This document shows, in pieces, positions 1-64,000 of a stretch of DNA of 64,000 bases. The stretch comes from a virus: IMG/VR virus record IMGVR_UViG_3300023174_003623, positions 1 to 64,000 of that record; one strand, written 5' to 3'. Under the pieces are notes generated by a model. It made no database searches. It was not told the origin of the DNA and saw nothing but the letters and a program-made list of their open reading frames with translations. Numbering within the stretch: the stretch's first letter is position 1; each line of letters begins with the position of its first letter. Both the position numbers and the translations under genes were made by a program.

Positions 1-118
1 GGCGGGGCATGCTTGACCTGGGGGGGGGGGGGGTACTTAAAAGTTTTTGCAGTTTTCGATCTGGTTCCATGGCGGCTAGCATCCCACCCCTATAAGCACC
101 GTAGAAAAAGATTGCCAT

Positions 119-240
119 GGGTCTCAAAAAAATTCGCCAGTAAAAAAAATGGCCCAAAAGCGAAGTCAAAATAAAGATTCGCAGGGGGTTCAAAAAAATT
201 CCGGGCTAAAAAAAATCATCTGAAAGTGAAGTGATTTCTA
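119..240. repeat. Two imperfect ~60-66 bp direct repeats with phased A-tracts upstream of the first promoter
   Basis: gggtctcaaaaaaattcgccagtaaaaaaaat...aaagcgaagtc (from 119) versus ggggttcaaaaaaattccgggctaaaaaaaat...aaagtgaagtg (from ~186). Confidence 0.55.
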
Positions 241-269
241 TTGACAGGGTATAAGAGTGTCTGTATAAT
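241..269 (+). promoter_or_regulatory. Consensus sigma70-type (early) promoter
   Basis: TTGACA(241-246)-17 nt-TATAAT(264-269), with A-tracts upstream. Confidence 0.85.
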
Positions 270-332
270 GCCTATGTGCTTTATCATATACTTAAATAAT
301 AAATAGCATATAATAATCTATAGAGTATTCTT

Positions 333-1220
333 ATGATAACAACCTTTAAAACCTTTATTGAACATATAATAGTAGAGAATCTTGCACCTACTTTACAGAG
401 AATCATTCAGAATCCTAAGCCAGCTAGAGCAAAGCAGGATGCATTAGCTCAAGAGATACGTCGTCTTGGTTCCATTGGTGAGAGGACTGGTATTGAGGGT
501 AACATGCCTAAAGGTTCATCAAGAGCTTATTTACAACATGCGACTCCTGAGAATGTGACTGTTGATGGTCATAAGACAAAGATGAAGGTTGGTACAAAGG
601 TTGCTATTCGTTCTGTATTGGATAGGTATCATAGGGGTGATAAAAGTCTTGGTGAGATGCAGAATATAACGGAGAATGGCGATCATTTTGTTAATAAGTC
701 TTATCGGATATTGACTAAAAATCCTCATACGGGAGATTATACTACCAATCATGAGCGCGGTATTTTGCCTCCTTTGATTAGTCATGATGAGGAAAATCAT
801 CAATCTTCAACGGTAGGGCATGTAAGAGATATAAAAGATCCAGAGTTTAAAAAGCTAACAAAGACTCAGACATTCTTTTCTATGGATACTGATTTTCCTA
901 AAGGCATTTCGCATAGAGATTTTTCGGATGCTTTAAATCGTCGTTATGATAGAAACAATGGTAGGTATTGGGAAAAGAGTCCTGAACGAGAAGCGCAGTT
1001 AGATAAGATTGACGAGCATCCATTGGTTCAGAAGTTTCATGACTACCACGATATGACTGGGCATCCTACTCACGATCTTGCACAAATTAAGAACTTAGGT
1101 GTATTTGAGCATCCTGTGACTGGTGAGGCTCATATTGTAGCGAGAGATCATGGATATGGTACTGATGTCATGCACGCCTATTCAATGGCTCGTAGAATCA
1201 ATAATCAGGGATATAGGTAG
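333..1220 (+). CDS. Putative protein-kinase-like fold protein with internal-protein-like N-terminal leader
   Basis: 295 aa. Kinase-like motifs in order: GSSRAY (Gly loop), KVA (Lys), QNxxE (alphaC Glu), HDLAQIKNLG (catalytic D...N), ARDHGY (DFG-like). Confidence 0.55.
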   Translation: MITTFKTFIEHIIVENLAPTLQRIIQNPKPARAKQDALAQEIRRLGSIGERTGIEGNMPKGSSRAYLQHATPENVTVDGHKTKMKVGTKVAIRSVLDRYHRGDKSLGEMQNITENGDHFVNKSYRILTKNPHTGDYTTNHERGILPPLISHDEENHQSSTVGHVRDIKDPEFKKLTKTQTFFSMDTDFPKGISHRDFSDALNRRYDRNNGRYWEKSPEREAQLDKIDEHPLVQKFHDYHDMTGHPTHDLAQIKNLGVFEHPVTGEAHIVARDHGYGTDVMHAYSMARRINNQGYR

Positions 1221-1225
1221 ACGTA

Positions 1226-1906
1226 ATGAACAAGGTAGAATTATATGCCTCTTTTATTAGTGATCAAGTAGCTTTGAATGAAGTATTTGGTGGTCATGAT
1301 GTAGGCTATTCGTATGTAAATGATACTAGACCTACTGGCATTCCTAATCATCACTATTATAACATAAAACTTCCTGATAACGCTCAGGATGCGACAGTTG
1401 AAATATATCATCATAAAAAAATTGATAGTCCTGCCACAGCTACTGTAGGTTTTACGATGCCTAGAGTGGGTTATGGGTTATCTCCTGAAGCAAAGAAAAC
1501 TTATGATAAAACCTTTGACGATCATGTAGCGAAGGGAAACGACCATTACGATGCACATGGTGAGGCTGTTAGGGCTGTTGATAAAGCGCATGGTGAAGAT
1601 GAAGCAGACAAAGCGGATAATGGGTTTACTGGTGGGAATACAAGCACTAGAGCATATAATTCATCCCGCCATAATTACCGTATATTTTCTACTATATCTA
1701 AGATTATGAATGAGCATGGTAAGAATCATCCTGAGATTAAGCACTTTGCATTTTCTTCTTCAGGAGATTTTAAATCGAGAGGTGATTTATATCATCTACT
1801 TGCCAAAAAGAATGGTGGTGAGGTGCATATTGACCACAATCAATATTCTCCTTCTTATGGTGAGAAGTATTACACTATACCCAATCCTCATTATAAGGGA
1901 GAATGA
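1226..1906 (+). CDS. Tandem paralogue 1 of 4, unknown function
   Basis: Shared leader MNKVELYASFISDQV.L.E.FGG and C-terminal IFST..KI...H..../SSSGD..R..LY motif. Confidence 0.85.
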   Translation: MNKVELYASFISDQVALNEVFGGHDVGYSYVNDTRPTGIPNHHYYNIKLPDNAQDATVEIYHHKKIDSPATATVGFTMPRVGYGLSPEAKKTYDKTFDDHVAKGNDHYDAHGEAVRAVDKAHGEDEADKADNGFTGGNTSTRAYNSSRHNYRIFSTISKIMNEHGKNHPEIKHFAFSSSGDFKSRGDLYHLLAKKNGGEVHIDHNQYSPSYGEKYYTIPNPHYKGE

Positions 1907-1908
1907 GA

Positions 1909-2556
1909 ATGAACAAAGTAGAATTATATGCCTCCTTTATTAGCGATCAGGTTTATCTGAATGAAATGTTTGGTGGAAGAGATAAAGGGTATCCGTATAA
2001 GGAAAAACCGATCAAAAGTAAGGATACCTATGGATATAATATAGATCTCCCTGATAATGTTAGCTCAGCAGGTGTTGGTATTATGCATGGTCTTAATACT
2101 GCCCATGTAGCTTTTTCAATGCCAAAAGCTGGTTATGGTATATCTCCTGAAGCAAAAAAGACTTATCATGAAGTTTATGATCAACATTTAAGCCAGCATG
2201 GAGATAAGACAGATGCTCATATTGCTGCGACTCAAGCTGTTTTACATAAGCATAGTGCAGCAGATGCAAAGTTAGCGAATGATGCGCTACAAAGTGGATC
2301 TACAATTACAAGACCAAATAACTCAGCACATCATAATTATAGTATATTTTCTACTATGAAGAAGATTATGGATGAGCATGGTAAGAAATATCCTGATATT
2401 AAACAGTTTATGTACACTTCTTCTGGAGATTCTGATAACAGAGGTAGGGTATATAGTCATTTTGCTCAAAAGAATGGTGGTACAACAAATTTTGAATCTG
2501 ATGGCGATGTAAATTATACTATACCTAATCCTCATTATAAGGGAGAATCAAAATGA
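1909..2556 (+). CDS. Tandem paralogue 2 of 4, unknown function
   Basis: Same leader and motifs. The ATG at 1909 matches the paralogue starts and has SD aaggga. Confidence 0.85.
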   Translation: MNKVELYASFISDQVYLNEMFGGRDKGYPYKEKPIKSKDTYGYNIDLPDNVSSAGVGIMHGLNTAHVAFSMPKAGYGISPEAKKTYHEVYDQHLSQHGDKTDAHIAATQAVLHKHSAADAKLANDALQSGSTITRPNNSAHHNYSIFSTMKKIMDEHGKKYPDIKQFMYTSSGDSDNRGRVYSHFAQKNGGTTNFESDGDVNYTIPNPHYKGESK

Positions 2557-3203
2557 ACAAAATAGATTTGTATGCCTCCTTTATTAGCGATCAGGTTTAT
2601 CTGGATGAAATGTTTGGTGGAAGAGATAAAGGGTATCCGTATAAAGATTTAGGCCCAGATGAAGAGTATAAAGAAGACCACCATTATGCTTTCGATATAC
2701 CTGACAATGCTGGAAAGGGTAAAGTTAAAATTACGGCAGAAGGGGATGGTACTCATCATGTAAACTTTACTGTTCCATCAAAGGGTTATGGGTTATCTCC
2801 TGAAGCAAAGAAAACATATGATAAAGAATATGATAAACAGATTTCTTTAGGTAATGAACATTTTGATGCCCATCTTAGTGCAGTTAAACAAGTTTATGCT
2901 AAGCACGGAGAAGATGAAGGTCAAAAAGCACGGGATTCTTTTAGTTCTTCAGTAAACAGAGGAGAAGATCCGCTTGCATCTAAACACAATTATGCTATAA
3001 TGTCTACTGTAGGTAAAATTCTTCGTGATCATGCTAAGAATCATCCAGAAGTTTCTCATTATAGATTTTCTTCTTCGGGAGATGTTAACTCAAGAGACGA
3101 TCTATATGATTTTATTACCCAAAAAGAGGGTGGCACAACGGAAACTATGCCTTCGTATGGAAAAACTAAATATAAACAATATACCATACCAGTAAAGAGA
3201 TAA
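2553..3203 (+). CDS. Tandem paralogue 3 of 4, unknown function
   Basis: MNKIDLYASFISDQVYLDEMFGGRDKGY leader, GYGLSPEAKKTY block. Confidence 0.85.
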   Translation: MNKIDLYASFISDQVYLDEMFGGRDKGYPYKDLGPDEEYKEDHHYAFDIPDNAGKGKVKITAEGDGTHHVNFTVPSKGYGLSPEAKKTYDKEYDKQISLGNEHFDAHLSAVKQVYAKHGEDEGQKARDSFSSSVNRGEDPLASKHNYAIMSTVGKILRDHAKNHPEVSHYRFSSSGDVNSRDDLYDFITQKEGGTTETMPSYGKTKYKQYTIPVKR

Positions 3204-3207
3204 TTAT

Positions 3208-3897
3208 ATGAACAAAATAGATTTGTATGCCTCTTTTATTAGCGATCAGGTTCATCTAGATGAAATGTTTGGTGGTAGAGATAAAGGGTATTCGTATGAT
3301 AAAATGAAAGAGCACCCTGATGATTTAGATCATATGTATCGTATTCATACGGGATCAGTATTTCCTGCTGTGCTTTATATTAATCATGACGAAAATACTA
3401 AAAATGCTGATGTTTCTTTTGTTACAGCAAAAGATCCCTCTAAAGTACATCACCATGTAAATGATGATAAAGTAGAAACTCAAAGAAGAGAAATGACTCC
3501 AGAAGAAAAGACTACGTTTATCAATGCTTATAAAGATAGTATGAAAAAAAATCCTACAGAATATATGGAACATCATTTTGGACTAGCTAATCATGCGCTT
3601 TATTTAAAACATAACATTACTATTCCTCACCCATATTATGATACAGAACAGACTCCTGCATTAGCAAAACACGCTACTAGATTATTTTCTACTATAGGCG
3701 ATATCTTAAAGAAACATGCAAAGAAATATGATGTTAATAATTATGAATATATGGGAGAAGGTGATTCTCGCAATAGCCTATATAATCGTATAGCAGCAAG
3801 GTTTGGTGGTAAAAAAGGAGAAACATCAAGTCCAACTGTCCATGGTAACTCATACACTCAATATTCAATTCCGGCTGGTGTTAAAAAACAAAAATAA
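3208..3897 (+). CDS. Tandem paralogue 4 of 4 (most diverged), unknown function
   Basis: Same leader; LFSTIGDIL..H and GDSRNSLY motifs. Confidence 0.85.
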   Translation: MNKIDLYASFISDQVHLDEMFGGRDKGYSYDKMKEHPDDLDHMYRIHTGSVFPAVLYINHDENTKNADVSFVTAKDPSKVHHHVNDDKVETQRREMTPEEKTTFINAYKDSMKKNPTEYMEHHFGLANHALYLKHNITIPHPYYDTEQTPALAKHATRLFSTIGDILKKHAKKYDVNNYEYMGEGDSRNSLYNRIAARFGGKKGETSSPTVHGNSYTQYSIPAGVKKQK

Positions 3898-3912
3898 AAG
3901 GTAAATTATATT

Positions 3913-4584
3913 ATGAATATAATGCAAATAAGTTTAAATAATGAAATCTATCAACCTTTAGCAGACATTACTGCTAATAATAAAATGTTATATTGTGAGA
4001 AACATGGGTATCGTTTTTTCAATAAAACTAGTGGATTTACTTATAACAATACCATAAGTGATTTGGGATTTGAAAAAATTAAGATAATATTAGATCTTTT
4101 TGAAAAAATGCCCGATTTAGATTGGATACATTGGACTGGTTGTGATACAATGGTGACGAACTTTAATATCAGACTAGAAGACATCATTGATGAAGAATAT
4201 CATATGATAGTTTGTGTTGATGGAAATGGTATCAACGCAGATAGTTTTTTAATTAAAAATAGTCGTGTAGGTCGAGGTTTAATGCAATGGATACTCGATA
4301 ATATCGACACTTATAGAAATCATTGTTGGCTTGAACAACAGGCTATGATAGACTTTTATTTCAAGAATCCTCTTGGTAAAGATATAATTAAAATATTACC
4401 TCAAAGGGTAATGAATAGTTATTTACATGATTTATATCCACACGCAAAAGGTAAATATAATGTAGATAAAACTGGAAATAATGCTGAATGGGCAAAGGGC
4501 GATTTTATTTTACATTTACCCGCATTACCTCTACAGACAAGAATTGATGTTATGAAAGAATATGTAAATAAGGTGACACTATGA
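3913..4584 (+). CDS. GT-A glycosyltransferase, GT34/MNN10-like
   Basis: YCEKHGY, DWIHWTGCD, GINADSFLIKN, WLEQQAM, RVMNSY and GDFILHLP motifs. Confidence 0.7.
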   Translation: MNIMQISLNNEIYQPLADITANNKMLYCEKHGYRFFNKTSGFTYNNTISDLGFEKIKIILDLFEKMPDLDWIHWTGCDTMVTNFNIRLEDIIDEEYHMIVCVDGNGINADSFLIKNSRVGRGLMQWILDNIDTYRNHCWLEQQAMIDFYFKNPLGKDIIKILPQRVMNSYLHDLYPHAKGKYNVDKTGNNAEWAKGDFILHLPALPLQTRIDVMKEYVNKVTL

Positions 4585-5885
4585 AAGATGTATATGATTT
4601 GGTAAATTCCTATAAGAAAGATAAAACTTGGATTGCAGGACAAGATTTTGTTCCTTATGCTGGTCCCTTTTTTGATGAAAAAGAACAAATTGCAGCCATT
4701 GAGTGCATTCTTGATGGATGGTTAGTTATGGGTAAGAAGTCAATGGCTTTTGAAAGAAATTTTCCTAAGCAATTTGAAAAGACGCATGGAATCTTGACTA
4801 ACTCTGGTTCTTCTTCTAATCTTCTTATGATGTCTGCGTTGACTAGTAAGACGTTTGGGTGGCCTAAAGGGACTAAGGTATTGATGCCTATTGCTGGATT
4901 TCCTACAACACTAAACCCTACATTACAGGTTGGGTTTGAACCTGTGTTTGTTGATATTGAAATTGATAGTTTGAATCTAGATATTGATAAGGTCGAGCAG
5001 GTATTGCTTAAAAATAAAGATATCAAGATTATTACGTTCGCCCATGTATTGGGTAATCCGCCAAACATGGATCGATTGATGGATTTAGTTCATCATTATC
5101 GTTTAATTTTACTTGAAGACTGTTGTGATGCTCTTGGAAGTACTTACAATGATAAGCCACTAGGATCTTTTGGTATGATGGCAAGTTGTTCTTTCTATCC
5201 TGCACACCATATGACGATGGGTGAGGGTGGATTTGTAGCCTGTTCAGATCCTGTAACTGAAGATGTGCTTAGAAGTTTCCGAGAATGGGGTCGTGGTTGT
5301 TATTGTGTTGGTCCAGAAGCTAATAAATTGAAGTGTGGTACCTGTAAGAAGCGGTTTTCTAACTGGGTTCCTTCAATGCCTAATGAAATTTTCGATCATA
5401 AGTTCATTTATAATGAAATTGGATACAATTTAAAGCCTATTGAATTACAGGCAGCAATGGGATTGGAACAAATTAAAAAATTACCTGAAATTCATGCGTT
5501 ACGTCGTCGAAATTATAGTCTTTTGATGAAAATTTATGAAAAATATGAAGAATTCTTTCATCTTCCAAGGGCTACAAAAGGTGCGAATCCAAGTTGGTTT
5601 GCTTTTCCGTTGACAATTCGTAAGGGTGCGCCATTTACTCGTACTCAGATCGTGGATTTTTTGGAAAATCACTTGATTCAGACTCGACCATACTTTGCGG
5701 GTAACATTATGCTACAGCCTGCGTATAGTCATTTGATGAATCAGGACGAAGCAAGAGATAATTTTCCTGTTGCAACTCATACAATGACTCATTCTTTTTT
5801 CCATGGCACCAGTCCTGTGATTACGGAAGAGCAAATTAAGTATATTGGTGAATGTGTAGATAAGTTTTTATCGCAATTTATTTAA
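4581..5885 (+). CDS. rfbH: CDP-4-keto-6-deoxyglucose 3-dehydrase (RfbH/DdhC E1-like, PMP and Fe-S dependent)
   Basis: DegT fold: NSGSSSNL, EDCCDALG, SFYPAHHMTMGEGG (His at the usual Lys position), WGRGCYC Cys cluster, GYNLK. Confidence 0.85.
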   Translation: MKDVYDLVNSYKKDKTWIAGQDFVPYAGPFFDEKEQIAAIECILDGWLVMGKKSMAFERNFPKQFEKTHGILTNSGSSSNLLMMSALTSKTFGWPKGTKVLMPIAGFPTTLNPTLQVGFEPVFVDIEIDSLNLDIDKVEQVLLKNKDIKIITFAHVLGNPPNMDRLMDLVHHYRLILLEDCCDALGSTYNDKPLGSFGMMASCSFYPAHHMTMGEGGFVACSDPVTEDVLRSFREWGRGCYCVGPEANKLKCGTCKKRFSNWVPSMPNEIFDHKFIYNEIGYNLKPIELQAAMGLEQIKKLPEIHALRRRNYSLLMKIYEKYEEFFHLPRATKGANPSWFAFPLTIRKGAPFTRTQIVDFLENHLIQTRPYFAGNIMLQPAYSHLMNQDEARDNFPVATHTMTHSFFHGTSPVITEEQIKYIGECVDKFLSQFI

Positions 5886-5897
5886 AGGTGATTGAAT

Positions 5898-6704
5898 ATG
5901 AATAATAAAGAATTCAAGTGTGTTGATATTCTTACCAATATGATCGAGAATTATGGTCTGATTGGTATCAAGACTTCTTTTGAGGATGAAGGTGCTCTTT
6001 TTAATGATACTATTCGTTTAAAAGAAATCTGTAATCAGGCGCAGACTAAACTTGTTCTGAAGATTGGTGGTCCAGAAGCCATTCGCGATATTAAAGATGC
6101 TTTGATTATCGGTGTCAAAGGTCTGGTTGCGCCTATGGTAGAGTCTGAGTTTGGTCTTAAAAAATTTATTCAATCTGCACATTCTCATATTCCATCTGAT
6201 GTTCTTTCTTCACTTCATCTTAATGTAAATTTAGAAACAATAACTGCCGCAGAACATGTAGAAGACATTCTGAGTATTCCTGAAGCTGAGTCTTTGTATG
6301 GGGTTACAGTAGGAAGAGTAGATCTAGTCTCTTCCATGAACAAAGATAGAACTTATGTAAATAGCGACGAAGTATATTCATTGGTGAAGACAGTGTTTGT
6401 AAAGGCGAAGAAGCGAGGACTTAAGTTATGTCTTGGTGGTGCAGTATCTGTAGAATCTTTGCCCTTTCTTAAACGATTGAATGAAGAGGGATTGTTGGAT
6501 AAGTTTGAGACACGATATGCTATTTACGATCCTGCAATTGCTCTAAAAAATTTACCAAAGGCTCTTGCTATGGGTCAGTCGTTTGAACTTGAATGGTTAC
6601 AGTGTAAGTATGAATATTATACTGCGCTAGCCAATCAAGACATAAATCGAATTCAAATGATAGAATCTCGTATGAATGAATCGAAGACGACAAAGACCAA
6701 ATGA
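5898..6704 (+). CDS. HpcH/HpaI aldolase/citrate-lyase-like protein
   Basis: KIGGPEA, VAPMVES, NLETIT and GRVDL motifs; sugar-cluster context. Confidence 0.7.
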   Translation: MNNKEFKCVDILTNMIENYGLIGIKTSFEDEGALFNDTIRLKEICNQAQTKLVLKIGGPEAIRDIKDALIIGVKGLVAPMVESEFGLKKFIQSAHSHIPSDVLSSLHLNVNLETITAAEHVEDILSIPEAESLYGVTVGRVDLVSSMNKDRTYVNSDEVYSLVKTVFVKAKKRGLKLCLGGAVSVESLPFLKRLNEEGLLDKFETRYAIYDPAIALKNLPKALAMGQSFELEWLQCKYEYYTALANQDINRIQMIESRMNESKTTKTK

Positions 6705-7087
6705 GTTATAATAAAAAGGTACTTGACGAAGAATCGCGAATTCTAGCTATAGATTTTGACGGAGTAATTCACACTAATCAATATGGATTTCATGACGGAA
6801 CAATCTATGGCACTCCAATTGCAGGTTCACTTGAATCTATTAAAGAACTAGCCAATTCATATGATTTAGTAATTTATACTGCAAAGGCGAAAAAAGATAG
6901 ACCGCTTGTTAATGGAAAGACGGGTACTGAGTTGGTATGGGAATGGCTCAAAAAATATAACATAGATATTTATATTAAGAATGTAACTGCTGAAAAACCA
7001 AGATGCATTTGCTATATAGATGATAAAGCTATTCGATTTGTTGACTGGCACCAAACTATGATCAATCTTAAACAAATTATAAAATAA
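6701..7087 (+). CDS. Small HAD-superfamily phosphatase
   Basis: AIDFDGVI motif I, YTA motif II, EKP and YIDDKA motif IV. Confidence 0.8.
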   Translation: MSYNKKVLDEESRILAIDFDGVIHTNQYGFHDGTIYGTPIAGSLESIKELANSYDLVIYTAKAKKDRPLVNGKTGTELVWEWLKKYNIDIYIKNVTAEKPRCICYIDDKAIRFVDWHQTMINLKQIIK

Positions 7088-7088
7088 A

Positions 7089-8840
7089 ATGAAAATATCT
7101 GACATTGTAATTCAATTCCTAGAATCAAAAGGAATTGAACATGTATTCGTCGTTTCTGGCGGTGGATGTATTCACCTAGTGGATTCTCTAGGTAAATCCA
7201 AACTCAATTATATCTGTATGCATCATGAGCAGGCAACTGCTATGGCAGCAGAGGGATATGCTCGTATTAAAAATGATGTCGCTGCATGTTTGGTTACCAC
7301 TGGTCCGGGTGGTACAAATGCACTGACGGGTGTTTTAGGTTGTTGGTTAGACAGCATTCCTACTATTTTTATTTCCGGTCAAGTATCATTGTCTCAGATA
7401 GCAAGAGGTACTGGTTGTCGTCAAATAGGTGACCAAGAATTTGATATTATCTCTACAGTAAAATCTATGACAAAATACTGTAAGATGATTGAGAATAAGA
7501 ATGAAATTCTTTATGAATTGAACAAGGCTTATGATATAGCTAAATCAGGGCGTCCCGGTCCTGTATGGTTAGATATTCCTTTAGATATTCAAGGTTCATT
7601 TGTCGAGGAACATGAGTTAATTCCTGTGCAGTCGTTTATAGAAGAACGATCTGTGATTCAAGAATCAGATATATTACAGTTTAAGATATTATTAGAAAAA
7701 TCTAAAAAGCCATTGATTATATGTGGCAATGGGATTCGTCTTTCAAATAGTGTAGACCTATTAAATTTTTTCATTAAATCCAATGAGATTCCTGCATTGA
7801 CTGGAGTTCATTCTGGTGTTGATTGTCTAGATAACACTTATGACTATTATGCCGGAAGGATCGGACTTCTAGGAAATTTATCATCAAATAAGATAGTTCA
7901 AGAAGCGGATTTGTTGATTGTGCTTGGCTCTAGATTAAATGTAAAGATGACTGGTTATGATCCAAGTTTGTTTGCGCCGAATGCTAAAAAGATTTTTGTA
8001 GATATTGACATGAATGAAATTCGTAAACATAAGTTGAATATTGACCTAAAAATTAATGCGGATTTAAATATATTTTTAAATACTATAATTAAGCAACAAT
8101 ACAAATTAGAATTTGAAGATTGGCGTGAATTTGTACGCACTGCTAGGTCTGAACAAAAATATGTATATCCTAAACATATCAATTTAAAGTCTCCTGCAAG
8201 TGTATATTACTTTCTATATCTTTTTCAGAATTATATGAAAGATCTGCCAATCATAACTAGCAATGGAACCGCACATGTAGCTACTCTTCAGACTATTCAA
8301 CTAAAAAATAAACAGAGAATGTTTACTAACGTTGGTTGCGCTAGTATGGGTTATGGATTACCTGCTGCAATTGGTGCATCTTTTGCGTTGAATAAATCAC
8401 CTGTTATCTGTATAGAGGGTGATGGTAGTTTACAGATGAACATACAAGAACTACAGACTCTTGTACACTATAAGCTTCCCGTGGTAATGATTGTGATTAA
8501 TAATGATGGCTATATCTCGATTAAGATAACTCAACAGAATTTCTTTAGTGGTTATGAAGTTGCAAGTGGAAAAGAAAGCGGAGTATCGTTTCCATCCTTA
8601 GAAAAGCTAAGTGATGCATATGGTATAGAGTATCACAAAATAACTCGTAACTCAGAAATTGATAATGTATTGTTCGATATATTTTCTTCTGATATTTCTG
8701 GTCCAATTATTTGTGAAGTGTTTACGCATCCAAATGAAAAGCACGAACCAAAGGTAATTCATAAAGGTATAGATAAAGATGGGAAAATTATTCCCGGTGA
8801 TTTAACTAATATGTTCATTTCAGAAACGTTTGATAATTAA
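7089..8840 (+). CDS. ThDP-dependent acetolactate-synthase-like enzyme (YerE-like)
   Basis: HHEQATAMAAEGYAR, TTGPGGTN, GRPGPVWLDIPLD, SMGYGLPAAIG and GDGS...NN ThDP motif. Confidence 0.85.
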   Translation: MKISDIVIQFLESKGIEHVFVVSGGGCIHLVDSLGKSKLNYICMHHEQATAMAAEGYARIKNDVAACLVTTGPGGTNALTGVLGCWLDSIPTIFISGQVSLSQIARGTGCRQIGDQEFDIISTVKSMTKYCKMIENKNEILYELNKAYDIAKSGRPGPVWLDIPLDIQGSFVEEHELIPVQSFIEERSVIQESDILQFKILLEKSKKPLIICGNGIRLSNSVDLLNFFIKSNEIPALTGVHSGVDCLDNTYDYYAGRIGLLGNLSSNKIVQEADLLIVLGSRLNVKMTGYDPSLFAPNAKKIFVDIDMNEIRKHKLNIDLKINADLNIFLNTIIKQQYKLEFEDWREFVRTARSEQKYVYPKHINLKSPASVYYFLYLFQNYMKDLPIITSNGTAHVATLQTIQLKNKQRMFTNVGCASMGYGLPAAIGASFALNKSPVICIEGDGSLQMNIQELQTLVHYKLPVVMIVINNDGYISIKITQQNFFSGYEVASGKESGVSFPSLEKLSDAYGIEYHKITRNSEIDNVLFDIFSSDISGPIICEVFTHPNEKHEPKVIHKGIDKDGKIIPGDLTNMFISETFDN

Positions 8841-8861
8841 TGATTCAGAAAAGGAAATATA

Positions 8862-9656
8862 ATGAAAATTGCAGTCATAGGATCTAATGGATTTGTTGGT
8901 AGAAATGTATTCAATTTTTTAAAATTAAAAAATCATAATGTACAAGGTCTAAATCGAAATAACATTGATTTATTAGATCCAAAACAAGTTAACTTTTGGT
9001 TAAAAAGCAATCGACCAAATATTATTATTAATTGTGCTGCTATTATGAAAGATAATAATAGTATAAATGATTGTAGAAATAATCTTGCAATTTTTATTAA
9101 TTTATTTAATAATGCACATTTATTTGATAAATTTATAGATACAGGTTCTGGTGCTGAATTTGATAGAACAACAAATATTGAAAATGCATCAATTGATAAA
9201 TTATTTGATTCGATTCCCTTAGACAGTTATGGATTTGGGCAAAACATCAAATCTCGTATGTGTCGCGAAAGAGAAAATTTTTATACATTAAGAATTTTTA
9301 ATTGTTTTGGTCGAGGTGAATTGAATACTAGAATTATTCCCAAATTTCTTACTTCTAAAAATACATTTAAAATTTTTGATGATAGATATTTTGACTATTT
9401 TGGTATACAAGATTTAAATGCAGTTGTTGAGCATTATGTAGACAATGATGTTTTTTTTAAAGATATAAACACAGTTTATATGAAAAAAGTTAAAATATCA
9501 GAAATGTTAAAACTGTATTGTGAAATACATAATATTTCGGTTAATAATTTTGAAATAGAATCTGTATCTAATTTAAATTATACTGGAGATGGTACTTTAT
9601 TAAATAATTTAGGTTTAAAATTATTAGGCCTTGAAGAGTGTTTAAAGAGATATTAA
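8862..9656 (+). CDS. NAD(P)-dependent epimerase/reductase (extended SDR)
   Basis: GSNGFVG Rossmann motif, INCAA, GSGAEF, RIFNCFG. Confidence 0.75.
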   Translation: MKIAVIGSNGFVGRNVFNFLKLKNHNVQGLNRNNIDLLDPKQVNFWLKSNRPNIIINCAAIMKDNNSINDCRNNLAIFINLFNNAHLFDKFIDTGSGAEFDRTTNIENASIDKLFDSIPLDSYGFGQNIKSRMCRERENFYTLRIFNCFGRGELNTRIIPKFLTSKNTFKIFDDRYFDYFGIQDLNAVVEHYVDNDVFFKDINTVYMKKVKISEMLKLYCEIHNISVNNFEIESVSNLNYTGDGTLLNNLGLKLLGLEECLKRY

Positions 9657-9657
9657 A

Positions 9658-10452
9658 ATGTATACAATTAATAAATGTTTAGCGTGTGGATCTAAAAATA
9701 TTGTAATTAAATCTACAAAACTAGCTAGGTTTGTTGCTTGGAAAACATCGAATACCCCTATGTCTGAGGATATAGATATTGAAGGTTTACAATGCAACGA
9801 TTGTTCATATGTTGGTTCTAATCATAGATTTACCATTCAAGAAGAACATAACTTGTACAATCAATACAGAGGGCCAGAATATAATTCTATTCGTTATGAA
9901 TGTGAACCAAATTATATTAAAATAGATAAATTTATTAAAACTAATGAATATTTTTTAATAAGAAAGACTGGAATTGATATATTGGTTGAAAAAAATATTG
10001 ACACCAATGATATTAAATCATTATTAGATTATGGTGGTGAAGCAGGCTCTATGATACCATCTATCTTAAATAAAGCAAAAAAATACGTTTTCGATATTAG
10101 TGATGTACCGGTTCAATCTAATGTTATTAAATTAAAACAAATAGATCTCAATAATACATTTGATTTTGTTATGTGTTGTCATGTATTAGAACATGTATCA
10201 GATTTAGATACATTTATTAGCAATTTTAAAAAAGTTATTAATAAAAATACATGGATATATTTTGAAGTGCCTAACTACCCAAATCCATTTATTGGGAAAT
10301 TTCACGAACATATTAATTTTTTTAATAAAAAATCATTTACTTCGTTTTTAGTAAGAAATGAGTTTTGTATAAAAGATACATATGAATATAACATTGATGT
10401 TGATATGCATCATTTTAATAATTTGTGTATGATGGTAAAATTAAATGAATAA
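9658..10452 (+). CDS. Class I SAM-dependent methyltransferase with N-terminal CxxC..CxxC
   Basis: LLDYGGEAG, FDFVMCCHVLEHV, FEVP, EHINFF. Confidence 0.8.
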   Translation: MYTINKCLACGSKNIVIKSTKLARFVAWKTSNTPMSEDIDIEGLQCNDCSYVGSNHRFTIQEEHNLYNQYRGPEYNSIRYECEPNYIKIDKFIKTNEYFLIRKTGIDILVEKNIDTNDIKSLLDYGGEAGSMIPSILNKAKKYVFDISDVPVQSNVIKLKQIDLNNTFDFVMCCHVLEHVSDLDTFISNFKKVINKNTWIYFEVPNYPNPFIGKFHEHINFFNKKSFTSFLVRNEFCIKDTYEYNIDVDMHHFNNLCMMVKLNE

Positions 10453-11401
10453 AATATTAATAATTGGCGGTGCTGGATATGTAGGATCTCCTTTATCTAT
10501 TGAATTAGATAAAAGAGGACATGATGTTTCCATAGTAGATTTACTTTGGTTTGGTAATAATTTACCAAATCATTTAAAAAATAAAGTGCAAAAAATTGAT
10601 GCATTAGATTTAACAGTTAATGATTTAAAAATATTTGACACTATAATTTTTGTTGCAGGTTTATCTAATGATCCTATGGCAGATTATTCTCCTTCTAAAA
10701 ATTTTGTTGCTAATTCAGCAACACCAGCATATCTTGCTTATATTGCAAAAAAAGCTGGTGTTAAAAGAATGATTTATGCAAGTAGTTGTTCTGTGTATGG
10801 TTATACAGTAGATAAATGTTTTGATGAGACTGGTCCTACCAACTCAATATATCCTTATGGAATATCTAAGTTGCAAGGTGAGAATGCAGTTATGCAATTA
10901 GTCGATGATTCCTTTTCTGTCATCTCCCTTAGAAAAGGAACTGTATCTGGCGTTAGTTCTAGGATGAGATTTGATTTAGTAGTAAATGCAATGTTTAAAA
11001 CAGCTTTAACATCTAGTACTATATTTGTAAATGATCCTTCCGTATGGAGACCTATTTTAGCACTTAAAGATTGCATTTCTGCATATATATGTGCGGTAGA
11101 ATCTGATATTAAAGTTTCTGGAATTTTTAATATTGCTTCGGATAATTACACTGTAAATCAAATAGCAAACATTGTTAAAGATACTATAGAAACCGAAAAA
11201 AATATTAAGGTGAATATTATTAATAATAATATTAAAGACGTTAGAAATTATAAAGTTGATTGTAATAAAGCTAAACAAATTTTAGCATTTTCCCCCTTGA
11301 ATAATGTTGAATTAATTGTAAAAGATCTTTTATCATATAATGATTTTGGAGATATGGAAAATTCATTGTTTTATAACATTAAAACGTTTTCTAATTTATA
11401 A
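10445..11401 (+). CDS. NDP-sugar epimerase/dehydratase (extended SDR)
   Basis: GGAGYVG, ASSCSVYG and YGISK (YxxxK). Confidence 0.85.
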   Translation: MNKILIIGGAGYVGSPLSIELDKRGHDVSIVDLLWFGNNLPNHLKNKVQKIDALDLTVNDLKIFDTIIFVAGLSNDPMADYSPSKNFVANSATPAYLAYIAKKAGVKRMIYASSCSVYGYTVDKCFDETGPTNSIYPYGISKLQGENAVMQLVDDSFSVISLRKGTVSGVSSRMRFDLVVNAMFKTALTSSTIFVNDPSVWRPILALKDCISAYICAVESDIKVSGIFNIASDNYTVNQIANIVKDTIETEKNIKVNIINNNIKDVRNYKVDCNKAKQILAFSPLNNVELIVKDLLSYNDFGDMENSLFYNIKTFSNL

Positions 11402-11417
11402 TAAATAAAGAAAAATC

Positions 11418-11446
11418 TTTACATTGATAATGTAATTAGTTATAAT
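11418..11446 (+). promoter_or_regulatory. sigma70-type promoter
   Basis: TTTACA-17-TATAAT just upstream of ORF 11462. Confidence 0.6.
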
Positions 11447-11461
11447 AATGAGAATGTTAAA

Positions 11462-11812
11462 ATGATTAATATAAAAGTTGATGAAGCATATGCTTTTGAC
11501 ATGCTTAGTGTTCTAGATATAAAAAAGAAAAATTCTCCAAAAGATCAGTGTAATTTTGATACAATGTCTTGTGATATTGAAATTCAGATTGGATCTAAAT
11601 TGTTCAAACAAATTTTGAATTCAAATGTATATTCTCAAATGATTACGGTAAATCAAATCATTTATGATTTGATTGACGCGATAAGAAAAGGTAACTTACA
11701 TCTCGATGCTAGAGTTATTGATGATGCTAATACTGACCGTTTTAAAATAAAACAAAAATTACAAAGCGAATTCTTTCTTAATGAATTGGTTGAGAATAAA
11801 ATACAAAATTAA
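11462..11812 (+). CDS. Hypothetical helical protein within the sugar island
   Basis: 116-aa ORF with SD; D.LSVLDIK...N..R..IK pattern resembles small proteins of glyco-clusters. Confidence 0.6.
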   Translation: MINIKVDEAYAFDMLSVLDIKKKNSPKDQCNFDTMSCDIEIQIGSKLFKQILNSNVYSQMITVNQIIYDLIDAIRKGNLHLDARVIDDANTDRFKIKQKLQSEFFLNELVENKIQN

Positions 11813-11827
11813 ATATAGAAGGAAATT

Positions 11828-12862
11828 ATGAAAAAGGCGATAATTACTGGTGTTACAGGGCAAGATGGTTCATATTTAGCTGAATTTTTAATTGAAAAGG
11901 GTTATGAAGTTCATGGCACTATTCGTAGAACTAGTGACCGTGATCATAAAAATTTAACCAAAATTAAAAATCAAATAATTTTTCATCAAACTGATTTAAC
12001 AGATTATAATTCAATATCTCGCTGTATTGAAAACATTTCCCCAGATGAAATTTATAACTTAGCGGCTCAAAGTCATGTTAAATTAAGTTTTGACTTACCT
12101 CTTAACACATCTGATGTTAATGCTTTAGGGCCACTTAGAATACTTGAAGCTATACGCAATCTTAAACCGAATACACGTTTTTATCAGGCTAGTACTTCTG
12201 AACTATATGGTGTAGTTGACCATGCACCTCAAAATGAAAATACAGTATTTAAACCAGCTAGCCCATATGGTATAGCTAAACTATTTGCTCATTGGTCAGT
12301 AGTAAACTATCGTTTTGGTTATAATATATTTGCGTGTAATGGTATACTTTTCAATCATGAAAGTCCTCGGCGTGGAGATATATTTGTAACAAAAAAAATT
12401 ACAAAAGCATTTGCAAAAATATTTTTAGATATAAATGCTGGATATGACCATACACCGGTTCAATTGGGTAATTTAGATAGCATGAGAGATTGGGGACATG
12501 CTAAAGATTATGTAGAAGCTATGTGGTTAATGATGCAAAAAGATACGCCAGATGATTATGTAATTAGCACTCAAATTCAATATTCGATTAGAGACTTTTG
12601 CAAAATGGCAGCTGAGTATTTTAATATGGATCTTGAATGGGAAGGCAAAGGAAAACAAGAACAGGCAATAGATCGTAAGACAGGAAAAATTATTGTAACG
12701 GTAAATCCTGAATTTTATAGACCGGTTGATGTAGTAAATTTGCTTGGTAATTCTTCGAAGGCGCGGAATATATTAAATTGGAAACCTAAATACGATTTGA
12801 ATAAGATGGTAGAAGAAATGTGTAAATATGATTTAGATGAAGAGGTAAAAAAATATGCTTAA
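11828..12862 (+). CDS. gmd: GDP-mannose 4,6-dehydratase
   Basis: ITGVTGQDGSYLAE, YNLAAQSHV, YQASTSELYG, NHESPRRG, RDWGHAKDYV. Confidence 0.95.
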   Translation: MKKAIITGVTGQDGSYLAEFLIEKGYEVHGTIRRTSDRDHKNLTKIKNQIIFHQTDLTDYNSISRCIENISPDEIYNLAAQSHVKLSFDLPLNTSDVNALGPLRILEAIRNLKPNTRFYQASTSELYGVVDHAPQNENTVFKPASPYGIAKLFAHWSVVNYRFGYNIFACNGILFNHESPRRGDIFVTKKITKAFAKIFLDINAGYDHTPVQLGNLDSMRDWGHAKDYVEAMWLMMQKDTPDDYVISTQIQYSIRDFCKMAAEYFNMDLEWEGKGKQEQAIDRKTGKIIVTVNPEFYRPVDVVNLLGNSSKARNILNWKPKYDLNKMVEEMCKYDLDEEVKKYA

Positions 12863-14015
12863 TTGGCCTTTAATGCAAAACGCGATCAAGTTTACTGATC
12901 GACTAAAGTTATGTAAGTTTCTTTTAACGTCTGATCGTTATACAAATGGACCTAAAGTTCGTGAATTTGAAAAGATGTGGTCGGATTGGATTGAAACTAA
13001 ACATTCACTAATGGTCAGTTCAGGTTCTACGGCAAATTTTTTATTACTAGCTGCTATCAAAGAAAAACATGGATTGAAAGAAGGAGATAAAGTACTAGTA
13101 CCAGCTTGCACTTGGGTAACTAATGTTAGTCCTATTATTCAACTTGGATTAATTCCAATCTTTTGTGATGTTAATTTTGAAAATTTTAGTTTTAATATTC
13201 CTGAACTTGAAAAAATTAAAATCAAGCATGATATTAAAGCTATCTTTATTACTCATCTTCTAGGTTTTAGCGCAGATAATGAAAAATATAAGGAAATATT
13301 TCCAAATGCTATTATCTTAGAAGATGTATGCGAAAGTCATGGTTGTCGGAGTGATAGTGGAGAACTCCGTGGACGAGATAATGGAACATTTAGTTTTTAT
13401 TTCGGTCATCACATGACTACAATTGAAGGTGGTATGGTTACCACAAATGATGACGATCTATATGAACTTATGCGTATGAAGAGGAGTCATGGTTTAGCGC
13501 GTGAATCTGGAAACTTATCTAAGTATACTTCTAAATATCCAGATATTCATCCACAGTTTTTATTTGCTACAGATGGATATAATTTTAGAAGCACTGAAAT
13601 TAATGCTATTCTAGGTATGCAACAACTACCAAGATTAAATGGATTTATTGACACTAGAAAGAAAAATTTTAGTATATTTGTAGATCTATTAGATGAGTAT
13701 AAAGATTTATTTTATCCTCTTGTAGATCAAAAAGGTAATAGTAATTATGCTTTTCCATTTATTTGTAAAAATCCAAACATTAAACATAAACTAATGCAAT
13801 TATTTGATGCAAATAAAATAGAAAATCGTCCTATTGTTAGTGGAAATCTATTAAAGCAACCTTTCTTAAAAGGCTATGATTTTGCAATTAAATCTAAATC
13901 TTATAATGCTGATGTGTTAAATGATAACGGATTATATATTGGGAATAGTCAATTTGTAAATCCAAATCAAATTTATAAATTGTTTGAATTAATAGCCAAA
14001 GAATTTAAAAAATAA
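12855..14015 (+). CDS. DegT-family PLP enzyme, ColD-like GDP-4-keto-6-deoxymannose 3-dehydratase
   Basis: SSGSTAN, EDVCESHG, SFYFGHHMTTIEGG (His replaces the Lys), no Fe-S Cys cluster; overlaps gmd. Confidence 0.75.
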   Translation: MLNWPLMQNAIKFTDRLKLCKFLLTSDRYTNGPKVREFEKMWSDWIETKHSLMVSSGSTANFLLLAAIKEKHGLKEGDKVLVPACTWVTNVSPIIQLGLIPIFCDVNFENFSFNIPELEKIKIKHDIKAIFITHLLGFSADNEKYKEIFPNAIILEDVCESHGCRSDSGELRGRDNGTFSFYFGHHMTTIEGGMVTTNDDDLYELMRMKRSHGLARESGNLSKYTSKYPDIHPQFLFATDGYNFRSTEINAILGMQQLPRLNGFIDTRKKNFSIFVDLLDEYKDLFYPLVDQKGNSNYAFPFICKNPNIKHKLMQLFDANKIENRPIVSGNLLKQPFLKGYDFAIKSKSYNADVLNDNGLYIGNSQFVNPNQIYKLFELIAKEFKK

Positions 14016-14025
14016 AGGATATATT

Positions 14026-14706
14026 ATGTTATTTGCATACAGAAATTTTAAAAGAAATAAAATGGTAAATCTTTCTGCTACTAGCATTAAGCATTTTGTT
14101 CCAGACGCTAAAATTTATTGTGTTACATTTTATGAAAATAGCCCAGATGAGTATGATGATCAAGAGCCTCTTTTACCATTTATAGAGGAGCGAAAAGTCA
14201 AAACCAAGTATCCCAATACAAATGGTAAACCTCATGATCATCCTGATGTGCATGCTACAAGTGGACAAGGGAGTCCTGATACTTCTAAATATTTTGCAGA
14301 AGGTTATAATGAAATTTGGAAATGGCTTCGCGATACACAAGAAAAAGTTTTAATGCTAGGTGAAGATGAATTCTATACTACAGGCGAAGTATTAAAAGAT
14401 TTTATAGATAATCAAGATAAATATTGGGCAGCATTTGGTTCTTGGTGTTGGTGGGGATATGAAGAAAAATGGGCAAATGGTACCTGTATATGTTTTGACC
14501 TAAAAACTTTAGATGGTTTATTTCCGTTAGACGAAAATGGGCCAGCATTTGTTGAAGGATTACTTTATCATACATTATGTCGTATCCCTAGAGAACATAG
14601 ATATATAATTGAAAAAAGAACTTTTGAGAATTATCATGGAGATGGGATGAGAACAAATTCTTCCGCTAAAATGGAAGAAGAACTTATAAAAGCCGGTATA
14701 ATTTAA
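14026..14706 (+). CDS. Hypothetical protein, possible GT-A-like glycosyltransferase
   Basis: SIKHFVPDA and GYN.....VLMLGEDEF (DxD-like) pattern; last gene of the sugar island. Confidence 0.45.
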   Translation: MLFAYRNFKRNKMVNLSATSIKHFVPDAKIYCVTFYENSPDEYDDQEPLLPFIEERKVKTKYPNTNGKPHDHPDVHATSGQGSPDTSKYFAEGYNEIWKWLRDTQEKVLMLGEDEFYTTGEVLKDFIDNQDKYWAAFGSWCWWGYEEKWANGTCICFDLKTLDGLFPLDENGPAFVEGLLYHTLCRIPREHRYIIEKRTFENYHGDGMRTNSSAKMEEELIKAGII

Positions 14707-14722
14707 TCAAAGGAGACATTAT

Positions 14723-14794
14723 ATGTGGACTACACCAACATTTGAAGACTTCCGTTTGGGATTTGAAATTTCACTTTACATCAACAATCGATAA
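14723..14794 (+). CDS. pqqA: Pyrroloquinoline quinone precursor peptide PqqA (23 aa)
   Basis: MWTTPTFEDFRLGFEISLYINNR*, with W..P....R.GFE-x3-Y (ExxxY) signature and SD AGGAGA at 14711-14716. Below the ORF-track size cutoff. Confidence 0.92.
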   Translation: MWTTPTFEDFRLGFEISLYINNR

Positions 14795-14816
14795 GTATAT
14801 AATAAATTAAAACAAC

Positions 14817-14859
14817 ACCCACGACGCCTCTCTATAGAAGCGCACCAGCGTGGGTTTTT
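14817..14859 (+). terminator. Bulged GC-rich hairpin plus U-tract after pqqA
   Basis: ACCCACG(14817-23)/CGTGGGT(14849-55) outer stem, inner CGCCTCT-CTAT-AGAAGCG, then TTTTT. Confidence 0.6.
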
Positions 14860-14929
14860 AATCTTATGGAACAACCGAAGCTTACTGAAGACAATTTGAT
14901 AAACTGTCATACAAATTTGGAATAAATAA

Positions 14930-15252
14930 TATTGTTGGTATGGTCGTATGAAGTAAAGGGAAGGTATTCTGGACGCGGGTGCGAATCCCGCCACCTCCAC
15001 CAAAAGCATATTGTAAATATGATGCTGTCGAAGCACACTGGTTCAGCAATCAATAAATGTTTCGTGAGTATACTTTTGATGGGGGTGACTAGATTCGACA
15101 GGGTAAGATACTGATACAGACGACTCGGTAGGCGATGACCGTAAATCAAGCAAAAAATATAAAAGCCAATGATGACTTTTACGGAGATTATGCACTAGCT
15201 GCATAATTCTTCTGGGGTTTCGCTAGCTGTCCTTATTACCCAATCAGCTAGC
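14930..15252 (+). ncRNA. ssrA: Circularly permuted (two-piece) tmRNA gene; tag (A)NDDFYGDYALAA at 15165-15206
   Basis: Acceptor-piece 3' end GACGCGGGTGCGAATCCCGCCACCTCCACCA ends at 15002, before the coding-piece 5' end GGGGGTGA...TTCGAC at 15081. G3.U70 pair present; tag ends in LAA*. Outer ends approximate. Confidence 0.9.
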
Positions 15253-15288
15253 ACTTTACACACAACATTCAAAGTTACAAATAAATTT

Positions 15289-15720
15289 ATGGAACCTCAC
15301 CTGAGAAAACGAAATCTAAAGATTTTAAGTTTTCTTTCTAAAGCAGCGGAAGCAGCAGACCATGTAGGCATTCGTGCTAAACTGGCTGCTGCTATTGTCA
15401 TTAGAAATGAAGTAATTGCAATAGGATTTAATCGACGTAAAACCCATCCATTTCAAGTCCAGTTTCAAACAAATGATAAACAAATATATCTTCATGCAGA
15501 GACTGATGCTATTAATAGAGCTTTAAAATATCTATCCAAAGATGAATTAAAAAAAGCAACTCTTTATGTTGCTAGGGTAAAATATTTGGATAATAAAAAT
15601 AAAAAAGCAGTATGGGCTGAAAGTAAACCTTGTATTGGATGTCAGAAAGCAATATTATCTTATGGAATTTCCAGTGTAATTCATACATGTAATGATGGTG
15701 AATATAATATTATTAGATAA
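15289..15720 (+). CDS. Zn-dependent cytidine/dCMP deaminase family protein
   Basis: GFN, LHAE and KPCIGC motifs. Confidence 0.85.
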   Translation: MEPHLRKRNLKILSFLSKAAEAADHVGIRAKLAAAIVIRNEVIAIGFNRRKTHPFQVQFQTNDKQIYLHAETDAINRALKYLSKDELKKATLYVARVKYLDNKNKKAVWAESKPCIGCQKAILSYGISSVIHTCNDGEYNIIR

Positions 15721-15750
15721 ATAGAATTACATCTTTAAAGAGTAAACCCG

Positions 15751-16581
15751 ATGTTATCTTTCTTTAATTTTCTTTTAGAAGAATTAGATTTAACTGATAA
15801 TGATAAAAATAAATCAGATGCTATTGGAAAAGTTCATGAATTTCTTGTTCATAGAAATTTAGGTGGAAAGGCTACTCCACAAGAAAGATTAGCTCATAAA
15901 AAACATATACAATTTATAGGTAAACAACGTTATAATGCCGCTGTAATAAGAGCACAACATGCGTCAGATCATATTGAAAAACATCTTATAGGAAGAAAGA
16001 ATGTTGCTCGTGTGGAGAGAGTTTCTGGTACAGGTAACCCACAAGATCCATCAGATTTGCATATACACTTTGCTAATGGTAAAAAGATTGGTATTAGTTT
16101 AAAAACTACAGAAGGCGATTCTAAAGCAGTAAAACTTTCTAATCCCGGTCTTACTGCTGCGAATAGCATTCATGGAGAAAAAATTGAAAGAGGAGCCGAT
16201 ACTCAACAATATATGTGGGATATTGCACATAGAATTAATACAGGATTTAATGATGCTTCTCCAGAAGAAAAACATGACTATTTAAAAAAACATGTTTTTA
16301 GAGTACCAGACACCCATGAAGTAAATGGTGTACATACTATAAATCAAAATAAAATGCCAGCTACTGCACATTTTAGATATCATGAACATTTTACACCTTT
16401 AATTAAAGATACCGAAAATATTACAACAAAAAGAACTGGGTACACTGTTAATTTTTTTCATCCTTCATCAAAAACACCTGTTGTAACATTAAGAATAAAA
16501 CGTAAAGATGCTAGTCCAAGATCCTCAATTAAGGCTTTAGTTACTACCAATATTATTCCAAAATCTAATTATAAAAGATAA
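15751..16581 (+). CDS. Putative PD-(D/E)XK endonuclease-like protein with internal-protein-like leader
   Basis: G..HE early helix, PSDL.I.......IGISLK motif; MLSFFNFLLEE leader. Confidence 0.5.
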   Translation: MLSFFNFLLEELDLTDNDKNKSDAIGKVHEFLVHRNLGGKATPQERLAHKKHIQFIGKQRYNAAVIRAQHASDHIEKHLIGRKNVARVERVSGTGNPQDPSDLHIHFANGKKIGISLKTTEGDSKAVKLSNPGLTAANSIHGEKIERGADTQQYMWDIAHRINTGFNDASPEEKHDYLKKHVFRVPDTHEVNGVHTINQNKMPATAHFRYHEHFTPLIKDTENITTKRTGYTVNFFHPSSKTPVVTLRIKRKDASPRSSIKALVTTNIIPKSNYKR

Positions 16582-16624
16582 ATGATATGGCAAACAATAT
16601 AAAGGTCAAGGAAGATAATAACTA

Positions 16625-17968
16625 ATGGCACAATATAATTCGGCGAACGGTTCTCTCCAAACTCACAATCATACTTTATTTGAAGTCAATATGCTGGCTA
16701 CATCTGATGGTCAGCAAGTCTCGAACTACAATCCCTATCCTGTAAGACTTGGAGCATCTCAATCCGATGCTTTTGGAAGACTGAGAACTTCTGAACCATT
16801 TACTTTAGGTGATTATAAACACCTTTATGGAATAGATCCTAATTTCGTAGATAGTATTACTAACGGTGGAAGCATTCAATATTTGCATAATCAAGCATGT
16901 GCAAGATTAAGCACTACAAGTAATCCTTCTTCTTCTATAGTTCATCAGACTAAATTTTATCATCATTATATGCCGGGCAAAAGTCAATTAATTAAATCTA
17001 CATTTAATTTTTATGCTGCTACTACAAACGTTACAAAAAGAACAGGTTACTTTGATGATAATAATGGAATATATTTTGAACAAGCCGGAAATGGAACGTT
17101 AAGTTTTTGTATTAGATCTGATGTAAGTGGATCTATAAGTGATGATAGAAAAGTATCTCAAGCTAATTGGAACATTGATAAGTGTAATGGCACCGGTTCT
17201 TCTAAATTTAATTTAGATATAACTAAAACACAGATTTTTTTTACTGATTTTCAATGGCTTGGAGTTGGTAGAGTTCGTTGTGGATTTGTTCATAATGGTG
17301 ATATAATTATTGCTCATGAATTTTATACCAGCAATTTTTATGACACCGTTTACATGAGTAATCCAAATTTGCCAGTTCGTTGTGAAATACGAAATACTGG
17401 AGCGACTACCGGGGCTTATATGGATCAAATATGCTCTACTGTACTCTCAGAAGGAGGATATGTAGAATCTGGTCAAGATTGGGCAGTCTCATCCCCATCA
17501 CTTAGAACGCTTGCTTCTGGCGCTAGTCTACCAATCTTAGCAATAAGACTTAAGAATACGTTTAATACATATCCTAATCGAATAATTGCTCGTGCTGAGA
17601 ACATAAAATTAATAAGCACAGGTGAAAATATTAAACATCGATTAATTAAACTACCGAACGTTTCTGCGTTAACGGGTGGTAGTTGGACTGATGTTAAAAC
17701 AGGATCTAGTGCAGTTGAATATAATGCTACTGCAACTGCTTGGTCAGGTGGTGATGAAATAGACAATGGATTTGTAGTAGCAGGCACACAGGGTTCTCAG
17801 CATTCAGGTGGCGCTCCTAGTGCTAATATGCCTTCAACTGCAAAGAAGAATTACATAGTTCAAAATTTTGATAGTAATGATAGCGAAATTTATATAGTAG
17901 CAGTAACAAATATTGGTTCTGCCTCTACTAATGTTGGTGTCGGATTACAGTGGAGAGAAATTTACTAA
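16625..17968 (+). CDS. Conserved T4-like phage protein, probably a beta-rich virion protein
   Basis: 447 aa; DAFGRLRTSEP, Y.PGKS, QWLGVGRVR and NLPVRCE motifs. Confidence 0.6.
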   Translation: MAQYNSANGSLQTHNHTLFEVNMLATSDGQQVSNYNPYPVRLGASQSDAFGRLRTSEPFTLGDYKHLYGIDPNFVDSITNGGSIQYLHNQACARLSTTSNPSSSIVHQTKFYHHYMPGKSQLIKSTFNFYAATTNVTKRTGYFDDNNGIYFEQAGNGTLSFCIRSDVSGSISDDRKVSQANWNIDKCNGTGSSKFNLDITKTQIFFTDFQWLGVGRVRCGFVHNGDIIIAHEFYTSNFYDTVYMSNPNLPVRCEIRNTGATTGAYMDQICSTVLSEGGYVESGQDWAVSSPSLRTLASGASLPILAIRLKNTFNTYPNRIIARAENIKLISTGENIKHRLIKLPNVSALTGGSWTDVKTGSSAVEYNATATAWSGGDEIDNGFVVAGTQGSQHSGGAPSANMPSTAKKNYIVQNFDSNDSEIYIVAVTNIGSASTNVGVGLQWREIY

Positions 17969-17997
17969 ATATATCAATTATATTTGGGTTTATTTAA

Positions 17998-18462
17998 ATG
18001 CTTAAATTTACAGATTTTATATTACAAGAAGTGCGTACTAGGGTAAAATATGCACCTTTACCACCAAAGGCAATTAAAAAACCACCGATTGAAAGAAGTA
18101 ATGTTTCACGAGTATTAGAAGTATTACGACAAAGAATATCTGCATTTAAAAATCATAGACGAGCTTTTCAAAGAAATCCAAATAAAAAACACAACAATAG
18201 AATATTAGGTTTATATGCGGGCGATATTAATCAAGATTTAAATGTTATATCAGAATCTTATGATTCTTTTAATATAGAAAAGCCAGCAGGATATGGTACC
18301 TTTCTAACTGCTGCTGATTTAGGAATTAAAATAAAAGCAGGATTTGCACATCATCCTTCAGTTGAAGAGGAATTACATAAAAGAATGCATTGTCAATGTG
18401 ATGATTGCCAAAATGAAAGAAAAAAACTTAAACATAAAATAAAGAGAAGCAATAATGATTAA
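17998..18462 (+). CDS. Hypothetical basic protein with leader MLKFTDFILQE
   Basis: 154-aa ORF; GFAHHPSV motif. Confidence 0.65.
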   Translation: MLKFTDFILQEVRTRVKYAPLPPKAIKKPPIERSNVSRVLEVLRQRISAFKNHRRAFQRNPNKKHNNRILGLYAGDINQDLNVISESYDSFNIEKPAGYGTFLTAADLGIKIKAGFAHHPSVEEELHKRMHCQCDDCQNERKKLKHKIKRSNND

Positions 18463-18628
18463 AACAATGTTGTTAAATTTTTTTAATTTTAAAAAATCCG
18501 AAAAAATTAAAAAAGAAGAACTCGAAATTGTTAAAGTTGTAGAACCAACAATTAATAATGATTTTGTTATTAAAACTGAACCTAAAAAGAAAGGTCGAAA
18601 ACCTAAATTTAAAAGTGAAACAAAATGA
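18455..18628 (+). CDS. Small Lys-rich hypothetical protein (57 aa)
   Basis: MIKTMLLNFF...PKKKGRKPKFKSETK*; fills the gap and overlaps both neighbours. Confidence 0.5.
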   Translation: MIKTMLLNFFNFKKSEKIKKEELEIVKVVEPTINNDFVIKTEPKKKGRKPKFKSETK

Positions 18629-19068
18629 CATTTCTTATTGATTCTATTAAAATAGTATTAGCAAATAATTTTGCACTTTATCTAAAAGCACATTATTTTC
18701 ATTGGAATGTTGAAGGTCCAGACTTTGCACAAATGCATGGGTTTTTTGAAGATTTATATACCGATTTTTATAGTGCAATAGATCATTTTGCAGAAGAGAT
18801 AAGATCTTTGGATGCATATGCTCCGGGATCTTTTGAACGCTATATTGAACTTTCTGAAATTAAAGGTGAAGAAAACATTTTATCTGCGGTAGACATGTTA
18901 AAATCATTGCAAGCAGATAATCAAACAATGATTAGATCTTTATTACATGCATATTCATTAGCAGAAAATGATAAAGAACTCGGCCTTTCAAATTTTATTC
19001 AAGATAGAATTGACCAACATAAAAAACATGCTTGGATGATCAGATCATTTCTTAAGGGAAGAACATGA
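18625..19068 (+). CDS. dps: Dps / ferritin-like DNA protection protein
   Basis: HYFHWNVEG..F...H..FE, D.FAE.IR, H.KH.WM motifs. Confidence 0.9.
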   Translation: MTFLIDSIKIVLANNFALYLKAHYFHWNVEGPDFAQMHGFFEDLYTDFYSAIDHFAEEIRSLDAYAPGSFERYIELSEIKGEENILSAVDMLKSLQADNQTMIRSLLHAYSLAENDKELGLSNFIQDRIDQHKKHAWMIRSFLKGRT

Positions 19069-19691
19069 AAGATTATACATCTTTAGAGAACACTATTAGA
19101 AAAATGTCAAAAACCGTTCCAATGCTATCAGATGTGGAATGGAGATATTCTCGTTTATGCTCCACCATACGGAATATGTATGAACAGAAAAAGATTGAAA
19201 AAGACCAAAACGATCAAATAGGTGTTGGTTCATACATGACTAAACATTTTGAAATGAACCCTAAAGCTCAACTATTATATACAGATTTACCTAAAAATAC
19301 TAATCCAACTGCTGCTGAAAATGCAGCTATAAATCAAGATAAACTTTTTGCTATGGAGAAGGAAATTTTAGCAAAAGGTGAAGCTACTCCACAGGAATTG
19401 ACTCGCGCTAATGAATTAAAAGATTTAATAATGCATTTTGCAAAACAAATGAATTTAGAAAAAGAACATAGTTATCTAGATAAAAATATACAAAAAATTC
19501 AATCACTTGTAAAGAACGATTCTAATCAAGTTTCACCTAATGATATAGAAGCAACAATAGCTAAAAGATTTAAAAGTCCTCCAGCTAGAAGTACCCCAGA
19601 ACCAAAAGATATGGACATAGATTCTTCCAAGTTTCTTATTCGTAGAGATATGAAGGGTCAACGTAAATTAAAGATCATAGACGGAGATTAA
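19065..19691 (+). CDS. Hypothetical protein
   Basis: 208-aa ORF in operon. Confidence 0.7.
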   Translation: MKDYTSLENTIRKMSKTVPMLSDVEWRYSRLCSTIRNMYEQKKIEKDQNDQIGVGSYMTKHFEMNPKAQLLYTDLPKNTNPTAAENAAINQDKLFAMEKEILAKGEATPQELTRANELKDLIMHFAKQMNLEKEHSYLDKNIQKIQSLVKNDSNQVSPNDIEATIAKRFKSPPARSTPEPKDMDIDSSKFLIRRDMKGQRKLKIIDGD

Positions 19692-19692
19692 C

Positions 19693-20133
19693 ATGTCTAA
19701 ATTAAAAAATACTTATGGATTTTCTGATGAAATATTAAAGACTATACAAGATATCCATGTAAATGAAGCATCTTTATCTCCTAAGCAAAAAAAAATTGCT
19801 CAGTTAGCTGGAAATCCTGAAAAAATTGAAGCTGAAGATTTAACAAAACTTCGTACTAAACATAAGCATAAACATAAGCATAAACCGGTTCAAGAAGCTC
19901 GTACTGCCCTTGATAAGACATATCCTTATGGTGCAAATGATATGGCAACACTTGCGGTTCAAATAAGAGCTTTATTGAATTTTCTTTCTAGATCTGGTGT
20001 GCTTAAAAAAGCTATGCGAGAACATACAGAATTGGTGGAGGTTTATATTGGACAAGAAGTTACTGAAGATGATGTAAAAGCTATGAATAATCTTTTAACT
20101 ACAATTATAGAAGAGCTTCAACAGGTAAAATAG
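19693..20133 (+). CDS. Hypothetical protein with LSPKQKKIA motif and (KH)n tract
   Basis: 146-aa ORF; SD ggag. Confidence 0.7.
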   Translation: MSKLKNTYGFSDEILKTIQDIHVNEASLSPKQKKIAQLAGNPEKIEAEDLTKLRTKHKHKHKHKPVQEARTALDKTYPYGANDMATLAVQIRALLNFLSRSGVLKKAMREHTELVEVYIGQEVTEDDVKAMNNLLTTIIEELQQVK

Positions 20134-20142
20134 GTTTAAAAA

Positions 20143-20355
20143 ATGCCTATAAATGCAAATACTATAATTGTAACTGGAAAAAATATTTCGATAAATGACT
20201 CTATACAGAATGACGGCAAATCATTTTCAGAACTACGGCAAATGGCAGAGACATTATCAGATATTAATAAAAGAAAACAGATTAAAATAGAAAATAGCAT
20301 AAATAGTAAGAAAACTTCTAGATATTTAGAAGATCTTATCAAAAAAGGAGACTAA
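20143..20355 (+). CDS. Hypothetical protein
   Basis: 70-aa ORF in operon. Confidence 0.55.
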   Translation: MPINANTIIVTGKNISINDSIQNDGKSFSELRQMAETLSDINKRKQIKIENSINSKKTSRYLEDLIKKGD

Positions 20356-20356
20356 A

Positions 20357-21163
20357 ATGTCACTCTGGAAAAACGACGATTCTGCTGCAAATTCAGTTTT
20401 AACAGCGGTTGCCTCATATAATGTTACAGCCAATTCTGTAACTCGTGGTCAATTTTTTGGTAATGTAACACCTGATGTATATGTTCGCGATGAAACAGTA
20501 GGCTTGTTTGGTGTAGATACTACTGAAATGAACGTATCAAACGGCGCATTAGTATCGTTCACTATTACGTTTCCCGGTTCAGGATATAGTGCTAATGCTA
20601 CTGTTACTGTTTCTGGAACTGGTACAGCAAACGCAAGGGCTTTAGCTAATGGTAGAATTGGTAATGTTAATGTTGTACTTGTTGGAAGTAATTATGTTAC
20701 TAAACCTACTGTAACAGTTGCTAATCCAACCGGACAAGCATTTAATGCATCATTAGTAAATGCTCCTAATGATTTTATTCCATATTCTCCTAATGTATTT
20801 GCAAATAGTGATGTAGTAACTTATCTAGTTGCTGCTGGTAATACTTCATTAACTAATCTAGCTAATAGCGGTGTTTATTTCATTACCGCAGCTAATGCTA
20901 CCGGTGTAAAACTTTCTAGCACACTTAATGGGCCTGTTATTGATTTAACGGCAGGTGTTAATGAAACTGGACACACTTTAACTGGGCAGGCTGCTAGGGC
21001 TGAAGCTGTAATTAGTGGTGTTGCTGGAAAAGGATTTCATGCTGGATGGGTAGTGCGTACAGTAGGTTCAGGTGGTCGTGCTGGTCGTATTCAATATGAA
21101 ACCCTTGTAGCTATGGGTTCAATGACTGGTGATGCTGAAAATACCATATTTAAGAATAGTTAA
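20357..21163 (+). CDS. Probable virion structural protein
   Basis: MSLW...HAGWV....G.GGRAGR...ETLVAM pattern; contains a beta module shared with gp7. Confidence 0.65.
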   Translation: MSLWKNDDSAANSVLTAVASYNVTANSVTRGQFFGNVTPDVYVRDETVGLFGVDTTEMNVSNGALVSFTITFPGSGYSANATVTVSGTGTANARALANGRIGNVNVVLVGSNYVTKPTVTVANPTGQAFNASLVNAPNDFIPYSPNVFANSDVVTYLVAAGNTSLTNLANSGVYFITAANATGVKLSSTLNGPVIDLTAGVNETGHTLTGQAARAEAVISGVAGKGFHAGWVVRTVGSGGRAGRIQYETLVAMGSMTGDAENTIFKNS

Positions 21164-21177
21164 TTGAGATAATTTAA

Positions 21178-23673
21178 ATGAGTGATCGTGCTAAAAAAAT
21201 AAGTGAATTGACTGCACTTACATCGGTGTCAGGGGATGATCTATTAATAATAGTAGATGATCCTTCTGGTACTGCTATCACAAAAAAAGTAACAGTAAAT
21301 ACTTTTTTATCTAATGTTTCTATAGGTAAAATTGTTGCAAATGGTGGTGTAGGGTCTGCCAATCAAATTTTATCTAGTAATGGTTCTGGAATTTATTGGA
21401 GCAGTGATTTAAATATCTCAACCATCAATGTAGCTAGTGGTGCGTTATATGCAAATAGCTCAGCAGTTTATGCCGCAAACATAATTGCTACTACGATCAA
21501 TGCATCAGCTAATATTAATACAACAACGCTATTTGCTAATGTATCTGCCGGATATGTTAATGTCGCTGGTCAAGTTAACACTTCAACATTATATGTTACT
21601 ACTAGTGCTAATGTTGGCACCTCATTCCTAGTTAATGCTACTGCTCTAGTTCATACTGGTTATGCTAATGTTGCAACAAGTGTCAACTCAGCTTTATTGA
21701 CGGTTGGTACATCATTTACAGCTAATAGCACATTAGTCAATGCTGCTGCAATTAATGTTATCAATCAAGTTAACACTGCAACATTATATGTTACTACTAG
21801 TGCTAATGTTGGTACTGCGTTCTCAGCTAACTCTACTGGAGCTTATCATACTGGCACCGTCAATGCGACCAGTCACACTGTTGGTTCTAATTTCATAGCC
21901 AACTCAACGGCTATTATCGGAACTGGGTTTGCTAACGTTACTACTAGTGTCAACTCTGCGCTATTAACGGTTGGTACTAATTTCATAGCTAACTCTACTG
22001 GAGCTTATCATACTGGCACCGTCAATGCTGCTAGTCATACAGTAGGAACAATAGGAACCAGCAATGGATTTATAGCTAATTCTACATACTTGTCTTTTGG
22101 TAATTCGGTATCAAATGCTACTATAACAGCAAATTCGTTATCTTTATCATCTGTTTTTTCTGTAAATAAGGTTGATACTTATAACAGATTATTAAGTATT
22201 CCTACAGCAAATACTAGTGAGTGGCAAGCCGCGACAGGGGGCGCTGCCCAGTTAAGAACTGGTACTTCAGGTAAACCTGCACCATTTGTAATACAAAATC
22301 ATATTTCAGATTTTACTACTGAAGCAACGTATAATGGACAAGTACAGACATATTTAGACCCAGTTGGGGTCATTGGCTGGAATATTACTGCCTTTGGCAA
22401 TCTTGGTGTTGTTGAACCCGGTATGCCCGGATTCGGTTTGGGAATGGAATATGACTATTATTCATCATCTTTAGCCGGTCAAGTTACTGAAACATATTTT
22501 ACTTTTATTACTGAACCTCTTCCAAAAAATGCATCTGCTGATGCAACAACATCTTTTAGATGTCTTGAATGGCAAAATATAATGGAAAAAGAAAAAAGTT
22601 TTACCATAACGGGCATTTCATCAACAGGCACTAATACGTCTATAGTAATTAACACTACTGGCACCCACCCAAATTATAGTATATTGAGTGTAGGTGAGAC
22701 TTTACATATTTCAGGTATTATTGGTACATATGGAACGGCATTAAATGGTAAAAAATTAAGGTTAATAGAAAGAACAGGAACTTTTGGCGGTAGTGTCACG
22801 CTTGTATGTGATTTTACCTCAAGCGGTACTTATACTTCTGGAGGAACTGTAACGTTCTATCCTCAAGGAAGAAATCCAACAAATATGAGGTTTCACGCCC
22901 CTTTGTTTCAATGGTTTACAGGCGATTTTAATGAAAATTATTTACAGAGAAAGCGTGATGATAGTGCAGATCTTTCTGTCAATAATAGAAGATTTGCACA
23001 ACTTACAAGAGGCGGTTTAACCTTGTATCAAGTTGAAAAAAATAGCCGAGTCGATCTAAATATAGGCGATCAAACCGCTCAAGAAGGAACTCCATTTACA
23101 TTTACCAACTGGGCTGGTGGCAGTATTTCTATTGGTCCAAACGGAGGATCAGCTAAAAACATAACAATAAAAAATGAAACTGTTGATTCCCAAGGTGTTC
23201 AAGGGTATTTAGAAGTTGCTAATAGACAATTATTTGATTTAAATTCTGGTATATATGGTTATCCTACTACCCCTACTATACGCATTCCCGGTGGTGTAGG
23301 AGATAGTGTAATAAAAGAGGTTGGAAATAGTAGATCACCAGCTCTCTGGGCGCATGCCGGTGACCTTCCAGCTGCTAATCCAGTTTTTATTGTAAGTCCC
23401 GGTTCATCTACAACACGCACCCCGAGTTCATCGACTCAAGGTGCTGATAGATATATCGTTAGATTTGACGCAAGAACTGCTGTATGGAACAGCAGTTCTC
23501 CGCCCCCAACACATAAAACGTATTTAACTAATGAAGGTTGGTGGTTTATCGGAAACAGTGTATCAACTCCGAGTATCAATCCTGTCGATGGAGGATACTT
23601 ATATGTTGATGCATCTGGAAATCTTATATTTAAGACAAAGCTTGGTAATGTAAGAACGGTAGCTGCTGTCTAA
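21178..23673 (+). CDS. Tail fibre / receptor-binding-like protein
   Basis: KKISELTAL..DD fibre-type N-terminus, A/N/S/T/V-rich internal repeats, GGYLYV C-terminus. Confidence 0.7.
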   Translation: MSDRAKKISELTALTSVSGDDLLIIVDDPSGTAITKKVTVNTFLSNVSIGKIVANGGVGSANQILSSNGSGIYWSSDLNISTINVASGALYANSSAVYAANIIATTINASANINTTTLFANVSAGYVNVAGQVNTSTLYVTTSANVGTSFLVNATALVHTGYANVATSVNSALLTVGTSFTANSTLVNAAAINVINQVNTATLYVTTSANVGTAFSANSTGAYHTGTVNATSHTVGSNFIANSTAIIGTGFANVTTSVNSALLTVGTNFIANSTGAYHTGTVNAASHTVGTIGTSNGFIANSTYLSFGNSVSNATITANSLSLSSVFSVNKVDTYNRLLSIPTANTSEWQAATGGAAQLRTGTSGKPAPFVIQNHISDFTTEATYNGQVQTYLDPVGVIGWNITAFGNLGVVEPGMPGFGLGMEYDYYSSSLAGQVTETYFTFITEPLPKNASADATTSFRCLEWQNIMEKEKSFTITGISSTGTNTSIVINTTGTHPNYSILSVGETLHISGIIGTYGTALNGKKLRLIERTGTFGGSVTLVCDFTSSGTYTSGGTVTFYPQGRNPTNMRFHAPLFQWFTGDFNENYLQRKRDDSADLSVNNRRFAQLTRGGLTLYQVEKNSRVDLNIGDQTAQEGTPFTFTNWAGGSISIGPNGGSAKNITIKNETVDSQGVQGYLEVANRQLFDLNSGIYGYPTTPTIRIPGGVGDSVIKEVGNSRSPALWAHAGDLPAANPVFIVSPGSSTTRTPSSSTQGADRYIVRFDARTAVWNSSSPPPTHKTYLTNEGWWFIGNSVSTPSINPVDGGYLYVDASGNLIFKTKLGNVRTVAAV

Positions 23674-23698
23674 TTTTAAATTAAATTGAGGAAATAAT

Positions 23699-23854
23699 AT
23701 GAAAATTGAATTATCAGAAAAACATTTAAATATAATTGCTGCAGGTTTAGGCGAATTGCCTGCTAAAATTAGTTACGAACTTATCACATATATAAAGCAA
23801 CAAATTGATCAATATAATCAAGAATCCGCTCAAACAAGCGATGATCAAGTATGA
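23699..23854 (+). CDS. Small protein (51 aa), possible fibre chaperone
   Basis: MKIELSEKHLNIIAAGLGELPAKIS..., SD gagga; directly follows the fibre gene. Confidence 0.6.
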   Translation: MKIELSEKHLNIIAAGLGELPAKISYELITYIKQQIDQYNQESAQTSDDQV

Positions 23855-24183
23855 ATATGCAAAACATAGAACTTACATTTAATTCACCTGTTATTACAGA
23901 AACAAATTCTCTATATTCAAATATAGTAAAACAAATTAAAACTGACGTAATAGTACGAATAGAAGATACAGAATATAAATTTCTTAGGTATTTTGATTTT
24001 GACACTGAGAATTTGCAAAATTTTATTCAATTTGAAAATTTAACTAAAGATATTGTTACAAATTGGATTTTTGAAAAATATGAAAATGAACTTTTACGGT
24101 TAAAAAATAATGCTGTAATTTCACATAACGAGTATAAAAATCCCAGCAAACCAGTTATAGAAATTAAGGATTTTAATTTTTAA
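23851..24183 (+). CDS. Hypothetical, fibre-associated protein
   Basis: FIQFENLTKD.V..W motif typical of genes next to fibres. Confidence 0.55.
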   Translation: MNMQNIELTFNSPVITETNSLYSNIVKQIKTDVIVRIEDTEYKFLRYFDFDTENLQNFIQFENLTKDIVTNWIFEKYENELLRLKNNAVISHNEYKNPSKPVIEIKDFNF

Positions 24184-24188
24184 TTTAA

Positions 24189-24578
24189 ATGAAATATGAA
24201 GATTTGAATAATACTAATTTTTTATTGTATGCAGCAAAACACTATGATAATCCTCAGTGTTTTGATACTAAAGAATTTTATGATGATTTAAAAAGATTCA
24301 AATATCTTAAAAGACTTTTTAATCGTTACAAAGAAACTGGTGAATTAAAAGAGAGATTAATTATAAATCATCTCCAAGTAATATATAATTTATTTGGAGT
24401 TGAGCCTTCCACTAGAATGTTATTTTTGGCTCTTAAAAAACATCATGACTGTCTCAAACCTTTTTTAGTTTTATTTAATACAATGCCTGAAATAGTATTT
24501 AATATTGAGGGTAACGATATAAGAAATAGTGATATTTCAATGGACCATAATATAGTAGAAATATTAAGGAAAATTTAA
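24189..24578 (+). CDS. Conserved T4-like phage hypothetical protein
   Basis: YAAKHYDNPQC..EF..DL.RF.Y.KRL...ERLI.NH motif. Confidence 0.75.
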   Translation: MKYEDLNNTNFLLYAAKHYDNPQCFDTKEFYDDLKRFKYLKRLFNRYKETGELKERLIINHLQVIYNLFGVEPSTRMLFLALKKHHDCLKPFLVLFNTMPEIVFNIEGNDIRNSDISMDHNIVEILRKI

Positions 24579-25420
24579 TGGGTATTACAAATTTTTATGA
24601 AGATTTAAGAAAATGGTTTGATAAAAATGACCCAGAAGGTGGATGGAAAAGAATCAATTCCAAAGGCGAAGCTATAGGTCCGTGTGCTAGAGAAAAGGGT
24701 GAACCAAAACCCAAATGCATGTCTAATGAAAAAAGAAAAAAATTAACTAAAAAACAAAGAGCTTCCGCAGTTGCAGCAAAAAGAAAGCACGATCCAAATC
24801 CAGAAAGAAAAGGTAAACCTATAAATGTTTCTAATTTTGGAAAAGGAAAAATAAGTGAGGATATTGTGCAAATAGATGAAAAAAACGAACCAACAAACCC
24901 TAAACTTTGGGCTAAAGCTAAATCTTTAGCTAGACAAAAATTTGATGTGTATCCTTCAGCATATGCGAACGGATGGGCTGCAAAATGGTATAAATCAAAA
25001 GGTGGAGGTTGGAAAAGTATAAGTGAAGAATATTTAAATGAACGTGGCGCAGATGCTAAAGGATTTTATAGATCTACTGAAAGTGGTGCTGGATTAACTA
25101 GAAAAGGTGCTAAACACTTTGGCATAAAAACAGCAGTAACCGGTAAAGTAAAACCCGGATCTAAGGCAGCAAAACGCAGAAAATCTTTTTGTGCTCGTAT
25201 GTCAGGTATGCCGGGGCCAATGAAAGATGAAAAGGGTAGACCAACAAGAAAGGCCGCTTCACTTAGAAGATGGAGATGTCGAGTAAGTGAAGAAGTTGCT
25301 ACAAATCATACTGGTTCAGAAACTTCAACAGATGCAAATACAGCACAATCAATGGGCAAACCAAAAGATACATTTAATATTATTAAAGGTATTCTTAAAA
25401 GAAGAATGACAAAAAAATAG
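24578..25420 (+). CDS. Basic multi-module protein, possible head-internal polyprotein
   Basis: Three K/R-rich modules (LRKWF..GPCAR; VYPSAYANGW; RRKSFCARM) separated by acidic linkers. Confidence 0.65.
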   Translation: MGITNFYEDLRKWFDKNDPEGGWKRINSKGEAIGPCAREKGEPKPKCMSNEKRKKLTKKQRASAVAAKRKHDPNPERKGKPINVSNFGKGKISEDIVQIDEKNEPTNPKLWAKAKSLARQKFDVYPSAYANGWAAKWYKSKGGGWKSISEEYLNERGADAKGFYRSTESGAGLTRKGAKHFGIKTAVTGKVKPGSKAAKRRKSFCARMSGMPGPMKDEKGRPTRKAASLRRWRCRVSEEVATNHTGSETSTDANTAQSMGKPKDTFNIIKGILKRRMTKK

Positions 25421-25421
25421 T

Positions 25422-25856
25422 ATGCAATTTAAAATTATGATTTTTTTGGCAATATTGACTTTTATAAGTGCGGTCGTTGCTGGTGCTTTTTTTTACTATA
25501 AAGATTCTCAAGCTACAATTGCTGATTTAAAACAACAAACGGAATCATTATCCGAAGCAGTTAATCATCAAAAAGAAACAATTGCTGTTATGGAAAATTC
25601 TATTAAACAGCAAAATGATATTCGTAAACAAATGATGAAAGATTTTGAATCTGCTAAAAAAGATGTTGAAAATTTACAAATAAAAATAGCATCTCATAGT
25701 TTAACACAAATAGCTAATGTAAAGTCTGGATTGTTACAGAAAAAGATAAACCAAGCCACTATTGATGTATTACGTTGTTTTGAAGTTGTAACCGGGGATC
25801 AAATACTACCAAATGAAAAAAATAATCAGTGTCCTAATCTTTTCATCAATCCTTAG
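25422..25856 (+). CDS. Inner-membrane spanin (Rz-like)
   Basis: N-terminal TM helix, coiled coil, C-terminal Cys; overlaps the lipoprotein gene. Confidence 0.7.
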   Translation: MQFKIMIFLAILTFISAVVAGAFFYYKDSQATIADLKQQTESLSEAVNHQKETIAVMENSIKQQNDIRKQMMKDFESAKKDVENLQIKIASHSLTQIANVKSGLLQKKINQATIDVLRCFEVVTGDQILPNEKNNQCPNLFINP

Positions 25857-26178
25857 TGGTTGTTCTTTATTTAAGACCAAATTAGAAGTTTCAAACGTAC
25901 CTATTGAAAAACCAGTCTTAGACATATCTTTACCTCAACCTGTAAAAATGAATCCAATTCAATGGATTGTTGTAACCGATAAAAATTATAATGAAGTTAT
26001 TAATTCATCTAAAAATTCTAATGGACTTGTTTTTTTAGTTGCATTAGATGAAAATAATTATAAAAATTTAGCATTAAATAACTCAAATGTCTTAAGATAT
26101 ATTCGTGAACAAAAATCAGTAATAGCAGCGTATAAAAAATACTATGCCAGTGAAAATAAGCCTCAAGAAGGTAAGTAA
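25813..26178 (+). CDS. Outer-membrane lipoprotein spanin (Rz1-like)
   Basis: MKK signal plus lipobox LSGC; overlaps the i-spanin 3' end. Confidence 0.7.
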   Translation: MKKIISVLIFSSILSGCSLFKTKLEVSNVPIEKPVLDISLPQPVKMNPIQWIVVTDKNYNEVINSSKNSNGLVFLVALDENNYKNLALNNSNVLRYIREQKSVIAAYKKYYASENKPQEGK

Positions 26179-26183
26179 CACTC

Positions 26184-26212
26184 TTTACACAATCTAATTT
26201 TTTGTGTATAAT
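26184..26212 (+). promoter_or_regulatory. sigma70-type promoter for primase
   Basis: TTTACA-17-TATAAT. Confidence 0.65.
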
Positions 26213-26243
26213 CCCTTCATACTCCTTCTGAAGAAAAAGAAAT

Positions 26244-27263
26244 ATGATGTGGATAGACCAGAAATATATTGGTTTAATTTCAAATAGACTTGATCGATTT
26301 CGTCAAAAAGATCAAGGATTATATAATTTTCGTTGTCCTTTATGTGGCGATTCAAAGAAAAATAAAACAAAAGCACGAGGGTGGTTCCTTAATAAGGATG
26401 GTAAATATCATTTTTATTGCCATAATTGTAGTGCTTCTATGACTTTTTCTAACTTTCTTAAATCAATTGATGTTATAATGCATCAAGAATATATGAAAGA
26501 TGTTTTTCTTGAAAAGAATTTTGTAAACCCTAAACCGATTACTAAATCAGATGTTACTAAAATTGAACGACCTAAGTATAGGTTTGAGTCACCCTTAAAA
26601 ACCTTAACAAAGGTGTCATCTCTTCCAGTAGATCACCCTGTTAAAAAATATGTAATGAGTCGTAAAATTCCTAGTAATGTTCAATATAAAATCTTCTTTT
26701 GTCCTAAATTTAAAGAATGGGTTAATTCATTTATTCCAAATAAATTTGTTGATATTGAAAAGGATGAACCTAGATTAATTATTCCTTTTATAGATCGTGA
26801 TAAAAATTTCTTTGGATGTCAAGGAAGAAGCTTAAATAAGTCATCTAGTGTTAGATATATAACAATACTCTCTGATGACAGTAAACCAAAAGTTTTTGGA
26901 CTTGATTCTGTTGATTTCAATAAAATGGTTTATATATTTGAAGGTCCAATAGATTCTATGTTTATTTCTAATTCTATTGCAATGTGCGGTTCAGATTTAT
27001 CTTCTGATTTTATTGTAGACAAAAACAAAAGTATTGTAGTTTTTGATAATGAACCTAGATCTCCACAAACTGTGAAAAAGATTGACAAGTATATAGAATT
27101 TGGGTATAAGGTATGCTTCTGGCCTGAAAAAATCAAAGGTAAAGATGTGAATGAAATGATTTTAAATGGTCACGATTCTGATGAAATTAAAATAACTATT
27201 GATAAAAATTCTTATTCTGGAATTGAAGCTAAGTTACAGTTACAAACGTGGAGAAAATGTTAA
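26244..27263 (+). CDS. 61: DNA primase (T4 gp61)
   Basis: NFRCPLCGDS, CHNC zinc finger, EGPIDS and DNEPR TOPRIM motifs. Confidence 0.95.
   Translation: MMWIDQKYIGLISNRLDRFRQKDQGLYNFRCPLCGDSKKNKTKARGWFLNKDGKYHFYCHNCSASMTFSNFLKSIDVIMHQEYMKDVFLEKNFVNPKPITKSDVTKIERPKYRFESPLKTLTKVSSLPVDHPVKKYVMSRKIPSNVQYKIFFCPKFKEWVNSFIPNKFVDIEKDEPRLIIPFIDRDKNFFGCQGRSLNKSSSVRYITILSDDSKPKVFGLDSVDFNKMVYIFEGPIDSMFISNSIAMCGSDLSSDFIVDKNKSIVVFDNEPRSPQTVKKIDKYIEFGYKVCFWPEKIKGKDVNEMILNGHDSDEIKITIDKNSYSGIEAKLQLQTWRKC
27082..27110 (+). promoter_or_regulatory. sigma70-type promoter inside primase, upstream of thyX-nrdAB
   Basis: TTGACA-17-TATAAG. Confidence 0.55.
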
Positions 27264-28030
27264 TGATTGATGAGCTTTCTATATATGTAAATAGACCCGT
27301 AAAACTTGTTAGTTATACTCGTGGTGATATTAATTACATGGTTGACAGTGGAATGATTGGTGTTGAAAGTAATGAAATTGAAGACGATCTTCAAGAAATG
27401 ATTGCTTTTTGTGCAAGGATTTCTAATCCTAATAATCAAAATAATAGAGCAAATTCTAATAAATTAATTAAATATTTAATTAAACATGCTCATTGGTCTC
27501 CTTTCGAAATGGTAAATGCTTGTATTGAAATTAATACTACTCGTGATATTGCTAGACAAATTTTGCGCCATAGAAGTTTTTCGTTTCAAGAATTTTCTCA
27601 ACGATATGCAGATCCTAAAGATCTTGGCTTTGAATATAAAGATGCTAGATTACAGGACACAGCCAATCGTCAGAATAGTGTTGAATTAAACTCAACACAA
27701 ATTGGTCATCGTGAATTGCAAAGTGCGTGGATTGAAAAACAACAAAATGTTATTCGTGCTGCTCGTGATGCTTATGAGTGGGCCATTATTAATGGAATAG
27801 CTAAAGAACAAGCAAGGGCGGTGTTACCAGAAGGATTGACTTGTTCTAAAATGTATGTAAATGGCACTTTAAGGTCTTGGATTCATTTTATTCAAGTTAG
27901 AACTGATCCTTCCACACAAAAAGAGCATAGAATTATTGCTGAACAATGTGCTCAAGAATTATCAAAAGTAATACCAATTATTACAGATTTTGTATATAAA
28001 CCACCTGTAAATGATTGGCTAGGATTATAG
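27263..28030 (+). CDS. thyX: FAD-dependent thymidylate synthase
   Basis: HWSPFE, RHRSFSFQEFSQRY and QAR.VLP motifs; start chosen at the ATG overlapping the primase stop. Confidence 0.95.
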   Translation: MIDELSIYVNRPVKLVSYTRGDINYMVDSGMIGVESNEIEDDLQEMIAFCARISNPNNQNNRANSNKLIKYLIKHAHWSPFEMVNACIEINTTRDIARQILRHRSFSFQEFSQRYADPKDLGFEYKDARLQDTANRQNSVELNSTQIGHRELQSAWIEKQQNVIRAARDAYEWAIINGIAKEQARAVLPEGLTCSKMYVNGTLRSWIHFIQVRTDPSTQKEHRIIAEQCAQELSKVIPIITDFVYKPPVNDWLGL

Positions 28031-28043
28031 AAAGAGAACAATT

Positions 28044-29852
28044 ATGACAACAAAAACAAATTACATGGGAATTGATATTGATTATTCTCGTGATAAACTC
28101 TTTGATGAACTTGGGCTTAAACGTCTAAAAGAATCTTACATGCTAGATTATGAAACTTCACCACAAGAAAGGTTTGCATATGTTTCAAAAACTTTTGGGT
28201 CGAATGATGCTCATTCTCAACGGTTGTATGAATACTCTTCTAATCATTGGTTGTCTTACTCTACTCCCATTCTTAGTTTTGGGCGTTCTGTTCGTGGTCT
28301 TCCCATTTCTTGTTTTCTTAACTATATTGAGGATACTGCGGAAGGTTTGGTCAATAATCTCTCTGAAACGAATTGGCTCAGCATGTTTGGCGGTGGCGTG
28401 GGGATTGGGTTTGGTATTCGCAGTGCCAGTGATAAGTCTACTGGTGTTATGTCACACCTTAAGCTGTATGATGCGTCTAGTTTGGCCTATCGTCAAGGAC
28501 GTACTCGGCGCGGTAGTTATGCTGCCTATCTTGACATCAGTCATCCTGATATCATTAATTTTCTCGAAATGCGAAAGCCTACGGGGGACCAAAACCTCAG
28601 AGCATTAAACATGCATCATGGAATTAATATCACTGATGATTTCATGCAAATTATAGAAAAATGTATGTTAGATTCTGAAGCTGATGACACATGGAATCTT
28701 GTAGACCCACATAGCAATGAAATTCATGAGAAAGTATCAGCTAAAGAACTTTGGCAAAAAATTCTTGAAACTCGTATGCTTACTGGTGAACCATACTTGC
28801 ATTTTATTGATACAAGTAATAAGCATTTACCACCTTGGCAAAAAGAATTAGGTCTTACAATTAAACAATCTAACTTGTGTTCAGAAATTACTCTTCCTAC
28901 TAATAAGAATCGTACAGCAGTATGTTGTTTGTCTTCAGTAAATTTGGAGTATTACGATGAGTGGAAAGATAATGAGTTATTTCTTAAAGACATTGCTGAA
29001 ATGCTTGATAATGTATTACAGTATTTCATTGATAACGCACCCGACTCTATCGCACGAGCAAAGTTTTCTGCTTGGTGTGAGCGTTCCATTGGGGTTGGCG
29101 CTCTTGGATTTCATGCGTATCTTCAAAGCAAAATGATTCCTTGGGAGTCATCCATGGCTGTGGGTACTAATAAAAAGATATTTAAGCATATTCGCGATAA
29201 GCTTAATATTGCTAACGTACAACTTGGATTGTTTCGTGGATCTCCTCAAGATGCATTTGGTACTGGATTACGATTTAGCCATCTAATGGCGATTGCTCCG
29301 AATGCTTCAAGTTCTATTATCATGGGTAATACATCTCCTTCAGTAGAACCGTATAGAGCAAATGCATATCGTCAGGATACTTTGTCTGGTTCAAGTTTTG
29401 TAAAGAATAAGTTTCTTGATAAACTTTTATGGGAAAAAGTAGGAAATCATGATCATAACGAACAAGAGATGGCAGATATTTGGTCATCGATTATTGCAAA
29501 TGATGGATCAGTTCAACATCTTGATATTCTTTCTGAATGGGAAAGAGATGTATTTAAGACATCAATGGAAATTGACCAACGTTGGGTAATTCAACATGCG
29601 GCTGATCGGCAAGAATTTATTGATCAAGCACAATCATTGAATACTTTCTTTCGTCCTGATGTAAATATTAAATATCTTCATGCAGTTCACTTCATGGCTT
29701 GGAAACAAGGTCTAAAGACTCTTTATTATTGCCGTTCAGAAAAAATTGGTAAAGCAGATAAAGTTTCTAAGAAGATTCAAAGACAGATCATTCAAGAGAT
29801 TGATTTAAAACAACTAACAGACGGTGATACCTGTCTAGCTTGCGAAGGTTAA
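28044..29852 (+). CDS. nrdA: Ribonucleotide reductase class Ia alpha subunit (short, no ATP cone)
   Basis: PISCFL, SNLCSEI, APNASSS, KTLYYCR, C-terminal CLACEG. Confidence 0.95.
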   Translation: MTTKTNYMGIDIDYSRDKLFDELGLKRLKESYMLDYETSPQERFAYVSKTFGSNDAHSQRLYEYSSNHWLSYSTPILSFGRSVRGLPISCFLNYIEDTAEGLVNNLSETNWLSMFGGGVGIGFGIRSASDKSTGVMSHLKLYDASSLAYRQGRTRRGSYAAYLDISHPDIINFLEMRKPTGDQNLRALNMHHGINITDDFMQIIEKCMLDSEADDTWNLVDPHSNEIHEKVSAKELWQKILETRMLTGEPYLHFIDTSNKHLPPWQKELGLTIKQSNLCSEITLPTNKNRTAVCCLSSVNLEYYDEWKDNELFLKDIAEMLDNVLQYFIDNAPDSIARAKFSAWCERSIGVGALGFHAYLQSKMIPWESSMAVGTNKKIFKHIRDKLNIANVQLGLFRGSPQDAFGTGLRFSHLMAIAPNASSSIIMGNTSPSVEPYRANAYRQDTLSGSSFVKNKFLDKLLWEKVGNHDHNEQEMADIWSSIIANDGSVQHLDILSEWERDVFKTSMEIDQRWVIQHAADRQEFIDQAQSLNTFFRPDVNIKYLHAVHFMAWKQGLKTLYYCRSEKIGKADKVSKKIQRQIIQEIDLKQLTDGDTCLACEG

Positions 29853-29858
29853 ACTATA

Positions 29859-30833
29859 ATGCCAAAGAAATTAAAACTTACAGATGAGCGTCAATACTTT
29901 AAACCGTTCTCGTATCCTTGGGCGTATGATTCATGGCTTAAGCATGAACAATCTCATTGGATTCATACTGAAGTTCCTATGCTTGAAGATGTTAAAGATT
30001 GGAAGAAACGTTTAAGTAAAGAAGAACAGACTTTTCTTACTAACATCTTTAGATTCTTTACTCAAGGTGATATTGATGTTGCTGGTGGATATGTGAATAA
30101 CTATCTACCATATTTTCCACAACCAGAAGTAAGAATGATGCTTTGTGGTTTTGCTGCGCGTGAAGCACTTCATGTTGCCGCTTATTCTCATCTTATTGAA
30201 ACTCTTGGAATGCCTGAAACTACATACAATGAGTTCATGCAATATGAAGAGATGAAGGCTAAGCATGATTTCTTTGCTCAGATTGCAGGACAAGATGCAC
30301 AGACAATTGCTCAACAGATTGCAGCTTTCTCTGCATTTACTGAAGGTATGCAATTGTTTTCATCCTTTATCATGTTGCTCAATTTTCCTCGGCATGGTAA
30401 AATGAAAGGTATGGGTCAAATTATTACTTGGTCTATTGTCGATGAAACAATGCACGCTGAATCTATGATTAAGCTATTCAGAACGTTTATTGAAGAAAAT
30501 CGAGACATTTGGAATGACGAACTTAAATCTGAAATCTATAAGATTGCAGAAAAGATGGTAGAACTTGAAGATAAATTTATTGATCTAGCATTTTCAATTG
30601 GGCCAATGGAGGGATTAAATGGGGATGATGTTAAGCGTTATATTCGGTATATTGCTGATCGTAGGCTTATCTCTCTTGGCCTTAAAGGGATTTTCAAAGT
30701 AAAGAAGAACCCTTTACCTTGGGTAGAAGAAATGGTTAATGCACCGATTCATACGAACTTCTTTGAGAATCGTGCTACAGATTATGCAAAAGGTGCATTG
30801 AGTGGTTCTTGGGAAGACGTTTGGGCAAATTAA
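29859..30833 (+). CDS. nrdB: Ribonucleotide reductase beta subunit
   Basis: FFTQGD, EALH..AYS, DETMH and NFFE motifs. Confidence 0.95.
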   Translation: MPKKLKLTDERQYFKPFSYPWAYDSWLKHEQSHWIHTEVPMLEDVKDWKKRLSKEEQTFLTNIFRFFTQGDIDVAGGYVNNYLPYFPQPEVRMMLCGFAAREALHVAAYSHLIETLGMPETTYNEFMQYEEMKAKHDFFAQIAGQDAQTIAQQIAAFSAFTEGMQLFSSFIMLLNFPRHGKMKGMGQIITWSIVDETMHAESMIKLFRTFIEENRDIWNDELKSEIYKIAEKMVELEDKFIDLAFSIGPMEGLNGDDVKRYIRYIADRRLISLGLKGIFKVKKNPLPWVEEMVNAPIHTNFFENRATDYAKGALSGSWEDVWAN

Positions 30834-30848
30834 TAAGGAATCTTTAAT

Positions 30849-31742
30849 ATGGTTTTGATGGAAAATGATTATTCTCGTATGGTTATGTCAAAATATGGAC
30901 CAATGTTATTTTTTAAATACGATGATCCCATAGGTACTTGTTTAACTTTATATGGTGAATGGGCTGAACAAGAATTTGATGTTATTTCTCAATTAGTAAC
31001 TCCAACTACTAATTGTATAGATATTGGTTCAAATATAGGAACACATAGCGTTTGGTTATCTAAAAAATGTAAGAATGGAGTTGTTTTTTCAATTGAACCT
31101 CAATTTTATATATTTAATTTTTTAACTACAAATTTAATGTTAAATGATTGTTTAAATTGTTTTCCATTAAAAGCTTTTATTTCAAATGTTGATTCCAAAT
31201 TTATCGGTGCCCCAATAATGGGGCCATCTTCTGATAAGTATAATTATGGTGAATATAATATAAATTTATGTTCTAAAATAAATGATGGTATACCAACTCA
31301 AGCAATACGTTTAGATGATATAGAATATATGCGTAAGTATGATATTGGTTTTATTAAAATGGATTGTGAAGGTACAGAAACAGACGTATTTACATCTGGT
31401 CATAATATTTTAACTAAAAATAAACCCAATTTATATATTGAACATAATGGTGTAAACGGTCATCAATCTGTAGTAGATATATTAAATGAATACGGATATA
31501 ATTGTTATTGGCATGTATATCCGAAACATAATATTGATAATCATAATAAATTTAATCAAAACATATATTTGCATGAACATGAAATGAATTTAATTCCAAC
31601 CGTAAAAATTGCTTCTCGTTTATTTGAATCTAATTTAGTATGCATTCATAAAGATAAAGACCAAGGTGCTTTCCAAGATAAAGTGTTATATGAAGATAGT
31701 ATAATTAAATGGCTATTAAGAAATAATTGGATAGTTGAATAG
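30849..31742 (+). CDS. FkbM-family methyltransferase
   Basis: IDIGSNIGTH, IEPQ, FIKMDCEG.E. Confidence 0.85.
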   Translation: MVLMENDYSRMVMSKYGPMLFFKYDDPIGTCLTLYGEWAEQEFDVISQLVTPTTNCIDIGSNIGTHSVWLSKKCKNGVVFSIEPQFYIFNFLTTNLMLNDCLNCFPLKAFISNVDSKFIGAPIMGPSSDKYNYGEYNINLCSKINDGIPTQAIRLDDIEYMRKYDIGFIKMDCEGTETDVFTSGHNILTKNKPNLYIEHNGVNGHQSVVDILNEYGYNCYWHVYPKHNIDNHNKFNQNIYLHEHEMNLIPTVKIASRLFESNLVCIHKDKDQGAFQDKVLYEDSIIKWLLRNNWIVE

Positions 31743-31783
31743 TTAATAAATATTAGCATCAGATAGAATATTATGGTGCTAAT

Positions 31784-32197
31784 ATGTGGTTATATGAAAA
31801 TAAGGAAATAGATCATGAACTTTCCCAAGAATATTACGGGTTCGTTTACCTTATTCAAAACACAATATCGGGTAAATCCTATATTGGCCGTAAATACTTC
31901 ACCAAAGCATCTACCAGACAAGTCAAAGGAAAAAGAAAAAAAATTCGAAAAGACTCAGGATGGCAAGAGTATTGGGGATCATCTACAAAGTTGTTAGAAG
32001 AAATAGATAAACTTGGAAAAGATTTTTTTAAACGATCTATTTTACGTTTATGTAAAACTCGTGGGGAATGTAATTATTGGGAAGCTAAATTACAATTCCA
32101 ACAAGATGTTTTGTGTGCAAGGCTTGACAACGGTGAAGAAGCATACTATAATGACAACATATTGATGAAGTTTACAAGAAAGAATATAGGAAAATAG
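31784..32197 (+). CDS. GIY-YIG endonuclease (endonuclease II/DenA-like)
   Basis: YGFVYLI..SYIGRK, YWGSS, YYN. Confidence 0.85.
   Translation: MWLYENKEIDHELSQEYYGFVYLIQNTISGKSYIGRKYFTKASTRQVKGKRKKIRKDSGWQEYWGSSTKLLEEIDKLGKDFFKRSILRLCKTRGECNYWEAKLQFQQDVLCARLDNGEEAYYNDNILMKFTRKNIGK
32124..32152 (+). promoter_or_regulatory. Perfect sigma70 promoter inside the GIY-YIG gene, likely driving the tRNA cluster
   Basis: TTGACA(32124)-17-TATAAT(32147). Confidence 0.75.
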
Positions 32198-32201
32198 AAT
32201 T

Positions 32202-32275
32202 CTGCGCGTAGCTCAGCTGGATAGAGCATTCGGCTTCTACCCGAATGGTCGGGGGTTCGAATCCCTCCGCGCAGG
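32202..32275 (+). tRNA. tRNA-Arg(TCT), CCA not encoded
   Basis: CTGCGCG/CGCGCAG acceptor stem; anticodon arm TTCGG-CTTCTAC-CCGAA; GTTCGAA. Confidence 0.9.
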
Positions 32276-32324
32276 CAATTAATAATAATATTCCTGATTG
32301 ATAGCAAAAAGCAAGAAAATAAAT

Positions 32325-32409
32325 GCGAATGTGGCGGAACGGTTTACGCACAAGACTTAAAATCTTGCGGGATTATCCCATATGGGTTCGAATCCCATCA
32401 TTCGTACCA
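32325..32409 (+). tRNA. tRNA-Leu(TAA)
   Basis: CAAGA-CTTAAAA-TCTTG, long variable arm, CCA. Confidence 0.92.
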
Positions 32410-32417
32410 AATACAAC

Positions 32418-32493
32418 GCCCCCGTAGCTCAGCGGTTAGAGCAGACGGCTTATATCCGTCCGGTCGGTGGTTCAATTCCATCCGGGGGTACCA
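32418..32493 (+). tRNA. tRNA-Ile(TAT)
   Basis: GACGG-CTTATAT-CCGTC anticodon arm; discriminator A plus CCA. Confidence 0.88.
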
Positions 32494-32503
32494 AATAAAA
32501 TAT

Positions 32504-32596
32504 GGGTGAGTTGATGCTATGGTGTGTGCATCTCCAGACTGTAAATCTGGTCCCTCTGGGTAAACATTGTCAGTTCGACTCTGACCTCACCCACCA
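32504..32596 (+). tRNA. tRNA-Tyr(GTA)
   Basis: GGGTGAG/CTCACCC, CCAGA-CTGTAAA-TCTGG, long variable arm, CCA. Confidence 0.88.
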
Positions 32597-32604
32597 TATA
32601 AAAT

Positions 32605-32678
32605 GCGGGATTGGTATAGGGGCTGTGCCTTAGCCTTCCAAGCTAAAGAGACCGGTTCAAATCCGGTATCCCGCTCCA
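32605..32678 (+). tRNA. tRNA-Gly(TCC)
   Basis: GCGGGAT/ATCCCGC, TTAGC-CTTCCAA-GCTAA, U73 plus CCA. Confidence 0.9.
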
Positions 32679-32682
32679 TTTC

Positions 32683-32757
32683 GGGATTGTGGTGAAATGG
32701 TATCACAACGGACTTTTAATCCGTAAATTTTGGGTTCAAGTCCCAACGATCCCACCA
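32683..32757 (+). tRNA. tRNA-Lys(TTT)
   Basis: ACGGA-CTTTTAA-TCCGT, CCA. Confidence 0.9.
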
Positions 32758-32759
32758 AA

Positions 32760-33098
32760 TTATTTTTTTCTGTGTTTAGAATGTATTATGTCTATACGCA
32801 GTGTATGTAAAAAGAAAAGTAAAGTTGTTCCGGCAATCCAAAAATTAAATAAAATTTCACCAAAAAATCCAAGATTTTGATAGGACAAAGGAAATTGTGG
32901 TCCGTATATCCATCCTAATATCATTGAAATCATAATTAAAAATGAACTACATGCTATATACCACAAACAGGTGCTTAACCATGTTGGAATAACTCGACTG
33001 TGAACTGCTATATAAAGACCACCAATAAAGACAGTTAAATGGCAAATGAAGTTGATTGGTAATGATAATGAAGTTAATAACATTACTATATCAGTCAT
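32760..33098 (-). CDS. Membrane protein (about 3 TM)
   Basis: Three hydrophobic segments and a basic C-terminus. Confidence 0.65.
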   Translation of the reverse strand: MTDIVMLLTSLSLPINFICHLTVFIGGLYIAVHSRVIPTWLSTCLWYIACSSFLIMISMILGWIYGPQFPLSYQNLGFFGEILFNFWIAGTTLLFFLHTLRIDIIHSKHRKK

Positions 33099-33104
33099 AT
33101 ATGA

Positions 33105-33443
33105 TTAATCCTTATTATTAGTGTGACGAATATCATTTACAACCGATACAATATCGTTGTTTTGATGTTTTTGTAAAAAGTTAGCAATCATACCAAGAAC
33201 ACTATATGATGCAAACCCCACACAAAATCCAGATACACCATAATTTTCTATTGATTGTGAAAGGCCAATAACTTCAAGTAAAGTAGTTGAGAATATAATT
33301 GCGGTACCAACTGAAACACCACCGCGAATAAATGCTTCACCTATAGTTTTTGGTCGAATGAATGTTAGAATAGCAGCACCACCAAAAAAGCCACCAATCA
33401 TTGATGCAAATTTAACTGATATGTAAGTGGTAGGTTCTGCCAT
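33105..33443 (-). CDS. Holin-like membrane protein (about 3 TM)
   Basis: Gly-rich TM helices (GGFFGG; GFCVGF), charged C-terminus; late promoter upstream. Confidence 0.55.
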   Translation of the reverse strand: MAEPTTYISVKFASMIGGFFGGAAILTFIRPKTIGEAFIRGGVSVGTAIIFSTTLLEVIGLSQSIENYGVSGFCVGFASYSVLGMIANFLQKHQNNDIVSVVNDIRHTNNKD

Positions 33444-33499
33444 GTATTAAACCTCTAGTTGAATAAAAAGCATAGCAAAACAAATCAAGTATTTGATGT

Positions 33500-33507
33500 T
33501 ATTTATA
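33500..33507 (-). promoter_or_regulatory. T4-type late promoter TATAAATA
   Basis: tatttata on +, 57 nt upstream of ORF 33443. Confidence 0.65.
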
Positions 33508-33541
33508 AATCTTAATAATTTTAATTAATGAGAATCATAAA

Positions 33542-34039
33542 ATGAAAGTTTACATCGGACCATATAAGAAAAATTCTGATGAACGTAAGATTAATGTTCG
33601 TATTGATAAGTACGATACATGGAATATGAACTCTACTCTTGCATATATTGTTCTTCCTATGCTTAAGCAGTTGAAGGCAACTACACATGGGTCTCCCGGA
33701 GATATGATTGAATTTGAACAAACTTCAAATTCAGCGCAATACTCCTTTCATTTCTATGAAGAAGGTGATAAACTTGCTTGGGAAAAAGGACATGAACACT
33801 GGCACCAAATTCTCGATAAAATGATTTGGTCATTCGAGCAGCTAAATACTGATTGGGAAGAACAGTTTCATTCTGGTGAACATGACTTTTATTTTGAAGA
33901 AGTCAATGATTATTGTATTATGCAATATGGGCCTAATGATACGCATAAATTTGATTCTGAAGGATACTTTAAATTTCAGAATCGTATGCAAGAAGGATTT
34001 GAATTGTTTGGGAAATATTATACAAATTTATGGGATTAA
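33542..34039 (+). CDS. Conserved phage hypothetical protein
   Basis: YDTWNM..TLA.I.LPML..., W..ILDKMIWSF, EGF.LFGKYY..LWD. Confidence 0.75.
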   Translation: MKVYIGPYKKNSDERKINVRIDKYDTWNMNSTLAYIVLPMLKQLKATTHGSPGDMIEFEQTSNSAQYSFHFYEEGDKLAWEKGHEHWHQILDKMIWSFEQLNTDWEEQFHSGEHDFYFEEVNDYCIMQYGPNDTHKFDSEGYFKFQNRMQEGFELFGKYYTNLWD

Positions 34040-34041
34040 AC

Positions 34042-34224
34042 ATGAAAAAATTTATAATCAAAGATTCTCTTGGTGGTGTATTTGAAGAGGATGTGGAATT
34101 TGTTATTCCATCGCACTCTAACCTAGAACAGGTTTGTGAATCATTTACACTTTTTCTAAAAGCATGTGGTTATAATCTTGATAACCAATATGTTACAATA
34201 GATCATCATGATGACTTAAGATGA
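34042..34224 (+). CDS. Small hypothetical protein
   Basis: F..FLKACGY motif. Confidence 0.6.
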   Translation: MKKFIIKDSLGGVFEEDVEFVIPSHSNLEQVCESFTLFLKACGYNLDNQYVTIDHHDDLR

Positions 34225-34952
34225 AAACATATATATTTGATGTTGATGGTGTATTGGCTACACCTAATGAACCAATTGAATCAAATTTTATGCGTATGTT
34301 TGAGCATTGGATGCTTAAAAAAGACGTATACATTTGTACTAACAATACTTATCAAAACATTTTACCTAGACTTGGACGTAGAATTTTAGATAATTGTCAA
34401 GCAGTTTTTACTTGTGGTGGCAATTCTATATGGAGAGGAAATAAAGAACATGTACGAAGTGTTTGGCGTCCCTCATTTGAATTGACCTCTTTTCTTGAAT
34501 CTTTGCTGAAAACCTCAGAATTTAAAATGAGAGTTGGGCCAAATATTGAATATCGCACAGGAATGATTAACTTTTCTTTAGTTGGAAAAACTGCAACAGA
34601 AGATGAGATTAAACGTTATGTACAATGGGATAAGCACGCAAAAGAAAAGAAAGCTTTTATAGAAAGTATTAAATCTTTTTTTCCACAATTGAGTGTGACT
34701 CTTGGTAGCGATACTTCTATTGATATTTGTGAAAAATCTAATGACAAATCACAAATTTATCAATTTTTTAAAACTAAAACTGATGTTACTTCTGTTTTTC
34801 ATTCTACATATGGTACAAATAAAGAAATGCAAGAATGTATAAAAACCCTAACAGAAAATTATGTTTTAATTAATCAAATAGAAATTAAATCTATATTTAA
34901 TACTATTATTAGTAATAGTCCTGAAGATACAAAAAAATTATTGAGATTGTAA
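34221..34952 (+). CDS. HAD-IIB hydrolase, eukaryote-type phosphomannomutase-like
   Basis: FDVDGVL, IEYRTGMINFSLVG, G..TSIDI and DK motifs. Confidence 0.7.
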   Translation: MKTYIFDVDGVLATPNEPIESNFMRMFEHWMLKKDVYICTNNTYQNILPRLGRRILDNCQAVFTCGGNSIWRGNKEHVRSVWRPSFELTSFLESLLKTSEFKMRVGPNIEYRTGMINFSLVGKTATEDEIKRYVQWDKHAKEKKAFIESIKSFFPQLSVTLGSDTSIDICEKSNDKSQIYQFFKTKTDVTSVFHSTYGTNKEMQECIKTLTENYVLINQIEIKSIFNTIISNSPEDTKKLLRL

Positions 34953-34964
34953 ACTAAAAATATA

Positions 34965-34993
34965 TTGACTTTTATTTTTGTGTGTATTACAAT
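34965..34993 (+). promoter_or_regulatory. sigma70-type promoter
   Basis: TTGACT-17-TACAAT. Confidence 0.65.
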
Positions 34994-35046
34994 TGATAAA
35001 TGGGTGCTAGTGACCAACACTAGAATTATTGAACTGGAGATATAAT

Positions 35047-35235
35047 ATGAGTAAAACCGAAAAACTTCTTCGCGCACTTGAACGTGGTCAGCATCTTACT
35101 GCTCGTCAGATTACTGCTCGCTTCAAGCTTGTTAATCCTCGTGCCGCTGTTTCGAATATTCGCATTCGTCATGGCGTTAACGTTGAAATTAACAAGGGTA
35201 AGAACGGCTCTAAGTATAGTGTTGCTGTAGGTTAA
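35047..35235 (+). CDS. Small winged-helix DNA-binding protein
   Basis: LL.AL..G..LTA.QI..RF...NPRA.VS.IR; SD GGAGA. Confidence 0.7.
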   Translation: MSKTEKLLRALERGQHLTARQITARFKLVNPRAAVSNIRIRHGVNVEINKGKNGSKYSVAVG

Positions 35236-35261
35236 TTGCTAGACTTAGATTAGGTTCTAAT

Positions 35262-35292
35262 AAGAGGGTCTTTCGAGACCCTCTTTCATTTT
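35262..35292 (+). terminator. Rho-independent terminator
   Basis: AAGAGGGTCT-TTCG-AGACCCTCTT then T-rich tail. Confidence 0.85.
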
Positions 35293-35307
35293 GTTAAAGA
35301 GGATATT

Positions 35308-36249
35308 ATGCCAATTGCAGTTGATGAACTTTCAAAAAATTCTATGGGTGGAACTGAACGAATGAAGTATGGTCTTCAAGATAGAATTTCCCCAGAAATC
35401 CTAGATAAGTTTCAAATTATTTGTTCTCGTGTAAGGGAAATTGATCCTAAACTTATTCCAATTTATTGGCTTCATGATCTACCAGAAGATCCCGAATCGG
35501 AACATCTAAAGTCAGGTGGGTGGAATAAATTTGAAAAAAATGTATTTGTATCTAATTGGCAAATGCAATCTTATATTAAACATTTTAATATGCCATGGCA
35601 TAAAAGCTTAGTCATTCAAAATGCTATTGAACCAATTCCACTTGTCAAAAAATCTGTTGACAAGATTAAGCTTATCTATCATACTACTCCACATCGAGGA
35701 TTAAATCTCTTAGTTCCAGTTTTTATTAAACTTGCAGAAAAGTATGATAATATTGAACTAGATGTGTTTTCTAGTTTTGAGATTTATGGTTGGAAGCAAC
35801 GTGATGAGCCATTTGAGGCTTTGTTTGATCTTTGTAGAAACCACCCTAAGATTAATTATCATGGGTTTCAACCAAATGATGTTGTACGCAAAGCCTTACA
35901 AGAATCGCACATTTTTGCATACCCTTCTATTTGGCTTGAAACATCTTGTATTGCTTTGATGGAAGCTATGAGTGCAGGATGCCTTTGTGTTCATCCGAAT
36001 TATGGTGCTCTGCCTGAAACATCCGCTGGTTTCAATTGGATGTATCAGTATCGTGAAGACCTTCGAGATCATATGGTTGTTTTCTATTCTATATTAGATA
36101 AAGCGATTGCTTCAGTCTTACATGAAGAAGTTCAAATTTCTCTTGAGACTACAAAAAGTTATATCGATACTTTTTATAATTGGAATAGACGAATTGAAGA
36201 ATGGGACAATTTTCTAAAATCTATCTTGAGAGAAAAGAAGCTACTCTAA
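35308..36249 (+). CDS. GT-B glycosyltransferase (GT4-like)
   Basis: GGTE, WLHD, PHRGL, YPS...ETSCI..MEAM..G, GALPET. Confidence 0.85.
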   Translation: MPIAVDELSKNSMGGTERMKYGLQDRISPEILDKFQIICSRVREIDPKLIPIYWLHDLPEDPESEHLKSGGWNKFEKNVFVSNWQMQSYIKHFNMPWHKSLVIQNAIEPIPLVKKSVDKIKLIYHTTPHRGLNLLVPVFIKLAEKYDNIELDVFSSFEIYGWKQRDEPFEALFDLCRNHPKINYHGFQPNDVVRKALQESHIFAYPSIWLETSCIALMEAMSAGCLCVHPNYGALPETSAGFNWMYQYREDLRDHMVVFYSILDKAIASVLHEEVQISLETTKSYIDTFYNWNRRIEEWDNFLKSILREKKLL

Positions 36250-37379
36250 TGCCTAGTGTTAACAAACTTGCTGATAAAATTTTTGCCGAAAAAATTCATG
36301 GTGCAGAACCAATTTATAAAAAGGTCATCTCTACTAAGAGCGATCCTATGATTGGTAAAATGCTGAATTGGTACAACTTTATGGCTGAAGATAAAGATAA
36401 GGATATTTGGCTTACTGATTATATGAAGAATACTGGATACAGTACATCAGATGTATCTAGTATTATCAACCTACAGGGATTAGGGGCAGTGAGTAAAAAC
36501 TCTGCTTCTATTCTTGCAAGGATTGAGTCAAATGGAACTATTTTTTCTGGTGAGTTGGAAGGTATTGTTAAAGACAAGATTGAACATGCTTTAACTTTTA
36601 AGCAGAAAGTAACAGAACAGGAAACTGTTATTTCAAAAGTTGTTTCCATTCAAGATCGAGTTAAAGCTGTGGCTGAACAACATGTTGTGTTTGTAGATGA
36701 TCAAATTTCTTCTTGGTTTCAAAATCGTCAAAAGAAAATTGACTTTTCTTTATATGATTATCTTCAGAAAAACCAACTTAATAGTCAAATTTGCAATCAT
36801 ATCAAATCTTGTATCAGTTCTCGATACGAAGAACATGCTGAGATGGTTGCGGGTAATGATGAGCAGTTGAACGAGGCTTATGCATATCTTTCACTTTCTT
36901 CAAAGAAAGAAATTTTAAAGCAATTGAAATTATGCTTATCTGACATTGAGCGTTATGTTGGTAACGTAAAGGCTGCTAAACCTAAACAAACTAGAAAAAA
37001 GAAGCCGATCTCAATTGCGAAACAGATAAATAATCTTAAATATCAAAGAGAATTTACTAAGTTTAAGATTAAGTCAATTTCTCCTGAGAGTATTATTGGT
37101 GCTCAACAACTTTGGGTTTTTAATACTAAGTACAATCATTTATCGATGTTAAATACTGATAATCCAAAGGGGTTCTCAGTAAAGGGTACTACGATTTTAA
37201 ATATCGATACTCAAACTAGCATTAAGAAAACTGTGCGAAAACCAGAAGAAACTATTCAAAAAGTTTTAAATGGAGGAAAAGTAGTACTAAAGAAACTAAT
37301 GTCTGAACTTAAAACAAAATCGATTGATGTTAATGGTAGAGTTAGCGATGATTGTATATTATTAAAAGCAATAAAATAA
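36249..37379 (+). CDS. Conserved T4-like hypothetical protein
   Basis: IIGAQQLWVFNTK, VKGTTI, RKPE and NGR motifs; ATG overlaps the upstream stop. Confidence 0.7.
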   Translation: MPSVNKLADKIFAEKIHGAEPIYKKVISTKSDPMIGKMLNWYNFMAEDKDKDIWLTDYMKNTGYSTSDVSSIINLQGLGAVSKNSASILARIESNGTIFSGELEGIVKDKIEHALTFKQKVTEQETVISKVVSIQDRVKAVAEQHVVFVDDQISSWFQNRQKKIDFSLYDYLQKNQLNSQICNHIKSCISSRYEEHAEMVAGNDEQLNEAYAYLSLSSKKEILKQLKLCLSDIERYVGNVKAAKPKQTRKKKPISIAKQINNLKYQREFTKFKIKSISPESIIGAQQLWVFNTKYNHLSMLNTDNPKGFSVKGTTILNIDTQTSIKKTVRKPEETIQKVLNGGKVVLKKLMSELKTKSIDVNGRVSDDCILLKAIK

Positions 37380-37388
37380 GGGGTCTTT

Positions 37389-37742
37389 ATGCTAGATAGT
37401 GCCTTTGAAAAACTAGCTGATAATGTCATCGTTTTCCCTAACAAAAAATGTCAAGGTCCAGCTTCATCAGTAGAAGAACTGAAAAAAAATATTATAGCAA
37501 CAAAAACAGAAGTGATAGAGTGTTTTGTTGAAGAACTTACAAAAGAGATTTTTCGTATAACTTCAGATCATGGTTATCACATAGAATATACTAAAGATAT
37601 AGCATTTATTCTTCTTTCTTTAAAAGCTATAATGTTAAGGTATGAAAACATTTATCATCCAATCCAAGATTTTATAGATCAATCTGTAAATACTGAAGAT
37701 GAGGATTCACTTAATATGGATTTAGATCCTGTAGACGAGTAA
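37389..37742 (+). CDS. Hypothetical protein
   Basis: NVIVFP and HPIQDF motifs; upstream of rnh. Confidence 0.65.
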   Translation: MLDSAFEKLADNVIVFPNKKCQGPASSVEELKKNIIATKTEVIECFVEELTKEIFRITSDHGYHIEYTKDIAFILLSLKAIMLRYENIYHPIQDFIDQSVNTEDEDSLNMDLDPVDE

Positions 37743-37752
37743 GGTATTTAAA

Positions 37753-38631
37753 ATGATTATTCTTGATTTGAATCAAGTTATGATTGCGAATATTATGTCT
37801 TTGTATGGTAAGCATATTGGAAAGACTCCAATTGAATTAGATCTTTTTAGATCTATTGTTCTGAACACTATTCGTTCTTTGAATAAAAAATTCAAAGTAG
37901 ATTATGGACAATTAGTTATTGCCTCCGATGGCAAACGCAGTTGGCGTAAAGATATATTTCCTCATTATAAAGCCAACCGAAAAAAGAATCGTGAAGAATC
38001 TGAAATTGATTGGTCTTTAATTTTTAATTGCCTTAATACCATTCGAGAAGAGCTTCGAGATAATTTTCCATATCCAGTAATACATCTTGATGGCGCAGAG
38101 GCTGATGATGTAATTGGAGTATTGGTACAAGAATACTCCAAGCGAGATGTTTCTGAAAAAGAAAATATTTTGATTCTTTCTGGTGATAAAGATTTTATTC
38201 AATTACATAGATATAATAGTGCTGTTGTAGTCAAACAATACGATCCTATAAATAAAAAGTATGTAACTTCAGACGATCCAGTAAAATTTATGAAGGAACA
38301 TATTATAAAGGGTGATGCAGGGGATGGTATTCCAAACTTTTTATCACCTGATAATAGTTTAGTCGATAATTTAAGACAGAAACCTATATTGTCAAAAAAT
38401 TTATCACAGTGGGTAATCTTTAATACCCCAGAAGAATTTTGTAATGAAGAACAATTAAGAAATTATAAACGTAATGAATGTCTTATTGATCTTAAGTTTA
38501 CACCTAAAGAAATTCGTGATAAAATAATGGCTCAATATGAAGAACAATGCTTAAAAACTAAATCATCTATTATGAATTATATGATAAAGCATCGACTTAA
38601 AGTTTTAATGGAGTCTATTAATGATTTTTAG
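37753..38631 (+). CDS. rnh: T4-type RNase H (5'-3' exonuclease)
   Basis: WR...P.YKANR, EADD.I, SGDKDF.QL, GD.GDGIPN. Confidence 0.92.
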   Translation: MIILDLNQVMIANIMSLYGKHIGKTPIELDLFRSIVLNTIRSLNKKFKVDYGQLVIASDGKRSWRKDIFPHYKANRKKNREESEIDWSLIFNCLNTIREELRDNFPYPVIHLDGAEADDVIGVLVQEYSKRDVSEKENILILSGDKDFIQLHRYNSAVVVKQYDPINKKYVTSDDPVKFMKEHIIKGDAGDGIPNFLSPDNSLVDNLRQKPILSKNLSQWVIFNTPEEFCNEEQLRNYKRNECLIDLKFTPKEIRDKIMAQYEEQCLKTKSSIMNYMIKHRLKVLMESINDF

Positions 38632-38639
38632 GATTAAAT

Positions 38640-39077
38640 ATGTATAAATCAATTTATGAGTTTTTATCAGAAATTTCTGAACTTAAGACAACAAAAGAAA
38701 AAATCGAAGCTCTTGTAAATCATCCTCATTCAGAAGCTTTTAAAGTTTTGTTTGCCTATGCTTTTGATCCAAATATTAAATGGCTGCTCCCCGAAGGTAA
38801 TCCGCCCTACAAACCAACAGATATATTGGATGTTGAGGGGCGGCTTCTCCATGAAATACGCAGACTATATTTGTTTGTAGAAGGTGGCAATCCAAACTTA
38901 TCGAAGATTCGTAGAGAAACTTTGTTCATTCAATTATTAGAATCAATTCACCCTAAAGACGCTATTCTTTTATCTTCAATTAAAGATAAAAAGATTCCAT
39001 TTAAAGGATTGACTAAGAAAATTGTGCATCAAGCATTTCCTGATATTAATATAGAGGCAAGTAAAGAAGAAGTATGA
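38640..39077 (+). CDS. Conserved T4-like hypothetical protein
   Basis: LPEG.PPY, RRE.LFIQLLE..HP..A. Confidence 0.75.
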   Translation: MYKSIYEFLSEISELKTTKEKIEALVNHPHSEAFKVLFAYAFDPNIKWLLPEGNPPYKPTDILDVEGRLLHEIRRLYLFVEGGNPNLSKIRRETLFIQLLESIHPKDAILLSSIKDKKIPFKGLTKKIVHQAFPDINIEASKEEV

Positions 39078-39244
39078 GTAAGTCGTTTAGAGAAAAAAAA
39101 TCTCGTGAAAGAGATCTTTTTGAAATTGTGCAAAATCGTAAACAACAACCTAAAAGTTTTAGACGTAAGGAAAAGGTTGTTAATAATGCTCTAAGGACTA
39201 GGGATATTGAAACTCTAGTCAGATTTACCGAGGATGATGAATAA
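39074..39244 (+). CDS. Small charged hypothetical protein (56 aa)
   Basis: MSKSFREKK...TEDDE*; overlaps both neighbours. Confidence 0.55.
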   Translation: MSKSFREKKSRERDLFEIVQNRKQQPKSFRRKEKVVNNALRTRDIETLVRFTEDDE

Positions 39245-39480
39245 TGCCAACTTATACATTTTGTAATATTGAAACAAATGAAGTGTTTGACCAGTTCTTC
39301 ACTTCATTTTCTAAAAAAGATGAATTCCTTGAGCAGAACCCCCATCTACAACAAATGCTTCATCCAGTTGCATTCGGGGATGCGATTAGGATGGGCTTTA
39401 GGAAGCCAGACGATGCCTTTAGAGATAAGCTCAAAGATATTAAACGAAAGCATAGAGGAAGCACAATTAACACTTTCTAG
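39244..39480 (+). CDS. FmdB-like small protein
   Basis: MPTYTF N-terminus, typically upstream of phoH in T4-like phages. Confidence 0.65.
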   Translation: MPTYTFCNIETNEVFDQFFTSFSKKDEFLEQNPHLQQMLHPVAFGDAIRMGFRKPDDAFRDKLKDIKRKHRGSTINTF

Positions 39481-40204
39481 GAAAGAAACTAAAAAGAAAA
39501 AACGACAACAAGTGTTTAAAGATCAAGAGAATTCTATACAAAAACAAAAGTTTTCACTTAAAGAAATTGATCCTATAACCCAAAATCAAAAAATAGCCTT
39601 TCAACAATGGAACAAAGGCCAAAACCTGTTACTCCATGGACTTGCAGGAACAGGTAAATCATTTATATCTTTGTATCTTGCTCTCAGAGAAATTTATAAT
39701 TACAACTCTGTTTATAAGCATATACTTATAGTTAGAAGTGTAGTTCCAACAAGAGACATGGGATTCCTTCCCGGTTCTATTAAAGACAAAGCAAAAGTTT
39801 ATGAACTACCATATCAAGGTATATGTTCTGATCTTTTTGGTCGTGGTGATGCATATGATATACTTAAAACTAAACATATCGTAGATTTTACCACTACTTC
39901 TTTTATTCGAGGAAATACTTTTCATGATACTATAGTGATAGTTGATGAAGTCAACAATCTTACCTTTCATGAGCTTGATTCTGTAATTACTAGATTAGGA
40001 AATAATTGTAGAATAATCCTTTGTGGTGACTATAGACAATCTGATTTAATCTATAATAATGATAGATCTGGATTAATTACGTTTATGGGAGTTCTAGATA
40101 TGATTAAATGTTTTTCTCACATTGAATTTCAAATAGAGGATATTGTGAGATCTGGCCTAGTGAAGGAATATATAATTGCTAAAACAAAACTTAATATCTC
40201 GTAG
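39413..40204 (+). CDS. phoH: PhoH-like ATPase
   Basis: GLAGTGKS, MGFLPG, FIRG.TF, DE..N, TRLG, GD..QSD, IVRSGLV; start uncertain (ATG 39413 has SD AGGA). Confidence 0.9.
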   Translation: MPLEISSKILNESIEEAQLTLSRKETKKKKRQQVFKDQENSIQKQKFSLKEIDPITQNQKIAFQQWNKGQNLLLHGLAGTGKSFISLYLALREIYNYNSVYKHILIVRSVVPTRDMGFLPGSIKDKAKVYELPYQGICSDLFGRGDAYDILKTKHIVDFTTTSFIRGNTFHDTIVIVDEVNNLTFHELDSVITRLGNNCRIILCGDYRQSDLIYNNDRSGLITFMGVLDMIKCFSHIEFQIEDIVRSGLVKEYIIAKTKLNIS

Positions 40205-40865
40205 TAAAACTTTTTTATTGAATGAGTTGGACTTCCCCGATTTGAAGTCTTTTTCTGAAAATGGTAAACGTTTTTATGAAACGCCCACTGGAGAAAAGTA
40301 CCCATCAGTCACGACCGTATTAGGTAGTCGTGATAAAAAATGGTTGTATGAATGGCGGGCTAGAGTAGGCGAAAAAGAGGCTAATGCTATTTCGACAAAG
40401 GCTTCTAATCGGGGAACACAACTTCATACAATATGCGAAAAGTACATTCGAAATGAAGACGATTTTGCAGGCAATAAGCCTTTTAATGTTATTGAGATGT
40501 TTAAGTCGATTCAAAAATATGTAGATAAAATTGAAGAAGTATATGGCAACGAAATTGCTGTTTACTCTCATGATTTGAAAACTGCTGGAAGAATTGACGT
40601 ATTTTGTAAGATGGGTGGTAAACCAGTTATTTTAGATTTTAAAACATCTAGTCGTTTAAAAGAAGAGAAGACAATTGAAAATTACTTCCTTCAAGCAACC
40701 ACATACGCTATGATGATACGAGAACTAAAAGGAATTGAAGTACCTAAATTGGTTATTCTAATCGCTGTAGAAAATGAACTTCCTCAATTGTTTATTAAAA
40801 ATACTAAAGATTATGAAGATCAAGTTAAACAAGTATTTAATGAATATCATCTAAAGAATGCTTGA
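40176..40865 (+). CDS. PD-(D/E)XK exonuclease
   Basis: YPSVTTVL, RGT..H, AGRID, DFKTS, Q...YA. Confidence 0.85.
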   Translation: MLKQNLISRSKTFLLNELDFPDLKSFSENGKRFYETPTGEKYPSVTTVLGSRDKKWLYEWRARVGEKEANAISTKASNRGTQLHTICEKYIRNEDDFAGNKPFNVIEMFKSIQKYVDKIEEVYGNEIAVYSHDLKTAGRIDVFCKMGGKPVILDFKTSSRLKEEKTIENYFLQATTYAMMIRELKGIEVPKLVILIAVENELPQLFIKNTKDYEDQVKQVFNEYHLKNA

Positions 40866-40902
40866 CGACACATAATCTATGTGTTAATATAGTGTATAAA
40901 TA
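40862..40902 (+). promoter_or_regulatory. Adjacent sigma70-like and late promoters for tRNA-Thr and downstream genes
   Basis: TTGACG-17-TAATAT, plus TATAAATA at 40895-40902. Confidence 0.6.
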
Positions 40903-40910
40903 CGAAACAT

Positions 40911-40986
40911 GCTGACGTAGCTCAGTTGGTAGAGCTACTGATTTGTAATCAGTGGGTCGGGAGTTCGATTCTCTCCGTCAGCACCA
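40911..40986 (+). tRNA. tRNA-Thr(TGT)
   Basis: GCTGACG/CGTCAGC, ACTGA-TTTGTAA-TCAGT, CCA. Confidence 0.93.
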
Positions 40987-41069
40987 TTCTATAAAACTGC
41001 ACGTTATATTATTTTTATGTGATTCTTTTAACAGGATATTTATCCTCTCCCTTAAATAAGGAGCAAGCT

Positions 41070-41603
41070 ATGTTTAAATATGCAATATTATTAAGCCTAA
41101 CCATTTTTTCAATTCCTATTGGCGCTAGTTCTTATAAACCATCTTATACAATGTTTTCTAAACCTAAAATAGAAAAACTAGGGTATAAAGCTTATAATAA
41201 AATTTTAAATGAAAAAGAGTTAAAATGTTTAACAGATAATATCTATTTTGAAGCTAGAAGTGAAAAAGATATCGGTAAAAAAGCTGTCGCACTTGTTACT
41301 CTAAATCGACTAAAACACGATAATGATAATGAATACCCTAATACTATTTGTGGTATAGTACATCAAAAAAACAAATACAAATGCCAATTTGCATGGACAT
41401 GTAATAAACGACAGCCTATTAAAGAGTATGCCCTTTATAAAAACTGTCATGATATAGCTAAAACCATAATTATGAATTATGGCGTTATACATGATGTAAC
41501 AAGAGGTGCCACTAATTACCATAGAAATGATATTAGACCTAGTTGGGCTGTTAAGAAAAAACGAACTATAATAATAGGAAAACACTTGTTCTATAGACTA
41601 TGA
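41070..41603 (+). CDS. SleB-like (Hydrolase_2) cell wall hydrolase with signal peptide
   Basis: CL..NIYFEAR.E, VA.V..NR, P.TICG.V.Q, CQF.W, GAT.YH, IG.H.FY; SD AAGGAG. Confidence 0.88.
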   Translation: MFKYAILLSLTIFSIPIGASSYKPSYTMFSKPKIEKLGYKAYNKILNEKELKCLTDNIYFEARSEKDIGKKAVALVTLNRLKHDNDNEYPNTICGIVHQKNKYKCQFAWTCNKRQPIKEYALYKNCHDIAKTIIMNYGVIHDVTRGATNYHRNDIRPSWAVKKKRTIIIGKHLFYRL

Positions 41604-41842
41604 AAAAAGTAAATATTAAATCTATAAAACCAATTCAAAATTTTATCAAGGAAATTGAGGAATTTGTTCAAGAATCAAGATTAGATTATATTGATGCTGT
41701 TCTTCTGTATTGCGAAAAAAATTATCTAGAGATAGAAACTGTAGCTGCAATGATACAACATTCTTCTATAATTAAAGCTAAGATTCAAGAAGAAGCAGAA
41801 AATTCTAATTATCTACCTAAGACAACTAAGCTACCTATATGA
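41600..41842 (+). CDS. 33: Late promoter transcription coactivator gp33
   Basis: IE..V......YIDA...YC....EIE, K.KI..EA; upstream of genes 59 and 32. Confidence 0.85.
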   Translation: MKKVNIKSIKPIQNFIKEIEEFVQESRLDYIDAVLLYCEKNYLEIETVAAMIQHSSIIKAKIQEEAENSNYLPKTTKLPI

Positions 41843-42408
41843 CTGACGCTTATCAAGCGTATAAGACTTATTTAAATCTTAAGCTCCATTTTACTAAGAA
41901 AAATTTTAATTATTTTAATGTATCTAAAAATCGTGTAAGTCAAGAAGCTTTGGAAGCAAGACGAGATAAAGGGTTCTTTTATGTTTTATCTAAAATAAAA
42001 GATTTAGAAAACTTTCTCATTGCTAATTTTGTAGTTAAAGATAAATTCATTACAGATTTAGTTGACAAAGAATCTGAAAAAGTTTATATGGAATGGCTTA
42101 AACGTCAAGAATCCATAACCTATATTTTTAAAAATGAGATAGAAAACTTAGATGATGATTTGAATAAAGAATTGAAAGTCATTGATGGTCAGCATCCAAT
42201 GTTACTTGTTCGATTTATGAGAAAAGAAATTTCAATCGAAACATTAATTATTCTGAATGAGGTGTTGACATTCTTCAAGCATTGGGAGTATAATATTCAG
42301 GAAGGAATAATTTGGAAGGACATACAACTCAAGTGTGAGAAGTATCGACCATTTCTAAAGTTCGATGTAAAGGTGTGTAAATCAATTCTAAAGGAAAGGT
42401 TTACATAG
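41839..42408 (+). CDS. 59: Helicase loader gp59
   Basis: Y..Y..LK.HF, HP.L, IS.ET, KY.PF; synteny. Confidence 0.85.
   Translation: MTDAYQAYKTYLNLKLHFTKKNFNYFNVSKNRVSQEALEARRDKGFFYVLSKIKDLENFLIANFVVKDKFITDLVDKESEKVYMEWLKRQESITYIFKNEIENLDDDLNKELKVIDGQHPMLLVRFMRKEISIETLIILNEVLTFFKHWEYNIQEGIIWKDIQLKCEKYRPFLKFDVKVCKSILKERFT
42265..42294 (+). promoter_or_regulatory. sigma70-type promoter inside gene 59, upstream of gene 32
   Basis: TTGACA-18-TATAAT. Confidence 0.55.
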
Positions 42409-42430
42409 TGTTTTAAATGTGGTATAAATA
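42400..42430 (+). promoter_or_regulatory. Overlapping early/late promoter of gene 32
   Basis: TTTACA-17-TATAAA, whose -10 extends to the late consensus TATAAATA (42423-42430). Confidence 0.65.
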
Positions 42431-42501
42431 TATTGTTCATTATGATACTTTGGACAAATTTAAATACGCTGTTAATACGTTGTTAATATCAAGGAGACTA
42501 T

Positions 42502-43410
42502 ATGTCATTTTCTTTTGCAGATTATAATAAAAGCCGTAAAGACCAATTCGATAAGTTAGCCACTCAGCTTAATAAACAGACTAACAATGCTAAAACTCAG
42601 GATGATCGTTTCTGGAAGCTAGAAGTTGATAAGGCTGGAAATGGGTATGCGGTAATTCGGTTTCTACCCCAACACCCCACAGAAATGGAACATGCGCCAT
42701 ATGTTCTTTATTTTGATCATGGTTTTCAGGGTCCGGGGGGTTGGTATATCGAGAAGTCGCTTACTTCTATCGGTAAGGCAGATCCGGTTAGCGAATACAA
42801 TCGTCAACTTTGGACTTCTGGTCTAGAGGAAAACAAGAAGATTGCTAGCGATCAGAAACGTAGAATGCACTATGTTGCAAATATCTACATCGTTAAAGAT
42901 CCTGCCAATCCTTCTAACGAAGGTAAGGTGTTCCTTTACCAGTTTGGTAAGAAGATCTTCGACAAAATCAACGATTTGATGTTTCCTCAGTTTCAGGACG
43001 AGAAGGCAGTCAATCCGTTTGACTTGGTTGATGGTTCAAACTTTAAGCTCAAGGCTCGTGGTATGGGTCGTGACCGTAACTACGACAAGTCTGAGTTTGA
43101 AGAATCTTCTCCGTTGTTTGATGAAGAGTCAAAGTATGATGCGGTCTTGAGTAAGATTCAACCTCTTCAGACCTTCCTAGATCCTACTCAGTACAAGACT
43201 TACGATGAACTAAAGACTCGTTTGAATAAGGTTTTGGGTTGGGACAAGAATGCTTTTGAAGATCGAGCTAAGGTAACTGAACGTGCTGAAGATTTAGAAG
43301 AAGATTTGACACCACCATTTGCGTTGAAGTCTGCTAAACCTTCAGCGGTAGATCTTTCAGAAGATGATGATGATGGTCTAGACTTCTTCAACAAATTGAA
43401 CGAAGACTAA
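42502..43410 (+). CDS. 32: Single-stranded DNA-binding protein gp32
   Basis: DDRFWK, GNGYAVIRFLP, HGFQGPGGWYIE, GKKIFDKI, NYDKSEF, acidic tail. Confidence 0.95.
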   Translation: MSFSFADYNKSRKDQFDKLATQLNKQTNNAKTQDDRFWKLEVDKAGNGYAVIRFLPQHPTEMEHAPYVLYFDHGFQGPGGWYIEKSLTSIGKADPVSEYNRQLWTSGLEENKKIASDQKRRMHYVANIYIVKDPANPSNEGKVFLYQFGKKIFDKINDLMFPQFQDEKAVNPFDLVDGSNFKLKARGMGRDRNYDKSEFEESSPLFDEESKYDAVLSKIQPLQTFLDPTQYKTYDELKTRLNKVLGWDKNAFEDRAKVTERAEDLEEDLTPPFALKSAKPSAVDLSEDDDDGLDFFNKLNED

Positions 43411-45191
43411 ACTGGAGCAAAATGCTCTTTCCATTGCCTTTGAATAGCATCTGGATTGAGTATTGATTTGACCTTACCAAATCGTTCGTCTTTGATTGTT
43501 GGGCTTGGTTGAGACTGGTTTACTACTATAGTGGGGCCAGTCTCAACATTTTCAGATTCTATATTTGCAGCTACAGAAGCTTCTCCAATTCGAGTACCGG
43601 AATCCGCTGGCTTTAAATCTGGAGTAGCTGGTGTTTGTGTAGATGCTATTTGTTTTTGTAAAGATTTCTCATAAAGAGATGCTAAGCCTCTATCACTTTG
43701 AGTTGTTTCAACCCCTCCAGCTAATGAAGTCCAAGTTCGATTTAATTGTCTTCCAACATCTGCAACTTTACCTTGTTCAAGATCTTTTAATACATCACCT
43801 TTATATTGTTCTTGTACTAAGTACCATGCGGCTTTGTCTTGATTTTCTGGAGAGAAATCTGTTAAATCTGAATGTTTACTTTTTAACGCTTTCCAAGTAG
43901 TTTCGGTAAATTGATATCTACCTGCTGCTGTACTAAATCCTCTTGGAGTTCGCATTCCACGAATTCCGGGATGTTTACTGAAATCTGTAAACGTAGCAGG
44001 GGCTTTATCATATCCTTTATTTTTATTTGCTGCTTTATCTTCTTCAGTTAATCCTTGCTCTGTTCCCATACCCACGATAATATCATATCTACCACCTGAT
44101 TCATTTTGAGCAATAGCATCCAATAAAGCTCTTCCTTCTGGTGGAATTTCTTTGGCTGAAGCTAAAGTATTAGAAGGTTCTGGTCGAGCATCTTTTCCAC
44201 CACCAGTCCCACCTTGACCAGCACTACCACCAGTCCCTGCTGATTTTCTGGTGTATGATTTTGGTATAGGAACTGCATCACCTGAAGGAGTCGTTATATT
44301 ATAACCAGATTTTTGTAAGACTTCTATTGAGTGTTCAATTTCTTGTTTTGAATATTTACCTTCAGTAAGCTCATGCATTAAATCGTCACTAATGAATGAT
44401 TTAAAAGCATCAACTACAACTGAAAGACCTTCTTCCATTGAGGATATAAACATATCCCATACTGCTGTTACACCTTGACCAAAAAAATCCTTCAATGGGT
44501 CAAAGACATGTTTATTTAAAAGTTCCTCTATTTTTGTTGAAGTAAATTTAAAAATAACTTTAAATGCGTCTTGCACCATTGTAGAGATGTTGGAAAACAC
44601 TTCTCTAATTTGAGGTAGGAATTTCATTATAACTGGAAGAAATACTAAAAGAACACCTAACACATTTTTTGCAATAGTAAATAGAAGGCTACTTTCTTTT
44701 TTGTCAGTATCTTCTTCAGTATCATCTTGTCTAACCTTTTTGGCGTTAGATTTGCCTTCTATAAATTTTTCGGCTTGAGCGGCTTCCTTTGCCTGTTCTT
44801 GTTTATATAACTTTTTCTCATAGTCTTTTACAGTATTGTTTAATATTTTTGTTTGTCGATATATAAGCTTTAAAATATTTGGTCTTTTTGTTTCTACTGT
44901 GGTTTCTTTGGATTCAGTAGTAACATCTGAAATTTTATCAGATAATTCTTTTGGAGCTAATTCAGGTTTGGCATCTGAGACTTCTGATCTTGCTCCACTG
45001 GAATTAAGTTCCTTAGCATCTTGTTCTGCTTTGTTTAATTCTCTTGACTTTGCTTCGTTTTCCTTTTTACTGTCGTCCTTTTCTTCGGTAACAGCAGCAT
45101 CATCCTTTTTCTCTTCAGATTTATCATCTTTAACTTTATTTTTTATAATTTTTGTAAATAAATCTGCAACTAATTTTGTTGGTGCTTTCAT
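43407..45191 (-). CDS. Tail hub/tape-measure-associated protein with lambda-R-like lysozyme domain
   Basis: AIAQNESG, STAAGRYQF..TW, DFSP.NQD.AA motifs in the C-terminal half; helical/TM-like N-terminal half. Confidence 0.7.
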   Translation of the reverse strand: MKAPTKLVADLFTKIIKNKVKDDKSEEKKDDAAVTEEKDDSKKENEAKSRELNKAEQDAKELNSSGARSEVSDAKPELAPKELSDKISDVTTESKETTVETKRPNILKLIYRQTKILNNTVKDYEKKLYKQEQAKEAAQAEKFIEGKSNAKKVRQDDTEEDTDKKESSLLFTIAKNVLGVLLVFLPVIMKFLPQIREVFSNISTMVQDAFKVIFKFTSTKIEELLNKHVFDPLKDFFGQGVTAVWDMFISSMEEGLSVVVDAFKSFISDDLMHELTEGKYSKQEIEHSIEVLQKSGYNITTPSGDAVPIPKSYTRKSAGTGGSAGQGGTGGGKDARPEPSNTLASAKEIPPEGRALLDAIAQNESGGRYDIIVGMGTEQGLTEEDKAANKNKGYDKAPATFTDFSKHPGIRGMRTPRGFSTAAGRYQFTETTWKALKSKHSDLTDFSPENQDKAAWYLVQEQYKGDVLKDLEQGKVADVGRQLNRTWTSLAGGVETTQSDRGLASLYEKSLQKQIASTQTPATPDLKPADSGTRIGEASVAANIESENVETGPTIVVNQSQPSPTIKDERFGKVKSILNPDAIQRQWKEHFAPV

Positions 45192-45193
45192 GA

Positions 45194-47038
45194 TTATGCT
45201 CTAGCGTAATTTATAAAAAGCTGCTCTGATAATGACCCAAAATAAGGTGATGGATCTGGGACATTATTAATATCCCAAGGTTGCCCCGGTTTTATTACAG
45301 GTCTAGATCCAGCACTTGGTGTCATAACTGTAGGGGCTTTTACTTTTGGTTTTGGTTTTGGTTTAGTAACTTCCATGGTTTGCTTGGTAAGTTCTGTTCC
45401 TTTTTTTTCTTTTTCAGCAGCCATTTCTGAAGGAGTTAATAAATTTGCATCTACTGTTTTAGATGTTTCTCTCTTCCATCCCGGTATTCCACTTAATTCA
45501 TTAGGCTCCATCGGTTTTTCAGCCATAGCGGATTTAATAGTTTGTTGTTCTTTATCTGATCTTCGCTTTTCCATAGCGCCACTTTTTAAAGATCTCTGTT
45601 CTTCAAAATTTCCTGTGCGAGGATTGTATCCCATAGAAGCGCCATTAGCTCCAGTATCTTGACTGCTAACAATTCTACGTTTAAGATCTAATCCTTTTTC
45701 TCCAAAAATAGATTCTGCATGTGCTGCTTTTGTGTTTTTATCTGATGTGGACTGATAATCTTCAAGTTTTTTTTCAAGAACTTTAAGTTCTCCGGGGGGC
45801 ATCTGTTGAATGTATTTTTTAAATTTATCTGAATCAATATTTTCTTTAGCTAGTAATCCACTCTTTTCAAAATTTTTAACTATATCATCTTTTCTGGATG
45901 TATCTGCAACTTCTTCTGCGCGCAATCTTTCTCCAGCCCGATCCTCACCTTCTTTCATTAGATCATTAATTTTTTTGCCAATCCACATACCAGCCGCTGC
46001 GCCAGCTAATATTGCCAGCCCAGCAGGACTTACTAAAAATTTAAGTAGTGTGGGTAGAAATGATCGTATAGGTAATGTTAAAGCTTGTAACATCATTTTA
46101 ATAATTGTGCCCTTAACTCCGGGTAATAATAATAACAATCCAGCCGCTTGAAGAATTTGAATTCCAGAAATATGCTTTAACATATCCTCTGAAAACGCAT
46201 CATTGACAATTTTAGGTAAACCTTCTTTAAAAAATTTGGGAAGATCTTCAGTCATCCATTTCAACGCACCTTGTAACATTTCACCAAGTTTTTCTGGATT
46301 CTCTTTTAAGAATCTAACTATTGCTGGTGAAAATGCAAATAAAGCTAATCCAAGTGTCGATAAAAAATTGCCTTTTGCTTTTGGAGACTTAACTTTTCCG
46401 GGTTTATTGTATTCTGGCTCTTCTTCTATCTTAGTAGCATTTGTTTCTATAACAGGTTGTTCTGATAAAGACTTCAAAACATTTTTAAAGGATTTGTTTA
46501 TTTCAACGAAATTATCATATATGCCATTAAGAACCGTCTTCTCAGCTTCATCATTTTTTGAATTTACTTTTATAGCATCTGTTGTTTCAGGTAGACTCTC
46601 ACTAAGAGATTTAAACTCTTGAAATTTTTCTTCAATTATTTTTTCTTTTTTTGATAAATTTTTAAATTTATCAGTTAAAGCCTTAATTGACTTAATTGTA
46701 CTATTAAATCTTTTTTCATTTAATTTAGATTCTTTTCTAGCATCTTTTTTAATTTCAACTATATCTTTTTTAATTTCACCGATATCTTTTTCAAGCTCGT
46801 TTACTCTATCAGGAAGCGTTTCTATATCTTCTTGTAACTTTAATTTTTTAAAAGATGCAAGGACTTCTTTGAATTTTACAAATTTTTTATCTTCAATAGA
46901 TTTAAATCTATTAGTTTTTTCATTATATTCTAGATTAAGTTGCTTAAGTTTCTTTTTACTTTTTGAAACTTCAGCAATAATTTCTTTATCTTCACTTGAT
47001 ATAGTATTGCTAACAGGTTTATCGGAGGGTTTATCCAT
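45194..47038 (-). CDS. Tape-measure / gp29-like protein
   Basis: Coiled-coil N-terminus, hydrophobic Gly/Ala-rich middle; downstream of gp26/gp51. Confidence 0.55.
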   Translation of the reverse strand: MDKPSDKPVSNTISSEDKEIIAEVSKSKKKLKQLNLEYNEKTNRFKSIEDKKFVKFKEVLASFKKLKLQEDIETLPDRVNELEKDIGEIKKDIVEIKKDARKESKLNEKRFNSTIKSIKALTDKFKNLSKKEKIIEEKFQEFKSLSESLPETTDAIKVNSKNDEAEKTVLNGIYDNFVEINKSFKNVLKSLSEQPVIETNATKIEEEPEYNKPGKVKSPKAKGNFLSTLGLALFAFSPAIVRFLKENPEKLGEMLQGALKWMTEDLPKFFKEGLPKIVNDAFSEDMLKHISGIQILQAAGLLLLLPGVKGTIIKMMLQALTLPIRSFLPTLLKFLVSPAGLAILAGAAAGMWIGKKINDLMKEGEDRAGERLRAEEVADTSRKDDIVKNFEKSGLLAKENIDSDKFKKYIQQMPPGELKVLEKKLEDYQSTSDKNTKAAHAESIFGEKGLDLKRRIVSSQDTGANGASMGYNPRTGNFEEQRSLKSGAMEKRRSDKEQQTIKSAMAEKPMEPNELSGIPGWKRETSKTVDANLLTPSEMAAEKEKKGTELTKQTMEVTKPKPKPKVKAPTVMTPSAGSRPVIKPGQPWDINNVPDPSPYFGSLSEQLFINYARA

Positions 47039-47271
47039 TACTTTTTACTCGCCCAAGTGGTGAATCCCATATATGCGCCAACAACAGAAGCCATAGCAAA
47101 ATAAAAAGTGTCAAATACACCATCAAGAGATTTAATTCTTTCATCAGAAATAAATGGTGTTAAAAGAAGTCCAGTAAAAGAGACCATAGATGCCATAGCA
47201 AGCCATGCCATCTTTCTTCTATTTTTCCATCTAGCAGAATCTATTTTTTCTGGTTGTATTTCGTCTGACAC
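47038..47271 (-). CDS. Small 2-TM membrane protein
   Basis: WKNRRKMAW..., VVGAYMGF. Confidence 0.7.
   Translation of the reverse strand: MSDEIQPEKIDSARWKNRRKMAWLAMASMVSFTGLLLTPFISDERIKSLDGVFDTFYFAMASVVGAYMGFTTWASKK

Positions 47272-64000: not shown

Follow-up and report, generated by a model that had tools for sequence, protein, structure and literature searches.

The window analysed here, the first 64,000 nucleotides of a contig from an uncultured freshwater T4-like phage whose host is probably a betaproteobacterium, carries four tandem head-to-tail genes on the same (+) strand between positions 1226 and 3897. They encode paralogues of 226 (1226..1906), 215 (1909..2556), 216 (2553..3203) and 229 (3208..3897) amino acids and so bear out the gene arrangement given in the preliminary description. 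The second open reading frame opens at 1903 (217 aa), its 215 residues being counted from the MNK start that matches the other copies, and the start of the third gene overlaps the stop of the second (ATGA). Protein identity to copy 1 is 54% for copy 2, 50% for copy 3 and 31% for copy 4, the most divergent of the set. The predicted mature parts (from V20 in copy 1, 207 residues, pI 6.6) have masses of about 22-24 kDa, isoelectric points of 6.6-8.8 and a histidine content of 5.6-8.2%, in agreement with the His-rich character noted earlier. Likewise, the GYG[LI]SPEAKKTY block is present in copies 1-3, as had been reported, and is degenerate in copy 4, as is the ChaB-like block discussed below, and the IFST/KI..H, SSGD..R..LY and YTIP motifs described as a conserved core are kept in the array and across the wider family. 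A poly-G run opens the 5′ end of the contig, which lies within 4 kb of the array.

The first gene of the operon lies immediately upstream (333..1220, + strand) and encodes a 295-residue protein of a different, large family, with the leader MITTFKTFIEHIIVE followed by NLAP from residue 16. Among its 213 homologues, all 120 of those listed carry an [LIVM]-x-E motif ending within residues 7-25, and the leader consensus of the family reads ..NFKDF..N.IVE followed by NLHPEL; judging from these leaders, the 295-residue protein is a candidate fifth capsid-targeted protein. A kinase identity for it was considered and rejected, with Atlas scores of 0.89 lying under the bar and 0 of 37 homologues matching a Pfam kinase family at E ≤ 1. 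A sigma-70-type promoter (241..269, + strand; TTGACA-17 nt-TATAAT, 12 of 12 matches) is found 64 nt before the first ATG and matches in type the early promoters located at 137-148 kb of the contig, and a late-promoter-like AATAAATAG (298..306, + strand) is placed 28 nt before the ATG at 333. The late-type motif also stands 25-58 nt ahead of the gp18, gp19, gp22, gp23 and gp25 genes. Exact TATAAATA is not found in positions 1-4000, where the looser NATAAATA is present; the latter has 49 sites on the + strand, and 27 of these fall between genes, with coding sequence making up 92% of the genome. The promoters and the upstream leader-bearing gene, as well as the GNAT-like fold and ChaB-like insert presented below, were absent from the preliminary description.

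Each copy of the array has its own orthologue in other metagenomes (copy 1-P0002, 84% identity; copy 2-P0006, 95%; copy 3-P0011, 90%; copy 4-P0017, 83%) and the copy-orthologue clades receive 100% support, so that, by sequence comparison, the four copies are old and stably kept paralogues. The differences between orthologues fall evenly on N-terminal sheet, insert and C-terminal core with no hot spots, and this distribution at 83-95% identity is unlike an arms race on this time scale. The 'hypervariable cores' and rapid diversification proposed initially are not supported by the orthologue comparison.

Leader DNA and array variants

Over the first 30 codons the copies agree at 22-28 of 30 residues and at 76-96% of bases, compared with 44-64% of bases in the remainder of the genes, consistent with the earlier claim that the leaders are nearly identical even at the DNA level. 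A 91-nt leader repeat occurs four times. The leader proper covers 19 codons in copy 1 (1226..1282, + strand; MNKVELYASFISDQVALNE), with cleavage predicted after E19, and the corresponding 57-nt leaders of the other copies lie at 1909-1965, 2553-2609 and 3208-3264 on the same strand. Furthermore, a 151-nt junction block (1853..2003, + strand) bridges two neighbouring genes, from the end of the first into the start of the second, and is repeated at 2497-2647 with 89% identity. It joins the codons for the C-terminal ..PNPHYKGE, within which lies the AAGGGAGAA ribosome-binding site for the following gene, to the next leader, and represents a candidate substrate for unequal recombination. When only codons for identical residues were compared, leader against rest of the gene for each pair of copies, codon identity was higher in the leader for pairs 2-3 (24/25 versus 43/68, p = 9e-4), 3-4 (23/26 versus 24/47, p = 1e-3) and 2-4 (p = 0.03), the excess being absent in the three pairs that include copy 1 (p 0.09-0.73).

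The proposal that conserved DNA blocks allow shuffling and copy-number change finds some support in these data: the leaders evolve in concert within the genome, P0010 and P0011 have a common mature part and different leaders, and one contig in metagenome run X4 skips exactly copy 3. Variants without copy 3, or with another first cassette, are suggested by metagenome contigs. Contigs from run X2 cover 29 of 30 bins at ≥99% identity; another contig of that run, which joins position 2782 back to 1468 (copy 3 to copy 1), was discarded as a recombinant, as the join coincides with a 33-nt exact repeat and is possibly an assembler artefact. Scans for related loci yielded two short contigs each from viral and metagenome contigs with profile A2, and two loci with the narrower profile A5.

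Leader and proposed prohead-protease site

All four leaders follow the pattern MNK[VI][ED]LYASFISDQVxLxE, continued by [VM]FGG, with L-N-E or L-D-E at residues 17-19 in every copy. In T4 (record AF158101), the internal proteins IPII and IPIII start with MKTYQEFIAE followed by A, and IPI with MKTFKEF...ITE (MKTFKEFTSTTTPVSTITE), likewise followed by A. The likeness to the T4 proteins resides in the leader pattern M-x-[TS]-[FY]-x-[EQ]-F-[IT]-x-E, which ends in a gp21-type (L/I)-x-E, and in the 19-residue length that IPI has in common with the array copies; in both phages, moreover, these are non-core, variable genes that accompany gp21, gp22 and gp23, and the leader is common to unrelated cargo. 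According to the literature on T4 internal proteins, targeting sequences comprise 10-19 residues, of which residues 4 and 7 serve targeting and residues 8 and 10 direct processing, with an Asp at position 10 blocking processing but not targeting; reviews portray T4-type internal proteins as diverse, with only the targeting sequence in common.

The relatives of the array proteins extend this comparison. A profile search identified at least 142 representative relatives at E ≤ 1e-3, most of them 140-160 residues long and starting M[KL][TS]FK[QE][FY][IL]xE; the position-wise consensus is M-[LK]-[TS]-F-K-[QE]-[FY]-[IL]-x-E followed by [SIL]-[FLG]-D-x-x-Y-P-[FY], and the strict targeting-sequence pattern occurs in 70 of 139 relatives examined (65 of the 97 with up to 180 residues). 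Across the family, the Glu that closes the leader is nearly invariant. Some relatives are polyproteins with L-x-E between repeats, such as P0027, whose core repeats are split by ..SLDE followed by ILDSHYPF. In the ChaB-insert clade, all 18 full-length members have [LIM]-[ND]-E at the leader end, with Met rather than Leu/Ile three residues before the cut in seven. What speaks against targeting is that the array leader exceeds the usual 10 residues in length and opens with MNK, not MK/ML-T/S-F; bridging forms are provided by P0011 (MITTFKEFISEQEALNE followed by MFGG), P0142 (MISFRQYIQE followed by VFSGG) and, likewise, P0016.

The same leader type is also found on the upstream 295-residue protein and its family, on an 841-residue DUF6267 protein and on seven or eight further ORFs of the genome, four of which have NATAAATA 28-40 nt upstream, and the strict leader motif is present at 7 of 170 N-termini versus 3 of 822 internal Met residues. 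In an hhalign comparison of the family with a bona fide GNAT in L025, only the leader aligns (13 columns, 62% identical). Judged from such alignments, the leader is portable and heads unrelated cargo. The corresponding head machinery is encoded in the same contig, with a gp21-type prohead protease (Peptidase_S77, E 3.4e-39), the gp22 scaffold (T4_CASP, E 6e-66) and gp23 (Gp23, E 3e-147), the last carrying L-G-E at residues 56-58, within four alignment columns of T4 L-T-E at 63-65. The reading of L-x-E as a prohead-protease site behind a capsid-targeting leader, put forward in the preliminary description, is therefore supported by comparison, namely by the T4 leaders, the same leader type on most of the 142 relatives and on unrelated cargo, the presence of gp21, gp22 and gp23, and the reviews, and the array leader would represent a long form of the T4 capsid-targeting sequence with its processing site. 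The copy 1 leader is modelled at a pLDDT of 37-46 and detached from the core; AlphaFold models the leader of a short relative as a helix at a pLDDT of about 75, so that it could partly be a structural element.

Predicted fold and wider family

Structure prediction and Foldseek comparison of the core, both suggested in the preliminary description, point to a GNAT-like fold. VIA comparisons gave a best Z of 10.1 for the copy 1 model (3igr_B, rmsd 3.7 Å, 127 aligned) and of 9.5 for a short relative (5ix3_A, rmsd 2.9 Å, 112 aligned), and the top-50 lists of both models consist of GNAT-fold entries, nearly all of them GNAT acetyltransferases, plus antizyme, Elp3 and a few chains of unassigned function. 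With Foldseek, the short relative has 17 PDB matches at E ≤ 1e-3, all GNATs, and the copy 1 model has none at that threshold (best 1.5e-2). Pfam GNAT models (Acetyltransf families) give no match at E ≤ 0.01 for the four copies and 25 relatives, and PDB sequence searches with profiles A4 and A2 returned nothing meaningful. On structure prediction, the mature core would thus be a GNAT-like alpha/beta domain related to DUF6934.

The array core differs from the GNAT superfamily in the lack of the two helices after strand 1 and in the loop between strand 4 and helix 3, which is long in short relatives and holds a ChaB-like insert in the array copies. In copy 1 this three-helix insert (1466..1612, + strand) corresponds to residues 81-129, which match positions 5-56 of the 60 in Pfam ChaB (PF06150), and separates strand 4 of the GNAT-like core from its long helix, with the three helices modelled at residues 87-135. 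The ChaB scores of copies 1, 2 and 3 (26.7, 22.9 and 19 bits) lie under the gathering cut-off of 27 bits and copy 4 has no match; the copy 1 cluster carries PF06150 as its precomputed Pfam entry. By model inspection, the three-helix insert of the window copies falls where the CoA-pyrophosphate loop would run between strand 4 and helix 3; at this position short relatives have T-G-x-x-G-x-x-A and the canonical motif is Q/R-x-x-G-x-G/A. As the insert would occupy the CoA-binding place, enzyme activity is doubtful.

A related named family is Pfam DUF6934 (PF22028), an uncharacterised viral domain whose 27-bit cut-off is passed by many of the 142 relatives, mostly multi-domain ones (P0048, 80.5 bits; P0027, 62 bits), and beside whose viral clusters the ESM Atlas sets copy 1 at 0.91-0.93. 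Common to both are the motifs KVFSTV..I..H, F.S and SR..LY...GG, the last of which appears to resemble the GNAT stretch around the catalytic Tyr. The window copies depart from DUF6934 in giving no Pfam match at E ≤ 0.01, in their insert of ~65 residues and in their longer leader. Within the genome, a profile built from 63 short relatives alone matches the four copies (E 4e-20 to 4.5e-14) and no other sequence. Larger relatives are fused to Tad3 (E 2e-42; this protein has no N-terminal targeting sequence), Zeta_toxin, a deaminase together with ParB_N, or a methyltransferase, and P0111 combines a ChaB domain with an XkdF-type head protease in one protein. Arrays recur as well, and a complete 283-kb phage with a gp21-type protease has four such domains in three clustered genes.

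No family member was found in cultured phages. With tblastn, copy 1, P0025 and the 295-residue protein had no match in 50,697 phage records, a set in which a gp23 query matched 2,576 records, so that the search itself works. Megablast of positions 1-8000 was equally negative. Profile A4 found nothing in any of six records, T4 and five cultured phages picked from the top of the capsid-protein ranking (Melnitz-1, DLP_6, HTVC008M, phiM12 and Mosig). In PHROGs, the five window proteins had no match and the relatives matched, weakly, only phrog_6387 and phrog_16075, both of unassigned function. Among literature listings on capsid targeting, internal proteins and prohead proteases, no title concerns GNAT-like or DUF6934 cargo, and the term 'DUF6934' itself was met only in one unrelated paper.

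Probable packaging and alternative roles

Because the leader resembles the T4 head-loading signal, the array proteins are probably injected with the DNA. We consider it likely that the four genes, probably together with the upstream 295-residue gene, encode precursors of T4-like internal head proteins, with host take-over or counter-defence as the best guess for their role; packaging and cleavage are themselves inferred by analogy with T4. By that analogy, the 19-residue leader would bind the assembling prohead core and the gp21-type protease would cut after L-x-E at residue 19, an earlier F-I-S-D site being likely blocked by its Asp, and mature proteins of ~22-24 kDa would remain in the head and exit with the DNA at infection. 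In the cell they may bind or acylate a host target for take-over or counter-defence, in which case the four old paralogues could be specificity variants. The conserved leader and junction DNA may keep the leaders matched to the phage's own core and allow loss, exchange or recombination of cassettes. A role against host defences would be plausible, and the sole link of the family to defence is the domain company of distant relatives (Tad3, zeta toxin and others).

In sequence, the resemblance to the T4 internal proteins ends with the leader. The mature parts have no sequence similarity to the T4 internal proteins and the family profile finds nothing in T4 at E ≤ 10, so that the T4 IPI-like family of the preliminary description reduces to similar leaders on a mature part without homology to IPI*, the GmrSD inhibitor. 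The array proteins are larger (22-24 kDa), near neutral and His-rich, whereas the T4 proteins are basic (pI 9.0-9.7), and their predicted GNAT-like core with a ChaB-like insert contrasts with the small fold that a review describes for IPI*. A further difference is the arrangement of four tandem paralogues in one operon. Capsid delivery together with the DNA would be a trait that the array proteins share with T4 Alt and with the phage polyvalent proteins and packaged effectors treated by Iyer et al. 2017 (PMC5512222). In distant relatives, the core also shares its polypeptide with domains of the polyvalent kind (GNAT, zeta-toxin, ParB, deaminase and methyltransferase), but the array proteins consist of one core plus insert rather than at least two effector domains, and would be targeted by a cleavable T4-type leader and not by a MuF- or DarA-type module.

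It is unlikely, in our estimate, that the proteins are packaged for a purely structural task inside the head, of the kind proposed for T4 IPIII (assembling the core, controlling the head size or condensing DNA via the ChaB-like module), and have no effector role in the host. Such a function would fit the slower head assembly and additional polyheads described for T4 IPIII mutants, the mention of ChaB as a putative DNA-binding protein in baculoviruses, the ChaB-protease fusion of P0111, the conservation of the paralogues among relatives and the predicted interruption of the canonical CoA loop by the insert. It sits less well with the near-neutral rather than basic charge of the array proteins and with their number and natural variants that lack or swap one, which argue against a fixed structural need; moreover, the five cultured phages searched, whose head genes are comparable, lack the family, and its distant relatives occur in conflict-type multidomain proteins.

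Somewhat less probable again is a role outside the head, with the proteins acting as early cytoplasmic enzymes or inhibitors whose N-terminus is part of the fold or a translational or regulatory element and resembles the T4 signal only as an amphipathic helix. Given the perfect early-type sigma-70 promoter at 241-269, the proteins could be made early for such a cytoplasmic role, and the locus borders on that end of the permuted genome where the early genes lie; the modelled leader helix of the short relative would agree with a part in the fold, and the raised synonymous-codon identity in the leader could reflect constraint at the RNA level. The late-type promoter is, however, also present, Rfam contains no RNA family matching positions 1-4200, and the copy 1 leader is modelled with low confidence and apart from the core. 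That the same leader stands on sequence-unrelated proteins, that its final Glu is nearly invariant and that L-x-E separates polyprotein repeats all argue against such a role outside the head. Finally, it is highly improbable that the array is an artefact of assembly or annotation in which a repeat at the contig end was collapsed or mis-joined: the position of the locus beside the poly-G-led end and the copy 3-copy 1 join in run X2 are outweighed by copies that differ by 46-69% in protein sequence, a separate orthologue for each in other data sets and the near-complete run X2 coverage.

Read as T4-type internal head proteins, the array adds a new cargo family to an established kind, the general principle of which the literature already describes. 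Tandem head-internal paralogues processed by a gp21-related prohead protease also form the inner-body or ejection protein families of phiKZ and SPN3US, where the cleavage motif is S/A/G-x-E and the phage lineage differs from that of the array phage. In a broader version, which we hold to be speculative and rather doubtful, DUF6934 would be a widespread, undescribed class of capsid-delivered GNAT-derived effectors in T4-like phages, loaded by the leader, freed by gp21 and injected to acylate or sequester a host defence component or signal within seconds. Tandem paralogues and L-x-E-cut polyproteins would then amount to a specificity arsenal, the ChaB-like insert might retarget the core, for example to nucleic acid, and the leader and junction DNA would act as recombination cassettes for head cargo, much like the promoter-stem-loop cassettes found in hyperplastic regions of the T4 type.

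Among phage proteins, those carried inside the head arrive in the cell first, and T4 IPI* can disarm a defence before phage gene expression; outside the T-even coliphages, almost nothing is known about internal head cargo. Through this locus DUF6934, a family of at least 142 representative clusters, is linked to the T4 signal for head loading and gains a predicted fold, and the family recurs as arrays, polyproteins and fusions with conflict-type domains. What results is a concrete set of proteins from environmental T4-like phages that can be tested as candidate injected effectors, together with a simple N-terminal pattern that may be used for finding such cargo in metagenomes.

The tandem array and its genome

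The array lies on a linear viral contig of 154,777 bp (81% complete by estimate) from a T4-like myovirus, and the window covers its first 64 kb. The window codes for gp32, gp59, RNase H, gp5, gp6, gp8, gp25 and gp53 as well as baseplate and tail-tube proteins and a tRNA cluster, and the remainder of the contig for the portal gp20, gp22 of the T4 scaffold family, Gp23, the terminase, the sheath, replication proteins and the prohead protease gp21 (Peptidase_S77, E 3.4e-39). Its closest cultured capsid protein is that of Stenotrophomonas phage DLP_6 (68%), followed by the Methylophilales phage Melnitz group (65%) and the Pelagibacter phages Mosig and HTVC008M (64%), and a close strain is found in freshwater metagenome run X2 (10/10 contigs compared at least 99% identical). 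The phage also carries a tmRNA (window 14903-15258, + strand; Rfam beta_tmRNA 116 bits, cut-off 84; tmRNA_permuted 146 bits) with tag peptide ANDDFYGDYALAA (ARAGORN), which hints at a betaproteobacterial host. Elsewhere on the contig, a RecA/UvsX-like ORF with a C-terminal Hint/intein-type domain (PT-HINT, Intein_splicing; 119060-119980, L008:3060-3977) is followed by a NUMOD3 ORF, probably an intein or split recombinase gene, and a 332-aa ORF in the portal-protease interval (94911-95909, L006:14911-15906), at the position of T4 gp67/gp68, starts with MINLSE, contains repeated ..[ST]D.ELK.II.. stretches and is possibly a further processed core protein.

All four head-to-tail ORFs of the preliminary description are present on the + strand (copies 1 to 4, at 1226-1906, 1909-2556, 2553-3203 and 3208-3897), and copy 1 shares 54%, 50% and 31% identity with copies 2, 3 and 4; a long sugar-nucleotide/glycan cluster follows directly 3' (3913-14706, + strand), with a GT34-type glycosyltransferase, two DegT aminotransferases, a GDP-mannose dehydratase, epimerases, a TPP enzyme and methyltransferases. 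The first 30 codons have 22-28 residues and 76-96% of bases in common among the copies, compared with 44-64% of bases in the remainder of the genes. A repeat search recovers a 91-nt leader repeat four times, together with a 151-nt block (1853-2003 and 2497-2647, 89% identical) that runs from the end of one copy into the start of the following one; the ribosome-binding site of that following copy, AAGGGAGAA, is embedded in the block's codons for the conserved C-terminal ..HYKGE. Synonymous-codon identity is significantly higher in the leader than in the rest of the gene for copy pairs 2-3, 3-4 and 2-4, and the excess is not significant in the three pairs that include copy 1.

A sigma-70 promoter motif with 12/12 matches at 241-269 shares its ..CTGTATAAT form with early-region promoters at contig 137-148 kb, and a late-type motif, AATAAATAG, lies at 298-306, 28 nt 5' of the first ATG; because both motif types precede the operon, early and late expression would both be possible. 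The motif NATAAATA occurs at 49 sites on the + strand, 27 of them intergenic in a genome that is 92% coding, and stands 25-58 nt ahead of gp18, gp19, gp22, gp23 and gp25. In the stretch 5' of the early promoter (window 1-232), the poly-G run that opens the contig is probably an assembly edge, and two direct copies of a 60-nt repeat (107-166 and 173-232, 73% identical) lie just ahead of the promoter. A small-ORF region holds five perfect sigma-70 promoters (contig 142217, 145194, 146497, 147394 and 148062, + strand) with a near-identical spacer (TTGACAC.CAG.ACCAG.CC..TATAAT), a series reminiscent of the repeated promoter cassettes in hyperplastic regions of T4-type phages.

The shared leader and its T4 counterparts

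The N-terminal segment had been proposed to be a targeting leader ending in a protease site, a role that comparison with T4 leaders and with relatives supports well at the level of sequence. In the T4 record, IPII and IPIII start with MKTYQEFIAE and IPI with MKTFKEFTSTTTPVSTITE, each followed by A, and the mature part of IPI comprises 76 residues, the length also given in a review. The copies start with MNK[VI][ED]LYASFISDQVxLxE, then [VM]FGG, where Y-A-S-F-I-S-D follows the pattern of T4 Y-Q-E-F-I-A-E with the last Glu changed to Asp and L-x-E comes six residues later. According to a review of T4 head assembly, targeting sequences measure 10-19 residues, targeting depends on residues 4 and 7 and processing on residues 8 and 10, and Asp at position 10 prevents processing with targeting retained; a leader whose first site is blocked and whose second site is used would fit this rule. 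Bridging leaders occur in the relatives P0011 (MITTFKEFISEQEALNE then MFGG, with a mature part 90% identical to copy 3), P0016 (MITTFKDFIAINE then IFSGG) and P0142 (MISFRQYIQE then VFSGG).

Only 11 close proteins were returned by a word-indexed search; a full profile search yields 142 representatives at E<=1e-3, 31 of them at E<=1e-10, the typical relative having 140-160 aa and no insert. The strict targeting pattern is present in 70 of 139 relatives examined and in 65 of the 97 with at most 180 aa; among the other 69 are truncated and multidomain proteins as well as variant starts (e.g. M-x-x-L-x-E-I-[FL]-D). The family consensus, M-[LK]-[TS]-F-K-[QE]-[FY]-[IL]-x-E, continues as [SIL]-[FLG]-D-x-x-Y-P-[FY], the counterpart of MFGGRDKGYPY in the window. 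A profile of 63 short relatives, made without the window sequences, recovers the four copies (E 4e-20 to 4.5e-14) as its sole matches in this genome. Several relatives are polyproteins, such as P0027, which has three cores with ..SLDE then ILDSHYPF between them, a layout that would be expected of protease-released cargo.

The leader is a portable module. At locus L025, a bona fide GNAT (Acetyltransf_7) has family members as neighbours, and the family profile aligns with this GNAT over the first 13 residues only (62% identity, hhalign); at L012 an 841-aa DUF6267 protein combines the leader with a family core that has no insert. The 295-aa protein encoded directly upstream of the array (333-1220, + strand) is a member of another, separate family (213 homologues, on contigs of up to 200 kb); it shares its MITTFK.FI start with P0011 and P0016, and ..NFKDF..N.IVE then NLHPEL is found in 120/120 homologues inspected. 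With its many invariant Gly, His, Asp, Asn and Arg positions, this family looks like an enzyme from its sequence; leads towards polyvalent-type kinases were dropped (Atlas scores under the bar, Pfam kinase matches 0/37). Of the 170 ORFs on the contig with 100 aa or more, 7 have the strict motif at the N terminus, versus 3 of 822 internal Met positions. Seven further ORFs begin with the canonical 10-residue T4-type pattern (e.g. MLSFFNFLLE, MLKFSKFIVE, MLSFFEFITE). Four of these seven, all on the + strand (window 15751-16581 and contig 110050-111960, 127716-128366 and 131821-132372), have NATAAATA 28-40 nt upstream; the other three lie at contig 128656-129558 (+), 131372-131764 (-) and 141201-141446 (-). 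The phage head may be loaded with a dozen different proteins.

Fold and domain partners of the mature proteins

By prediction, each mature protein is a GNAT-like domain that appears related to DUF6934 and carries a ChaB-like insert. In an AlphaFold2 model of copy 1 (13 sequences; pLDDT 78.5, pTM 0.75), the leader helix stands apart from the rest (pLDDT 37-46) and is followed by four strands, three helices (87-135), a long helix (147-167), a strand, a helix and two strands; the model of the short relative P0025 (63 sequences) reaches pLDDT 90. With Foldseek against the PDB, P0025 has 17 matches at E<=1e-3, every one a GNAT, and copy 1 has none at that level, its best matches (1.5e-2) again being GNATs. 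VIA-align against 48,161 chains places 5ix3_A first for P0025 (Z 9.5, rmsd 2.9 A, 112 aligned) and 3igr_B for copy 1 (Z 10.1, rmsd 3.7 A, 127 aligned), and both top-50 lists consist of GNAT-fold entries throughout, nearly all acetyltransferases, the others being antizyme, Elp3 and a few chains of unknown function. Since a best Z of 7-8 is commonly obtained with this method, these scores show that the predicted models share the fold and do not imply a function. Unlike GNATs, the family domain as modelled lacks the two helices after strand 1. The His of K.HA..HP and an S-R-x-x-L-Y motif are (nearly) invariant, the latter presumably resembling the GNAT stretch that bears the catalytic Tyr. Many multi-domain relatives exceed the Pfam DUF6934 cut-off, which the window copies do not reach, and copy 1 neighbours viral DUF6934 clusters in the ESM Atlas.

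Pfam ChaB (60 positions, cut-off 27 bits) aligns with the insert over its positions 5-56, scoring 26.7, 22.9 and 19 bits in copies 1 to 3, and copy 4 gives no match. ChaB is described as a three-helix domain of ~60 residues (PMC514712), and in baculoviruses ChaB has been termed a putative DNA-binding protein (PMC6832367). In the model, the insert is predicted between strand 4 and helix 3, the CoA-pyrophosphate site of GNATs, which makes acyl transfer by the window proteins doubtful.

Among larger relatives, the metagenomic P0022 (628 aa), which has no N-terminal targeting sequence, joins an N-terminal Tad3 (Thoeris inhibitor, E 2e-42) to three DUF6934-like cores; the motif between these cores is S-[VI]-E then A-S-F instead of L-x-E. 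Cores are also combined with Zeta_toxin (P0089, P0095), with cytidine deaminase and ParB_N (P0127), and with cytidylyltransferase, methyltransferase or true GNAT domains. The same repertoire is described for capsid-delivered polyvalent proteins (PMC5512222), and these partners are suggestive, at most, of a conflict role.

Cassette exchange and likely role

The sequence observations of the preliminary description are correct except for its hypervariable cores: a phylogeny of 19 family members pairs every copy with a separate orthologue found in other metagenomes (support 100%; identities of 84, 95, 90 and 83% for copies 1 to 4), and the differences are evenly spread over all regions. Leaders match at 15-18 of 19 positions among paralogues of this genome and at 7-18 of 19 among orthologues, and Asp13, common to all four copies, is replaced by Glu in those orthologous to copies 3 and 4, so that concerted evolution applies to the leaders and not to the cores. 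A common mature part stands behind different leader types in P0010 and P0011. Arrays recur elsewhere: three clustered genes of a complete phage of 283 kb, which has a gp21-type protease, contain four family domains. In metagenome run X4, one contig of 732 nt passes directly from 2552 to 3208, exactly skipping copy 3 (shorter side 255 letters, 26 shared), and a second runs from the 295-aa gene through a leader to KDIESTDP (translated by hand), the mark of a P0003-type paralogue and hence of a different cassette in the first slot. Both variants are possibly mis-assembled, as they are short-read contigs of ~95% identical relatives that pass through repeats. For T4-type phages, conserved ~100-bp linkers (promoter-stem-loop elements) have been proposed to drive cassette shuffling (PMC2839356).

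An anti-defence or take-over role of the mature proteins is a reasonable guess. Diverse cargo behind a common targeting sequence is a principle that reviews already state, and the array usefully extends it to a large environmental family.

Follow-up and report, generated by a model that had tools for sequence, protein, structure and literature searches.

The cofactor PQQ is built from a short peptide, PqqA, which is bound by PqqD and whose Glu is cross-linked to its Tyr by the radical-SAM enzyme PqqE, after which the synthesis is completed by proteases, PqqB and PqqC; each PQQ uses up one PqqA peptide. A comparable logic is known from cyanophages carrying psbA (D1 protein), where the phage brings a fast-turnover component while the other parts of the host system persist during infection, a role that was shown experimentally. 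Phage pqqA resembles psbA as a functional analogy only, in that both would be the consumable part of a host energy system, while protein and pathway are unrelated and the role of pqqA is a proposed one.

Viral pqqA itself is of a kind already known, published and common in phages. PqqA was described in Lake Baikal T4-like phages (VP_266) with predicted Methylophilaceae hosts, and the authors proposed that the viral peptide boosts methanol oxidation (Coutinho et al. 2020, Microbiome 8:163, PMC7678222), while a 2026 reservoir study (PMC13188868) placed viral pqqA among phosphate-solubilising helper genes. Phage pqqA is not mentioned in the papers on Melnitz, Venkman and MEP401/402. The initial annotation of the locus analyzed here was therefore correct in assigning viral pqqA to metagenomes (PMC7678222), and by the same token it overrated the novelty of the gene. 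The locus lies in a 64,000-nt stretch of viral DNA (hereafter the window) and resembles Baikal VP_266 in that its PqqA stands alone, belongs to an uncultured T4-like phage with ~35% G+C, and is read as a PQQ-supply helper. It differs in two respects, as a methanol dehydrogenase gene accompanies pqqA in the Baikal phages and is absent from the record containing the window, and as the window peptide is not of the Methylophilaceae type.

Stand-alone pqqA genes in other phages

A tblastn search of the window peptide against GenBank phages gave 12 records, nine of which belong to phages isolated on Methylophilaceae (Melnitz with four records, Venkman, MEP301, MEP401, MEP402, and P19250A), the remaining ones being one Manatee Spring podovirus and two records labelled 'Acinetobacter phage'. 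The matches in 'Acinetobacter phage MD-2021a' were rejected as a phage gene, since they fall in a bacterial pqqABCDE operon accompanied by ppk; the 144-kb record concerned (CAKLQF020000010.1, Table 1) looks like bacterial chromosome and not like phage DNA. All phage PqqAs extracted from the GenBank records passed TIGR02107 (34–41 bits), and the window gene shares with those of the cultured Methylophilaceae phages the 23–24-codon orphan form, an own ribosome site and a passing TIGR02107 score. Inspection of Melnitz EXVC044M, Venkman, MEP301, MEP402, and P19250A showed pqqA to be unannotated in each. Melnitz, like the Manatee Spring podovirus, has a hypothetical ORF called over it on the opposite strand, and Venkman, MEP301, MEP402 and P19250A have no ORF called there. 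Three of the phage peptides (P19250A, Venkman and the Manatee Spring podovirus) match PqqA of Methylophilaceae at every residue (100% identity), which is expected because the peptide must fit the host enzymes; the window peptide, unlike these host-family peptides, reaches at most 74% identity to bacterial PqqA among the matches listed.

A pattern scan of IMG/VR recovered at least 120 contigs with pqqA, and 119 ORFs were extracted from them, every one of which is a clean ORF of 23–25 codons with an ATG start and a comparable purine-rich ribosome site at the same place. None of the 120 viral loci listed (1.0 Mb of flanks) had pqqB-E near pqqA, whereas the same test found them at 37 of 120 bacterial loci. 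The other 83 bacterial loci were also without pqqB-E within ~8 kb; linkage to pqqBCDE is typical of the operon copy, not of orphan copies, and is not strictly defining for PqqA. Stand-alone pqqA thus recurs in many phage lineages.

Table 1 Coordinates of the features of the pqqA region (window positions unless another record is named)
Feature	Position	Strand	Remarks
Sugar-nucleotide run	4581-14706	+	Two DegT-type aminotransferases, three epimerase/dehydratase genes, family-less 226-aa protein
Sugar-nucleotide gene block	11462-14700		71–72% nucleotide identity with relatives
Stop codon of 226-aa gene	14704-14706		5' of pqqA
Mobile mini-cassette, ~115 nt	14698-14811	+	Leader, SD, pqqA, ~17 nt trailer; blastn to relatives (L132 10198-10313, also L255)
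Shine-Dalgarno AAGGAG	14710-14715	+	7 nt before pqqA ATG; read from sequence
pqqA, 23 codons + TAA (72 nt)	14723-14794	+	PF08042 and TIGR02107; cross-link residues Glu15, Tyr19
Sigma-70-like TTTACA-17-TATAAT	14775-14803	+	11/12; over last pqqA codons, faces hairpin and tmRNA
Terminator-like hairpin	14817-14859	+	7-bp G+C-rich outer stem, inner stem, then five T (14855-14859)
Circularly permuted two-piece tmRNA	14903-15258	+	Rfam tmRNA_permuted 146 bits, beta_tmRNA 116 bits
Six-tRNA cluster	32202-32757	+	Arg-TCT, Leu-TAA, Ile-TAT, Tyr, Gly-TCC, Lys-TTT
tRNA-Thr	40911-40986	+	Stands apart
Melnitz pqqA	MZ577097.1 2995-3069		11 nt before tRNA-Leu
IMG/VR contig L067	2898-3344		pqqA directly 3' of permuted tmRNA
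IMG/VR contig L099	2811-3270		pqqA directly 3' of permuted tmRNA
'Acinetobacter phage MD-2021a'	CAKLQF020000010.1 696-6066		ppk and complete pqqABCDE

The pqqA gene and the phage genome around it

The window covers the initial 64 kb of an IMG/VR record of 154,777 bp (estimated completeness 81%, 35.5% G+C), which comes from a T4-like myovirus with baseplate wedge gp6/gp7-like and tail proteins, primase, ribonucleotide reductase (RNR), dCMP deaminase and a virion protein. Both flanks of pqqA are viral, as sugar genes of phage type precede it and genes for virion and baseplate proteins, primase and RNR follow, and it does not lie at a host junction. The same phage is also present in sequencing run SRR7812574. 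The gp6 protein shares only ~40% identity with its closest counterparts in cultured phages (Sinorhizobium phiM12 group, Caulobacter Cr30) and 33% with that of Pelagibacter HTVC008M, so that the phage is not Melnitz-like, and megablast of positions 13000–17000 against GenBank phages gave no match. The genome also carries a tRNA cluster and a separate tRNA-Thr gene (Table 1).

The ORF ending at 14794, which had been proposed as PqqA without having been called as a gene, was recovered with exactly the translation written in the initial annotation, MWTTPTFEDFRLGFEISLYINNR, as was the strong Shine-Dalgarno sequence in front of its ATG. The stop codon of the preceding 226-aa gene is so close that the gap leaves no space for a promoter of pqqA's own. 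In the PqqA HMM search that had been suggested as a check, the peptide scored above the curated cut-offs of both models (PF08042: 33.2 bits, E = 5e−8, profile positions 1–19 of 19, cut-off 21.1 bits; TIGR02107: 34.4 bits, E = 1.4e−8, profile positions 1–21 of 21, cut-off 20 bits). When all 154.8 kb of the record were searched in six frames, it was the sole PqqA match (E = 3.4e−8), and no second copy was found in the record by a loose motif search. The E-x-x-x-Y pair, i.e., the residues that become PQQ, reads Glu15-Ile-Ser-Leu-Tyr19 in the translation, and by both profile models the peptide keeps the Glu, the Tyr and every family-conserved position. These results confirm a PqqA-family peptide gene inside a genuine phage genome.

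Scans with degenerate patterns located this type of peptide in two IMG/VR contigs (3300006875_000114 and 3300025848_000115) and in the metagenome contig Ga0208784_1000017, where PqqA differs from that of the window by one added codon and by Thr in place of Ser17. Between the window pqqA and that of relative L132, 14 of the 69 coding bases differ with a single residue change (Ser/Thr), corresponding to a pS of 0.78 (saturated) and a pN of 0.055; 11 of ~14 synonymous sites differ between the window gene and its relatives, and the remaining five frames are broken or unconserved between them. Judged by this substitution signature, pqqA is a translated gene under purifying selection. A chance ORF, or a piece of the leader belonging to the precursor of the neighbouring tmRNA, might be suspected from its position 108 nt upstream of the permuted tmRNA and from the sigma-70-like site that overlaps its 3' end, but HMM E-values of ~1e−8, the substitution pattern of a coding sequence, and relatives that have the ORF apart from the tmRNA or the tmRNA without the ORF make this reading extremely improbable, the more so as sigma-70-like sites are no more frequent in this region than in shuffled sequence.

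The initial annotation had reported the window to be free of pqqB-E, and this extends to the whole record, as pqqB, pqqC, pqqD and pqqE were found neither in the window nor in the rest of the 154.8 kb; with ~81% of the genome in the record, the remainder could harbour further pqq genes. The record likewise yielded no PQQ-dependent alcohol dehydrogenase and no AmoC/PmoC, so that pqqA here lacks the pmoC partner described in methanotroph phages. A contig without cognate pqq genes could also be expected if the peptide were processed to a non-PQQ product by a different host or phage enzyme. We consider this very unlikely, because the sequence matches the equivalog-level PqqA model (TIGR02107) and because no radical-SAM or other RiPP enzyme was detected in the record; the PqqE model, which matches radical-SAM proteins in 14 of 14 control genomes, is silent here, which argues against a phage-borne radical-SAM maturase.

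Local anatomy and movement of pqqA

In the window, pqqA sits between the 226-aa gene and the permuted tmRNA. The sugar-nucleotide run upstream is probably a glycan or DNA-modification module, and the G+C content falls to 27% at 8–12 kb of the window. Downstream, the hairpin seen in the initial annotation was retrieved as a stem at 14817–14855 with five T; the RNA fold of positions 14795–14875 (81 nt) has −17.2 kcal/mol and z = −2.4, with 3 of 200 shuffles folding as well. It is absent from the list of a consensus terminator scan, its loop being too long for the rule of that scan. The tag of the tmRNA was predicted by ARAGORN as ANDDFYGDYALAA, and the homologous tmRNA of the relative L129 carries a different tag. 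Two-piece tmRNAs occur in marine phages according to the Melnitz paper. The Melnitz pqqA precedes a tRNA gene by 11 nt and the window pqqA precedes the tmRNA by 108 nt, while in two IMG/VR contigs the gene lies directly on the other side of a permuted tmRNA (Table 1). Among the 119 viral pqqA ORFs, five are located at most 300 nt from a tRNA or tmRNA gene, versus 2.4 ± 1.2 expected at random positions, a weak tendency towards stable-RNA regions.

By blastn, a unit of ~115 nt comprising pqqA and its ribosome site is homologous between the window and relatives L132 and L255 (75% identity) and falls outside the conserved 3.2-kb block, and it does not include the hairpin. Its position differs: in the relatives pqqA is found ~1.4 kb upstream of the sugar-nucleotide block, in the window just downstream of it, and in L129 the 226-aa gene is immediately followed by the tmRNA, pqqA being absent there. 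A homologous unit of this size at different positions indicates that pqqA moved as a mini-cassette. No further copies of the cassette or of the hairpin were found in the genome, and neither is a member of a repeat family here. Such shuffling in close relatives, among accessory sugar genes and genes for stable RNAs, is also what a small host-derived moron passed among T4-like phages with no benefit to them would look like. We regard this neutral explanation as unlikely, given that purifying selection is strong across silent-site saturation and that the gene was independently acquired or kept by myo-, sipho- and podoviruses.

Peptide type, likely host, and proposed role

The window peptide shares with bacterial PqqAs the length, the W-x-x-P leader, R-x-G-F-E, Glu-x-x-x-Tyr and the C-terminal Y-I-N-N-R that is typical of Gammaproteobacteria, and differs from them in being phage-borne, in its residues Ser17 and Phe10, and in a lower score (34 bits vs. 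41–47 bits in five bacterial genomes checked). Position 17 is Thr in the relatives and in the bacterial peptides (best 60 of 126 inspected). Among the matches listed, the closest bacterial PqqA has 17 of 23 residues in common (74%; uncultured gammaproteobacterium), followed by one with 16 of 23 (Arenicellales), and the 126 bacterial peptides with a Y-I-N-N tail are almost all from Gammaproteobacteria. The pattern E-D-[FL]-R-[LF]-G-F-E-[IV]-[ST]-x-Y-I-N-N had no match among the genomes of 185,579 species, the exact peptide is not in a collection of 15 billion proteins, and a metagenome scan for the peptide type returned the phage relatives together with one bacterial contig of 51% G+C that has a different N-terminus. 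Identity to the type found in Methylophilaceae phages is 43–48%.

As far as its sequence can tell, the peptide is therefore of the gammaproteobacterial and not of the Methylophilaceae type, which points to a gammaproteobacterial PQQ user rather than to Methylophilaceae as the host. The methylotroph host envisaged in the initial annotation is not borne out by a peptide that is 48% identical to the Methylophilaceae type and up to 74% identical to uncultured gammaproteobacterial PqqAs. We would give the gammaproteobacterial PQQ user about an even chance of being the host and Methylophilaceae a clearly smaller one, with other hosts sharing what remains. Further PqqA types occur in several T4-like IMG/VR contigs of moderate relatedness, which fits a peptide matched to each host.

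The divergence of the peptide bears on its function as well. No close bacterial PqqA (at most 17 of 23 residues among the matches listed) and a Ser for the usual Thr between the cross-linked residues both count against precursor supply, and could instead be expected of a decoy or inhibitor that binds host PqqD/PqqE unproductively and shuts off PQQ synthesis, e.g., sparing SAM or reductant. We think such a blockade quite improbable, however, as the Glu, the Tyr and all family-conserved positions are retained, close relatives carry the usual Thr, and phages with known hosts have a peptide identical to the host's own substrate, which fits supply and not blockade. None of the decoy, neutral-passenger, other-maturase or non-gene readings has positive support.

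In our assessment the window probably holds a functional phage copy of pqqA that supplies the consumable precursor to the PQQ enzymes of the host. The supply of a stoichiometric precursor, as first put forward in the initial annotation, is the role best supported for a peptide of this family whose intact gene stands alone, with none of the remaining pqq genes detected, in a genuine phage genome of the lytic type. The phage would make the 23-residue peptide during infection, host PqqD would bind it, PqqE would cross-link Glu15 to Tyr19, and host proteases, PqqB and PqqC would complete the cofactor from it, presumably to the benefit of the phage. Since one peptide is destroyed per PQQ, it is the sole part of the pathway that needs constant renewal, whereas the enzymes last; by shutting off the expression of host genes but bringing this part along, a T4-like phage could thus keep PQQ-dependent periplasmic dehydrogenases supplied by means of a 72-nt gene alone. 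This scenario assumes a need for new PQQ within one latent period, and PQQ is not consumed in catalysis.

What the window pqqA adds is a divergent PqqA variant and the movement of the gene as a ~115-nt cassette, while knowledge of the mechanism is unchanged by it. More generally, as gene callers drop ORFs this short, a common phage gene that would aid the oxidation of one-carbon compounds and of alcohols or sugars is missing from the annotations of isolates, and with no pqqA family in PHROGs it is absent there too. Phage pqqA may extend beyond the phages of Methylophilaceae, with a lineage (at least four contigs) that keeps a gammaproteobacterial-type variant without a close counterpart among the bacterial matches listed; we tentatively suggest that this implies an unsequenced, possibly non-methylotrophic PQQ-dependent host, and a peptide tuned to the PqqD/PqqE of that host. 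If so, the PqqA peptide type would be usable as a host marker for such phages.
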